A DNA stretch of 52,253 nt from Dehalococcoidia bacterium (GTDB lineage Bacteria; Chloroflexota; Dehalococcoidia; GIF9; AB-539-J10). Positions 1 through 52,253 of the stretch are shown here, in pieces. Both the position numbers and the translations under genes were made by a program. The notes beneath the pieces were generated by a model. The model was not told where the DNA came from. It saw only the letters and a list, made by a program, of their open reading frames with translations, and ran no database searches. The DNA is taken from positions 1 to 52,253 of the forward strand of contig JBEKTM010000002.1 in the NCBI GenBank assembly GCA_049516035.1, given 5' to 3'. Each line of letters opens with the position of its first letter. Within the stretch, counting starts at the first letter, position 1.

Positions 1-2
1 GC

Positions 3-1343
3 GCTGACAAACTCCAATAAATCAATGTCCTCAACTGTATAAAGCCTCTCATCTCGTCTCTCACTTATTGCCAGAACAGCCACAAGCTCTTCCTTGTTGA
101 TTAGGGGAACAAACATGGTTACCCCGGCCGATCGAATTTCATCTCTCTCCTCCTGCCATATGGATTGGAATTCAGGAAGGATATCGAGATTTCCTTCCAT
201 TAGTATGGCTCCTTTTTGTCGCAGCCAGGTCACAATAGGACTATCTTGCCTTAATTTCAATCCCTCTATGGGATTATTCTCCACAGGAGGATAGATAAAT
301 TGGGCACTAAAGCCTCCGTTTCCAGCCTCGGGCAAAAGCAAACAGGCTCTCCGACAGTCAATGGACTGAGCAACCAGGGATATAAATCCACTGCCCAGTT
401 GCTCTAGAGTGGGGACACTGTGTATCTTGGTGATAAACTGAGATAACTGCCTGCGATAAAGATATCTTGCCCCGATAAAGGCTTGCTCTACCTTCCTTTG
501 CCAAGTGTCGTGTACTTTGTGGCCGAGAAACAGGATAGTGGGAATTCCCAGGCCCATGGTTACCGCCAGAGAAGCAAAGTTAAACTTAAAGCCGGCAAAC
601 CGGTGAGCGAGGCTGAAAAGCAACAACACAATGCCCACACCGCCGCCATAGAGGACGATGTATATAAGGGCTTGGCGGAGTACAACCTTGATATCCAGCA
701 GACGGTGGGAGATAACAGCGTAGGTGAAGACACAGGCGACGACAAAGTTGCCGATATGGCTCACAGGAAATTCGCCTCCACGTGGACCAATAGTGCTAAG
801 AAAGGATGCCGTAAAGATAACAATAGAAGCAAATAGATAAACAATCTGATTACGTTCTGCCGGGTTGGGTGAGAGCCTGTACTTTTTTGTCAAAGAATAC
901 ATATCCCTGACGCCTATTGTGGAAAGAAAAAGTAAAAATATAGCAATAATCCAGGGACCATAAACAACGTTGAGGCCGTCACCGATAAGTTTAACGTCCT
1001 CGGGAATCTTGCCCAATGCCGCTAGGGTAATGGTGGCTACCAGGAAAAGATAGGCCAATGGTATCTTGATGCCCGCGGACTGATAGAACGAACAGATAAA
1101 ATAGTGAAGTTGCACTAGCATCCAGACGACAAAGCAGAGGCCAATTCTAATTAGGAGAAGTTTGTAGGGCATAAGAAAAGCGCTGCGGAAGAGCATGATG
1201 TCCAAGCTCCATAATACAGCAGGAATCAAGAATAAAAGGAAAAGCTTCTGCCTTTGTTGCCATGGCTGGTTAGATAGCAAAATAACAAATAAAGGGATGT
1301 AGGCAATCGTAGCAATTAAAGGAATTAAAATCTGGACATTCAT
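3..1343 (-). CDS. Membrane sensor protein (HisKA_7TM-like N-terminus plus GAF domain), truncated at window edge; output domain not visible
   Basis: Not in ORF track. Manual translation from ATG 1343 gives MNVQILIPLIATIAYIPLFVILLS..., several hydrophobic helices, then GAF-like 'MFVPLINKEELVAVLAISERRDERLYTVEDIDLLEFVS' in the same frame. Confidence 0.75.
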   Translation of the reverse strand, partial: MNVQILIPLIATIAYIPLFVILLSNQPWQQRQKLFLLFLIPAVLWSLDIMLFRSAFLMPYKLLLIRIGLCFVVWMLVQLHYFICSFYQSAGIKIPLAYLFLVATITLAALGKIPEDVKLIGDGLNVVYGPWIIAIFLLFLSTIGVRDMYSLTKKYRLSPNPAERNQIVYLFASIVIFTASFLSTIGPRGGEFPVSHIGNFVVACVFTYAVISHRLLDIKVVLRQALIYIVLYGGGVGIVLLLFSLAHRFAGFKFNFASLAVTMGLGIPTILFLGHKVHDTWQRKVEQAFIGARYLYRRQLSQFITKIHSVPTLEQLGSGFISLVAQSIDCRRACLLLPEAGNGGFSAQFIYPPVENNPIEGLKLRQDSPIVTWLRQKGAILMEGNLDILPEFQSIWQEERDEIRSAGVTMFVPLINKEELVAVLAISERRDERLYTVEDIDLLEFVS

Positions 1344-1486
1344 GATGTTACCATTGTATGGTCAAGCTTGTGAATTCTAACACACTTTTACCTGTTACTC
1401 TGCCCCTTCCCTGATGGGAATGGAAACTTGCCGTAACTGTTGTACCACCATTTTTGTAAATCGCTCTCATATGAAGTTATTACTGT

Positions 1487-1515
1487 ATTATTCATATAAA
1501 TCTAGAGGTTGTCAA
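1487..1515 (-). promoter_or_regulatory. sigma70-type promoter for the sensor gene
   Basis: TTGACA-17bp-AATAAT on minus strand. Confidence 0.55.
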
Positions 1516-1672
1516 GAGGTACTATGGTACTATGGTAATGGTAATCACCAAAAGGTGCCGAGTGTTCCTTAACTACAGCTCTCTCATATAAATAAAATGA
1601 GCTTGAAGCTTTACATTCTGCATTCTGGGCTACAGACTGAGAATCTGCGAAGGGCTGGGAGTGATAAACGAA

Positions 1673-1696
1673 AAGGCGAGGTCTTGACCTCGCCTT
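1673..1696. terminator. Intrinsic terminator hairpin after GH3 gene
   Basis: AAGGCGAGGTC-TT-GACCTCGCCTT with A/T-rich flanks. Confidence 0.7.
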
Positions 1697-1745
1697 CGTT
1701 GTTTTTGAATAGCGTCCTGATTTTTTCTAGACTACGCTGCTGTCA

Positions 1746-3413
1746 TCAAGCAGCTGCACGTTCAGCTTCAGTTACAGGCGCAGCCTCCACCAAAACCTTA
1801 GGGGCTCTCAACAAAGAGAGTACTTCATCAGAGGGGTTAATATGCGGCGGTCTCAGACTTTCTAAAGCAGCTCCCTCAGACCGCTGTTGGGAGATATAAC
1901 TGGAGAAGGCACCTTGAGGAAGAAAAGTGACTGCTATCGGTCTGAGTCCCAGGAATTTCGTAGCGTTACCATAGGCATACTTGTAGAGATTGAAGTGATA
2001 AACGCTGTCCAGTTTCTCCAGCTCATCCTGCACTGATACAGCTACGCTTTGCTCACTGGCAATATAGTTACCTTTGAGCTCAATATAAATATTGAGAACT
2101 GGCTTGTTACTCACTACCTCCTTGCATGCTGTCCAATCTACATAAGGAATGCCGGTATTTTCAACTGCCTCCCCGATTGCTTTTTCCGTCAGATAACCAA
2201 CACCGAATATGATAATAAGGTCATCAGCTCGCTTTTCAAATACCATCTGTGGTATATCAATATTTAGTTTTTCATTTCGCAGCGAACTTATCCTGACCAT
2301 ATCACCAGGTCTGTATCGAGTCATAATACCGCCATGGAAATTGGTGATGACTATCTCGTATTTCTCACCGGCTTTCACCTCGTCCAGCAAAATGGTCTTT
2401 GGCTGATAAGAATGGTTTAATTGCCATTTGAACCACTCCCTTTCCGGGATGAATTCGAAGAAGTTGAGGTTGGGAATAAAAGTCATGCCCTCATAATTCC
2501 ATGTTTGAGTGGCGTAGATTCCCCCTTCTGTCCCAGCATATATCTCTAGAGGGCGTCTTCCCCACAGTTCTTCCACGCTTTCCTGAAAAATAGCGCCGTC
2601 AGTGCCGCCACCGACAATCGCTTTCAGTGACCACAGGTCACTGGGCAGCATCGGGCGATGAGCCAACTTACTCTTAATTAATCCTTTGATTAAACGGGTA
2701 GATGCCTTGGGATGAGATAATAAGAAACTAGTGTCTATATCTATTGACCCTTGTCTGAACATCTCACCGACATAAACCAGGATAGAAGACAAACCGCCAC
2801 AACTATCAAGACCCCGAGATAAAGCTTCTTTAAAGCCAGCCCGTATTTTTTCTTGCAGGGAACTTCCATCGGCATTAGAAGGCAAGAAATCGCAGCCAAG
2901 CGCCTGCTTTATCATATATCCTACAGCGCCACTTCCATAATATTGTGAACCCAGCGTGGATAGGTTTTTCATATGTTCTTTGAGTGGAAAATCACCTTGA
3001 GCGTTGCAAGAGGCCAGGAGCCCGATACCACCAGCCACTCGCTCAAACTCATACAAAAACCTCCCAGAAACCGGTACTAATTTAGTGTCATACTCACCGG
3101 CCCTGCCTATGGTATGCACCCATATGGCAGGCTTGGTTGGCAACACATCTTCCCTTTTCTCCACAAGCTCCGGTAAGTAATCACTGTAGGTGGTTAAAGG
3201 TACCTGCTCCCGGAATTCTTCTATGGTCTTGGGCATGGCACCACCCAACATCCTCCTGCCCAATTCGCTGTTCTTTAATAACTCAATCTCCTCCAGAAGC
3301 AGCCTCTTCTGGATAACCATAAACTGCTCCAGATTGAGGTTAAGAAAGCCGCAGCACATCTGCCATAGCTCTTCTTTTCTGCCCTGACGCAGTAACTCAA
3401 TCGGTCTTGTCAT
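1746..3413 (-). CDS. GH3 auxin-responsive-family acyl-adenylate/amido ligase
   Basis: Motifs 'VPLTTYSDY', 'EIYAGTEG', 'FFEFIP', 'RYRPGD'; start moved to ATG 3413 (GGAGG upstream). Confidence 0.85.
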   Translation of the reverse strand: MTRPIELLRQGRKEELWQMCCGFLNLNLEQFMVIQKRLLLEEIELLKNSELGRRMLGGAMPKTIEEFREQVPLTTYSDYLPELVEKREDVLPTKPAIWVHTIGRAGEYDTKLVPVSGRFLYEFERVAGGIGLLASCNAQGDFPLKEHMKNLSTLGSQYYGSGAVGYMIKQALGCDFLPSNADGSSLQEKIRAGFKEALSRGLDSCGGLSSILVYVGEMFRQGSIDIDTSFLLSHPKASTRLIKGLIKSKLAHRPMLPSDLWSLKAIVGGGTDGAIFQESVEELWGRRPLEIYAGTEGGIYATQTWNYEGMTFIPNLNFFEFIPEREWFKWQLNHSYQPKTILLDEVKAGEKYEIVITNFHGGIMTRYRPGDMVRISSLRNEKLNIDIPQMVFEKRADDLIIIFGVGYLTEKAIGEAVENTGIPYVDWTACKEVVSNKPVLNIYIELKGNYIASEQSVAVSVQDELEKLDSVYHFNLYKYAYGNATKFLGLRPIAVTFLPQGAFSSYISQQRSEGAALESLRPPHINPSDEVLSLLRAPKVLVEAAPVTEAERAAA

Positions 3414-3580
3414 AACTGTCCCTCCAGCTTTCCCTCGTGTCATTCAGCATGACAAAAGAGAAATAGCTATCTTGATGACAGTATGACAATAGTAGAATAG
3501 CTTGGGAAGAGATTATCTTCTAGAAGATAGTTCTATTTGAAGCTGTGGATGATGTGAGCGCGGAGAAAAATGCGAGGAAG

Positions 3581-3907
3581 TTAGGAGCTTTTTACTTTTG
3601 CCGAGCTATCTAAACTTTGCAGTTTCCGGGTTAATTGCTCGAATTCGTTATCGCTGGGTTGCTTGCCTAACTCCAACCCGTAGCTGATAAAGAATTCCAG
3701 GAAATTGCGCAATAGTTCTTTCGTGCCTTCCTGAAACTGGTGAAATTCTTCCCGGGTTATGCCGCCTTGCTTTTTACCCTCTTCCTTTTCCTTCAACTGA
3801 CTATCAATAAGGAAGTTGATGAACTCAGACCGCCCCAAATCACCGCGATTGTCGTCCATTTTTTTAACCAGCTCGGCATCTACTATTAGCATTCTTTTTT
3901 CAGACAT
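3581..3907 (-). CDS. Small ribbon-helix-helix-like protein
   Basis: 'MLIVDAELVKKMDDNRGDLGRSEFINFLI' fits the RHH pattern; GGAG RBS. Confidence 0.55.
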   Translation of the reverse strand: MSEKRMLIVDAELVKKMDDNRGDLGRSEFINFLIDSQLKEKEEGKKQGGITREEFHQFQEGTKELLRNFLEFFISYGLELGKQPSDNEFEQLTRKLQSLDSSAKVKSS

Positions 3908-4014
3908 ATACCGCTCCTATCATTGTAGCTCCTTCTTTTTCTATATTAAATAAGGGGTGACCTCACTCTACCCCTCCAGGCACCCCTCTATAATTCCACA
4001 ACATTGTTCAGGAC

Positions 4015-4305
4015 TCAAGCTCCGTGGCCATTATTGCCATTGCCATTCCGGAACTCGAGTATTTCTATTATGCTGTTTATATTCTTGAGTAGCTCTCCTC
4101 CTTTGTCCGTTACCTGATAGGTAACTACGGGATTTCCCACCTTCACTTTGTTGACGAACCCGTGGCTCAAGAGAAAACCAAGATACTTCTGTATCTGGGC
4201 ATAGCTCATATTGGCGCTATACATAATCTCCGTCTTGCCCGCGCCATTTTCCCCCACTTTGAGCATATCCGCTATTATCTCTATATTAGATCTTCGCTTG
4301 TTCAT
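4015..4305 (-). CDS. Winged-helix transcription regulator (HTH_45-like)
   Basis: 'RRSNIEIIADML...KTEIMYSANMSY..IQKYL..L...G...YQVTDKG'. Confidence 0.8.
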   Translation of the reverse strand: MNKRRSNIEIIADMLKVGENGAGKTEIMYSANMSYAQIQKYLGFLLSHGFVNKVKVGNPVVTYQVTDKGGELLKNINSIIEILEFRNGNGNNGHGA

Positions 4306-4343
4306 TACGCCACACTACTATATAGTACTTTTGGCCTATTACT

Positions 4344-4371
4344 ATTATACTATATCAATGACGCTTGTCAA
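4344..4371 (-). promoter_or_regulatory. sigma70 promoter for wHTH gene
   Basis: TTGACA-16bp-TATAAT; palindrome TACTATATAGTA at 4316-4327 just downstream. Confidence 0.65.
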
Positions 4372-4391
4372 GTTTTCCTAGGAGGTGACTG

Positions 4392-5096
4392 ATGGATAAG
4401 ATCAAAGTTGTGGTAATTGATGAGCAGGCGCTGTTCAGAGCTGGCGTGCATCAGGCGCTGTCTCGACAACCTGACCTGGAGATATTGGAATGTGACCCCG
4501 CACAGAATGTACTCGAGCTAATTGAAGCTAATCTTCCTGATGTTGCTTTGCTTGGCTCTGACCTGACGAGCCTCAGCGGGATCGAGCTGGGTAGAAAAAT
4601 TGCCCAATACTACCCAAATACTAAGGTAATAGTGCTGAGTCCTGACCCTAATGATGAAGAGCTTTTTGAAGTTATTAAGACTGCCGCTGCGGCTTGCGTG
4701 AGTAAGAAAGCCACTGCCGACGAGCTGGCTAACACCATAAGACGAGCCCACAGCGGTGAATACCCTATAAATGAAAGCTTGATGACTAGGCCCCGAGTTG
4801 CCAAGCAGGTATTAAACCAGTTTCGCGGTTTCACTAGTACTATGGAAGGCGTGGCTGCACCCCTTACCAAAAGGGAAACGCAGATTCTAACCTACGTTGC
4901 TGAGGGCAACTCAAATAAAGAAATCGCCCGTATCCTGACAATCAGCGAGCAAACAATCAAGAATCATGTCAGCGCTATCCTTCGTAAGCTGAATGCTAAT
5001 GATAGAGCCCACGCTGTTGCTCTCGCCCTGCGCAGCGGCTGGATTTCACCGGAAGCAAAGACACGGAAGGCGCCAGAAAATTCCGATGCAGTTTAA
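4392..5096 (+). CDS. NarL/LuxR-family response regulator with atypical receiver
   Basis: REC fold plus 'LTKRETQIL...G.SNKEIA..L.ISEQTIKNHVS.IL.KL'; GGAGGTGA RBS. Confidence 0.92.
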   Translation: MDKIKVVVIDEQALFRAGVHQALSRQPDLEILECDPAQNVLELIEANLPDVALLGSDLTSLSGIELGRKIAQYYPNTKVIVLSPDPNDEELFEVIKTAAAACVSKKATADELANTIRRAHSGEYPINESLMTRPRVAKQVLNQFRGFTSTMEGVAAPLTKRETQILTYVAEGNSNKEIARILTISEQTIKNHVSAILRKLNANDRAHAVALALRSGWISPEAKTRKAPENSDAV

Positions 5097-5264
5097 CTGC
5101 CCACTTTACAGGCAATTGCGGTCATTTGCCGGAATAGTGGCTGAAAGTCACTATCAGATGCCGCCCTCACAAGGAAATAGATCCTAAACGCCAAATTTCA
5201 AATCCTAAACAAAAGAAAGGAAGAATTTGATTCTTCTCATCAAAATCCCAATGACGAACCCGTT

Positions 5265-5352
5265 TGTCATTGCGAGGAGCGCAGCGACGAAGCAATCTCC
5301 GTGAGAACCAATTAGATTGCCACGCTCCGACTTATCGGGGCTCGCAATGACA
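5265..5352. repeat. TGTCATTGCGAG...CTCGCAATGACA palindromic REP-like element (family A)
   Basis: Perfect 12-bp terminal inverted repeats, internal GCAATC/GATTGC hairpin; many further copies. Confidence 0.85.
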
Positions 5353-5502
5353 GGTCAAACAACGGCTCTTGTACAGGGGAGACCCCCCCAAAAGTTCTAT
5401 TGACAAACCAGTGATATATGATAAATTGTAATTGTATTTAGGTTATGAGAAAAATAAATTGCTACGCCCTGACGGGCTCGGGTTAAGACATGGCCAGAAA
5501 TC

Positions 5503-5533
5503 TTGACTTCAGCCAGTTCGCGAATTACACTTT
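5503..5533 (+). promoter_or_regulatory. pilB promoter, homologous to 25833-25863
   Basis: TTGACT-17bp-TACACT. Confidence 0.6.
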
Positions 5534-5570
5534 GCCTGAATTGCCGAAAGTGAATGGGAAGAAGCATCAG

Positions 5571-7883
5571 ATGGAAATTAGTTCGAAGCTAAAGGCACAG
5601 ATTAGAGAGTATCTGGAGCAGCAGGGGTATACAGTAACCGAGGGAGCTAAGCACCTCGGGAACTCAGGCATTGAGCATACCTTTGATATGCTGGCTCAAA
5701 GAGATGATGGTTTCACTAACTATACTATTGCTATCGGCATTGCGGCTGCTGGTGATAGAGAGGTAGAAGTGGGCACTATCTTCAGCCTGGCCAATAAAGC
5801 CTATGATTGCGGCATTATTGACAGGATTCTCATTGCTGTCCCTGGAATTAGCGAGGAAGCGAAGGAGCTGGCTCGCAAACAACGAATAAAGGTTATTGAT
5901 GGAGAACGCATTGAACAACTATTAACTCTGGGGCCCACGCAGCCTGTTAAGCCCGAAGAGCCGGTCAGGTTTGAGTCAAGGGAGGAGCTGGTCAAATCTT
6001 TAGCCAGCCGGGGCTATGGAGTAAAAGAGAGGGCCAAAGTTAAGGGCCGGTCAGGGATTGAATATACCTTCGATATACTGGCTCATGCTGAAAATGATCA
6101 GGTTGAGCATAAGCTGGGTATAGATTTCCTGGATGGAGATAAGGAAGTGAGCCTGGAACAGGTAATGCTGTTTGATACTAAAGCCTACGAAGTTGGCGTT
6201 GATGAGAAAGTCATTGTGGTATCGGTGGGGCTTAGCCCTGAAGCGCAGCAATTTGCCCAGCACCAGCTGATCAAAGTCTTTAAGCTGGGTCAAAAGCCCG
6301 TGTCTAAACTTGTGATTGAAGAGTTGCCTGTCGTCTGGCCAGCCGAGAAACCTGTCCGGGTGGCAGAGAAGCCTGTTAAGACAGAAAAGGGCCGTATCAA
6401 GCTACTGCGGCAGATGCCCCAACCTGAGGCGTTGCAACTGATTCCCGAGGCGATAGCCAGGAGATATAATGCCATACCCTTGACTATATCTGGTAAGACA
6501 CTGGAAGTGGCTATGGCAGACCCGACTGACATCTTTGCCTTGGAGGCTCTTTCCGCCCAGACCCGAATGAGGATTAAGGCTGTAGCGGCCACTGCCGAGG
6601 AAGTCAGGGACGCTATGGACTTCAACTATAAAGCCTATAGCGAAATTGCAAAGCAAGTTTCTAGTATTGACATACCGGCTGAAGAAACTGATGAGAAGCT
6701 AGCTATTAAGGCTACTACTGATACCCCTCTGGTTCAGGCGCTCAACCTTCTAGTTGAAGAAGCAGTCAAAGCCCGCGCATCCGACATTCATATTGAGCCG
6801 GAAGAAGATAAATTACGAATACGCTACCGTATAGATGGCACTCTTCAAGATACGATGTCCCTACCTTCAAGTATACATCGAGCACTCATTTCACGAATTA
6901 AAATCCTGAGTGGAATGAATATCGCTGACCATTTTCGTCCTCAAGATGGTCAATTCTCTACCGAGGCTAAAGGGCGACCGATAGATGTCAGAGTCGCTAC
7001 CGCTCCCACTGTCCATGGAGAGACAGCAACCCTGCGGCTTCTGGATAAGTCAATGGCTACTCTGGGGTTAGCGCAGCTTGGTTTTCTACCTGATAGCCTG
7101 GCAAAGTATGAAAGTATGCTCAAGGCTCCCTACGGTATGATTCTGGTTAGTGGTCCTACCGGAGCTGGCAAAACCACCACTCTATATGCCTCAATCAATT
7201 CCCTTGATACTCAGGGGAGCAATATCATCACTATTGAAGACCCTGCTGAATATCGGTTTAAGGATATTACCCAGATTCAGGTTAACGTCCAGGCTGGCAT
7301 CACCTTTGCCAGCGGTTTGAGGTCTATACTTCGTCTTGACCCTGATGTAATATTGGTTGGTGAGATACGCGATGCCGAAACAGCTAACATAGCTGTTCAG
7401 GCAGCCTTAACTGGGCATATCGTGTTGTCTTCTATCCATGCTAGTGAGGTTGCCGGCGTGCTCTCCCGTCTTGTTGATCTGAAGGTAGAGCCTTTCCTTA
7501 CCGCCTCAGCGGTTATTGGTGTTGTCGCTCAGCGGATGGTGCGCCGCGTCTGCCCTGATTGTGGTCGCCTTATTGAGGCCCCCCTGGTTGAGCAGATGGC
7601 TTATGAAAAAGAAATGGGGGAGAAGCAGACCAAATTCCTCTATGGTACCGGCTGTAAATCCTGCTCCTATACCGGTTACCTGAAGCGTACGGGAATCTTT
7701 GAAATTCTAACTATGAACGACACGATAGGAGGGATGATCTGTAATCGAGCCAGCAGTACTGATATTCGAGCTCAGGCCCTTAAAGATGGTATGATATCTA
7801 TGGCGAACGATGGTATGCGCAAGGTGAAAGAAGGTATTACCACTCCTTCTGAGGTACTGCGCAATGCCTATGTTGCAGCTTAG
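5571..7883 (+). CDS. pilB: Type IV pilus assembly ATPase (PilB/GspE) with two N-terminal degenerate REase-fold domains
   Basis: 'ASDIHIEP', Walker A GPTGAGKT, 'TIEDPAE', 'DPDVILVGEIRD', CPDC/CKSC Zn motif. Start may be 5490, but a promoter-like element at 5503-5533 favours ATG 5571. Confidence 0.93.
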   Translation: MEISSKLKAQIREYLEQQGYTVTEGAKHLGNSGIEHTFDMLAQRDDGFTNYTIAIGIAAAGDREVEVGTIFSLANKAYDCGIIDRILIAVPGISEEAKELARKQRIKVIDGERIEQLLTLGPTQPVKPEEPVRFESREELVKSLASRGYGVKERAKVKGRSGIEYTFDILAHAENDQVEHKLGIDFLDGDKEVSLEQVMLFDTKAYEVGVDEKVIVVSVGLSPEAQQFAQHQLIKVFKLGQKPVSKLVIEELPVVWPAEKPVRVAEKPVKTEKGRIKLLRQMPQPEALQLIPEAIARRYNAIPLTISGKTLEVAMADPTDIFALEALSAQTRMRIKAVAATAEEVRDAMDFNYKAYSEIAKQVSSIDIPAEETDEKLAIKATTDTPLVQALNLLVEEAVKARASDIHIEPEEDKLRIRYRIDGTLQDTMSLPSSIHRALISRIKILSGMNIADHFRPQDGQFSTEAKGRPIDVRVATAPTVHGETATLRLLDKSMATLGLAQLGFLPDSLAKYESMLKAPYGMILVSGPTGAGKTTTLYASINSLDTQGSNIITIEDPAEYRFKDITQIQVNVQAGITFASGLRSILRLDPDVILVGEIRDAETANIAVQAALTGHIVLSSIHASEVAGVLSRLVDLKVEPFLTASAVIGVVAQRMVRRVCPDCGRLIEAPLVEQMAYEKEMGEKQTKFLYGTGCKSCSYTGYLKRTGIFEILTMNDTIGGMICNRASSTDIRAQALKDGMISMANDGMRKVKEGITTPSEVLRNAYVAA

Positions 7884-7900
7884 CCGTTTGGAGGTCATAA

Positions 7901-9115
7901 ATGAATTTTACTTATGTAGCTTATAGTGAAGAAAACAAAAAGTTAATTAGTGGCAAAGTTTCGGCTACCAGTGAAGAATCGGCAACTGAACTTTTGGCTT
8001 ATGGCGGCTATCGGGTGCTCAGTCTTAAGTCAGTTCGTCCCTGGTTTGATAAAGAAAGACTGCGAGCCTTCTTGTCTAAGATAAAGCCGGCAGAAATAGT
8101 GATGTTTTCCCGCCAGCTAGCGTTACTCCTGGAGTCCGGCACTGATATTGTTACTGCCTTAGACTTATTACGAGACCAGCTAACTAATCAAACTCTGACG
8201 AAAATAGTTACTGAGCTAGCCTCGGATATTCGCGGCGGTAGTTCACTGTCAGCAGCCATGAGTAAGCACCCTCGGGCTTTCTCTGCAATGTACTACCGGG
8301 CAATATCTGCCGGTGAGCAAGGTGGTAACCTGGATGTGGTGCTGAGGCAAATGGCTGACTATATAGAGAAGGGAACCGTTACTGGAAAGCAGATAAGAAG
8401 TGCCTTGACCTATCCCGTTATCGTGATTCTTGTCACTGTTGGTGTGGTATTGATATTGATCACCCGGGTTTTTCCCGCTTTTACCACCCTGTACTCTCAA
8501 GTCGGGGCAAAGTTGCCCACGCCCACCAGAATCCTTATTAGCCTGACTGATTGGACTAATCATTATGGGCTTTATGTTTTGCTCGGGGTTTTGATTGCTG
8601 CTGCCGCAGTTTTTGTCTATATCAAGACCCCGGCCGGGAAATACCGCTGGGATAAGATGATGCTTCGTGTCCCTGTGTTCGGGCGTATTATCCAGCTCAG
8701 TGAGCTTTCCCGCTGTTGCCGGACTGTGTCAATGCTGGTGAGGATTGGCTTGCCTTTACCGGAGGTCATGGCCATAGCCATTCACAGTAGCAACAATAAA
8801 TTCGTGGCTGAGAATTTGACTGGAGTGCAGCAGGAGTTAATCAGAGGCGAAGGTTTGTCCCAACCCATGGTCAAGAGGAAGCTCTTCTTGCCCTTAATGA
8901 CGCAGATGGTGAAAGTAGGCGAGGAAACCGGTAATCTCGAGAACACACTAAATACCGTAGCCGACAACTTTGACATGGAGGCTAATGACAAAACCAAGTC
9001 GGCTGTGGGGCTTATTCAACCAGTAATGACGTTAATAATAGGCGGAATAGTTGGTTTTGTTGTTTTAGCCATGATGTCAGCTATGTACTCTCTCTATGGT
9101 CAGATGGGTAGCTAG
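7901..9115 (+). CDS. pilC: Type IV pilus platform protein (PilC/GspF)
   Basis: 'FSRQLALLLESG', 'GEQGGNL', 'ALTYP', 'VGEETGNL', 'LIQP'. Confidence 0.95.
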   Translation: MNFTYVAYSEENKKLISGKVSATSEESATELLAYGGYRVLSLKSVRPWFDKERLRAFLSKIKPAEIVMFSRQLALLLESGTDIVTALDLLRDQLTNQTLTKIVTELASDIRGGSSLSAAMSKHPRAFSAMYYRAISAGEQGGNLDVVLRQMADYIEKGTVTGKQIRSALTYPVIVILVTVGVVLILITRVFPAFTTLYSQVGAKLPTPTRILISLTDWTNHYGLYVLLGVLIAAAAVFVYIKTPAGKYRWDKMMLRVPVFGRIIQLSELSRCCRTVSMLVRIGLPLPEVMAIAIHSSNNKFVAENLTGVQQELIRGEGLSQPMVKRKLFLPLMTQMVKVGEETGNLENTLNTVADNFDMEANDKTKSAVGLIQPVMTLIIGGIVGFVVLAMMSAMYSLYGQMGS

Positions 9116-9240
9116 GTGAGGATTACCAGGGGGCAATGACAAATTACAAAGCTCAGAACCCAGATAAGAGGAAGTAGTTTTGGCATTTAAACACTTGGAT
9201 TTTGATATTTGTAATTTGTAGCGAGGTATCTTCTTCCTTC

Positions 9241-9331
9241 TGTCATTGCGAGGCTGGCAAAGCCAGCCGAAGCAATCTCGGTGGGGGCAATGCGGAGATT
9301 GCCACGCACCCTGAGGGTGCTCGCAATGACA
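9241..9331. repeat. Family A palindromic repeat
   Basis: TGTCATTGCGAG...CTCGCAATGACA. Confidence 0.85.
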
Positions 9332-9353
9332 AGGACGGAGAAGTACGGAAAAA

Positions 9354-9890
9354 GTGAAAATGGTAAGACTGAGTAGCCAGGCAAGGAAAGCCTTCCAGGG
9401 CAGCTCCCGGGGCCTCACCATGATTGAGGTACTGATAGCTATAGCTATTCTGGGAATAATTAGCATCACCTTTCTGAGCGTCCTATCTACTGCCTCCCTG
9501 AGTGTTGGGCTTGCTGACGAGCGGACTGTTGCCGAAAGCCTGGCCAGAAGGCAAATAGAGGATGTCAAGAACCAGATTTATAGCTCTGCTCCGGCTGGAG
9601 GTGTAGCCACATATTCAAAAATTTCAAACATCCCTGCGGGTTACTCTATCTGGAGCGTCAACCGTAATGGTACGGTTGTTGCGGATATAGTGGGAATACC
9701 CTGGGATAGCGAAAGTAATGAGCCGGTAAGCAAGGACGTTGGCCTTCAGAAGATAGCGCTGGTGATTAAGGACAAGGACAAGGAAAACCCGGCTCAGGAT
9801 AAGGTAATCTATACCTTTATTGACAACAATAGCGCCTGGCATCCCGGTAGTGTCGAAATCACATTGGAGGGCTATAAGGTAGACCGATGA
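9354..9890 (+). CDS. Minor type IV pilin
   Basis: Class III signal 'SRG|LTMIEVLIAIAILG'. Confidence 0.88.
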   Translation: MKMVRLSSQARKAFQGSSRGLTMIEVLIAIAILGIISITFLSVLSTASLSVGLADERTVAESLARRQIEDVKNQIYSSAPAGGVATYSKISNIPAGYSIWSVNRNGTVVADIVGIPWDSESNEPVSKDVGLQKIALVIKDKDKENPAQDKVIYTFIDNNSAWHPGSVEITLEGYKVDR

Positions 9891-10041
9891 CGGAGGGGTA
9901 TAGAGACTTTAGAAATGACAAATGACAAAACTCAAATGCCAAATAGAGTTCAAAGCCCCAATGACAAAGAGAAGTGGTTTTGGCATTTAAGCATTTAGAT
10001 TTTGTTTGACATTTGGACTTTGAAATTTGGATTTGTTTGAG

Positions 10042-10887
10042 ATGATGAAGATGAAAAAGCTAAGGAAAGGTGAGAAGGGTTTAACTCTACTTGAGCTGAT
10101 AATAGCTATCGCTATTACCAGTCTTATCACCGGCGGCATTGCCATGATCGTTTACCAGATTTATACCGGCAGTACCCGTAGCGCTAACCATATGGTCGCT
10201 GTCAGGGAGGTGCAAGACACGGGCTATTGGCTTAGCGAATATGCTTACTCGGCTCAAAACGCGACAATAACCGGAGTTTCAGGCTTCCCCCTTATCCTGC
10301 AGTGGGTCAATTTTGACCCGAGTGGAAAGCATAAAATTGTGTTTAACCTGGATAGCTCTGGTCTCAGGGGGAGTTATTATGTCGCTGTCAGCGATGACTC
10401 TTTTAGCCTTGATTCAGTGAGAACTGGTAAGATTCCTGTGTTTGAGTTTATTAACTCTACTAAAACTAATTGTCAGGTTAGTGGTGGCAGTGACTTTAGC
10501 TTGCCTGTTAGCGGTAATAAATTCGTGATTACCCGTGGGGCGACAAATGATAGCGGCAGAATAACTACTGCTCCCAGTGGAGACATCTCCAAGATCTTGG
10601 TCAACGCCACGGCCGGCGCTACTGCTACCTACGACTCTGCTACAAAGGCGTGGACCTGGAACACAACCGCCGCCGGGGGCACTATTACAGTTACTGCCAC
10701 TAGCGCCGTAAAAGGCAGCTGGACATCCGAAACCAAGGCTGCCACTGCTGCCATAACGCAGGGCACGGGTGCTACCCTCAGTAGCGCCAGGGGCCTTGTT
10801 TTCAACGTAACCGCCATAGTGGGCGCCGGTGGTAATGCAGCAAGTGAGACCAGGATATATAAAGCTGTGCCTAAATCAGTTTCATAG
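10042..10887 (+). CDS. Minor type IV pilin, Thr/Ala/Gly-rich C-terminus
   Basis: 'KGEKG|LTLLELIIAIAI'; exact start uncertain (ATGs at 10042-10051). Confidence 0.88.
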   Translation: MMKMKKLRKGEKGLTLLELIIAIAITSLITGGIAMIVYQIYTGSTRSANHMVAVREVQDTGYWLSEYAYSAQNATITGVSGFPLILQWVNFDPSGKHKIVFNLDSSGLRGSYYVAVSDDSFSLDSVRTGKIPVFEFINSTKTNCQVSGGSDFSLPVSGNKFVITRGATNDSGRITTAPSGDISKILVNATAGATATYDSATKAWTWNTTAAGGTITVTATSAVKGSWTSETKAATAAITQGTGATLSSARGLVFNVTAIVGAGGNAASETRIYKAVPKSVS

Positions 10888-11102
10888 TGACAGACATTAG
10901 TCTTAAGCACTAAATCCCAATCCCTGAGGGGAAAATCTCAAATCCTAAGCACCAAATCCCAAACAATATCAAAGCACCAAATATCAATGTTCAAAACGTT
11001 TAGAATTTTCGTTTTTGACATTTGGATTTCACTTGTCATTTGGACTTTAGCCACGGAGACAGATAGAAATGCTATAATTATCGTTGCCAATGGAGGTGGA
11101 AA

Positions 11103-11306
11103 ATGGCAAAGATAGTCTCGATATCTGAAGATAGCATTATAGCGATGCTTAAAGGATTACCTGAAAATACTCTGATGGACATATTTTCCAAAATGCTAAT
11201 CCGAAGTGATACCTCTCCTTTAACTGATGAAGAAGACACATCGTATAGGGAAGCTCTAAAAGAGCATGAGAAAGGTGAGATTATCAATTGGGAAGATTTG
11301 AAATAA
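11103..11306 (+). CDS. Putative antitoxin, partner of RelE
   Basis: 67 aa acidic, 'PLTDEE...GEIINWEDLK' C-terminus, overlaps toxin. Confidence 0.75.
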   Translation: MAKIVSISEDSIIAMLKGLPENTLMDIFSKMLIRSDTSPLTDEEDTSYREALKEHEKGEIINWEDLK

Positions 11307-11542
11307 AGTTTTCTAGAAAAGCAGCCAAGCAGTATAAAAAGCTACCAAAGGAATACAAGAACTTAGTTGATATTGTTCTTTTTAGACTATCTGGAGGTTT
11401 AGAGCTAGATTTAAAGCCTGTAGAAGGTGAAAAGGATGTTTACAGGATCAGGGTTGGTAGGTATAGGGTGCTATTTATAAGGTTTAATAAAACTGTGCTG
11501 GTGTTCCGGATATCTCCAAGGGGAGATGTGTACAAAGGGTAA
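11288..11542 (+). CDS. RelE/ParE-family toxin
   Basis: 'KPVEGEKDVYRIRVGRYRVLF...ISPRGDVYK'. Confidence 0.88.
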   Translation: MGRFEIKFSRKAAKQYKKLPKEYKNLVDIVLFRLSGGLELDLKPVEGEKDVYRIRVGRYRVLFIRFNKTVLVFRISPRGDVYKG

Positions 11543-11586
11543 TTTGCAGAAATAATGTAAAAGTCCTTGCGAGGTTGGTCACCTCC

Positions 11587-11966
11587 TGTCATTACGACAA
11601 GCCTTCCCCCTTTGTCATTTGGATTTTGACATTTGGAATTTAACTGATGGGCTTGGCGCGCTTCACTCGCAATGACACTTCCCTATTGTCATTGCGAGGC
11701 GCCTTCTTCCTTTGTCATTGCGAGGATTTCTTTCCCCCTGTCATTGCGAGGGGCGAAAGCCCCGAAGCAATCTCGTAAAGGAAAATCCTAAATCCCAAGT
11801 ACCAAATCACAAACAATATCAAAGCCCAAAATACATAGTTAACTGCAAAAGTCCTTATAATTCTCTCCCCTGGCGGGAGAGAGTTAGAGAGGGGGATTTG
11901 ACCCTCAGCTTGGCCTCGCCCTGACCCTCGCCATCGAGCATCGCGGGAGCTCCCGTCGGGAAAGAG
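11587..11966. repeat. Cluster of family A fragments plus a CTCTCCC...GGGAGAG-type palindrome
   Basis: TGTCATTGCGAG at 11687, 11713 and 11739; TCTCTCCCCTGGCGGGAGAGA at about 11862. Confidence 0.7.
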
Positions 11967-11979
11967 GCGACTTATGCAG

Positions 11980-12018
11980 TTGACAGAAGCCGAACGATGG
12001 TTCATACTATGGTATGAA
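11980..12018 (+). promoter_or_regulatory. TA promoter with operator palindrome over the -10
   Basis: TTGACA-17bp-CATACT; TTCATAC-tatg-GTATGAA at 12001-12018. Confidence 0.7.
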
Positions 12019-12039
12019 TAGCTTCGGGAGATCGTTACT

Positions 12040-12297
12040 ATGCGTAAGGTTGCTAAGGTCGCGATAAGCCTACCCGAGGACGTCTTAGCCGCCGTGGAAA
12101 TGGAGCGTCAGGCCAAAGGAGAAAGCCGGAGCGAGTTCTTTCGCCGGGCCGTTGAGACACGTCTGAAACAGGAACGGGAGTCTTCCGCGATAAGAGACTA
12201 CGTGCGCGGCTACCAACAATACCCGGAGTCAGCTGAGGAGGTTGAAGCTGCTCACAGGATAGGCAGCGCCGTGCTGGCTGCGGAGCCCTGGGAGTGA
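12040..12297 (+). CDS. RHH (CopG-type) antitoxin
   Basis: 'KVAISLPEDVL...GESRSEFFRRAV'; overlaps toxin. Confidence 0.85.
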   Translation: MRKVAKVAISLPEDVLAAVEMERQAKGESRSEFFRRAVETRLKQERESSAIRDYVRGYQQYPESAEEVEAAHRIGSAVLAAEPWE

Positions 12298-12611
12298 AAC
12301 GAGGCGAGATATGGTGGGCGGAACTGGACTTGCCTGCCGGGAGACGTCCTGTGCTGCTTCTATCCCGCAATGAGGCCTATGCTGTTCGGGAACTGGTAAT
12401 GGTGGCTCCACTGACCACGCGCATCCGTGGCATCCCATCAGAGGTTTCATTAGGAGATGAGGACGGTGTGCCCCGTGCCTGTGTTGTCAATCTGGACACT
12501 ATCACCACGATTGCTAAGGCGAGTCTGCGTGAGCGATTGACCACTCTGAGTGCTGAAAAGTCGAAAGCGGTAGAGGAGGCCCTGCATTTCTCTCTCGGCC
12601 TGGAGCAGTAA
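12294..12611 (+). CDS. MazF/PemK toxin
   Basis: 'MKRGEIWWA...RRPVLLLS...VAPLTT'. Confidence 0.92.
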   Translation: MKRGEIWWAELDLPAGRRPVLLLSRNEAYAVRELVMVAPLTTRIRGIPSEVSLGDEDGVPRACVVNLDTITTIAKASLRERLTTLSAEKSKAVEEALHFSLGLEQ

Positions 12612-12631
12612 CAAGTGGGTCCTCACTCAAA

Positions 12632-12692
12632 TGTAGTGGCGGAGTTTATCTCCGCCTTCGCTCGAAAGGGCGGGGACAAGCGCCGCCCCTAC
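12632..12692. repeat. GTAG-tagged REP-like palindrome; second copy at 14489
   Basis: TGTAGTGGCGGAGTTTATCTCCGCC identical at 12632 and 14489. Confidence 0.75.
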
Positions 12693-12996
12693 GGACGGGA
12701 AATACAAGGCATGTTCTGAAGGACACTATGACCCTGTGGACTATTCTAGTAGACAGTAGACAGGAGTCAGCATTCAGTAAAAGAAAATCTAAATCCCAAA
12801 CACCAAATCCCAAACAATATCAAAGCCCAAAATCCAAAGGACTAAGCGGTTTTGCCACCTAAGCACTCTGGTTTCATCAATCTTTCCAAGAATTCCCCTC
12901 TTAAGAAAATTTACCAGAATCCCCCTCTTAAGATAAGAGAGGACAGGCAAGCACTCAGCGCCGTGAGTGCTCGCCAAAGGGGAGTTATGAACTGCA

Positions 12997-13344
12997 TCAC
13001 TGCAGGCCAACAGCCTGCCTTAGCCTTATGTCCAGTTCTTTCTGGATAGCAGGGCTGACTCTGCCGAGACGGCGAATGATTCTACTTCGCTCGATGGTCA
13101 GCAATTTTCTCATTCTGAAAGTCGAGGTTTTCTTGAGACCCGTTTTGACAAAATCAGGATTGTCTTGGTGCAGCAGATAATCAGTTTCAGATAGTTCTCC
13201 GGGAGAGACTACGGAAGAGATAAAAGCGATGATAACATCAATTCTCCGCGGGTCCACAGATATTATAACTGCTGGCCGCAACTTCTCAGTGGTCAGGTTG
13301 GTAAAGGGAAAAGGGACAAGAACAATATCTCCGCGTTCGAGCAC
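12997..13344 (-). CDS. PemK/MazF toxin
   Basis: 'RGDIVLVPFPFTNL...KLRPAVII'; start reassigned to GTG 13344. Confidence 0.88.
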   Translation of the reverse strand: MLERGDIVLVPFPFTNLTTEKLRPAVIISVDPRRIDVIIAFISSVVSPGELSETDYLLHQDNPDFVKTGLKKTSTFRMRKLLTIERSRIIRRLGRVSPAIQKELDIRLRQAVGLQ

Positions 13345-13360
13345 AGCTTCTGGCTTGCGC

Positions 13361-13579
13361 TTAGACTGCCTCTCCATCATCAGCGCTGTAAATGTCCTCA
13401 GCAGCATGGTGCAGGAAATCGTAGCTGCCACCTTGCTCTGCCACCCGGCCGATAAGAGACAAGGGCAAGTCGTCTTCGAGAACGAGGATTTCTAATGTCC
13501 GGTGTTCAGCAATATCCACTTTGCCCAGCGGCTTGAGAACCCCGTTTTCGTAGATTACATGAATCCTTTGCGGCATCAT
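13361..13579 (-). CDS. AF2212-like (DUF104) antitoxin
   Basis: 'IHVIYENGVLKPL'; start reassigned to ATG 13579. Confidence 0.82.
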   Translation of the reverse strand: MMPQRIHVIYENGVLKPLGKVDIAEHRTLEILVLEDDLPLSLIGRVAEQGGSYDFLHHAAEDIYSADDGEAV

Positions 13580-13676
13580 TATCGCCTTTATGGAAGCGTA
13601 GCAAGAACCGGGACTGAATGTCAAGGTAAAATGAGGGCGGCTCCATTTTTTATGCCCTTCGCCACACACCGCGGCG

Positions 13677-13815
13677 AGATTACTTCGTCGCCTGTGGCTC
13701 CTCGCAATGACAAGAAGGGGTGGCGCGGGCGAGCAAGGATGTAGTGCGAGGCTTCAGCCTCGTGCGGTGGGGGGGCTGGCACGACCTTAAAAGGTCGCAC
13801 TACATGAGTGTTTGA
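13677..13815. repeat. Family A half plus paired GTAG REP; inverted copy at 23821-23931
   Basis: TGTAGTGCGAGGCTTCAGCCTCGTGC...GCACGACCTTAAAAGGTCGCACTACA. Confidence 0.8.
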
Positions 13816-14021
13816 AATTTGGATTTTGTTTGCTATTTGGGCTTTGTCATTTGACATTTGTTTGACATTTGGACTTTGGTATTTGGGTTTATTGGGACCT
13901 TGGATTTCGCGCACATAAACCCTAGACGTACTTCTTAGATGATGATATATTATGAGGAAGCTGAGTAGTTTATGAAGCGAAGTAAGACACATGGTCTGAT
14001 TAGGCCAAAGGGGAGATAGAG

Positions 14022-14210
14022 ATGACAAATGTTAAAGACCTGACCATTGATGAATTGGAGTATTTAATAGAACAGAAAATCTTAGAGGTTCTCGGTGACC
14101 CCGACTCCGGGCTGGAATTGAAGGAGGAATTTAGACAAGAACTGAAAAGGCGCTTGGAAAGTTCCTCAAGCAGAATTCCACATCATGAGGTAGTGAGCAG
14201 GATTGGTTAA
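14022..14210 (+). CDS. Putative antitoxin
   Basis: 62 aa acidic, 'DPDSGLELKEEF'; overlaps RelE. Confidence 0.75.
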   Translation: MTNVKDLTIDELEYLIEQKILEVLGDPDSGLELKEEFRQELKRRLESSSSRIPHHEVVSRIG

Positions 14211-14460
14211 GATTGAGTGGACCGAGGGAGCACTGAAAGACCTTGAAGGGCTTGATAAGCCAATAGCGCGAAGAATTTTAAGAAGGCTCGATTGGGTTTC
14301 TAAGAATTTCCAGAGTATTGTGCCTGAGCCTTTAACCGGCGGACTGAAAGGAACGTTTAAGCTGCGTATAGGAGATTGGAGAGCAGTTTATACTGTGGAA
14401 GGTAAGATAGTCGTAATTCAATTTATAGGTCACAGGAGCGAAATCTATAGAATTAAGTGA
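14203..14460 (+). CDS. RelE/ParE-family toxin
   Basis: 'PLTGGLKGTFKLRIGDWRAVY...IGHRSEIY'. Confidence 0.9.
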   Translation: MVKIEWTEGALKDLEGLDKPIARRILRRLDWVSKNFQSIVPEPLTGGLKGTFKLRIGDWRAVYTVEGKIVVIQFIGHRSEIYRIK

Positions 14461-14559
14461 ATTGAAGTTCAGAATGACATAGTAAAAATGTAGTGGCGGA
14501 GTTTATCTCCGCCTTGGGTGAACGGGTGGGGACCAGCCCCGCCCGTTCAGTTTTGAACC

Positions 14560-15020
14560 AATCCTAAATCCCAAGCACCAAATCCGGGAGCTAGTAGACA
14601 GTAGTCAGAATTCAGGAGATTCCCCTACTGACTACTGGCTCCTGACTCCTGACTCCTGAGCGTCTTTGTCATTTGGATTTTGACATTTGGCATTTAGCCA
14701 AAGAGATTGCCACGCCCCGACAAGTCGGGGCTCGCAATGACAGTACTGATGGACTATTGACGCCAAAGATGGCTACGATATACTGTTACTTGATAGGGAT
14801 GTTTAAGAATGTCATTGTGGGACATCTTCTCTTCTTGTCGTTGCGAGGCCCGATTTATCGGGCCGAAGCAATCTCAGTGGGGCCTCTGAGGGTGGGGATT
14901 GCCACGCTTCCCCTTCGCTTTGCTCAGGGCTTTGGCTCACCGCAATGACACTGGTACAGTAGCGGTTTTGGATTTTGGCATTTGGAATTTGTTTGGAATT
15001 TGGAATTTGATATTTGGAGC
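14560..15020. repeat. Mosaic of heptamer tracts and family A repeats
   Basis: CTCCTGA tract near 14625-14659, family A at 14703-14742 and 14837-14951, TTTGGAATT tract. Confidence 0.75.
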
Positions 15021-15040
15021 TTATTTGATATACTGGTGAG

Positions 15041-17662
15041 GTGAGGCAAATTACTATGAAGGGATTAGTAAAGGGTCAAAAGGGACAGGCACTCGTCGTG
15101 GCTCTCATTGTCCTTGTTGTCGGCTCGCTCATCCTTACTCCTCTCCTTGGCCTTATGGGCACCGGCATTAAAAGCGGCCAGGTCTTTGAGCAAAAGGATG
15201 ATGAGACCTATGCCGCCGATGCCGGTGTTGAGGATGCCATGTGGCACATAAGGAACAACAACCCGGACGATGATAACCTCCTCCGTGAAGTACTCGGTAC
15301 AGGCTATAACCCCTATGACTATTCCTCCAGCTATTCCTATCCGTATAGGTTATTGGTAAACGGCAAAAATGTAACTGTTACTATGCAGAACATCTGGATT
15401 CCCAGTAGTATAAATATAGATGGGACAACCCCGAGCCAGCTAAACCAGACTATCTCGAATGAGAAGCTGATAATAGTCGGCTACCCCGGCAGCACGCCCT
15501 CCACATATACAATCAAAATAGTCTGGCAGGGCACGGGGACTGCATTGAAGGTAAAGACGCTAGGGGTATGGCTATGCTCCGGCTTCGAGTATGATGGGCT
15601 AGACGGAAACCAACTTCCTTCTGGCTCTCCCTCACCTAGCATAAATCTCAGTAAAGGTGGCACTGCAGTGGTCTGGAACTTTGCCTCTCAGCCTTCTCTC
15701 AGCACCTTTCCCTTTGGTGGGTCCGGCCCCCCTATGGTAAAAACCATCACCTTCAAGTACAAAGGACCGGCGGGGCAAATTCCCGAGCTTGTAGCCTCCT
15801 GGATTGATACCACAGGGGTCAGTGGCATCACTTATACCTGGGATGACAGTATCCGGCTTTACAAGATTGTATCGAAAGCCGGCGCAGTCGAGATTGATGC
15901 CTACGGTGCCAAAACCAAGTTCCGCAAACTCAAGTCTGCGGTATCAGGCGATTACTTCGGCACCGGCAACAGCCTCATCGGAGGCAACCTGAATCCTCCG
16001 ACTAATTACCATTACCAGCTTTACAGGTCCACCTCAGCCACAGTGGCAACCAATGATAATGATGATACTGCGGGCATCCCGTCGGACGCCACGATTGACG
16101 CCGCCTACCTCTACTGGACGGGCTGGATAGACTGGAACACCTATCACCCATCAGGCTCCGGAAGCCAGATTCGCTACCCGTCGGGTGATATCTCTAACAG
16201 CGGGACATGGGCCCGATACCCCTCGGGCACGAATTGGTACAGCTATGTGAACGAACAGGGTGCGCATGATGGCGATACCCGTTACTTGCTGCATGGCACA
16301 ACGGCTGGTTATATGCTGTTTAGCTTCGCGCCTTTCACCGTCAACGTGCCAACTGACATGGAAATAGGAGGCCTGACGGTATCTCTGGTGGCAAGGGACA
16401 ATACCTCCGGGGCCAACACTATGCGACCGTGGATCAGGGTAGGTGGTTCCAGCTACTATGGCGATTACACTGAAGTGCCGACTAGCTATGGCACCATCAG
16501 CTATACCTGGACAGAGAACCCCAGAACAAGTCAGCCGTGGACGAAAGACCAGATAAACGGCATCGGGTCTAATCATTTGGAGAGTTTCGGAGTTACTTCT
16601 GACGATGCCTCTCCGCAAATCAGGCTGACTCAAGTCTATGCCACAGTAGATTGGGGTGCCTCTTTAAAGTATCCGGCTGATCCTACGCAGGAAGCCCTGC
16701 AGGTTCTGGTTGAGAACACGGCTCGCGTCAACAGAGTATATTTCAAAGGTGGCAGCAGCGCTGACACCCTCGTCACGACGCACGACTGGCAGACTCTGTA
16801 CCCCGACGCGTTCAAGGACGACAGTTCACCATACCAATGGACATGGTACTACACGTGCAAGGCTGATGTTACCGACCTGCTGAAGGGGTGGATAGGCAAC
16901 GGCACCATTGGCTCCAACGGCGCCGGCACCTATACCCTCAGCCATGTGGCGGCGCCTAATGAGGCAAGCCCGGGCTATTCATTCAGCTTTGCGAGTGGTG
17001 GTGGCTCCACCGGCTACCCTCTGGGCACTCCTTCACCCAGTTCAATACCGAACCCGCCAGGCGACTACGTACGGTACAGCGCCGCACATGCCGGCTGGTC
17101 GCTCCTAATCCTCTACTCCTGCGCTTCGGTGTACAATCACCAGTATTATCTCTATGATATCGACACTCCGGGCTTTACTTTCTTCTGCGGCTGGAGTGGG
17201 CATGAGGGGAGCACTGTGGATCCCGATTGGGATAATGACGGCAGCGCCGGCGGTACCGTCAGCGGCTTTCTGGTGCCGGCCCAATCCCCGGGCGAAACGA
17301 ATGCTGCGCGAATCACCGTTATGGTGGGTGAGGGGGACAAATCCGAGGATAACGCCGACCAAACTAAGGACCGCTTCAAAGTGAAGAGCCCCACGGGCGC
17401 CCTGACAGCGCTACCCGACGGCACAATATACCCTGATGTCTGGAATGGCAACTCACGCCAAGGCTTGTCGGTGGACGGCATAGATATAGACCACTTCTAT
17501 ATCACCTGGGCTAGCGGCATCTTGAAGCCATTCGATGTCTCGCTTGAGGTACACGTTCCCACTAACACCGATTTGTTTACCATGTCATATATGCTTCTCC
17601 AGTTTCGCAGCGAGCTGGGGCCTGGTGGTGTCATAACAAATTACGCGATAAGGATTGGCTGA
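15041..17662 (+). CDS. Large PilX-type pilin/adhesin (873 aa)
   Basis: 'KGQKG|QALVVALIVLVVG' without E5, 'YAADAGVEDA', long beta-rich body with 'AYLYWTG', 'GWSL', 'GEGD', 'GIDID'. Confidence 0.8.
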   Translation: MRQITMKGLVKGQKGQALVVALIVLVVGSLILTPLLGLMGTGIKSGQVFEQKDDETYAADAGVEDAMWHIRNNNPDDDNLLREVLGTGYNPYDYSSSYSYPYRLLVNGKNVTVTMQNIWIPSSINIDGTTPSQLNQTISNEKLIIVGYPGSTPSTYTIKIVWQGTGTALKVKTLGVWLCSGFEYDGLDGNQLPSGSPSPSINLSKGGTAVVWNFASQPSLSTFPFGGSGPPMVKTITFKYKGPAGQIPELVASWIDTTGVSGITYTWDDSIRLYKIVSKAGAVEIDAYGAKTKFRKLKSAVSGDYFGTGNSLIGGNLNPPTNYHYQLYRSTSATVATNDNDDTAGIPSDATIDAAYLYWTGWIDWNTYHPSGSGSQIRYPSGDISNSGTWARYPSGTNWYSYVNEQGAHDGDTRYLLHGTTAGYMLFSFAPFTVNVPTDMEIGGLTVSLVARDNTSGANTMRPWIRVGGSSYYGDYTEVPTSYGTISYTWTENPRTSQPWTKDQINGIGSNHLESFGVTSDDASPQIRLTQVYATVDWGASLKYPADPTQEALQVLVENTARVNRVYFKGGSSADTLVTTHDWQTLYPDAFKDDSSPYQWTWYYTCKADVTDLLKGWIGNGTIGSNGAGTYTLSHVAAPNEASPGYSFSFASGGGSTGYPLGTPSPSSIPNPPGDYVRYSAAHAGWSLLILYSCASVYNHQYYLYDIDTPGFTFFCGWSGHEGSTVDPDWDNDGSAGGTVSGFLVPAQSPGETNAARITVMVGEGDKSEDNADQTKDRFKVKSPTGALTALPDGTIYPDVWNGNSRQGLSVDGIDIDHFYITWASGILKPFDVSLEVHVPTNTDLFTMSYMLLQFRSELGPGGVITNYAIRIG

Positions 17663-17772
17663 TGAAGGATAAGAGTCCGAGATGATTCTTTAATATGAAC
17701 ACATCGGCGCTGCTCGCATCCAATAAGCAAATTCCCGTTGCTATCTATGTGGTCAACAGACATAACCTCTGC

Positions 17773-18028
17773 TCTAGGTCAGATAGATGGGTGACACTCT
17801 GTATGTTTGTACCGTTGGGTAATAACCTCTCACGTCATTGCGAGCCCCGACTTGTCGGGGCGTGGCAATCTCTATCCCCAGCAACCCCACGAGATTGCTT
17901 CGTCACTTTCGTTCCTCGCAATGACAAGAAGGGGAGGCCCGCCGAGATTGCGGAGCCTGTTCCGAGCTCCGACTTGTCGGGGCGAGGAATCTCGTTCCTC
18001 GCAAAGACACAAAGAAGATGTCACTAAT
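17773..18028 (+). repeat. Composite MITE-like element, copy 1 of 3
   Basis: TCTAGGTCAGATAGATGGGTGACAC...family A core...GATGTCACTAA, similar to 26793-26985 and 38062-38254. Confidence 0.7.
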
Positions 18029-18096
18029 CATATGAACGAGTACAACCTCTAGACAAGCTTTTTAGATGATGATATATTAGGGAAGCTGAGTAGGTT

Positions 18097-18681
18097 ATGA
18101 GAATTAACATAAATAAGAAAATCTGGTTGATTATAGGAATCGTCATTTTCGTTGCTGCTTTGGTCTTCCTGGTTAGAATCTACACCCAGCAAGTTCAAGA
18201 GCAGGAGCAGCTGAGAACTAACCTGGCGACGCAGCAAGCTCTCTTGCGCACGCTGACTGTTACGGAGAACGACACGCAAAACAGACTGAACCAAGCCGAA
18301 TCATTGCTTGACGCGAGCCGGGCAAAATTCCCTCAATCGGTGGAGAGCATTGAATACGGTGAGGACTTCTTTAAGACTGCTTATGGTCAGAACTTGTATG
18401 CGATGGCTGGTGGGTGTGGGGTGAACTTAACCGGCCTGACCATACCACCGCCGACTGATAAAGCCGTCGGGGCCGTTACCTATTCTGTTTCCTCAGTCGA
18501 GGTAACTGTCAGTGGTGCCATTGATGACATATATAAGTTTATCGATGCCATAGGAACTGGTATTGATTATAAGCTACCGTGGAGCTTTCAGCGACCCTGG
18601 AGCGTTGATGTGACGAGCGTAAACATAGGTGTTGGTGGCTCCACTACCATCAAGCTGGATATTTATGCCTATAAAGGTTAA
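18097..18681 (+). CDS. PilO-like alignment protein
   Basis: N-terminal TM, coiled coil, 'VEVTVSGAIDDIYKFI'; lies upstream of PilM-N. Confidence 0.7.
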   Translation: MRININKKIWLIIGIVIFVAALVFLVRIYTQQVQEQEQLRTNLATQQALLRTLTVTENDTQNRLNQAESLLDASRAKFPQSVESIEYGEDFFKTAYGQNLYAMAGGCGVNLTGLTIPPPTDKAVGAVTYSVSSVEVTVSGAIDDIYKFIDAIGTGIDYKLPWSFQRPWSVDVTSVNIGVGGSTTIKLDIYAYKG

Positions 18682-18687
18682 ATAAGC

Positions 18688-20163
18688 ATGGCAAAAATAA
18701 GAATGCCAAAAATAAGCATAGCCAAAATAAGCATGGCAAAAAAAGTTGTCACCTTATTTATCAGAGATACCGGCATTACCTTGCTGGTCATGAAGGGCAA
18801 ACAAATAGAAAAGTGGGCTAGTTTACCACTGGAGCCGGGCTTGGTCAGCCAGGGGCTCATTGTAGATGAGGCTCAGGTGGCTGACAAGGTTAAACAGCTA
18901 TTTAAAGAGACGGGAGCACAGACGCAAAAGGTCATCGTTGCTGTGGGCGGACATGATTCTCTGTATCGCATCATAACCCTGCCCGAATTGCCTGAAGCTG
19001 TACTTCCTGAGGCGGTAAAGCGTGAGGCCAAGAGAACGATACCAACGCCTCTGGAAGAGGTTTACCTTTCATACCAGAAACTTCCCTCCCCAACAAAGGG
19101 AGAATGTCGTATTTTCCTGGCCACTTTCCCCCGTAATCCGGTTGATGTCCTGGTCAGAACGCTGCATCAGGCTGGCGTTAGTCCATATATTATGGACTTG
19201 GCTCCTTTAGCCCTGTGCCGAATCCCAAATGAGTTCCGAGCAATCATTGTAAATGCCCGGTTAGAGCACCTGGACGTTATGGTCCTGGCAGACAGGCTGC
19301 CCCAGGTCATCCGCAGGTTAACACTGCCCGGCGAGATTGAATCCCTGGAGGAAAGGCTGCCACTTATCGCTGAAGAGTTCAAGAGGACTGTGGCCTTCTA
19401 CAATTCCAGCCATATTGAAAAGCCTTTGGATGAAACTGTACCCGTGTTTGTCTGCGGCGACCTGGTAGAAGCGCCGGAGGCCTGGCCCTCGGTGGTTAGC
19501 CAGGCAGGCTATTCAGTGTCACCGTTGCCCTCACCTGTGGAACTCCCCGAGGGCTTGAACGCCAACGAATTCATGGTCAATATCGGACTGGCTCTCAAGG
19601 AACTACTGCCGGAAAAGGCAGAAGCTAACTCTTCATTAGTGAATTTTAATGCCCTGCCCGAGGTCTATGTGCCCCCGGGTTTCTCTATGGCGCGAGTCTT
19701 CGTGCCCGTTGGTATTGCCATTGGCATTGGTCTGATTATCTTTGGCGTAGTTTTTGTCCAGCATAACCGCGCTTATACCGCGGATTTGCGTTCCCAATTG
19801 GAATCTATTCAGAGCAGTGTTACCCAAAAGCAGACTGAGGTAGCGACATTGAATGCACAGGTTGGGTCGGTAGAGGCCGTCGCCGATGAGCTTGATAGCA
19901 GAATTACCGCTATGGAACAGGGGCGGGCGAACATTTATCTGGATTTATACGAGATTAAAACCTTAAAGCCGGAAGACCTGCAGTTGAGCTCTATTAATGA
20001 TGGCGGCAGCTCAATAACTGTGACCGGGACGGCTCCGAATGTGGGACTCATTTACAGTTATGCCAGAGCTTTGAAGGGCAGCCCTAGATTCTCGAGTGTT
20101 TGGGTCTCCCCTGTCAGCGACAGTGGCACGTCGTTCACTATCCAGTTTGCCGTAGCAAGATAG
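18688..20163 (+). CDS. PilM-PilN fusion protein
   Basis: Actin-like PilM region, then 'VNFNALP', a TM helix, coiled coil and 'ITVTGTA...YARALK.SP.F'. Confidence 0.82.
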   Translation: MAKIRMPKISIAKISMAKKVVTLFIRDTGITLLVMKGKQIEKWASLPLEPGLVSQGLIVDEAQVADKVKQLFKETGAQTQKVIVAVGGHDSLYRIITLPELPEAVLPEAVKREAKRTIPTPLEEVYLSYQKLPSPTKGECRIFLATFPRNPVDVLVRTLHQAGVSPYIMDLAPLALCRIPNEFRAIIVNARLEHLDVMVLADRLPQVIRRLTLPGEIESLEERLPLIAEEFKRTVAFYNSSHIEKPLDETVPVFVCGDLVEAPEAWPSVVSQAGYSVSPLPSPVELPEGLNANEFMVNIGLALKELLPEKAEANSSLVNFNALPEVYVPPGFSMARVFVPVGIAIGIGLIIFGVVFVQHNRAYTADLRSQLESIQSSVTQKQTEVATLNAQVGSVEAVADELDSRITAMEQGRANIYLDLYEIKTLKPEDLQLSSINDGGSSITVTGTAPNVGLIYSYARALKGSPRFSSVWVSPVSDSGTSFTIQFAVAR

Positions 20164-20208
20164 AGTTATTCATAGGATTCTGAATTCCAAACACCAGATT
20201 CCAAAACT

Positions 20209-20309
20209 AGTAGACAGTAGTCAGTATTCAGAATGCAAAATTCAGAAGATTTCCTACTCACTACTGACTACTGTCTCCTGACTACTGACTCCTGACTACT
20301 GACTCCTGA
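20209..20309. repeat. Heptamer tract CT(A/C)CTG(A/T) x8 with inverted upstream arm
   Basis: Units at 20254-20309; TAGTAGACAGTAGTCAG at 20209. Confidence 0.8.
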
Positions 20310-20449
20310 CCACCTATGTCTAGGACTTTATCGCTATTACTAAAGGGTTATTGACAGTGAGGATTGGAGAAGCTTACACTTAATTATAAATATACTCAAA
20401 TATACCATAACAGATAGAGGAGATACTGGCTCTGGCTGGTGTCTTGTTC

Positions 20450-20661
20450 TGTCGTTGCGAGTCCCGATTTATCGGGACGAAGCAACGTGGCGGCGGCCTC
20501 CTGTCATTGCGAGGGGCGAAAGCCCTGAAGCAATCTCGGTGGGGGCAATAGAGATTGCCACGCTCCCGCCTGCCAAGCCTTGGCCTGCTTGCGCTAAAGC
20601 TTTAGCGAAGGCAAGCGGGCAGGTCGCTCGCAATGACAAAGGGGAAGGCTCGCAATGACAA
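20450..20661. repeat. Nested family A repeats
   Basis: TGTCGTTGCGAG/TGTCATTGCGAG...CTCGCAATGACA x2. Confidence 0.8.
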
Positions 20662-20713
20662 GAAAGGTGTGGCGAAATTAGGGATCTAAGGAGCCTACTA
20701 AAGGGTAAAAGGC

Positions 20714-21781
20714 ATGGATATTTTCGCACTGCTCCGGCTAGGTAAGTCCAGGAGGGCCAGCGACTTGCATATGGTGGCTGGTAGTCCGGCAGTGTTACGC
20801 ATTGACGGCTCTCTGGTACCGGCAGACGGTGTTATTCCCCTAACCCCTGAGGATATAAACGAAGCTTTTCTGCAGCTAACCACAGCCGAGGAGAGGGAAC
20901 ACTTCCATCGCCAGCTGGAGCTTGACTTTGGCTATAGCTTACCTGATGTCGGTCGTCTGCGTTGCAATGCCGCCCAGCAGCGTGGGACTATCAGCCTGGC
21001 CGTGCGCTTGCTGCCGCCAAAAATCCCTACCATAGATGAACTGGAGCTGCCCCAGATATGTAAAGATCTGGCCTTGAAGCCCAGAGGGCTGGTAGTAATT
21101 ACTGGACCGACCGGCAGTGGTAAAAGTACCACCATAGCAGCTATGATTCAGCACTTGAATCATTATGAGACTCGCCATGTGGTTACCATCGAAGACCCCA
21201 TAGAATATGTTCACCCCTGCATTAAATGTTCTGTGACCCAGCGTCAGTTAGGCTCTGACACCCTGTCCTTTGCTAATGCTCTAAAGCATATCTTAAGGCA
21301 GGACCCGGATGTGATTCTGGTCGGGGAGATGAGAGACACGGAGACTGCCGATGCTGTCCTTACCGTAGCTGAGACCGGGCACTTTATATTAACTACCGGT
21401 CATGCTCCCAGCGCTACTCAGGCCATGGAGAGAATAATAGACCTGTTCCCGCCTCATGAGCGCCACCTGGCTCAGACACGGCTGGCTTCTCTACTTGTGG
21501 CTGCGTTGTGTCAGGTGCTGGTGCCCCGGGCTGATGGCACAGGAAGGATAGCCGCCGTAGAAATTATGCTCGGCAATCCGGCAGTGAAGAGCCTCATTCG
21601 AGAAGGCAAAATCTACCAACTGCCCAATGTCATCCGTACCCACCGGGACATAGGCATGATTTCGCTTGACGAAGCCCTGGTCGCTCTCTATCTTAAGAAC
21701 ATCATCAGTGGCAAAACCGTGCTCGATTTCTGCAACGACCGCCAGGAAGTGGAAAAACTCATCGGCAGAATAAAGGTATAG
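20714..21781 (+). CDS. pilT: Pilus retraction ATPase
   Basis: 'ASDLH', GPTGSGKST, 'TIEDPIEY', 'LRQDPDVILVGEMRD', AIRNLIRE-like 'AVKSLIRE'. Confidence 0.93.
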   Translation: MDIFALLRLGKSRRASDLHMVAGSPAVLRIDGSLVPADGVIPLTPEDINEAFLQLTTAEEREHFHRQLELDFGYSLPDVGRLRCNAAQQRGTISLAVRLLPPKIPTIDELELPQICKDLALKPRGLVVITGPTGSGKSTTIAAMIQHLNHYETRHVVTIEDPIEYVHPCIKCSVTQRQLGSDTLSFANALKHILRQDPDVILVGEMRDTETADAVLTVAETGHFILTTGHAPSATQAMERIIDLFPPHERHLAQTRLASLLVAALCQVLVPRADGTGRIAAVEIMLGNPAVKSLIREGKIYQLPNVIRTHRDIGMISLDEALVALYLKNIISGKTVLDFCNDRQEVEKLIGRIKV

Positions 21782-22002
21782 TCAAGCACGGAACACGGGT
21801 AAATTCCAAACTCCAAATGACAAACGAAATCCCAATATAGGCTTCAGTAGTCAGGAGCCAGAAGTCAGTAGCCAGTAGCGGAATCTTCTGAATTCTGACT
21901 ACTGTCTACTAGTTTTGTGATTTGGTATCTGGGCTTTGGGTTTTGAGGTTTCCTCTTCAGAGATTGCTTCGTCGCTATGCTCCTCGCAATAACAAAGCCA
22001 AA

Positions 22003-22221
22003 CTATAGCTTTTCCCAGCTATCTCTGTCTATTCCCGCCTGCTTAAGAATCCTCGAGAGCAATTCCCTTCCGATGTCCCCCCGGTGAGGATTAGGAAGCC
22101 GCAAGCGAATCACGCCTTTGAACATAAATTGGTGTTTTCCACCAGAGTAGGGACCTTCAAAACCCAAGATTTGTAGATATGTGATTAGCTCAGCTCTTTT
22201 TATAGGCCCAAGGCGGGGCAC
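22003..22221 (-). CDS. hicA: HicA-family toxin
   Basis: 'GFEGPYSGGKHQFM...LPNPH..DI...LL.RILKQAG'. Confidence 0.88.
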   Translation of the reverse strand: MPRLGPIKRAELITYLQILGFEGPYSGGKHQFMFKGVIRLRLPNPHRGDIGRELLSRILKQAGIDRDSWEKL

Positions 22222-22463
22222 TAAACTGCTTCCTCCACTGCCAATTTAATTCCGTCAACAATTGGCAATGGTAGATGGCGAGATATGCCAAACATAATCC
22301 ATTCCTCTAGGACTTCTTTCAATTCGCTGTGGCATGTTTCCAAATCCTCAGCATTGGCATAAACGCCATCAAATCCAGGGATATATCCGTAAAATGTATT
22401 GTCATCACAGAGGATTTCATATTTTGCCTTCCTCATGGCTGCTTCGATATATTCTGTTAGCAT
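22221..22463 (-). CDS. hicB: HicB-family antitoxin (short)
   Basis: 'MLTEYIEAAM..AKYE...FYG.IPGF.GVYA...LEEWI'; start reassigned to ATG 22463. Confidence 0.88.
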   Translation of the reverse strand: MLTEYIEAAMRKAKYEILCDDNTFYGYIPGFDGVYANAEDLETCHSELKEVLEEWIMFGISRHLPLPIVDGIKLAVEEAV

Positions 22464-23043
22464 GACTATCCTCTGCACTAATTGTAGTATAGGCCAGCGA
22501 GCATTGTCAAAGGGAATTGTTCCACGGCTGAACGAAGAATCTCGTGCCTCGCAATGACAAGAGGAGAGAGTACCTCGCAATGACAGAGGGGTGTCATTGC
22601 GGTGAGCCAAAGCCCTGAGCATAGCGAAGGGGAGGCGTGGCAATCTCCTGTTTGGACATTGGTATTTCGGGCTTGGAATTTGTTTAGGATTTGAATGGTC
22701 GTGAAGGAAGGGATTCCTTCACGCCTCGAAAGGCTTTTAGCGCCCAATAGACTCTCGCACAACCAAATCCTTGCAAAAAGTAAAAGTAAAAATGCAAAGT
22801 GACAGAGCAACAGTAAATAAAAAATTAAAATGCAAAAAGCAAAGATACAAGGAAGGATATAAGTATTTCAAGTTTTACATTTTGAGTTGTCATTTTGATT
22901 TTTGACCTTTGATTTTTGAATTTCTATAATTATTTGGTATTTGGTGCTTGTGATTTAAATTCTCTTTCGCTAACTGCCGACCGCTGAATGCTGACTACTG
23001 GCTCCTACCTTTAACGAGAGCCTTGCTGGCGGGCGCAAAAGGA

Positions 23044-23073
23044 ACTGGCGGCGAAGTCACCTTCGCCGCCAGT
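23044..23073 (-). terminator. Terminator of major pilin
   Basis: ACTGGCGGCGAAG-TCAC-CTTCGCCGCCAGT followed by TCCTTTT on minus strand. Confidence 0.75.
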
Positions 23074-23113
23074 CTTCAGTTTCAGGCACGAAATTTAGGA
23101 TTACTCGTACGTA

Positions 23114-23566
23114 TTACGACGCCTTCCAGTTGCTGGTTGCGTTGTTCCACACAATTGCGGACCCCCAACCACTAGTGATCATAGCGTCGCCTGACAGTAT
23201 GCGACCATCCACATTGATGTCGTACGCCGCCTTCAATGGTCCGTAGACATAAGTACCGGCGTCATAGGTGGTACCGTTGCCCGCACTCTGGGCCTGTATG
23301 ACACCATTGCCACCACTCCACTCCCCAAACGCTGAAAGTGTGCCGGTCTGGGCGTCTGCCATGCAGGCTATGACGGCTGTCTGGACCTGGTGCAGCTCGG
23401 TATTGGCTGCCTGCAACGTTCCTCGGCCGAAGAAGCTACCAACGTTCAGGGCGACCACTGCAGCGATCACGCCCAGGATGGCAATCACCACCAGTAACTC
23501 AATCAAGGTGAAGCCCTTCTCTCCATGATGCATACACTTAAACATAGGATATTTTGTCTTTAACAT
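23114..23566 (-). CDS. pilA: Major type IV pilin
   Basis: 'GEKG|FTLIELLVVIAILGVIAAVV'; monocistronic with its own promoter, strong SD and terminator. Confidence 0.88.
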   Translation of the reverse strand: MLKTKYPMFKCMHHGEKGFTLIELLVVIAILGVIAAVVALNVGSFFGRGTLQAANTELHQVQTAVIACMADAQTGTLSAFGEWSGGNGVIQAQSAGNGTTYDAGTYVYGPLKAAYDINVDGRILSGDAMITSGWGSAIVWNNATSNWKAS

Positions 23567-23726
23567 TTTTTACTCTTTTTTCCTCCTTGTTTTGATTTTT
23601 TTGGAGCTTAGCTCCAGTAAGCTAGTTTATAGGTATATTATAGTGTAACCCTGTCTCACCTCCTTTACTGTTTTAGATTTAGCTCCAGTAATTCATCGCA
23701 TCTGGATAGTATTGAATATACTACTA

Positions 23727-23755
23727 ATACTACAGTGCAATCGCATCGGCGTCAA
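23727..23755 (-). promoter_or_regulatory. Pilin promoter
   Basis: TTGACG-17bp-TAGTAT. Confidence 0.55.
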
Positions 23756-23820
23756 TCACCCATTAGTCATAGGAAGACGGTACCAGCCCCAGCACGCCTC
23801 CCCACCGCAAATGCCAAATG

Positions 23821-24268
23821 TCAAACACTCATGTAGTGCGACCTTTTAAGGTCGTGCCATCATTCCGTTGCACGAGGCTGAAGCCTCGCACTACATCTTT
23901 GCTCGCCCGCCACCCTTCTTGTCATTGCGAGCGACCTGCCTGCTTGCCTTCGCTAAAGCTTTAGCGCAAGCAGGCCAAGGCTTGTCAGGCGGGAGCGCGG
24001 CAATCTCACCAGCGCCACCTAGATTGCTTCGGTCGCTACGTTCCTCGCAATGACAGGGGGAAAGAAATCCTCGCAATGACAAAGGAGGATGTGTCATTGC
24101 AGTGAGCCAAAGCCCTGAGCATAGCGAAGGGGAAGCGTGGCAATCTCACCAGTACCACCCAGATTGCTTCGGTCGCTACGCTCCTCGCAATGACAGGGGG
24201 AAAGAAATCCTCGCAACGACAGGAAGGAGGGGTCATTGCGAGCCCCGACTTATCGGGGCGTGGCAATC
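23821..24268. repeat. Mosaic array of GTAG REP and family A modules
   Basis: Blocks match 13700-13815, 20558-20639, 11713-11750 and 22591-22647. Confidence 0.85.
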
Positions 24269-24335
24269 CCCATTGGTTACATTCCAAACATACGGTGCTC
24301 TGTAATTAGTAAGGGAATCTTCTGAATGCTGAATT

Positions 24336-24437
<102 letters not shown>

Positions 24438-25805
24438 CTACACTTGACTGACCTCGAAGACTCTTATTCCCTGGCGGTGAGCAAACTGCCTGCCTTCCTT
24501 GGTGAGTCCGGGAACAGCGATAAAGACCTTGTCCAGAATACCGGCATCGTAAGCCTTGTCGTCGAAGTTAAATACCTTATCCAATCCCGTGGGCTTCTCA
24601 GCCACCTCAATGCCAATAGCAATATGATGAGTAATGATGCCCTCGTCCTTGGTAGCCAGTATGTCTATATTGTGGGCAGCGCCGGAGCGGCCTTTGATTT
24701 CAGCCTTTTCCTTTACTCTATAGCCTCTTTTCTCCAGGTATTGTATAAGTTGTGATTTGGACTTAAATTTGAAAGGCTCCTCGGCTGTTTCCGGCATTGG
24801 TTGAGGATTGCCTACCAGCACTATCTCCAGGTCTTTGGGTTCCAGCACCTTTATCCTCTGGTAGCTGGCAAATTTCTTCGCCTCTTCGACTAACTCGGGG
24901 ATGACAATCAGTATTTTATTGTGGATGCCGCTATCGTAGGCTTTGACATCAAAATCCAGTACCTTGTCCAGTCCTATCCTATCCCTGGCAATTGCAATCC
25001 CGATAGCGACAGTATGGGTAACGATGCCGTCATCTCTGGTAGCCAGTATGTCCACGATATGTTCTGCCCCTGACCTTCCCTGTGTTCTGGCATTCTCTGT
25101 TACTTTGTAGCCGAGCTGCCTCAGGAATTTGACGAACCGCACTTTAGGCTGAAGTTCAAATTCCATCCAGTTTCTCTTCGATTCATTAAAGTTATATGCG
25201 TAGATAACTACCTCGTCAACCTCATCCTCGGTGGCCAGCGAGGAGCATTTCAGACAGCGCCACTTTAGAAAGGGCACGGTAAATATCTCGCTGCAATCAC
25301 GGCACTTGTATAACACTCCCTGGCTCCGGTAATCGGTGCCCACAGTCCGCAACTCCATTTTACATCTGGGGCATACATATTTACCCCTGGCTATGGCTGT
25401 AAATTCGTCTTCGACTCCGACATAGTTGCAGGCAAGGTGCTCCAGGATTCGGCCCCGGGTAATATATCCTGAGCTACATTTAGGGCAGTGGCTGCTTGGT
25501 CTTAAATGTGGCGACTGGCACCGGCGACAACGGATGAGCCTGTCGAAGAAAGTCTTGGTCACGATATCTTTAGCAGCCAGGGATTCCAAAATTGCTACTG
25601 CTTCCTTGCCTTTGACCTTTATTGTTTGGTCAACGACTGGATAGGTGAAGCCCAGCTCAGTTGAAAAATCATACTGGGGTTTAATATCAGTAATCCTCCC
25701 TGCCAGCATTTCGGCTATCAATTTTATAACTGTCTCACTAAGTGCCATGCCGCTTACGACTTGTGGGTATTCTGCTACTTTTGCCGCCTTATCGACTTCT
25801 GCCAT
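24438..25805 (-). CDS. TackOD1-like multi-Zn-ribbon protein with two C-terminal degenerate REase-fold domains
   Basis: CRRC, CPKC, HLAC, CPRC, CRDC, CLKC with 'GTDY'; two 'GRSG..H..DILA...KAYD.G' repeats. Confidence 0.75.
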   Translation of the reverse strand: MAEVDKAAKVAEYPQVVSGMALSETVIKLIAEMLAGRITDIKPQYDFSTELGFTYPVVDQTIKVKGKEAVAILESLAAKDIVTKTFFDRLIRCRRCQSPHLRPSSHCPKCSSGYITRGRILEHLACNYVGVEDEFTAIARGKYVCPRCKMELRTVGTDYRSQGVLYKCRDCSEIFTVPFLKWRCLKCSSLATEDEVDEVVIYAYNFNESKRNWMEFELQPKVRFVKFLRQLGYKVTENARTQGRSGAEHIVDILATRDDGIVTHTVAIGIAIARDRIGLDKVLDFDVKAYDSGIHNKILIVIPELVEEAKKFASYQRIKVLEPKDLEIVLVGNPQPMPETAEEPFKFKSKSQLIQYLEKRGYRVKEKAEIKGRSGAAHNIDILATKDEGIITHHIAIGIEVAEKPTGLDKVFNFDDKAYDAGILDKVFIAVPGLTKEGRQFAHRQGIRVFEVSQV

Positions 25806-25832
25806 ATCTTGCCTCCGTTTACGTAGTTAGAA

Positions 25833-25863
25833 AAAGTATAATTCGCAATAGTGCGGAAGTCAA
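25833..25863 (-). promoter_or_regulatory. Promoter homologous to the pilB promoter
   Basis: TTGACT-17bp-TATACT. Confidence 0.65.
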
Positions 25864-26167
25864 TGAGAGAAAGGTACTGGTAGAGTACCATTTTGAAGGG
25901 AGGTGACTAAATGTGGAGAGAAGTTGGACAATTTGATATGACTTAAGGAATAGTTGTTTGCCTACTCACCTATCGCTGGCAACTGTCATGGAGACTCCGC
26001 AACTCGGAACATTAAACCTATAAAGCAAGCTATTATGATGGCCTTTACAAGTATATTAATTACAAACTGTACGTCCCAAAAGCCGATAATCGTTGCTACT
26101 ATCCCCACTCCACCTAGTATATAAGCCAGAGCTTTTCCCATACAACATTACCTCTTTGTCTTGGGCG

Positions 26168-26341
26168 TCACTCAGGGTTGCCCCAATATGTAGGTTTCTT
26201 CCATTCAGAGGCTTCTCCAGCCACTATAACTTCATATTTGCCCTCTGGATGGATCATTTTTGTGACATAACCCAGCCGCCTCATTTCCAGTTGATATTGT
26301 ATCGCCTCACCTTTGTCGTAAAATGTTATCTTTTTGACCAT
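26168..26341 (-). CDS. Small hypothetical protein (57 aa)
   Basis: MVKKITFYDKGEAIQYQLEMRRLGYVTKMIHPEGKYEVIVAGEASEWKKPTYWGNPE; GAAGG RBS and TTGACA-17-AATAAT upstream. Confidence 0.45.
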   Translation of the reverse strand: MVKKITFYDKGEAIQYQLEMRRLGYVTKMIHPEGKYEVIVAGEASEWKKPTYWGNPE

Positions 26342-26463
26342 ATTTGCCTTCTCTTAACTTATTATTGTTCTAGTCTGGTAATTTGTCAATATGTATTGGA
26401 AGGACTGGTCAATCCTAGCTTCAAAATGTTAAGCAAAGTGTTAAGCAACGAAGGGACGTTTAC

Positions 26464-26546
26464 TGCCGAGGGAGGGACTCGAACCCACACTCCCTTACAG
26501 GAAGCGGATTTTAAGTCCGCCGCGTCTACCATTCCGCCACCTCGGC
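26464..26546 (-). tRNA. tRNA-Leu(TAA)
   Basis: GCCGAGG acceptor, GCGGA-CT-TAA-AA-TCCGC, long variable arm, GGTTCGAGTCC. Confidence 0.95.
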
Positions 26547-26567
26547 TTGGTAATCGATAAGTGAAGA

Positions 26568-26640
26568 AGGCGGCGGGCGGATTCGAACCGCCGTATCGGG
26601 GTTTTGCAGACCCCTGCCTTAACCTCTTGGCTACACCGCC
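26568..26640 (-). tRNA. tRNA-Cys(GCA)
   Basis: GGGGT-CT-GCA-AA-ACCCC; GGTTCGAATCC. Confidence 0.95.
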
Positions 26641-26657
26641 GCGGCTACCAAATTCAC

Positions 26658-26732
26658 TGGAGCGGAAGACGGGATTCGAACCCGCGACCTCCTCCTTGGC
26701 AAGGAGGCGTTCTACCGCTGAACTACTTCCGC
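26658..26732 (-). tRNA. tRNA-Gly(GCC)
   Basis: CCTCC-TT-GCC-AA-GGAGG; encoded CCA. Confidence 0.95.
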
Positions 26733-26792
26733 TCTAAGTAGATTTTAACGCCTTTTTTTACGCTCCGCAAGCCAATGCAGTGGTTCACACAA

Positions 26793-26985
26793 CTAGTGAC
26801 ATCTCTTTTTTGTCATTGCGAGAAGCGGGATTCCTCGCTTGCGCTTCGGAACAGGCTACGCAATCCCGGTGAGGTGCAATATGATTGCCACGCCCCGACA
26901 GGTCGGGGCTCGCAATGACAGACACGTTATTTTATCCAACATTACAAACATACGAAGTGTCACTCGTCTATCTGAACTAAATCAG
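26793..26985 (-). repeat. Composite MITE-like element, copy 2 (inverted)
   Basis: Reverse complement nearly identical to 38062-38254. Confidence 0.8.
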
Positions 26986-26992
26986 TCAATCA

Positions 26993-27079
26993 TGGTGCCG
27001 AGGGGGAGATTTGAACTCCCACGGGCTTGCGCCCACCACCCCCTCAAGATGGCGTGTCTGCCTATTCCACCACCTCGGC
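26993..27079 (-). tRNA. tRNA-Leu(GAG)
   Basis: CCATC-TT-GAG-GG-GGTGG; CCA end. Confidence 0.95.
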
Positions 27080-27131
27080 TCAATACTCCTGAAAAACCTC
27101 GTTTTCCAAGGGATACCAAATTTAGCTTTTC

Positions 27132-27209
27132 TGGCAGGGGCGGCAGGACTCGAACCCGCGACCTGCGGTTTTGGAGACCGCTGCTCTAGCCAAACTGAGC
27201 TACGCCCCT
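27132..27209 (-). tRNA. tRNA-Trp(CCA)
   Basis: GCGGT-CT-CCA-AA-ACCGC; CCA end. Confidence 0.95.
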
Positions 27210-27234
27210 TAAATCAGCGTAATTATATCAAAAA

Positions 27235-27308
27235 TACCCCTGGGGCGACTCGAACGCCCGACACGCGGTTTAGGAAACCGCTGCTCTATCCATCTGAGCT
27301 ACAGGGGC
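27235..27308 (-). tRNA. tRNA-Arg(CCT), integration target
   Basis: GCGGT-TT-CCT-AA-ACCGC; GTTCGAGTC. Confidence 0.93.
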
Positions 27309-27310
27309 AC
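27270..27310. repeat. att core, integrase-proximal
   Basis: TTAGGAAACCGCTGCTCTATCCATCTGAGCTACAGGGGCAC. Confidence 0.92.
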
Positions 27311-27371
27311 AAGCTAATTTTAAGGCATTACTAGACATAATCGGGGGGATTGACGTTAAATTGCCGTTATT

Positions 27372-28517
27372 TTATTTTTCACTGGCACTTTTCCCAGGCG
27401 GCAACACTTCATCCAGTAATGCCATAGCTTCCGATTGCATCCCTTCAATTATATGTGAGTAAGTATCCATTGTAAAGGCTACGCTAGAATGTCCTAGAGC
27501 TTCAGAGATAACCTTTGGCTTGGCCCCGCGTAGTAACATGAGGCTGGCGAAGGTATGACGTAAATCATGGAAGCGGACATTCTTTAGCCCAGCTCTTTTT
27601 GCCAGCCTGGCGAAGTTGTGACTCAACACACCCGGATCAATGGGCTCACCTTCTGCATTAGAAAATACCAGATCATCGAGTTTAGGCAATCTTCCTAAAT
27701 GTAAGAATAGGGATTCCCTCTCCCCTTTGTATTCTGTCAGGTAGTTAGCCAGTTTAGACATCATATTAACATTGCGCCGACTGTGCTCTGTCTTGGGTTC
27801 TTTGAACTCAATCACCCCATGCCTTTTATAGAGTGTTTGACAAACCGATATCGATTTTGATTCAAGGTCAACGTCTCGCCATCTTAAGCCTAGTAATTCA
27901 GCCTGTCTGAGACCACTACTGACCGCGGTATAAATTACTGGGTAGTATTGATTGTCCTCAGCCATTTTTAGAAGGACTTCGGCTTCAGCTGGGGTTAGGG
28001 TCCGCATTCTCCGTTTTATTTGCTTTAGCGAACCTTTGATATCTACCAACTCACAAGGGTTGCGGGCCAAAATCCCAAGACGGCAAGCATATTTCAAAGC
28101 TTGGGACAATACCCGGTGTTGGTGGTGAACTGTCCTGGGCGATAGTGTTTCTCTGGCTTTACTGTAATAGCGTTCTATCATCTGATGGTCAAGATGTTTC
28201 AACTGGACAAGGCCCAGGTTTGGTATCAAGTGGTGCTCTATAATTGACTGGTAGCCATCTTGTGTTCTCGGTGAGCAATTGGTTTTGACATACCCACTAA
28301 GCCAGTTGCGAAGATGCTCCGCCACTGTGATACGTCCGCGAGGGGGACAGACACCTTTATCAAGACTGGATAATAGCTCGGTCAACCGTCTCTGCGCATC
28401 ACCCTTGCGGCCTCGTATTGTTTCAAAGTGACGCTTTCGTTTGCCGTCTGGTCCTGCGCCGGTATAGATTTGAATTTGCCAGCCGTTTTTGCCTCTTTGC
28501 CTTATTGATCCTCTCAT
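27372..28517 (-). CDS. int: Tyrosine integrase
   Basis: 'SGLRQAELLGLRW', 'KEPKT', 'RFHDLRHT', 'LGHSS...T.DTYSH'. Confidence 0.96.
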   Translation of the reverse strand: MRGSIRQRGKNGWQIQIYTGAGPDGKRKRHFETIRGRKGDAQRRLTELLSSLDKGVCPPRGRITVAEHLRNWLSGYVKTNCSPRTQDGYQSIIEHHLIPNLGLVQLKHLDHQMIERYYSKARETLSPRTVHHQHRVLSQALKYACRLGILARNPCELVDIKGSLKQIKRRMRTLTPAEAEVLLKMAEDNQYYPVIYTAVSSGLRQAELLGLRWRDVDLESKSISVCQTLYKRHGVIEFKEPKTEHSRRNVNMMSKLANYLTEYKGERESLFLHLGRLPKLDDLVFSNAEGEPIDPGVLSHNFARLAKRAGLKNVRFHDLRHTFASLMLLRGAKPKVISEALGHSSVAFTMDTYSHIIEGMQSEAMALLDEVLPPGKSASEK

Positions 28518-29161
28518 TTTGACCTGCCTCTCTTTTGTTTCTTTTTCTTTATCCCCTCTCTTACCTGGTCAACACCGTCCTTAATTCCCCTCTCTGTATC
28601 TTCCCGTGTCTCTGCTAGTAGCCATAGAAATGACTCAAAACCAGATATCGCCACTGGTAGACCCATCAGTGCCCTATCAAGCTCTGTAGAATTGAAAGGA
28701 CGGCTTATAAGTTCAAATATAAGCTCAGTGCGGGCATGACGGGATGCTATAAAGGATAACCTCTTTGTATCCTGTTCAAACATTGATAACCGGGCTGTCC
28801 ATTTTGCCTCACGGATGGTAAAGGTATCACCCCTCGAAATTCTGGACTTCCACACTTTGAACAATACCTCGAGTGCTTCTGGGGTAGGAGGCTCAATTTT
28901 TAACTCAGGATACTTATTAATCTCTGCCGTACTCCAAGGTTCATCTTCAGGGCTAGGATTAGCCATGTTCCTCCTAACTTCAGCTAAACTCTTTTGAACG
29001 GTGCTTAAGCTAGGCCACCCTTTAGGTAGCTTACGATTATTTTTACGAATAGTCCCTTCCACTATGTTACGTATCCCTGGTGCTTTCCACTTGGGATGTT
29101 TCATATAGATGGATGTTATTAGGGCTTCGACTTCTGGTGTTACAATTGGGCCTTTTGCCAT
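28514..29161 (-). CDS. Hypothetical protein with N-terminal HTH-like segment, candidate repressor
   Basis: 'LITSIYMKHPKWKAPGI...PSLSTVQKSL' resembles transposase-type HTH; coupled to int. Confidence 0.5.
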   Translation of the reverse strand: MAKGPIVTPEVEALITSIYMKHPKWKAPGIRNIVEGTIRKNNRKLPKGWPSLSTVQKSLAEVRRNMANPSPEDEPWSTAEINKYPELKIEPPTPEALEVLFKVWKSRISRGDTFTIREAKWTARLSMFEQDTKRLSFIASRHARTELIFELISRPFNSTELDRALMGLPVAISGFESFLWLLAETREDTERGIKDGVDQVREGIKKKKQKRGRSK

Positions 29162-29267
29162 TTTCCCTTCCTTCCTGCATATCTACTTATTATAGCTAAT
29201 TTTCTTACTTGTCTATGTCATATGCTAAATTCTAGCTTACCCATATCCATACTAGCTTTGCAATAAC

Positions 29268-29326
29268 TTGACGCTAGATTGTCCCACTTTTATACTTATT
29301 ATAGAAATAATCTGTTTCATTGTCAA
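29268..29326. promoter_or_regulatory. Interlocked divergent promoters
   Basis: Plus: TTGACG-17-TATACT (29268-29296). Minus: TTGACA-17-TATAAT (29298-29326). Confidence 0.75.
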
Positions 29327-29455
29327 ATTTCACTGCCAAGGGAGGCTATTGGAACCAGAGCGAATAGTCTATGACAGGAGACACCTACCGGATTATAAAC
29401 CAGGGCAGCCTGGATGGTAAGGTAGAAAGACCTTAAGGAACACAATGGAGGGCAA

Positions 29456-29677
29456 ATGGTAAAAACGAATTGTCTAAGGAAAATGCGGAAACTTCAGAAG
29501 ATGGCCTTGCTGGAGCTTTCAACGAAAAGTGGGATTTCTACGCCTACCCTCGTGGCGATTGAACTCTATCAGCATTATCCTACACCTAACATCCGCAGCC
29601 GACTTGTAACTACCTTAGGCATCTCTGAGAACGTGATCTGGCCTGTCTTAGGAAATAATGATGATAATGGGAAATGA
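29456..29677 (+). CDS. Cro/XRE-like HTH protein
   Basis: 'LRKMRKLQKMALLELSTKSGISTPTLVAIE...P'. Confidence 0.72.
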   Translation: MVKTNCLRKMRKLQKMALLELSTKSGISTPTLVAIELYQHYPTPNIRSRLVTTLGISENVIWPVLGNNDDNGK

Positions 29678-29864
29678 CGAACGGCTGACCTACGATGTTA
29701 AAACGGCGGCCAAATTATTGGGCCTATCAAAGAATAGTGCATATCAGGCGTGTCTCACCGGGGAGATACCACACCTGAAAATCGGCAAGCGAATCCTAAT
29801 TCCTAGGGCACGATTGGAGCAGATGCTTAACGAGGCCGGGAAGGCAAAGGACCAAGATGGCTAA
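29658..29864 (+). CDS. Excisionase-like HTH protein
   Basis: 'TYDVKTAAKLLGLSKNSAYQAC..GEIPHLKIGKRILIPR'. Confidence 0.85.
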   Translation: MMIMGNDERLTYDVKTAAKLLGLSKNSAYQACLTGEIPHLKIGKRILIPRARLEQMLNEAGKAKDQDG

Positions 29865-30588
29865 TCCCCAGCTTGAAAACGGGCATACCCGGATAGCGAA
29901 TGAACTAATGGAGCAGTTGATGAAGCTCTACTTGGCGCCTAATCAGTGGCAGGTGCTTGTCTGTATTATCCGCAAGACCTATGGCTTCCATAAGAAGATT
30001 GACTATATTACAAACACTCAAATATGCGAGGGAACGGGATTAGTCAAATCTACTGTCTCCCGGGCCGTGACCGTATTGACACAAAGAAACATCATCACCC
30101 GGAATGGTAAACATATTGGGTTACAAAAGGACTGGGAACAGTGGCAAAAGTTAGCGGAACGGGCAACAAAAGTTAGCGAAGCTGCTAACTGTGTTGATGG
30201 TGAAAAGTTAGCAATCCCGCAACCAGAGTTAGCAGTTACGCAACCAGAGTTAGCAGATAGGGCAACAAAAGTTAGCAGTTCACTCGACACACAAAAGGAA
30301 GATACTATTCAAAAGAAACTATCCAAAAGAAAATACGGAGAATTTCAAAATGTTCTTTTAACTGATGAGGGATACCAGAAGCTCAAGGATAGGCTCAACA
30401 CTAAAGCTGATGAGTTTATTGAAAAGCTATCTGCCTACATGAAATCTACTGGCAAATGCTACAAAGACCATTACGCAACAATCCTAAACTGGTCCCGAAG
30501 AGAAAAGGAGGGCAAAGGTGCAACGATTAGAAATTCCAGAGAGCTACCGAAAACCTATACAGAATCGCCAGACTATGCCGATCTCTGA
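29857..30588 (+). CDS. Phage replication initiator (lambda O-like)
   Basis: 'MANPQLENGHTRIANEL...IIRKTYGFHKK.D.I'; internal iterons. Confidence 0.88.
   Translation: MANPQLENGHTRIANELMEQLMKLYLAPNQWQVLVCIIRKTYGFHKKIDYITNTQICEGTGLVKSTVSRAVTVLTQRNIITRNGKHIGLQKDWEQWQKLAERATKVSEAANCVDGEKLAIPQPELAVTQPELADRATKVSSSLDTQKEDTIQKKLSKRKYGEFQNVLLTDEGYQKLKDRLNTKADEFIEKLSAYMKSTGKCYKDHYATILNWSRREKEGKGATIRNSRELPKTYTESPDYADL
30146..30276 (+). repeat. Iterons, putative origin
   Basis: AGTTAGC at 30149, 30171, 30206, 30227, 30248 and 30270. Confidence 0.8.
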
Positions 30589-31321
30589 GGACGAACTTAA
30601 AACATTTGAAATAGAGTGGGAAAGGGCACCGTATAAGCCATTATTTAGTTGTCCTCAATGTAACGGTGGCGGCTTTCTTCACCCGCGGAAGCCTGACGGC
30701 TCAGTGGATTACACAGAGGTGATCCCCTGTAACCAGCCTGGCTGTTATGCGGACAGCTTCGGGGCTTATGAAAGAGGGGAGATTATTCAACAGAGTGGGG
30801 TCATAGGCTTGCAGCAGACCTTTGAGACATTCAATGCCAAGGTCCCGGGCGTGCAGAAAGCCTATAACGCAGCAAGGAAGATCGCAGATGGTGAGGGTGA
30901 TTTCATTTGGTTGATTATCTATGGAGGCGTGGGCAATGGCAAGACTCACCTTTTGAACGCCATCGCTAACCGGGCGATGGAACGCGGTTGCCAAGTCAAG
31001 TCAATTATGATGGCTGAATTACTTTCAGAGCTTCGTATGTCCATCGAAACCAATCAAGTTGACTTCAAAATGAAGCAGCTTAAGGAAGTGCCTTATCTCT
31101 TAATTGACGAGCTCGGGCTGGAATATGGCACAGACTGGGAGAGGGAAAAGATAGAGGAGTTACTAGCGTCCCGGTGGGCCAGAGGACGATTTACTATCGT
31201 GGCGACTAATAGGGATATAGGGGAACTACCGGAGAGAATTAAGAGCCGATTTAAGGATCAGCATTTGTCTCGCTGGACTAAGAATGAGGCAGAAGACTTC
31301 AGATTAAGGAGGGAGAGATAA
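30575..31321 (+). CDS. DnaC/IstB-like helicase loader ATPase
   Basis: CPQC...PC..PGC, 'TFETF', GGVGNGKTHL, 'LLIDELG', 'IVATN', 'RIKSR'. Confidence 0.9.
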   Translation: MPISEDELKTFEIEWERAPYKPLFSCPQCNGGGFLHPRKPDGSVDYTEVIPCNQPGCYADSFGAYERGEIIQQSGVIGLQQTFETFNAKVPGVQKAYNAARKIADGEGDFIWLIIYGGVGNGKTHLLNAIANRAMERGCQVKSIMMAELLSELRMSIETNQVDFKMKQLKEVPYLLIDELGLEYGTDWEREKIEELLASRWARGRFTIVATNRDIGELPERIKSRFKDQHLSRWTKNEAEDFRLRRER

Positions 31322-31468
31322 AAGAAAGCAGGCAAAGTGTCCATTTTCTGAAAAATAACGGCAATCGTAACGCCAAGTTAGCTTTAAACTATGGCCTGAC
31401 TACGAATGAAAGCACAGGTTTACTAGTTCTATGACTGGTAAAAAATACAATAGTTGGAGGTAAAAAGT

Positions 31469-31807
31469 ATGAGTGAAAAAAGTAATATCCCTACTAAAAT
31501 CCCAATCGACCTGGACGGGCGCCGCCGGTACTTCCACTTGGGTTTGCTGGCGATAGCTCTTTGGGAACTCAACACCGGTAAGCCCTTGTTTTCTAAAAAA
31601 GGCTGGGACCACTTCTCTAAGAAAGATATGTTTCTGATGATATGGGCCTGTCTCCGAGAAGATGACCCTAAGCTAAAGCCCCAGGATGTAGTTCAAATGT
31701 TTAAGGATAACAAAATTCCCTCGGGGGCAGTGCTTCAGGACTTTATCCAGCAATTAAGTGCTGCCTGGGGAGCTATATTAGATAGTTTTGCGGGAGGTGA
31801 AAAATGA
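31469..31807 (+). CDS. Putative tail assembly chaperone
   Basis: 'IPIDLDGRRRY...WELNTGK...MIWACL..DDPKL'; directly upstream of and overlapping the tape measure gene; GGAGG RBS. Confidence 0.55.
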   Translation: MSEKSNIPTKIPIDLDGRRRYFHLGLLAIALWELNTGKPLFSKKGWDHFSKKDMFLMIWACLREDDPKLKPQDVVQMFKDNKIPSGAVLQDFIQQLSAAWGAILDSFAGGEK

Positions 31808-33105
31808 TTTCCGTAGGTGACTGTATACTGAAGCTAGGTTTAGACAAGACCGATTTTGACGAGTCCATGAAGCAAATCCAAACAGCGTTCGGTAACCTTG
31901 GCAAAACGATGCTCATTGCTGGTACCGCCATAGTAGGGGGGCTTGTTGGTTCAACTGTAGCCGCTGCTCAACTCGGAACTGAAATAGAGCAGATGTCCAT
32001 TCGGACAGGTATTAGCACTGTCGCATTGTCCGAGCTCCGCTATATGGCCCAACTGTCAGGGACATCCTTTGAAGGGTTGGAAATGGGTATCAAGCGAATG
32101 CAGGTGACTCTCGTGGAAGCTTCTAATGGCTCAAAGACAGCAACGGATACACTTAAGAGAATGGGCTTATCTATTACAGATTTAATGGCCTTATCCCCAG
32201 GGGATCAATTTTATGCAATAGCTGGGGCAATCGCCAGCATTCCAGACCCAACAGTTCGAGCAGCTACCGCGGTCGAAGTCTTTGGAAGGTCAGGCACGGA
32301 TTTGCTTCCTATAATGAAGGATGGGGCTAAGGGAATGGAAGATATGAAGAATCAAGCCCATGAATACGGGGAAATCATTGATACCGAGGCAGCTACGAAA
32401 TCAGTGGGCTTTACGACAGCCCTGACTAACCTGAAGGAAAGTCTTGGCAATGTAAAGGATGCTATAGGGAAAGACTTAATGCCGATGTTAACTGACCTTC
32501 TGAATAATAAGATAATCCCGTTAGTCAAGGCTTGTGGCGACTGGATTCAAAAACATAAAGACCTCTTAGAAGCTTTGCTGAAAATAGGTGGAGTTCTTAT
32601 GGTTGGAGGTATCATATTGGTTGGACTTTCTAATCTTGCGCAGGCCATCATAGCCATAGACGCTGCCTTGATTATCCTACAAGGCATAGCTGGTCCCGCG
32701 GGCTGGGTCAAACTAGCCGTAGGAATAGGAATAGCAGTGGCTGCAATAGTAGGCCTTTCTAAGTTAATGAACTCCGTGACTGGTAACTTTGAAGCGCCTA
32801 CAGTCAATGTCTCGATGCCTGCGATTCCAGAGATACCTTCAGCTCAATTCGGTGGTATTGTACCCGGACCTATAGGCCAGCCAGTACCTATCATAGCTCA
32901 CGGAGGAGAGCCGTTTTTGGGAGTTCAGAATATAGGGAGACCAATGGGAAATAATATTACTATCAATCTTGGCGTTCTCCCTGGAGATGATGCGACTGCC
33001 AGGAAAGTGGTTCGTGCTATCAGAGGTGCCTTCGGAGAGGATAAGCGACGCAATTCCTTCGCTCAGCTTAATAAGGGATATTATTACGGGAGCAGTGGCA
33101 GATGA
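31804..33105 (+). CDS. Short tail tape-measure-like protein (433 aa)
   Basis: 'VGDCILKLGLD', helical core 'AVEVFGRSGTDLLP', hydrophobic segment, C-terminal 'GGIVPGP...AHGGE'. Confidence 0.8.
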   Translation: MISVGDCILKLGLDKTDFDESMKQIQTAFGNLGKTMLIAGTAIVGGLVGSTVAAAQLGTEIEQMSIRTGISTVALSELRYMAQLSGTSFEGLEMGIKRMQVTLVEASNGSKTATDTLKRMGLSITDLMALSPGDQFYAIAGAIASIPDPTVRAATAVEVFGRSGTDLLPIMKDGAKGMEDMKNQAHEYGEIIDTEAATKSVGFTTALTNLKESLGNVKDAIGKDLMPMLTDLLNNKIIPLVKACGDWIQKHKDLLEALLKIGGVLMVGGIILVGLSNLAQAIIAIDAALIILQGIAGPAGWVKLAVGIGIAVAAIVGLSKLMNSVTGNFEAPTVNVSMPAIPEIPSAQFGGIVPGPIGQPVPIIAHGGEPFLGVQNIGRPMGNNITINLGVLPGDDATARKVVRAIRGAFGEDKRRNSFAQLNKGYYYGSSGR

Positions 33106-33136
33106 AATTTGAGGTGACAATTTACAGGAGGTAAAA

Positions 33137-33439
33137 ATGAGGTTAAAAGTATTTAAACTAAAGGACGGCAAACTGATATATGCGGGTATCCGGGAAGTCC
33201 GAGAGGGTGACGCTATTCTGGACGGTGACACTTCCATGTCCGAGGTTAACCTTAAAGAATCCAGAGACATAAACGCTGAGATTCTTAAAAACCTGAGCGG
33301 TCAGGAAAAAGATGACCTGAAACAGGGTTTACGTAATTTAGGAATGAGGGATCCAGAGGCTTTCGAGGCTTTAAAAAAGAGCTTCGAGACATTAGGGCTT
33401 TCACCCAAGGCTGCCGAAATAGCAGCAAGGGGACGATAG
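33137..33439 (+). CDS. Hypothetical protein, possible scaffold-like C-terminus
   Basis: AGGAGG RBS; ends 'LGLSPKAAEIAARGR'. Confidence 0.6.
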   Translation: MRLKVFKLKDGKLIYAGIREVREGDAILDGDTSMSEVNLKESRDINAEILKNLSGQEKDDLKQGLRNLGMRDPEAFEALKKSFETLGLSPKAAEIAARGR

Positions 33440-33444
33440 AACAT

Positions 33445-33527
33445 GGTCCCTGGTGGTAGTTTGGTAACAAGGGCGTGGTCATCTTCTAGTTCCTGCGCCC
33501 TAACCTCCTTGACTGCCACTAGGGGCC
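33445..33527 (+). ncRNA. Structured RNA hairpin (candidate)
   Basis: 16-bp stem with three G-U pairs, inner 9-bp stem, ACCTCCTT bulge. Confidence 0.5.
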
Positions 33528-33553
33528 GCCAAAATAAAATTTAAGAGGTGAAA

Positions 33554-34303
33554 ATGGCAACAATAACAGAGCTACAAAAAAAGGTAGTCAAAGCACTAGA
33601 GACGGGACAAGACCCGGCACCTATCCTGAAGGAATTGGCCGAGTTAAGGACTTCGATTGCTATGGAAGCTGAAAAGGCGGAGCTTCAAAAGATAGTAGAT
33701 AAACGAAAGGCATTACAAGACAGGGCAGAGGAAGTTAAGGCTAAAATCCAAAAACAGAATGAGGCTATAGACACCCTTTTGAAGGCGCGGGACAGCATAG
33801 TCGAGGCATTATTGCCTATAGTGAACAAAGCCAAGGAGCTACCAAACTTACATGATAAGTGCTTTGAGGAGTTCCATGATGGCGTACAGGCTGGATATAT
33901 CACCCATGCAGCGGGGGGATTCCTGCCAGCTGATTTAACAATCCCTATGCTTCAATTAGGGAACGGTGAAAGAGATATCCATGCTGTCTCTAAGGAAGCT
34001 GTTATGTATCTTTATAATGCCTATGGGCTACTGGCAAATCTCCAGAAGATAGAAACCAAGCCACAGCAGCCTTCAATAGATCCCGAGCTTGATTTTGGCG
34101 ATGACCATTCCGAGATAACCGAGGCTAATTGCCTGGTATGCACTCATAAAGATGTAGAGGCTATTAACAAGGGCTTAAAAGAAGGCAGGCCCCTGCGAGA
34201 CTTGGAGGCCGCGTTTAATGTCTCCCGAAGTACACTTTCCAGGCATAAAAATCATTGCCTTGATTTATCCGCTATAAGAATAACGGAGCCAATTAGTGCC
34301 TAA
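33554..34303 (+). CDS. Coiled-coil protein with C-terminal CxxC-HTH domain
   Basis: Helical N-terminus; 'CLVCTH...VSRSTLSRHKNHC'. Confidence 0.65.
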   Translation: MATITELQKKVVKALETGQDPAPILKELAELRTSIAMEAEKAELQKIVDKRKALQDRAEEVKAKIQKQNEAIDTLLKARDSIVEALLPIVNKAKELPNLHDKCFEEFHDGVQAGYITHAAGGFLPADLTIPMLQLGNGERDIHAVSKEAVMYLYNAYGLLANLQKIETKPQQPSIDPELDFGDDHSEITEANCLVCTHKDVEAINKGLKEGRPLRDLEAAFNVSRSTLSRHKNHCLDLSAIRITEPISA

Positions 34304-34784
34304 ATCTTGTCCCGTGTGCGTGCATCCTGAGAGACAGGAAATTGAAAAGACTCTCCTGGGAAGTGCAAAGTTGCCTGATATTGCACAACGCTTTGCATTA
34401 TCGAGGTGGAGTCTTTATCGCCATAAGCAAAGACATTTACCAGGGCAGTTAAAGAAGGCTCAGGATATCAAGGAGAAGGCACAAGCTGATTCTCTCCTGA
34501 GACAAATACTATATCTTCAGTCCAGAGCACTAACTATTCTAAAAAAGGCTGAGCAAACAGGGGAACTAAAGACAGCGCTGATAGCTATACGAGAGGCCAG
34601 AGGGAACCTAGAATTGCTGGCAAAGTTACAAGGGGACTTGGCCCAAGAAGGGACTGTCAATATAGTTCTATCGCCAGCATGGGTATCATTGCGAACTATC
34701 ATATTGCAAACACTAGAACCTTACCCTGAAGCTAGGCTGAAAATAGGTCAGGCATTAGGTGAGGTTGACCATGCTGGCAGTTGA
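34296..34784 (+). CDS. Putative terminase small subunit
   Basis: 'CPVCVHPER..IE...IAQRF.LS...LYRHK..H' plus helical region; directly upstream of TerL. Confidence 0.65.
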   Translation: MPKSCPVCVHPERQEIEKTLLGSAKLPDIAQRFALSRWSLYRHKQRHLPGQLKKAQDIKEKAQADSLLRQILYLQSRALTILKKAEQTGELKTALIAIREARGNLELLAKLQGDLAQEGTVNIVLSPAWVSLRTIILQTLEPYPEARLKIGQALGEVDHAGS

Positions 34785-35523
34785 TTTGAGATATGCCCTT
34801 GATCCCGCCTGTTTCGCCAGGGAAGCATTAAACTTCAATCCTGATTCATGGCAAGAGCGGGCATTACGCTGGAGTGGAAGGCGCTTACTGCTTAATTGCT
34901 GCCGGCAGAGCGGCAAGTCCACAACGGCAGCTATTCTAGGGCTACACCGGGCTTTATTCTACCCTGGCAGCTTGGTATTGCTGATATCCCCTTCCCTGAG
35001 GCAATCAAGTGAGCTATTTCGCAAGGTGAGTGACCATCTTGATAGATTAGCCTTACCACCGCGCAAGATTGAAGATAACAAACTGTCAGCCACCTTTGCC
35101 AATAGTAGCCGCATTGTATCCTTACCCTCTACTGAGACTACTATCAGAGGCTTTAGTGGAGCTTCATTGATTATAGAAGATGAAGCAGCCAGGGTACCCG
35201 ATGAACTGTATATTGCGGTTCGTCCTATGATGGCAGTAAGCGGAGGACGGCTGATCCTCTTATCAACGCCATTCGGCAAACGAGGTCACTTCTTTAAGGA
35301 ATATTCAGAGGGAGGCCATGACTGGGAGCGAATACGAATACCCGCTACTGAGTGCCCCCGGATAACAGAGGGATTCCTACAAGAGGAAAGGGCAAGCCTG
35401 GGTGACTGGTGGTATAAACAGGAATATATGTGTGAATTTGTGGAGACAGTTGACCAAGTATTTCCTTATGACCAAGTGATGAATACCCTATCAGATGATA
35501 TTAAACCGCTGTTTGGAGGCTAA
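34771..35523 (+). CDS. Terminase large subunit, ATPase half
   Basis: 'PDSWQ', 'CCRQSGKST', 'LIIEDEAA', 'LLSTP.GKRG.F', 'QEYMCEF'. Confidence 0.88.
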   Translation: MLAVDLRYALDPACFAREALNFNPDSWQERALRWSGRRLLLNCCRQSGKSTTAAILGLHRALFYPGSLVLLISPSLRQSSELFRKVSDHLDRLALPPRKIEDNKLSATFANSSRIVSLPSTETTIRGFSGASLIIEDEAARVPDELYIAVRPMMAVSGGRLILLSTPFGKRGHFFKEYSEGGHDWERIRIPATECPRITEGFLQEERASLGDWWYKQEYMCEFVETVDQVFPYDQVMNTLSDDIKPLFGG

Positions 35524-35524
35524 A

Positions 35525-36211
35525 ATGACCTTATTTATGGGTTTAGACTTGGGACAGGCTCAAGACTACACAGCATTATCAGTTGTGGAAGCTCAGCCTA
35601 CAAAAAAGAAATACTGGGGAAATGGCTACGAACCAATACGTGAAATAGAAGGCTTGCCAGTATCCTTTAATGTTCGTCATCTGCAAAGGTACACATTGGG
35701 GACAAGTTATCCTATCATAATTGAAGATGTAGTTAGTAAGATTAAACAGTTTGAAGGAACTGTGCTGGCAATAGATCATACCGGGGTAGGACGGCCTGTT
35801 TTTGACCTCTTTGAGAGAGCGGGCTTACATCCTCTTGGTATTACCATAACCGGCAGCGATATGGCTCATGGCGAAGGTAGACAGTGGCGAGTGCCCAAGC
35901 GTGACCTGGTGGGAGTTCTACAGGTGGCAGTTCAAGGCAATCGGCTAAAGGTAGCAAAGGAATTACCAGATGCCACTACCTTAGTAAATGAGTTGCTAAA
36001 CTTCCGCGTAAAGATAAACCTCAAAACGGCCCATGATAGTTATGAGGCATGGCGCGAGGGTGTACATGATGACTTGGTATTGAGTGTTGCCCTGGCTTGT
36101 TGGGCAGCCACACAATTTTATACTTCCTGGGAACAGTCTGCCGGTCTCTCTATTATTCAGCAAAAGCTAGATAATGAATTTGAGGGAATAATGCGAGGTG
36201 TGGAATTGTGA
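35525..36211 (+). CDS. Terminase large subunit, nuclease half
   Basis: 'GLDLGQAQDYTAL', 'IDHTGVG', 'HDDLVLSVALA'; own GGAGG RBS. Confidence 0.85.
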   Translation: MTLFMGLDLGQAQDYTALSVVEAQPTKKKYWGNGYEPIREIEGLPVSFNVRHLQRYTLGTSYPIIIEDVVSKIKQFEGTVLAIDHTGVGRPVFDLFERAGLHPLGITITGSDMAHGEGRQWRVPKRDLVGVLQVAVQGNRLKVAKELPDATTLVNELLNFRVKINLKTAHDSYEAWREGVHDDLVLSVALACWAATQFYTSWEQSAGLSIIQQKLDNEFEGIMRGVEL

Positions 36212-36359
36212 CCCTATTAAATCTGGTGCCATGGCCAATGTGGTAAAAGGGGAAACAGGGGCAACCTTGAGCCTCTCAGAGCCCTCTCCATAGAAAAGGG
36301 GCACCAGAGATATTATCCTCCAGCACCCCCTCTAGTGCCCAGGCTGCCAGTAACCCTAA

Positions 36360-36647
36360 CTAGCTGCCGCTAGAATTAAGGTCATGGTTTAATCCGGCTA
36401 AATAGCCATGATAAAAGTCATAGCCGCTAGTATTCCAGTCTCCCATGTCGACATCGAATTCCCTCTTTTTGAGCATAGATAGCAGATAGGATTTTGTAGC
36501 CTCCCTAGCTTCAGCCTTCTGCTCGGAGCTTTCAGGTCTTAGGTCATCATCTGCACCTATCCCCATGTCCTCAAAGAGTGGGTCAATAAGCGCGGGAGTA
36601 GCCGGGTCCTCTGCGTTCCAAACTAATTTAGTTACCATTTGATTCAT
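36360..36647 (-). CDS. Acidic hypothetical protein
   Basis: 95-aa ORF with AAGGAGG RBS. Confidence 0.55.
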   Translation of the reverse strand: MNQMVTKLVWNAEDPATPALIDPLFEDMGIGADDDLRPESSEQKAEAREATKSYLLSMLKKREFDVDMGDWNTSGYDFYHGYLAGLNHDLNSSGS

Positions 36648-36787
36648 CCTCCTTTTCTATTATATTTCGCTCTTGCTTTTCATTCCCCTACAAGCTACAA
36701 TAAAAGTAGCTGAGGGATTCGTGATGGTTTTCCTTGGCTAGTATCCTTGTGGTTCGCCCCAGGGATACTTTTTATTTATCATAAGCA

Positions 36788-36940
36788 TCACCCCCTTTTC
36801 TTAGTGTAAGACAGTTCAAGGACTACCCAGGTATGATCCAACTTCTTGCCCTTGATTCGACCTTCAGCTAATAGCTTCCTTACCCGTTGCTCGGATATGC
36901 CGAGAGACTTGGCTGCTTGCTTAACGCTCCACATCTCCAT
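36788..36940 (-). CDS. Small excisionase/MerR-type HTH protein (50 aa), apparently leaderless
   Basis: MEMWSVKQAAKSLGISEQRVRKLLAEGRIKGKKLDHTWVV; TTGACA-17-TACAAT ends 6 nt before the ATG. Confidence 0.75.
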   Translation of the reverse strand: MEMWSVKQAAKSLGISEQRVRKLLAEGRIKGKKLDHTWVVLELSYTKKRG

Positions 36941-37063
36941 ATAGTTATTGTAGCGAGCACGCAACAGTTTGTCAAGGGGCTATTTAGCTATAAATTAAAT
37001 ACAAATTCTATAAACCTTGCCAGCCCCAACAAACTTAAGGCAGGCTATCCGGCAGGGAGACCG

Positions 37064-37585
37064 TCAGCGATAAGGATACAGTTGTAGGAGCTGGTACAGT
37101 GGCACATTTACACCTTGTGCCATATATATGCTCACACGTCCCCAATAGTGGTTAGCCAATTCGTCAACAAAGATCCACACCGTGTACTTGGTTTTCGTTT
37201 GTGTATTCTGTACCGTTCCTTCTACAAGCCAGCGAGATTCACCTGCTTCAAGACCAGTCAATGTATCAGGCCCAGTAACCACTTTTGTAGAGCTTAAGCC
37301 TACTCCAACATACTCATTGCCTGTAACATCGTTAAGAAAGTGTATAGCTTCAACCTCAGCCATTGGGCCAGAAACACAGACAACAACCAGAGCTATGACT
37401 ATGATGGCTATAACAATGGCAATTATTACTCCTGCTTTCTTTTTCCTTGTCTTTTGTTGAGGCTCCTGAATATGCTTCTGTCTCTCATCAGGGGTAAATC
37501 CTATCTCAAGCCTCTGGCTACAATCAGGGCAAAGCCAAACGCCCTCATCCACTTCTTTTTTCCCGCAATTAGTACAAAGTGGCAT
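37064..37585 (-). CDS. Zn-ribbon single-pass membrane protein
   Basis: CTNC...CPDC, basic patch, TM 'GVIIAIVIAIIVIALVVV'. Confidence 0.7.
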   Translation of the reverse strand: MPLCTNCGKKEVDEGVWLCPDCSQRLEIGFTPDERQKHIQEPQQKTRKKKAGVIIAIVIAIIVIALVVVCVSGPMAEVEAIHFLNDVTGNEYVGVGLSSTKVVTGPDTLTGLEAGESRWLVEGTVQNTQTKTKYTVWIFVDELANHYWGRVSIYMAQGVNVPLYQLLQLYPYR

Positions 37586-37862
37586 AACTTCACTTCTTGT
37601 CCTTTTAATACATCATATGAGAATTGAGAGGAACAGTCAATACGCCTCAAAAATGCATTGAGTTGTGGCGATACAATGCCCTGCCCTTTGTTTTTGCCGT
37701 TAGTTTCAAATCAAAACTCAAAAATTGGCGTTATTTTGGCGTTAGATTGCTTGGTATTGGCTGGGACATAAAAGGACTTGATGAGCAAAACAAGGTTTTG
37801 GCAATTAATACAAGTGTTCTATTTTGTATGTAAAGGGATTCTTTGGGACATGTGGCTTAGAA

Positions 37863-37903
37863 TTAGGAAACCGCTGCTCTATCCATCTGAGCTACAGGGG
37901 CAC
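37863..37903 (-). repeat. att core, distal; 5' half-fragment of tRNA-Arg
   Basis: Identical to 27270-27310; stops at the anticodon loop. Confidence 0.92.
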
Positions 37904-37938
37904 GCTACTACCACAACCCTCGTGTTTACCGAGTTTCA

Positions 37939-38014
37939 TGGTGGAGATAGGGGGATTCGAACCCCCGACCCCTGCGATGCGAACGCAGTGCTCTCCCAAC
38001 TGAGCTATATCCCC
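37939..38014 (-). tRNA. tRNA-Ala(CGC)
   Basis: G3:U70 pair, CTGCG-TT-CGC-AT-CGCAG, CCA end. Confidence 0.95.
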
Positions 38015-38061
38015 AAATTCAATTTTAGCAACACTCCAAGTTGTGGTCAATCCGGCTGCTC

Positions 38062-38254
38062 CTGATCTAGTTCAGATATATGGGTGACACTTTAGATGTT
38101 TGTAACATCGGGTAATAACCTTCCGTGTCATTGCGAGCCCTGACTTGTCGGGACGTGGCAATCATATTGCACCTCACCGGGATTGCGTAGCCTGTTCCGA
38201 AGCGCAAGCGAGGAATCCCGCTTCTCGCAATGACAAAAAAAGGAGTGCCACTAA
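38062..38254 (+). repeat. Composite MITE-like element, copy 3
   Basis: Near-identical inverted match to 26793-26985. Confidence 0.8.
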
Positions 38255-38316
38255 GGTGCTGAATGAAGGCTGCTCCTTGCCTCTGTCTAATAACGCTGCT
38301 ATACTGAGTGAAAGCT

Positions 38317-39753
38317 ATGACCTATGAAATTGTCATCGGCCTGGAGGTCCATACTCAGCTATTAACCAAGAGTAAGATGTTCTGTAGCTGCAGCGCTGAT
38401 TATGCCAGCACTCCTCCTAATACCCACGTCTGTCCCATCTGCCTGGGTATGCCTGGCGTCCTCCCTGTCATCAATGAAAAAGCAATAGAATATACAGCTA
38501 TGACTGCCCTGGCTTTGAATTGCACCATTCCCGAATATACCAAATTTGACCGCAAGAACTACTTTTACCCCGACCTGATGAAAAGTTACCAGATTTCCCA
38601 GTATGATGCTCCTATTGGAAAAGGAGGCTGGTTAACCATTGATAGCAAGAGTAGCAGGAAAAAAATCAATATCACCAGAGTGCATCTCGAAGAAGATACA
38701 GCTAAATTGTTGCACCGGGGTGATTACAGCCTGATAGACGTCAATCGCTCGGGGGTGCCCTTGATGGAAGTTGTTAGCGAGCCCGAAATAAGCTCCCCCG
38801 AGGAGGCTCGGGATTATCTTATCAAACTACATAATATCTTGCGTTATCTGGGAGTGTCCACCGCCAATATGGAGGAAGGAAGCTTTAGATGTGATGCTAA
38901 CATAAGCATACGCCCAGCCAATAGCAAAAAGCTCTTGCCCAAGGTGGAAGTTAAGAATATGAACAGCTTCAAAGCGGTTTACCAGGCCCTGGAATATGAA
39001 GCGGGGCGGCAAGGAAAGGTGCTTGAGGAAGGGGGAGAACTGGTGCAGGAGACTAGAGGTTGGATAGATGAAACAGGTGTAACAGTGCTGCAGAGAACCA
39101 AAGAGTATGCTGAGGACTACCGATATTTTCCCGAACCTGATTTGCCTCCCCTGGCTTTGGACAGGGCCTGGATAGAGGAAATCAAAGTCAGACTCCCGGA
39201 ATTACCAGAAACCCGCAGAGATCGATTTATGACCCAGTATGGCTTGTCCTTGTACGATGCTAATGTTCTAACCAGCTCTAGGGCCATGGCAGATTATTTT
39301 GAAAATTGCGTTAAGCTACTGGATTCCAGCAAAGCCAAGGCTGTTAGTAACTGGCTTTCAGGAGATTTTAGTCGGCTGCTTAACGCTACCAATACTGAGG
39401 TTGAAAATGTTAGAATAAGTCCGAAACATCTAGCGGAAATGCTGAGCCTGGTAGATAATGGTACTGTAAATGGACCGGCTGCCAAGGCAGTGTTCGAGGA
39501 GATGTTTCGCACTGGCAAAGGAGCCAGCGAAATTATAGAAGAAAAGAAACTCAGCCAGATTAGCGATGCCAGTGAAATAAGGGAAGTGGTAAAACAAGTG
39601 ATAGCCAATAATGCCGGGGCAGTAGCAGATTATGCTTCTGGCAAACAGCAAGCCTTGACGTTTATTATAGGACAGGTAATGAAAGCTACCAGGGGAAGGG
39701 CTAATCCAGGCATGGTGAAAGAGATTATTATACAGGAGCTAGGAGGTAAATAA
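38317..39753 (+). CDS. gatB: Asp/Glu-tRNA amidotransferase subunit B
   Basis: 'IGLEVH.QL.T.SKMFC', 'FDRKNYFYPDL', 'RCDANIS', 'DYRYFPEPDL'. Confidence 0.97.
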   Translation: MTYEIVIGLEVHTQLLTKSKMFCSCSADYASTPPNTHVCPICLGMPGVLPVINEKAIEYTAMTALALNCTIPEYTKFDRKNYFYPDLMKSYQISQYDAPIGKGGWLTIDSKSSRKKINITRVHLEEDTAKLLHRGDYSLIDVNRSGVPLMEVVSEPEISSPEEARDYLIKLHNILRYLGVSTANMEEGSFRCDANISIRPANSKKLLPKVEVKNMNSFKAVYQALEYEAGRQGKVLEEGGELVQETRGWIDETGVTVLQRTKEYAEDYRYFPEPDLPPLALDRAWIEEIKVRLPELPETRRDRFMTQYGLSLYDANVLTSSRAMADYFENCVKLLDSSKAKAVSNWLSGDFSRLLNATNTEVENVRISPKHLAEMLSLVDNGTVNGPAAKAVFEEMFRTGKGASEIIEEKKLSQISDASEIREVVKQVIANNAGAVADYASGKQQALTFIIGQVMKATRGRANPGMVKEIIIQELGGK

Positions 39754-39754
39754 A

Positions 39755-39976
39755 TTGCCTACTTATCTTTTAGTCGCTCAGATACTAGTATCAATAGCAT
39801 TAATTGCCGCTGTGCTATTTCAGTTACGCGGTGGAGGCATAGGGGGTATTTTTGGACAAGCTGATTCAGTGTATCGGACTCGGCGAGGGGTAGAAAGCAC
39901 CCTTCTTAGGCTGACCATAATCTTAGTTGTCGTGCTTGTTGTTCTGGCTACTTTAACCGCTGCCAACCTTAGTTAG
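39755..39976 (+). CDS. secG: Preprotein translocase SecG
   Basis: Two TMs, 'LFQ.RGGG.GGIFG...RTRRGVE..L.RLT'. Confidence 0.88.
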   Translation: MPTYLLVAQILVSIALIAAVLFQLRGGGIGGIFGQADSVYRTRRGVESTLLRLTIILVVVLVVLATLTAANLS

Positions 39977-39985
39977 TATCTATAG

Positions 39986-40825
39986 ATGAGTTCCATAATA
40001 ACCCTGACCACCGACTTTGGATATGACGATGCTTACGTTGCTGCTGTGAAAGGTGCTATCTTAAGCGTTAACCCTGACGCTAATGTTATAGACATCAGCC
40101 ATTCTATTAAGCCACAGAATATCCTTCAGGCTGCTTTTATACTTAGTGTTGCTTATCGCTACTTTCCTAAGCAAACAATTCATATGGCTATTGTTGACCC
40201 CGGCGTAGGTGGTGAGCGACAGGGAATAATATTGAAAACACATTCGGCGATCTTCGTTGCCCCCGATAATGGCATTCTCAGCTATATAATTGATGATTTG
40301 GTTTCTGTTGAAAATCATGCGTTAACCGAACAGACTCATGACCTCAAGGAGATGGTATTTAAGAAGGGTCTTGAAGCTGCAGCTATTACCGATCCTCGCT
40401 TCTGGCGACATCCGGTCAGCCCTACTTTTCATGGCAGGGATATTTTTGCTCCTGTGGCTGCCAGCCTTTCTTTAGGTATTTCCCTTTATGAATTCGGGGA
40501 GAAAATCAACTCCCTGCATGTACTCCCTATACCCAGGCCGTCCCTTGATTCAGATGGTAATTTAATTGGCCAGGTCTTACATGTTGACCGCTTTGGCAAC
40601 TTGATTACCAATATTAAAAACAATGATTTACCTGGAAAGAATGTCGTGGTTGAGGTGGCGGGGTATTGTATTCAAGGTGTCAGCGACTACTATGCACAAA
40701 ATAAAGGGATAATGGCTGTCGTGGGCAGCAGCGGTTATCTTGAAGTATCGCTAAGAGATGGAAACGCTTGTGACTTTCTGGGCACGGCAGTGGGAGACGA
40801 AATAAAGGTGATTTCAGCTGCATAG
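39986..40825 (+). CDS. SAM hydroxide adenosyltransferase (DUF62)
   Basis: 'TLTTDFG', 'VDPGVG', 'APDNG', 'SPTFHGRDIF', 'VDRFGN'. Confidence 0.9.
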   Translation: MSSIITLTTDFGYDDAYVAAVKGAILSVNPDANVIDISHSIKPQNILQAAFILSVAYRYFPKQTIHMAIVDPGVGGERQGIILKTHSAIFVAPDNGILSYIIDDLVSVENHALTEQTHDLKEMVFKKGLEAAAITDPRFWRHPVSPTFHGRDIFAPVAASLSLGISLYEFGEKINSLHVLPIPRPSLDSDGNLIGQVLHVDRFGNLITNIKNNDLPGKNVVVEVAGYCIQGVSDYYAQNKGIMAVVGSSGYLEVSLRDGNACDFLGTAVGDEIKVISAA

Positions 40826-40996
40826 TGAAGAGATATCAGGAATATCAATCCAAATCATCACATTAAGCGAAAATACCGCCGCTAGGGTAAATCTTGTTAC
40901 CAACTCAATAATGGCGGCACATGTATCAATCTCTAGAGGCCACTTGCTATTCTGGGTACCCTCTTGCTGTTGTTACTTCCAAGCACTTTTCCTTTG

Positions 40997-41080
40997 GTCG
41001 TTGCGAGCACCTGAAAGGTGCGTGGCAGTCCCATGACCTCCACCGAGATTGCTTCAGCACCGTCGTGCCTCGCAATGACA
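40997..41080. repeat. Family A palindromic repeat
   Basis: GTCGTTGCGAG...CTCGCAATGACA. Confidence 0.75.
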
Positions 41081-41327
41081 AAGGGGAGGCGTCATTCCGA
41101 GCGAAACAAAGAATCTTTCCTTCGCTGGGTTCCTGGTAGATTCAGAGGCTTTGGCTAAAATACATAAACCGTTCTTTAATCGTAGCCACAATTTTCACCT
41201 AGCTTAATGCGGTCAGCCATGTCAGAAGATCATTTAAAGGGTAGTTTCTATCACCATTATAAAAGTGGTAATATATGGGATGCCTAGGTACAGGCTCGAA
41301 CAAAAAGGGCTCTAAGGAGAGAAACTA

Positions 41328-42299
41328 ATGAACAGAAAAAGATATCTAGTAATCATAGGAATTGTGGCGGTGGTGGCACTTTCGATTCTAGTCTACACGA
41401 TGCTAGCCAACCATCGGCTAGTTATCACCAGCTTGAAAGCTGAACCGAAAGTAGTTCCTCCTTGGGGAAGTTGCCAGATTGTGTGTAATGCTACAGCCCC
41501 CAATGGCGACGAGCTAAGTTATAACTGGTCGGCTGACGGAGGCAAGATAACTGGGGCAGGAACTGCGGTTACCTGGACTGCTTCTAACTCTTCGGGCTCC
41601 TACAATATTACAGTCACGGTGAGCAATGGGCACGGTGGCGAAGCCAAGAAACGGATAACTATCACGGTGAGGGCCAATAATCCGCCAACCATTAACAGTC
41701 TGGTAGCCAGTGCAAACTGGACCACTCCTTCGGGTAGTATCCAGGTGACGTGTAATGCTACAGACCCGGATGGCGACATGCTGAGTTATGAGTGGACAAC
41801 CGATGGGGGTAAGATTTCTGGCGCAGGTGCGGCTGTACACTGGACTGCTCCCCAAACAGTCGGCACATACAATATCACGGTTGTCGTTAATGATGGCTAC
41901 GGTGGGGAAGATATGAGGAGAATAACTCTTAGCGTAGCACGTGGCACACCACCAACTATTGAAAAGCTGGTTGTTAATCCCAACGGGAACCTTTTGAGAG
42001 AAAGCACGGCTGCCGGGTGCGATTTCGATGTCTGGGTAAAGGAGGAATACGATATTAAATGTCTTGCTTCAAACACAAGCGATGAACTGTCTTACGAATG
42101 GTCATGCACAGCCGGTAATATTTCCGGGGAGGGCTCTACGATTACCTGGACTGCCCCGAATGAGAAGTCCGTTACAGTTACGGTCACGGTAATAGTGTCT
42201 GATGCCGAGGGCAATAGTATAGCTAAGAGCATAGTTTTCCATGTGCCGTCTTGTACATGTGGTTCCTGGGGATTAAAATCAGGAGAAATCTCATTCTAG
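41328..42299 (+). CDS. Membrane-anchored protein with three PKD/Ig-like repeats
   Basis: N-terminal TM; 'LSY.W...GG.I.G.G..V.WTA' x3. Confidence 0.8.
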   Translation: MNRKRYLVIIGIVAVVALSILVYTMLANHRLVITSLKAEPKVVPPWGSCQIVCNATAPNGDELSYNWSADGGKITGAGTAVTWTASNSSGSYNITVTVSNGHGGEAKKRITITVRANNPPTINSLVASANWTTPSGSIQVTCNATDPDGDMLSYEWTTDGGKISGAGAAVHWTAPQTVGTYNITVVVNDGYGGEDMRRITLSVARGTPPTIEKLVVNPNGNLLRESTAAGCDFDVWVKEEYDIKCLASNTSDELSYEWSCTAGNISGEGSTITWTAPNEKSVTVTVTVIVSDAEGNSIAKSIVFHVPSCTCGSWGLKSGEISF

Positions 42300-42611
42300 C
42301 TAAGGGCATAGTCTTCCCAGTGGCGCCCTGCATACCATGTGCCTTTCCCTGTAGAAAACCCTAAACAGGGGGGCTATTTTGAAGTGGTATTTGCCAATAT
42401 ACAACTGGGTGACCAAATTTTTGAAAAACACTTCCCAGGACCGCTTCAAGCGATATCTGGTTATATCCCTGATAATCTCTTGGGAATGCTGCTCCTCGGT
42501 TGCCTTTACTCTAATCAGTTCGAGTTTCTAAAACCCATATGTAACGTACTTTAGTAGACCTGTGGGTGCAGCCATGTTGCCGATTCTGGGTGCCTTTTAG
42601 GGCTAGAAACC

Positions 42612-43439
42612 CTATATCCCCTTAAAAACGCCAATCATATTTAAACCCGCGTAGACCAGAAAAGCAATAAAGATATATCTTAGTGGTTTCGCCGGCAGGG
42701 CATGTGCCGCCTGAGCTCCAAGCTGTGCCATGGGTATGCTGGTAGCTGCCAAGCATAGCCATATTGGTAAATTTACATAGCCTAGAGAATAAGGAAGCAA
42801 GCCAGGTACTCCCAGTCCATTTACGATATAGCCAACAATACCACCCAGACTGGCAAGTATTATGGCAGCCACCGATGTTCCCACAGCAACGTGCATGGTA
42901 AAATTTAATCCTAACACCAGCACAGGGACTATCAATACCCCACCACCAAGCCCGGTCAGCCCAATTACCATGCCTATAGGGAATCCGCAAGCCGCCACAA
43001 GCCCGAAGTTTTCCCGTGGCTCTTCAGCCTCTTTTCTCAACTTGGGCATTAGTTCCAAGCTCATCCATATTGCAACAGCCAGGACCAGTCCTCCAAAGCC
43101 TACTTTTAGAGTCTTTTCAGGAAGGCGAGTTGCCAGAGTAGCTCCTACCAGAGCCCCGACCAAGGCACATGAGCCTAGAATTAAGGCGGTTTTCCAGCGA
43201 ACTGCTTTCTTTTTATTATGTCTCCACGCGCCGCTTATGGCTGTGGGCAAAATCACCAGCAAACTTGTCCCTATGGCTGTTTTCATGGGAATACCAGGAC
43301 CGACGGCCTCCATAGCCAAGATAATCCAGTAGCTGATAGGAACCATGATGGACCCGCCACCAATTCCCAACAGTGCGCTGGCAAAACCAGCACCTGCCCC
43401 TGTAGCCAGTAGTTTGAAGATGTCAATTGCTGTCAGCAT
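42612..43439 (-). CDS. TauE/SafE-family membrane transporter
   Basis: 'LLGIGGG', 'AIGTSL', 'GLGGG', 'AVGTS'. Confidence 0.88.
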   Translation of the reverse strand: MLTAIDIFKLLATGAGAGFASALLGIGGGSIMVPISYWIILAMEAVGPGIPMKTAIGTSLLVILPTAISGAWRHNKKKAVRWKTALILGSCALVGALVGATLATRLPEKTLKVGFGGLVLAVAIWMSLELMPKLRKEAEEPRENFGLVAACGFPIGMVIGLTGLGGGVLIVPVLVLGLNFTMHVAVGTSVAAIILASLGGIVGYIVNGLGVPGLLPYSLGYVNLPIWLCLAATSIPMAQLGAQAAHALPAKPLRYIFIAFLVYAGLNMIGVFKGI

Positions 43440-43897
43440 CTTTTCTTTCCTAGCTTGCCTTCGAGCCAACCGAGTTTGGCAACCGACCTTTCATCTACTT
43501 CAGGAATATATGGCTTGATATCTAAAAGAGGGGTGCCGTCTACGGCGTCCAGCCCTTTCACCTTGAGGATATTCTTTTCTCTGGCTACTAGCTCAACGAC
43601 AGTCAATCCCAAGGGACAAGGTCTATGCGGTGATCTGGTAGCGAAAAGACCGTGTAAAATATCGTCCCAGGGTGTCTTAACCAACAAATGATATCCCTGA
43701 GACTTATGAAACCAATAAATAACGATAAGATGGGAAAATCCCTCAATGTCCTTTAAGCCTTCTGTGAATTCCTTAAATATCTCTATCTGAGAAATCTCCT
43801 CACTTCTATAGCCCTGATAAGGAGCTTTCTCCGTATTCTTGTAAGGAGAACGAATTACCCCGATAGGCTGCAATTCCAAGTTATGCTTTTTTCCCAT
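43433..43897 (-). CDS. tsaA: tRNA m6t6A37 methyltransferase TrmO-like
   Basis: 'PIGVIRSPY', 'GLFATRSPHRP', 'GLDAVDGTPLLDIKPY'. Confidence 0.9.
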   Translation of the reverse strand: MGKKHNLELQPIGVIRSPYKNTEKAPYQGYRSEEISQIEIFKEFTEGLKDIEGFSHLIVIYWFHKSQGYHLLVKTPWDDILHGLFATRSPHRPCPLGLTVVELVAREKNILKVKGLDAVDGTPLLDIKPYIPEVDERSVAKLGWLEGKLGKKRC

Positions 43898-43956
43898 TCC
43901 TTAAGCTTCACTAGCTAAGCTATTAATCTTGTGAATCATATCACTTACTTGAAATC

Positions 43957-44418
43957 TTAGCCGCTTTTATAAGCTCTTTTCCATGGTTCGTTCTTAGAAG
44001 CCAGGTAGTCCTTGATTGCTTCTTTAAGAGTATTAGCTGCTAGAAGAGCACAGTGGAGGTCATCTTCAGGAAGCCCTCCTAAGGTATCCAGTATATTTTG
44101 CTGAGTAATCTTCTGGGCTTCCAGAACGCCCTTTCCTTTAGCCAGTTCAGTGACCATGCTGCCCGAGGCAATGCTACACCCACAGCCATCTGTCCAGAAA
44201 GAGGCATTTATAACCTTGCCCTCTTTTATCTTAAGACATATTTCCATAGTGTTACCATGAGGATCAGTTATCTTGCCCAATCCATCAGGGGCATTAATTC
44301 TCCCCAGATTTCTGGGGTTCAGAAAGTGGTCAATCGTTTTCTCCGAGTAGACCCTTTTCATGTCCTCCATGATGGATTGCTCCAGCTCTTTGAACGAGTT
44401 ATCAAATTCCTCTGTCAT
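43957..44418 (-). CDS. IscU/NifU-N-like scaffold protein (variant)
   Basis: 'DHFLNPRNLG', 'TDGCG.SIASGS', 'LGGLP...HCA.LA'. Confidence 0.85.
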   Translation of the reverse strand: MTEEFDNSFKELEQSIMEDMKRVYSEKTIDHFLNPRNLGRINAPDGLGKITDPHGNTMEICLKIKEGKVINASFWTDGCGCSIASGSMVTELAKGKGVLEAQKITQQNILDTLGGLPEDDLHCALLAANTLKEAIKDYLASKNEPWKRAYKSG

Positions 44419-44481
44419 TTTCCTCTATTTCTCTAGAATAAGATTCCACGGCTCAGACCGGTTTGCCTGACCACGTATAAG

Positions 44482-45492
44482 CTACCCGCCATTCTTTCCA
44501 TCTAGAGCTGCGACCACATTGGTAAAAAGTTCAGACACAGCATCTGAACTATATTTCTCGATTTTTCCATCGTCACATAATCTGGCTAACTCCGGGTCGA
44601 TGGGCAACTTCCCCAAAAGAGGAGCTCCAGAAGCCTTGGCCATTTCCTCCCCCTTGCTCCTGCCGAAAATTTCCAGTTTCTTACCTGTCTCAGGCAATAT
44701 GAGATAGCTCATATTCTCCACTACTCCCAGAACTCGAACATTCATCTTTTGTGCCATCCGTATCGCCTTTTTGACTATCATCTCGGTTAGTTCCTGGGGG
44801 GTAAAAACATCGATTACCCCTGAGATAGGTATTGCCTGCAGCACCGTCAATGGGGCGTCTCCAGTGCCCGGGGGCAGGTCTATTATGAGACAGTCCAGCC
44901 TGCCCCAAAGGACTTCCTCCCAGAATTGCGTGATAGCTCTAGACATGAGGGGACCTCTCCAGATAACCGCTTCATCTTCACTAGGCAAAAGCAGGTTCAT
45001 GGACATAATTTCAATCCCTGATTTTGATAATATGGGCAGAATACCTGTCTCGCTACCGCTGGGGCGAGCATTTAAACCGAACATCTTGGGGATACTGGGC
45101 CCGGTGATGTCGGCATCGAGTATGCCCACGTCCTTTCCTGCCCGAGCAAAAGAGGTAGCTAATAAACTAGCTATCAGAGATTTGCCGACTCCCCCTTTAC
45201 CACTCATTATGGCTATTATCTTCCCAATCTGGTTAAGTTCTTTGGGGCTAGCTTCGACAAGGTCAATCGTTACTTCTTCCACACCGGGAAGCGCGCTAAC
45301 CGCTGCCGCTGCTTGGTCCTTTAGCAATTTATGATGTTGGGCCGGGATAGCAGTCGAAGCCAAAGTTACCTTCGCCTTACCATCCTTCACTTCCGTGCTT
45401 CGAACCAGGTTCATCTGTACTATGCTACGCATTATCCCGGGGACAAGCACTTTGTTCAATGCTTTTTGTAGTTTTGCCTCTGCTGGATTCAA
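44482..45492 (-). CDS. mrp: Mrp/NBP35 ATPase with N-terminal FeS_assembly_P domain
   Basis: 'SGKGGVGKS', 'DADITGPSIP', 'IWRGP', 'DLPPGTGD', 'VVENMS'. Confidence 0.92.
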   Translation of the reverse strand: MNPAEAKLQKALNKVLVPGIMRSIVQMNLVRSTEVKDGKAKVTLASTAIPAQHHKLLKDQAAAAVSALPGVEEVTIDLVEASPKELNQIGKIIAIMSGKGGVGKSLIASLLATSFARAGKDVGILDADITGPSIPKMFGLNARPSGSETGILPILSKSGIEIMSMNLLLPSEDEAVIWRGPLMSRAITQFWEEVLWGRLDCLIIDLPPGTGDAPLTVLQAIPISGVIDVFTPQELTEMIVKKAIRMAQKMNVRVLGVVENMSYLILPETGKKLEIFGRSKGEEMAKASGAPLLGKLPIDPELARLCDDGKIEKYSSDAVSELFTNVVAALDGKNGG

Positions 45493-45524
45493 CAGATCAC
45501 CTCCTGATGATAATTCGTTTAGAT

Positions 45525-46130
45525 TTATCGGCAGCTTATTTTCTTCAGCAAAGAATATATTTCTTCTACCTGCCTTTTTGTTTCTTCAGGGGGGCCATCA
45601 TTATTAATAACAAAATCGGCAGATTTGATTTTTTTCTTAAGAGGAAGTTGGGATTTTATCCTGTTTTGGGCATCCTCCTGACTCATCCCCTTTTCTTTCA
45701 AGCGTCTTAATTGAGTTTGCGCACTGGCAGAAACAACGACTACTCTATCCACAAATATAGGGCGAGTGACTTCGAACAGTAATGGAATGTCCTTGATGAT
45801 TAGAGCATCAGGATCAAGGTTTTTGATCTTATTTGTAGTCCTTTTGTCTTCTTTAAACACCTGGGGATGAACTATCTGATTTAGCTTTGTCAACTTTTCT
45901 TTGTCGGAAAATACTATCTCAGCCAGTTTCTGCCGATTGATGGTTAGGTCTTCATTCAAAATACCTTTCCCAAAGTACTCTACAATTTCTTTCCAAGCTT
46001 TTAAGTGAGGACGGATTGCCTTCCGAGCCAGCTCATCCCAATCAATTATGTAAGCCCCCAGCTCTCTAAAGAAATTGGTTACCGTGCTTTTGCCCGTGCC
46101 CACACTTCCTGTCAGACCAACGATAATCAT
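45525..46130 (-). CDS. coaE: Dephospho-CoA kinase
   Basis: 'VGLTGSVGTGKSTV', 'LNQIVHP', 'IPLLFE'. Confidence 0.95.
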   Translation of the reverse strand: MIIVGLTGSVGTGKSTVTNFFRELGAYIIDWDELARKAIRPHLKAWKEIVEYFGKGILNEDLTINRQKLAEIVFSDKEKLTKLNQIVHPQVFKEDKRTTNKIKNLDPDALIIKDIPLLFEVTRPIFVDRVVVVSASAQTQLRRLKEKGMSQEDAQNRIKSQLPLKKKIKSADFVINNDGPPEETKRQVEEIYSLLKKISCR

Positions 46131-46211
46131 TTGTTCCTTTTTGTCATTCGTCTTGATTTGAGGACTGAGATAAACCTCACCTTCAGCTTCTATGCGAATG
46201 AATGGATTCCT

Positions 46212-46727
46212 TTATACCTCTTCTAATTTTCGGACACTCCATTTTTTCCGAACTAAAGCCACAGCCTGTGCAGCCATTCCCTCTTCCCTGCCGATGAAGC
46301 CCAGACCATTAGTTGTGGTGGCTTTGACCGTCACCCATGTTGAATCTACACCTAAGGTTTTACCTATGCGTCTTCTCATTTCAGGGATGAAGGGGGAAAG
46401 CTTGGGGTTTTGCGCTATGATGGTAACATCAATGTTAGCAACTCTGAGTCCTTTGGCTTTAAGCAGTTTACTGGTCCTGCTTAGCAGAAGCAAGCTCGAA
46501 ATATCTTTATATTCCGGTTCCCCAGAAGGGAATAAAGTGCCAATGTCACCCAAATCAGCAGCGCCACATAAAGCATCTATTATGGCATGAATTGCCACAT
46601 CAGCATCGCTCCAACCCAGTAAGCCTTTATCATAAGGGATATCAACACCTCCCAGAATTAGCCTTCGCCCTGAAACCAAAGGATGGCTATCCCAACCAAT
46701 ACCAACGCTTAATTCTTCTCTCTCCAT
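46212..46727 (-). CDS. ispF: MECDP synthase
   Basis: 'GIGWDSH', 'SDADVAIHAIIDAL.GA', 'DIG.LFP', 'VKATT'. Confidence 0.95.
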   Translation of the reverse strand: MEREELSVGIGWDSHPLVSGRRLILGGVDIPYDKGLLGWSDADVAIHAIIDALCGAADLGDIGTLFPSGEPEYKDISSLLLLSRTSKLLKAKGLRVANIDVTIIAQNPKLSPFIPEMRRRIGKTLGVDSTWVTVKATTTNGLGFIGREEGMAAQAVALVRKKWSVRKLEEV

Positions 46728-47419
46728 TTTCGTGCGATGATACGCGCTAACGCCAGATCTTCGACTGTGGTCACTTTTATATTTTTATAATCGCCCATAT
46801 AGAGCTTCACTTTACATCCCAGACGTTCCACAGCGGCAGCATCATCGGTAACCTCTGCCGTGAGGTTCTCATAAGCCTTGGTTATCACATCAAAGCTAAA
46901 TATCTGAGGGGTTTGCGCTGCCCATAGCCTGCCACGCTGAAGTGTTTTCCCAATCAATTTCCCATCAGCAGCAAGCTTGACAGTATCTTTAACTGGTACT
47001 GCGGCTACAGCAGCCCTAGTATCCTCGACTATCTTTAAACCATCCTCAATCAAATCTAAAGTTAAGAAAGGTCGAGCTCCGTCATGAATCATAACTAAAT
47101 CACAATCCCTTATTTGTCTTAACCCTTGCCTCACCGAATCCTGCCGCCGTACACCACCCGGGCATAAAGTAACCTTAGACCAGCCCCTCTCTTTTTTCAG
47201 TTTCTGCCCCCGCGACAAATCCTTATCGTTCAATACCAGGACTATCTGTTGAACCAAGCCACATCTCTGACAGGTATCCACGGACCAGGCCAGCAAAGTT
47301 TTCCCTCCTAGAAGAGCAAAGAGCTTGTTTATACCCGCCATCCGCTGGCTGGTTCCAGCAGCGACTATAACCACGCCTAATTTACCTTTATTCTTGCCCT
47401 GTATTTTCGCCCTTGGCAC
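46709..47419 (-). CDS. ispD: MEP cytidylyltransferase
   Basis: 'AAG.SQRM', 'RRQDSV', 'IHDGARP', 'AQTPQ', 'TDDA', 'NIKVT'. Confidence 0.95.
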   Translation of the reverse strand: MPRAKIQGKNKGKLGVVIVAAGTSQRMAGINKLFALLGGKTLLAWSVDTCQRCGLVQQIVLVLNDKDLSRGQKLKKERGWSKVTLCPGGVRRQDSVRQGLRQIRDCDLVMIHDGARPFLTLDLIEDGLKIVEDTRAAVAAVPVKDTVKLAADGKLIGKTLQRGRLWAAQTPQIFSFDVITKAYENLTAEVTDDAAAVERLGCKVKLYMGDYKNIKVTTVEDLALARIIARKWREKN

Positions 47420-48815
47420 TTTCTTTCTTCCCTTCCCTTGTAAGTCCCAGCCTCAGGGCTTCAGCCACCGAGCCAACTTGGAACAACTGAATATCGGCGA
47501 AGTCAAAGGATGGCTTGGATTTAAGTCTGGGTATAAGGCAGGATTTAAAGCCCAACCTGATGGCCTCAGCAATTCTTCTCTCTACTTGTGATACACCTCT
47601 AAGCTCTCCATTCAACCCCACCTCTCCTAGAGCAACCAAGCCTGAAATTGGCTTGGCATCACGAAAACTAGAAGCAATGGCTAGGGTGATTCCTAAGTCA
47701 ACCGCTGGCTCATTGACTCTTAAACCACCAGTAACGTTGACTATAATATCCTGGTTGAAAAGCTTTAATCCGGCACGCTTAGTGAGCACAGCAATTATCA
47801 ACAGTAGCCGATTAAAATCAACGCCGTTAGAGATGCGCCTTGGTGGAGTAAAGCTATTGGAGGTAGTCAAAGCCTGAATCTCTACCAACAAAGGGCGATT
47901 CCCTTCAAGAGTGGGCACCACCACTGAGCCCATAGTTTCATCCTTATATGCGGATAAGAAAACCCGAGAGGGATTATCTACTTCTATTAGTCCCCTATCG
48001 CTCATCTCAAATATTCCTACCTCGTTAGTGGAACCAAAACGATTCTTTGCGCTGCGTAACACTCGGTAACTACTAAACGGTTCGCCTTCGAAGTAAAGCA
48101 CCACGTCAACGATATGTTCCAGCGTTCCCGGACCAGCAATGGCTCCTTCTTTGGTCACATGTCCAGTGATTAACAGGGGCACATTATTTTGTTTCGCCCA
48201 CCTCTCCAACCTCCAGGTGCACTCCCGCACCTGGGAAATACTGCCTGGCATCCCGGCCACATCTTCTAAATACATAGTCTGAATGGAATCGATAATTGCT
48301 AATTCAGGTGAAAGTCCTTCTAAACATTCTAATACGGCAACTAAATCGGGCTCAGACAGAAAGTATATTCCTTTGCCTCCTATACCGAGTCGCTCACTCC
48401 TAAGTTTAACCTGATTGATAGATTCCTCACCGGAGATATAGGCGACGACTTTATGATTATCAGCCATCATCGCTGAAATTTGGAGTAAAAGCGTAGACTT
48501 GCCTATTCCTGGCTCCCCACCAACAAGCACCAGAGAGCCGGGGACTAAACCACCCCCCAGAACTCGGTTCACTTCAGCAAAACCAAGGGGAAAGCGAAGA
48601 AAGTCACCTTTCTCTACTTGGGAAAGTTCTTGGGGTTTATTTTCGCTAGAGTAAGGCCGGCTGGGAGCACGGGATACAGTGACTCTAGTTTCTACGAAGC
48701 TATTCCAGGCTTGGCAATCAGGGCAGTGTCCTAACCACTTAAGACTTTCCTTGCCACATTGCTGACAAATGAAGACATTTTTGAATTTGGATCTGCCTTG
48801 ATTATTAGATTTCAA
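47388..48815 (-). CDS. radA: DNA repair protein RadA/Sms
   Basis: CQQC..CPDC, GEPGIGKST, KNRFG. Confidence 0.96.
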   Translation of the reverse strand: MKSNNQGRSKFKNVFICQQCGKESLKWLGHCPDCQAWNSFVETRVTVSRAPSRPYSSENKPQELSQVEKGDFLRFPLGFAEVNRVLGGGLVPGSLVLVGGEPGIGKSTLLLQISAMMADNHKVVAYISGEESINQVKLRSERLGIGGKGIYFLSEPDLVAVLECLEGLSPELAIIDSIQTMYLEDVAGMPGSISQVRECTWRLERWAKQNNVPLLITGHVTKEGAIAGPGTLEHIVDVVLYFEGEPFSSYRVLRSAKNRFGSTNEVGIFEMSDRGLIEVDNPSRVFLSAYKDETMGSVVVPTLEGNRPLLVEIQALTTSNSFTPPRRISNGVDFNRLLLIIAVLTKRAGLKLFNQDIIVNVTGGLRVNEPAVDLGITLAIASSFRDAKPISGLVALGEVGLNGELRGVSQVERRIAEAIRLGFKSCLIPRLKSKPSFDFADIQLFQVGSVAEALRLGLTREGKKESAKGENTGQE

Positions 48816-48833
48816 ATCTGCTGGCCAAGATAC

Positions 48834-49055
48834 TTAATACTCTATAACGGCTAGCTTTTCCCCAGTCTTAACTATCTGCCCTGGTGAAACTGCCACCTCT
48901 ACAACTGAGGCTTTTACTGGAGATAATATCGGATTTTCCATCTTCATAGCTTCTATGGTGCAAATCACGCCACCTTCCTTGACTGTATTCCCCACGGTTA
49001 CCTCAACCCGTACTATTTTTCCAGGTAGTGGCGCTTCGATTACTTCTCTAGTCAT
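48834..49055 (-). CDS. Stand-alone biotin/lipoyl carrier protein
   Basis: 'IEAMKMENPI'. Confidence 0.9.
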   Translation of the reverse strand: MTREVIEAPLPGKIVRVEVTVGNTVKEGGVICTIEAMKMENPILSPVKASVVEVAVSPGQIVKTGEKLAVIEY

Positions 49056-49057
49056 AT

Positions 49058-51517
49058 TTATACAGTTACCTTAACCAATTGTTTCATTACAATTTTCTCA
49101 TCGACACAGTCCACAACTACTGTGTTTCCAGGCGAGAATTCACCACTCAGCAAAGCCTCGGAGAGTGGATCCTCAACCAAATTCTGGATGGTGCGACGCA
49201 AGTGGCGGGCTCCAAAATCAGGGTCATAACCCTTCTTGCCTATAAAATCCCTAGCTGCATCTGTTACTCCCAAAGTGATATTCTTCTCTCCAACGGAAGC
49301 GATAACCTGTTTAAGCATCAGGTCCACAATCTGGCGGATATGCTCTTCGCTTAGAGCATGGAACACGACCGTGGCATCAAGACGGTTACGGAACTCCGGT
49401 CGAAATTTGTCCTTCATCACGTCGAGCACTTTCTCCTTCATTTTCTCGTACTCCACCCGCTGTTTTCCCTCGCCTTCGATGTGAGCAGCAAAACCGAGGG
49501 TCATATCACGCTTAATAAGCTCAGCACCGACATTGCTGGTCATGACTATGATGCTATTACGAAAATCAACCCTGCGCCCTTTGGCATCGGTCAAATGACC
49601 ATCGTCGAAAATCTGGAGCAGGATATTGAATACATTATAATGCGCCTTTTCAATCTCATCGAGAAGAATAACACAATAGGACTTCCGCCTTACTGCCTCA
49701 GTCAATTGACCACCTTCCTCATAACCAATATAACCTGGTGGTGCTCCAACTAAGCGAGCTACATTGTGAGGCTCCATAAACTCCGACATATCAAGCCTGA
49801 CCAAAGCATCTTCGCTGCCAAACATGAACTCGGCCAAAGCCCTTACCAATTCAGTTTTACCTACTCCGGTAGGACCCAAAAACATGAAGACGCCGGTGGG
49901 ACGCCTCGGGTCTTTTAATCCAGCTCGAGTCCTCCTTACCGCTTTAGCCACGGTATTTATAGCCTCATCCTGGCCAATGATACGCTTATGTAGAGCCTCC
50001 TCCATCTGTAAAAGGCGGCTGGATTCATCTTTAGTCAACTTTATCACAGGTATGCCCGTCCACATGCTGACTACCTCAGCAATATCCTCTGAGGTAACTA
50101 CAGGTCGGCCTTGTTCCTGCTTAATTCGCCACTCCCCTTCCATGGTCTCGATTTTCTGCGTTAGCTGAAGCTCACGATCACGCAACTCGCTGGAATAGTC
50201 ATACTGTTGACCTGCCATAGCCGATTCTTTTTCCTTGCGTACACTTTCCAAAGCCCGCCTTGCCTCAGCTAAGCCAATAGGGGCACTACCCCGTTTAATG
50301 CGTACTCGAGAGCCAGCTTCGTCTACCAAATCAATAGCCTTATCGGGCAAAAATCGGTCCGCTATATATCTGGTAGCCAGCATAGCCGCTGTCTGCAAGG
50401 CTTCGTCGCTTATATCCAATTGGTGAAATTCTTCATATCTGTGTTTAATGCCCCGCAATATTTCCAAGGTTTCTTCCATAGTAGGCTCAGCTACCAAGAT
50501 AGGTTGAAACCGCCGTTCCAAAGCCGGGTCTTTCTCCACATATTTGCGGTAGTCGTCCAAAGTAGTGGCACCGATACATTGAATCTCGCCACGCGACAAC
50601 GAAGGTTTCAGGAGATTAGAGGCGTCAACCGCACCTTCAGCTGCTCCAGCACCCACAATAGTCTGCATTTCATCAATAAATAAGATGCAATTACCGGCGG
50701 CTTTCTCTTCCTCAATTACTTTCTTCAACCTCTCTTCAAATTCACCACGATATTTTGTTCCCGCCACTAGAGCACCTATATCTAGGGATATTATCCTCTT
50801 GCCCAGCAGGATCTCAGGAACCTCCCCAGCTACTATACGCTGGGCCAGCCCTTCAACAATAGCTGTTTTGCCTACACCTGCTTCGCCTATAAGCGCAGGA
50901 TTATTCTTAGTACGACGGCTTAGTATTTGAACTATCCGTTCAATTTCCTTGTTACGCCCAATAATAGGGTCCAGTTTATCCGCCCGGGCTAGGGCAGTTA
51001 AATCAGTCCCAAGTTGATCCAAGGTCGGTGTACGTGTGGCCGCGCGACCTGTGGTACGAGCTCGCGCAGTTTCCTGCCTAACAACTCGATTGACTTCATC
51101 ACGTGTGCGCTCCAGGGTAATACCAAAACTCTCTAAAACACTGAAAGCTACTCCTTCGCTTTCGCGCAGTAATCCCAGCAAGAGGTGCTCAACACCTATA
51201 TAGCTGGAATTAAGACGACGTGCCTCATCCACAGCAAACTCAATGGCTCTTTTTGCCCGAGGAGCAAGGTCAACATCTCCCTTGGTGGCTCGGCGCTCTC
51301 CTTTTCCAATCACAAATTCTACAGCTGCCTGTATCTTACTCGTTGAGATACCAAAATTACTCAAAACTTTGGCTGCAATCCCTAACTCTTCCCCGGCTAT
51401 TCCCAATAATATGTGCTCGGTATCGATGTAATTGTGGCCCAGGCGTTGTGCCTCTCCTTGAGCCCGGGTCAGCACTCTACGAGCTCCCTCAGAAAACCTT
51501 TCAAATCCTGTGCTCAT
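49058..51517 (-). CDS. clpC: Clp protease ATPase subunit ClpC
   Basis: Clp-N repeats, [11 protein letters not shown] middle domain, GPTGVGKT, 'LGF' ClpP loop. Confidence 0.96.
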
Positions 51518-51658
51518 TTCAATCCTACTCGCAATTTTAACCTAGAGTAAGTATAGAACATACTACTCCTTCAGTCAACAAGCTCAGCTTACTTGAACTA
51601 AGCGATAAAATGATAATATACTATAATACGGTGAAATCATCATTGAAGGTCAATAAAA

Positions 51659-52207
51659 ATGCGTGTCACTGGTGGTAAAGTAAAAGGGGCTCATTTAAAA
51701 ACTCTACCAAGGCACTCCATTAGACCCACGACCAGTGTGGTAAAGCAAGCTATATTCTCTATTTTGGAGAACAGCACTACTAATTGGCGCCAGGTTCTTG
51801 ATTTATACGCCGGCAGCGGTGCTCTGGGTATCGAAGCTCTAAGCCGTAGGGCAGAATGGGTCGATTTTGTTGACTACAGAAAAAGTTGCTGTGATATTAT
51901 CAAAACCAACTTGGAAAAAATAGGGGAACTACAACGGGCGCACATTTACTGTTGTAGTGTGAACAGAGCACTTACCTTCCTTAACGGTAGCTATGACATT
52001 ATCTTCATAGACCCACCTTACTCTGACCCCTCTACCAATAATCTATTAATAAATTTAGCTAATTCAAAATTATTGAGAGAAAACTCTACAATTGTGCTTT
52101 GCCACGCAAACCGCTTCCCCTTAAATTCCGACTATGATGGACTTCATCTTGTTAAGCAACGCCGCTACGGTGACACTTTTATTTTTATATACCAAAAGGA
52201 GGTTTAG
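51659..52207 (+). CDS. rsmD: 16S rRNA m2G966 methyltransferase
   Basis: 'RPTT', 'LDLYAGSGALGIEALSR', 'DPPY'. Confidence 0.93.
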   Translation: MRVTGGKVKGAHLKTLPRHSIRPTTSVVKQAIFSILENSTTNWRQVLDLYAGSGALGIEALSRRAEWVDFVDYRKSCCDIIKTNLEKIGELQRAHIYCCSVNRALTFLNGSYDIIFIDPPYSDPSTNNLLINLANSKLLRENSTIVLCHANRFPLNSDYDGLHLVKQRRYGDTFIFIYQKEV

Positions 52208-52209
52208 CT

Positions 52210-52253
52210 ATGGTCGCAGCAGTTTATCCAGGTACCTTTGACCCTCTCACCTA
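52210..52253 (+). CDS. coaD: Phosphopantetheine adenylyltransferase, 5' fragment
   Basis: MVAAVYPGTFDPLT directly after rsmD. Confidence 0.8.
   Translation, partial: MVAAVYPGTFDPLT

Follow-up and report, generated by a model that had tools for sequence, protein, structure and literature searches.

A 10.6-kb tRNA-Arg element with tape measure and terminase genes in a Dehalococcoidia genome: a candidate helper-dependent phage satellite

In the window, by which we mean the whole stretch of 52,253 nucleotides of Dehalococcoidia DNA that was analysed, the tRNA-Arg(CCT) gene on the minus strand (27234-27309) contains an insertion of 10,593 bp (~10.6 kb), which is bounded by a direct repeat of 41 nt with 100% identity. 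The left copy of this core (attL, 27270-27310) is the 5' half of the tRNA gene and the right copy (attR) is located at 37863-37903. The insertion is precise within the 5' half, and the core copy provided by the element itself restores the tRNA gene. The site was examined at 19 loci of the same genus around the tRNA cluster, 13 of which have an unoccupied tRNA-Arg site: in seven of them window position 27310 joins 37863 directly and the 40-41-nt core is present once, and in the other six a tRNA-Ala gene lies within ~300 nt of tRNA-Arg. One locus carries an integrase remnant at the tRNA-Arg site and five are uninformative due to a contig end or the lack of a match. For this comparison attL, attR and one empty site were aligned together. 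The GC content of the element (0.44-0.48) is no different from that of the flanks. The perfect repeat and the unoccupied sites confirm the existence of the att-bounded element of 10.6 kb that the original prediction had proposed.

The left end of the element encodes an intact tyrosine integrase of 381 aa (27372-28517, minus strand; PF00589 1e-26), which overlaps by 4 nt with orf215 (28514-29161, minus strand). The latter had no match in Pfam, PHROG or the Atlas and is, from its position, a possible regulator; a sigma-70-like site (12/12) is located upstream of it at 29326-29298. On the other side of this divergent promoter region, the plus strand encodes a small regulator of the Cro/CI-type HTH family (73 aa, 29456-29677; PF01381 3e-5), followed by an excisionase-like HTH_17 protein of 68 aa (29658-29864; PF12728 1e-12, phrog_66 and phrog_12527). 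The replicon consists of a lambda O-like replication initiator of 243 aa (29857-30588, plus strand; PF04492 1e-26, phrog_277 4e-34), whose gene contains an iteron cluster at about 30149-30276 (repeat families D5, D9, D11 and D19), and a DnaC/IstB-like helicase loader of 267 aa (30518-31321, plus strand; phrog_50 3e-38, PF00308, PF01695).

The rightward block continues with a tightly coupled series of genes for a tail assembly chaperone (TAC)-like protein, a tape measure protein (TMP), two proteins of unknown function, a TerS-like protein and the ATPase and nuclease of a large terminase (TerL). The TAC-like protein has 112 aa when translated from the ATG behind a GGAGG motif (31469-31807, plus strand), and its stop overlaps the TMP start. 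Its position, its weak profile matches (phrog_2115 1.6e-6; PF11836 9.5e-4, below the cut-off) and BFVD fold matches with E values of 2e-3 to 5e-2, most of them to proteins annotated as tail assembly chaperone, point weakly to moderately to a chaperone. Homologues are found upstream of the TMP gene in six further loci, and the -1 frameshift extension (T) usual for such chaperones was not detected, as there is neither room nor an ORF for one. The TMP itself (433 aa, 31804-33105, plus strand; phrog_8462 2e-33) matched 26 PHROG families, and 18 of the 25 listed families are annotated as tape measure. It has 59 homologues with a best identity of 60%, and 22 of them align end to end (alignment A1). 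The profile match, the position behind the TAC-like gene and the family-conserved length identify it as a tape measure. The phage homologues have a length of 395-478 aa and belong, as native TMPs, to ordinary tail modules; one of them, with 58% identity, is located between TAC-size and distal tail-size ORFs in phage locus L033. The protein had been regarded as a mini tape measure that rebuilds a shorter helper tail. As the closest homologues are of the same length, the TMP is full length for its family and a shortened tail finds no support.

The TerS-like protein (orf162; 162 aa, 34296-34784, plus strand) is assigned by position only, directly upstream of TerL, where homologues are conserved in 29 loci. 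Profile searches gave no family match; the predicted model is all-helical with long helices and an N-terminal HTH (pLDDT 87) and had no significant match in the PDB. In Thermus phage Riverbug, the depositors gave the name TerS to a different gene, on the downstream side of TerL, and annotated the homologue of orf162 as hypothetical. TerL is encoded by two ORFs, an ATPase of 254 aa (34759-35523, plus strand; phrog_7579 2e-61, PF03237 2e-12) and an RNase H-like nuclease of ~228 aa from the ATG at 35525 (35525-36211, plus strand; phrog_27743 1.5e-38, weak PF17289). The ATPase stop codon ends 1 nt before the nuclease start, which has a GGAGG motif 5 nt upstream. All invariant columns of the respective alignments are retained, including GK(S/T) and DE in the ATPase (A2) and D18, D94, D192 and D193 in the nuclease (A3), which we take to be the catalytic motifs of TerL. 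Both halves lie in different open frames in all 65 viral records that contain them, and so the split is native to this clade and not a sign of damage; in most of these records a portal-sized ORF comes next. The ATPase reaches a best identity of 67% to any relative, and a search with the element TerL gave no match in 100 related genomes. With regard to the predicted full terminase, the presence of both catalytic domains holds true, with the qualifications that TerL is divided and that TerS is a positional assignment.

Two ORFs of the plus strand separate TMP from orf162. No family match was obtained for orf100 (33137-33439), and orf251 (33548-34303) has weak HTH matches. The N-terminal part of orf251 is a coiled coil, and its C-terminal Cys-rich/HTH segment is similar to the N-terminus of orf162. 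In four other loci, the TerS-like genes match residues 194-240 of orf251. The right end is formed by two ORFs of the minus strand: orf95 (36360-36647), which is weakly similar to an ORF at the same end of a sibling element (L259, see below; 26% identity, 5e-7), and orf173 (37064-37585), with weak matches to PHROGs of unknown function, an N-terminal Cys-rich segment and a subsequent hydrophobic stretch. The first 50 aa of orf173 are 52% identical to an ORF of a decayed element on contig C20, and the gene is possibly cargo.

Pfam and PHROG profile searches of all element ORFs of at least 65 aa matched no portal, capsid, tube, baseplate or lysis family, nor any connector or scaffold family; tblastn with the capsid protein of a sibling (L270) found nothing in the element at E <=1, and no capsid-size redirection gene was recognised. 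The unassigned ORFs range from 95 to 251 aa. This is less than a portal requires, and it does not exceed the ~270 aa that are the usual minimum of an HK97-type capsid protein. With its 10.6 kb and no match for capsid, portal, tail tube, distal tail or lysis genes the element is not a complete temperate siphophage. Neighbouring genes overlap or are separated by short gaps, every gene has a GGAGG motif of its own, and those with homologues are all full length, without truncation or frameshift. The gene content of the original prediction was thereby largely recovered, with profile matches for the integrase, the excisionase, the O-like initiator, the DnaC-like loader, TMP and TerL, and the description as tightly coupled, uninterrupted ORFs lacking recognisable head, tail tube, baseplate and lysis genes proved correct. 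Elsewhere in the assembly, contig C3 shows a weak capsid-like match of 32%.

The element is unique among the 101 related genomes searched and has no close relative over its whole length, and decayed integrase remnants of related elements are present in the same genome and in one relative. A search for syntenic elements elsewhere revealed two metagenomic tRNA-Arg elements of similar size which share integrase, excisionase and TMP. L259 is a 9,578-bp element in tRNA-Arg(CCT), bounded by the same 40-41-nt core, with integrase (71% identity), excisionase, an AAA_25 RepA-like protein and TMP (47%), and no terminase or capsid gene was detected in it by BLAST. L270 (~9.4 kb) is located at tRNA-Arg(TCT) with an 18-nt repeat and encodes integrase (68%), excisionase, TAC (30%), TMP (41%), RepA and an HK97 capsid protein. 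The excisionase-like genes of the siblings are 35-42% identical to that of the element. Two partial siblings (L327 and L288) were also found, and in L288 an orf251 homologue (48% identity) is located behind TMP. TMP is constant in the four tRNA-Arg elements seen, two of which have a recognisable TAC-like gene. We conclude that the element is one of a modular tRNA-Arg set of ~9-11 kb, in which the second module is absent, an HK97 capsid gene or a terminase.

The terminase module also occurs in 11 small viral contigs, which encode a primase and the split TerL, in nine cases together with a recognisable TerS-like gene. None of them matched portal or capsid seeds; their annotation is incomplete and covers ten ORFs in four contigs, one or two in five and none in two. 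Identical ends of 32-127 nt are present in five of the 11 contigs, and IMG/VR flags two of these five as direct terminal repeats; identical ends are an assembly proxy for circularity and not a proof of it. TMP is encoded by four of the 11, in one of them (L168) directly upstream of TerS. Together with the siblings of similar size, these shared modules show that the element is not a one-off prophage deletion, the case that had been named as contrary to a distinct satellite type.

We consider it reasonably likely that the element is an integrated, helper-dependent phage satellite, and it is probably still mobile. It combines integrase, excisionase and its own O-like and DnaC-like replicon with an incomplete virion gene set. 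Such a satellite would excise and replicate upon induction of, or infection by, a helper siphophage; its terminase would recognise the element DNA and fill procapsids made by the helper, and its TAC and TMP would seed tails from helper tube and tip proteins, which would result in particles with the satellite TMP. Due to the normal length of this protein for its phage family, a role in compatibility or DNA delivery seems more likely than an altered tail length, and it is conceivable, for example, that the satellite TMP allows entry where a resident phage blocks the TMP of the helper. The element and the similar small elements suggest a little-known kind of virus parasite. Two checks that had been proposed gave negative results. 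No helper was identified; related TMPs are present in five phage records, none of which contains a related TerL, so that no known phage matches both modules. The single public DNA run that holds the element, which is probably its own source, gave no sign of excision or replication: the contig depth of 13 equals that of the flanks (13.2-13.7) and no empty-site or circle joint was reported.

These two negative results, the latter from one run, would also fit a defective prophage remnant whose integrase, replication, TAC/TMP and terminase genes survived deletions and rearrangement but no longer have a role in transfer. The uniqueness of the element and the decayed integrase remnants, which show that decay occurs in this lineage, point in the same direction. 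We nevertheless regard a remnant as improbable, as the genes are intact compared with their homologues, the att repeats show no mismatch, the backbone recurs in independent siblings of 9.4-9.6 kb and the same terminase module is found in small contigs with identical ends. In addition, the gene order Rep, TAC-TMP, TerS-TerL could not, as we infer, arise from the usual prophage order by one deletion. Slightly less probable still is an integrative island whose phage-derived genes act mainly against infecting phages, with spread in virions being secondary or absent. Here, a decoy TMP or TAC would poison tail assembly and the foreign terminase would cut phage DNA or compete for it. Island-encoded interference with tail assembly is described in the available part of PMC11364771, satellites generally interfere with their helpers, and the TMPs of sibling and analogous elements vary widely in length, from 413 to 1310 aa. 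However, a TerS-like protein, TerL ATPase and nuclease, an own replicon and integrase with excisionase are just what self-packaging needs.

The missing virion parts could also be encoded by the same genome, in a two-part system in which a gene cluster on contig C7 supplies portal, capsid and some tail proteins and the element contributes terminase, TAC and TMP. The only portal and the only strong capsid match of the assembly are indeed on C7 (phrog_64 2e-34 and phrog_212 2e-51), its only TerL and only TMP belong to the element, and a scan of 20 C7 ORFs matched no terminase or TMP family. Three relatives have a syntenic cluster and 18 of the 52 genomes of the genus carry its capsid gene, but the 17 other genomes with this gene do not contain the element, and a PF03237-type TerL and an A1-type TMP are restricted to two and three of the 52 genomes, respectively. 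Moreover, the assembly is 85% complete, and the C7 cluster could be a relic or rely on proteins that escaped recognition. We therefore rate this arrangement as the least probable of the three and prefer the helper-dependent satellite.

Compared with known satellites, the element resembles the phage-inducible chromosomal islands (PICIs) of the SaPI type in its att-bounded size of ~10 kb, the integrase at one end, the divergent regulatory region, an own replicon, a packaging gene block and the absence of lysis genes. Classical PICIs carry TerS only, use the TerL of the helper and have no tail genes, whereas this element has two TerL genes, a TAC-like gene and, as a structural gene, TMP. By a definition that limits the packaging module to TerS or none and excludes phage structural genes, it is not a classical PICI. 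In capsid-forming PICIs (cf-PICIs), genes for capsid, portal, protease and head-tail connectors are present and the tails alone are taken from the helper, as far as described in the available text of 10.1101/2022.09.08.507074. They have a complete terminase of their own and obtain the remaining virion parts from a helper, as the element with its TerS-like and TerL genes would also do; in contrast to them, no capsid, portal, protease or connector family was matched here, and a tail gene is present instead.

A precedent for a satellite TMP is provided by the EPIPs of Mycolicibacterium, small satellites with TMP and TerS for which tail hijacking by TMP was proposed and tails longer than those of the helper were reported (PMC12822802). 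The sections of this paper available to us describe a serine integrase, head-to-tail adaptor, stopper and scaffold and no TerL in EPIPs, whereas the element has a tyrosine recombinase (PF00589), TerL and a TAC-like gene and matched no connector or scaffold family. In the same sections, satellites are said to lack TMPs, with the exception of PLE11, for which a preprint proposed a TMP-like protein, and the earlier statement that Vibrio PLEs carry TAC and TMP was therefore too strong. The sibling L270 with RepA and an HK97 capsid gene resembles the small HK97 "twilight-zone" entities, metagenomic contigs of <=20 kb in which terminal repeats, integrase and RepA are accompanied by an incomplete set of morphogenesis genes and which their authors discuss as possible satellites (PMC13669383). 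In the portion of that work available, these have capsid and scaffold genes and lack terminase, portal and tail genes, with one TMP noted; the element is the reverse, with terminase and TMP and no capsid gene. The nearest cultured terminases are those of Thermus phage Riverbug and the Meiothermus phages MMP7 and MMP17, with a TerL ATPase identity of 48-49% and an orf162 homologue directly upstream of TerL as in the element, but these are complete phages of 33-34 kb in which TerL is a single ORF of 415-417 aa and the portal and head genes come after it.

The element at 27270-37903 is bounded by a 41-nt direct repeat of 100% identity (27270-27310 and 37863-37903). The left copy corresponds to the 5' half of tRNA-Arg(CCT) (27234-27309, minus strand), with which a run of six tRNA genes begins, and tRNA-Ala(CGC) is located just past the right copy. 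A survey of 19 same-genus loci around this tRNA cluster revealed direct passage from 27310 to 37863 with a single core in seven loci and a tRNA-Ala at most about 300 nt from tRNA-Arg in six further ones; one locus retains an integrase remnant at the site and five were uninformative. The alignment of attL, attR and the empty site showed the recombinant pattern as expected. Repeat, empty sites and recombinant alignment therefore identify the 10,593-bp stretch enclosed by the two copies as a precise insertion. The element is a real feature, and its GC content is not distinct from that of the flanks. The tRNA run extends over 26464-27309 and 37939-38014, all on the minus strand, and the element splits tRNA-Ala from Arg-Trp-Leu-Gly-Cys-Leu. 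The 5' half of tRNA-Arg is now supplied by the element, with the integrase gene immediately upstream on the same strand, and the downstream tRNAs may now be driven by read-through from the element.

The assembly to which the window belongs as contig C2 comprises 1.72 Mb in 139 contigs and is 85% complete and 2% contaminated. Among the public sequencing runs listed, the element was present in one DNA run, a peat metagenome from which the assembly probably derives, and in no RNA run. In this run the element forms a single 10,613-bp contig, which ends inside the repeats like a break in a 31-mer graph, and its depth (13) equals that of the flanks. The contigs of this single run contained neither an empty-site nor a circle joint. 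The att-bounded insertion of the original prediction stands. Decayed relatives of the integrase, reduced to the last 43-59 codons (77-78% identical), were detected next to tRNA-Thr(CGT) on contig C20 of the same assembly (~5,800-11,640, L153) and next to the tRNA cluster in the related genome G028 (contig C40, 3266-3442, L154); an ORF on C20 has an N-terminus 52% identical to orf173 of the element. A minus-strand gene just outside the tRNA cluster (24438-25805) encodes 455 aa, in which a TackOD1 domain (9e-38) and a restriction endonuclease domain of the Mrr type (3e-9) were recognised.

The leftward arm consists of a tyrosine integrase (381 aa) and a 215-aa protein (orf215), whose genes overlap by 4 nt. 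The 295-bp region between the arms contains sigma-70-like sites with 12/12 matches leftward and 10/12 rightward; over the whole element, sites of this kind are not more numerous than in shuffled sequence. The rightward arm encodes a Cro/CI-type HTH protein, an HTH_17 excisionase-like protein, a lambda-O-like initiator and a DnaC/IstB-like loader. The initiator gene carries repeats at about 30149-30276 (D5, D9, D11, D19), and the direct-repeat families in this stretch are built on AGTTAGC; lambda-type origins lie inside the O initiator gene. There follow a gene resembling a tail assembly chaperone (TAC-like, most likely 112 aa, ATG at 31469 with GGAGG ahead), the 433-aa tape measure protein (TMP, 31804-33105), which starts at an ATG overlapping the stop codon of the TAC-like gene, orf100, orf251 (33548-34303), the TerS-like orf162 (162 aa, 34296-34784), a 254-aa TerL ATPase gene and a TerL nuclease gene. 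Two small leftward genes, orf95 and orf173, occupy the right end. A short frame between the DnaC-like and TAC-like genes (31291-31425, plus strand) has a counterpart in the sibling element L259, a 65-aa ORF in the corresponding position just before the TMP block (53% identity over 45 aa); the frame may represent a small late-gene regulator. Searches of the element ORFs for portal, capsid, protease, connector, tube, distal tail and lysis families returned no match, in agreement with the earlier statement that no portal, capsid, tube or lysis gene is recognisable. The unassigned ORFs span 95-251 aa, and the ESM Atlas gave no usable match for orf215 or orf251.

Of the 26 PHROG families matched by the TMP, 25 were listed, and 18 of these are annotated as tape measure. 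We identified 59 homologues, the closest ten of which have 395-478 aa, are 44-60% identical and cover 75-100% of the protein (seven of them 99-100%); the alignment runs end to end and includes the conserved C-terminal motif. A 58%-identical TMP is found on a 22.8-kb phage contig (L033) in an ordinary tail module, flanked by ORFs of TAC size on one side and of distal-tail size on the other, and L258 and L260 show the same setting. Homologue lengths and ordinary tail modules indicate that 433 aa is typical of the family and not shortened, and the term mini tape measure in the original prediction is therefore not appropriate. Synteny across 80 viral loci with a related TMP was limited to TAC and TMP, and a TMP profile scan of genome contigs gave 24 loci, all weak or motif-only. 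G049, from the same genus, carries a TMP relative with a TAC-like gene on a 6.2-kb contig (C101, 1-1678; L340). This TMP is 52% identical to that of the window and 62% to that of L259, and the tRNA-Arg site of G049, located on a different contig, looks unoccupied. The TAC-like gene itself has weak profile support, and homologues are located upstream of TMP in several loci. Its predicted fold matched BFVD entries (E 2e-3 to 5e-2, TM 0.46-0.66), mostly named tail assembly chaperone or PF11836-type "tail tube", and no PDB fold at E <= 0.001; a frameshift extension was not found, and the predicted TAC-TMP complex reached a median score of 0.23 against a mark of 0.32.

The two TerL genes (34759-36211) adjoin closely: the ATPase stop codon (35521-35523) sits between a GGAGG motif (35515-35519) and the nuclease ATG at 35525. 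By this layout, the junction reads as translational coupling of two genes and not as a broken frame. The nearest cultured relatives, Thermus phage Riverbug and Meiothermus phages MMP7 and MMP17, are 48-49% identical in the ATPase half and encode TerL as a single ORF of 415-417 aa. Separate ORFs for the halves were present in 11 of the first 16 viral loci examined. Both halves were found in 65 of 85 viral records, always in different open frames and with a spacing from overlap to 2.6 kb, and the remaining 20 records matched the ATPase half only. At the far end of this range, L188, L209, L213, L215, L220 and L223 have their halves 1.6-2.6 kb apart with other ORFs between. A portal-sized ORF (430-735 aa) lies downstream in most split records, and eight of these ORFs were recovered by portal seeds. 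Every invariant alignment column of ATPase and nuclease is kept in the window, including the four nuclease aspartates, and together with the split in 65 of 65 records this identifies the split as a lineage trait and not as decay. The nuclease half is too variable for a profile scan, and the ATPase query yielded two weak matches among 100 relatives. In 29 loci a homologue of orf162 immediately precedes TerL, and the predicted model of orf162 shows an N-terminal HTH followed by long helices (pLDDT 87). It matched no family and no PDB fold at E <= 0.001, and the TerS label of the Riverbug depositors belongs to a different gene downstream of TerL. The assignment as TerS is thus a weaker call than that of TerL, and the full terminase originally claimed comes down to a motif-complete two-gene TerL and a TerS suggested by position. 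About 45 residues at the C-terminus of orf251 are similar to the Cys-rich/HTH segment at the N-terminus of TerS-like proteins, including the one encoded next to it, so that the element may have a pair of DNA-recognition proteins of the same type.

Split TerL genes also occur on eleven small contigs (10.6-17.4 kb; L114, L158, L159, L162, L167, L168, L172, L174, L185, L212 and L219) together with a primase or helicase, and a TerS-like gene is recognisable in nine of them. Five of the eleven have identical ends of 32-127 nt, two of these five being listed in IMG/VR with direct terminal repeats. Portal and capsid seeds gave no match in the eleven; since our own portal, capsid and TMP profiles recovered few members (8, 4 and 4), the lack of a head gene is a weak statement for contigs outside the PHROG scans. 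These scans covered ten ORFs each of L114, L162, L158 and L159 and one or two ORFs each of five others. The ten ORFs of L114 comprise an integrase, a primase, a TerS-like gene and the split TerL with nothing structural, and those of L162 a helicase, a primase, an unmatched 945-aa protein, an integrase, ParA and a homing endonuclease. L158 encodes a primase, an integrase and a 1279-aa TMP, and L159 a primase, an excisionase-like gene and a 1310-aa TMP. In L168 an 805-aa TMP is located directly upstream of TerS, as in the window, with an integrase at the contig end, and in L212 an 835-aa TMP lies downstream of TerL. Head genes are present on two other small contigs: L203 encodes a protease and two capsid proteins, and L196 gave a weak portal match. 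The small-contig group is therefore heterogeneous.

Scanning metagenome contigs with the TMP profile we identified four loci that share more than TMP (a single-protein TMP scan found no relative). L259 lies in the same tRNA order as in the window, Cys-Gly-Leu-Trp-Arg(CCT), with a core repeat one base shorter and copies 9,578 bp apart. It carries a 71%-identical integrase, xis, a 413-aa TMP (47% identical), an orf95-like ORF and an AAA_25 RepA-type protein (Pfam from precomputed domains of homologues), some homologues of which are named Dehalococcoidia or Chloroflexota; a BLAST search found no terminase or capsid gene. L270 adjoins tRNA-Arg(TCT), where two copies of an 18-nt repeat are separated by about 9.4 kb, and encodes an integrase (68%), xis, TAC (30%), a 665-aa TMP (41%), the same RepA as L259 and an HK97 capsid protein (PF05065 on all 120 homologues listed). 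The partial locus L327 contains xis, a helicase, a capsid-like protein and a 650-aa TMP, and the 2.7-kb fragment L288 contains TAC, TMP and an orf251 homologue (48%). A PDB sequence search matched neither the 441-aa protein of L259 nor the 453-aa protein of L270. As read from these protein matches, integrase, xis and TMP form a backbone that recurs at tRNA-Arg, joined by a TAC-like gene in the elements where one was recognised, and the second morphogenesis module varies. The search for syntenic elements that the original prediction proposed thus succeeded for this backbone.

A helper-dependent satellite fits these data much better than a decaying prophage, since the att-bounded insertion is precise with unoccupied sites in relatives, the recombination, regulation and replication set is intact, the morphogenesis genes are full-length, motif-complete and in one coupled block, the gene order does not correspond to any single deletion, and independent elements share size and backbone. 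The latter also argues against a one-off deletion, which the original prediction had named among its refuting conditions. Protein identity to the nearest relatives is 47-71%, at which synonymous sites are probably saturated. In the proposed cycle a helper phage would induce the satellite, which would package itself into helper procapsids, and tails would be seeded on its own TMP. As the TMP has normal length, we favour the hypothesis that it would act in compatibility or DNA delivery, and the shorter helper tail originally envisaged is not supported. The original prediction also proposed to look for helper siphophages with related TMP ends; none of five phage records with a related TMP, one rated complete, has a relative of the TerL ATPase, which indicates that the two modules come from different phage lineages.

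A head-gene cluster on contig C7 (~18,900-27,100; L233, 10968-19052) comprises a portal gene, a 178-aa ORF, the genes of a major capsid protein and an adaptor-like protein, and additional ORFs, among which neither a terminase nor a tape measure was found. The cluster is collinear in three relatives, and 18 of 52 genus genomes have its capsid gene at 56-86% identity, in some cases broken. The TerL and TMP of the element are the only ones in the assembly recognised with PF03237, PF03354, PF10145 and the TMP profile. It is conceivable, if improbable, that Chloroflexota-type hosts carry "pick-and-mix" satellites of about 10 kb and that the element here completes the C7 cluster, which lacks TerL and TMP. 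The morphogenesis genes of each satellite may then be limited to a small set that determines specificity, with a TMP in all cases and, as the second component, a capsid protein or a complete terminase of two genes, and the virus may be split into mobile and vertically inherited parts. The contents of cluster and element are complementary, but they do not co-occur: PF03237 TerL is present in two of the 52 genus genomes and a TMP of this type in three. We keep the functional link solely as the boldest reading.

The classification of satellites follows what they take from the helper, either everything or everything but the capsid. An own packaging enzyme and tape measure with no shell proteins amount to a different division of labour, and the gene set points to terminase and TMP as the parts that set virion specificity. 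The siblings show a modular gene set with TMP as the constant. The host lineage of the window is uncultured and, judging solely by the names given to homologues, appears Dehalococcoidia-like; its mobile elements are poorly known. The large split-TerL clade of uncultured phages and satellites (L114-L230) provides a natural experiment on the assembly of the packaging motor; our literature search for split TerL gave only a paper, in two versions, on jumbo gut phages. A capsid-less satellite with TerL and TMP was not described in the literature found, and comparable elements may be found in the supplements to PMC12822802 and PMC13669383. IME1 of Dehalococcoides was considered and rejected, as the accessible part of its description gives 21-28 kb and no tailed-phage genes (10.64898/2026.09.15.751708). 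The layout of the element is like that of PICIs, from which it differs in TerL and TMP, and it differs from cf-PICIs in capsid and portal. The small HK97 "twilight-zone" entities, as far as the accessible text describes them, resemble the sibling L270 and not the element of the window (PMC13669383). The nearest published idea are EPIPs, satellites with a TMP, which according to the accessible part of the article differ in the recombinase, the presence of connector genes and the absence of TerL (PMC12822802). Together with EPIPs, TMP-based tail hijacking would be a recurrent strategy in unrelated bacterial phyla.
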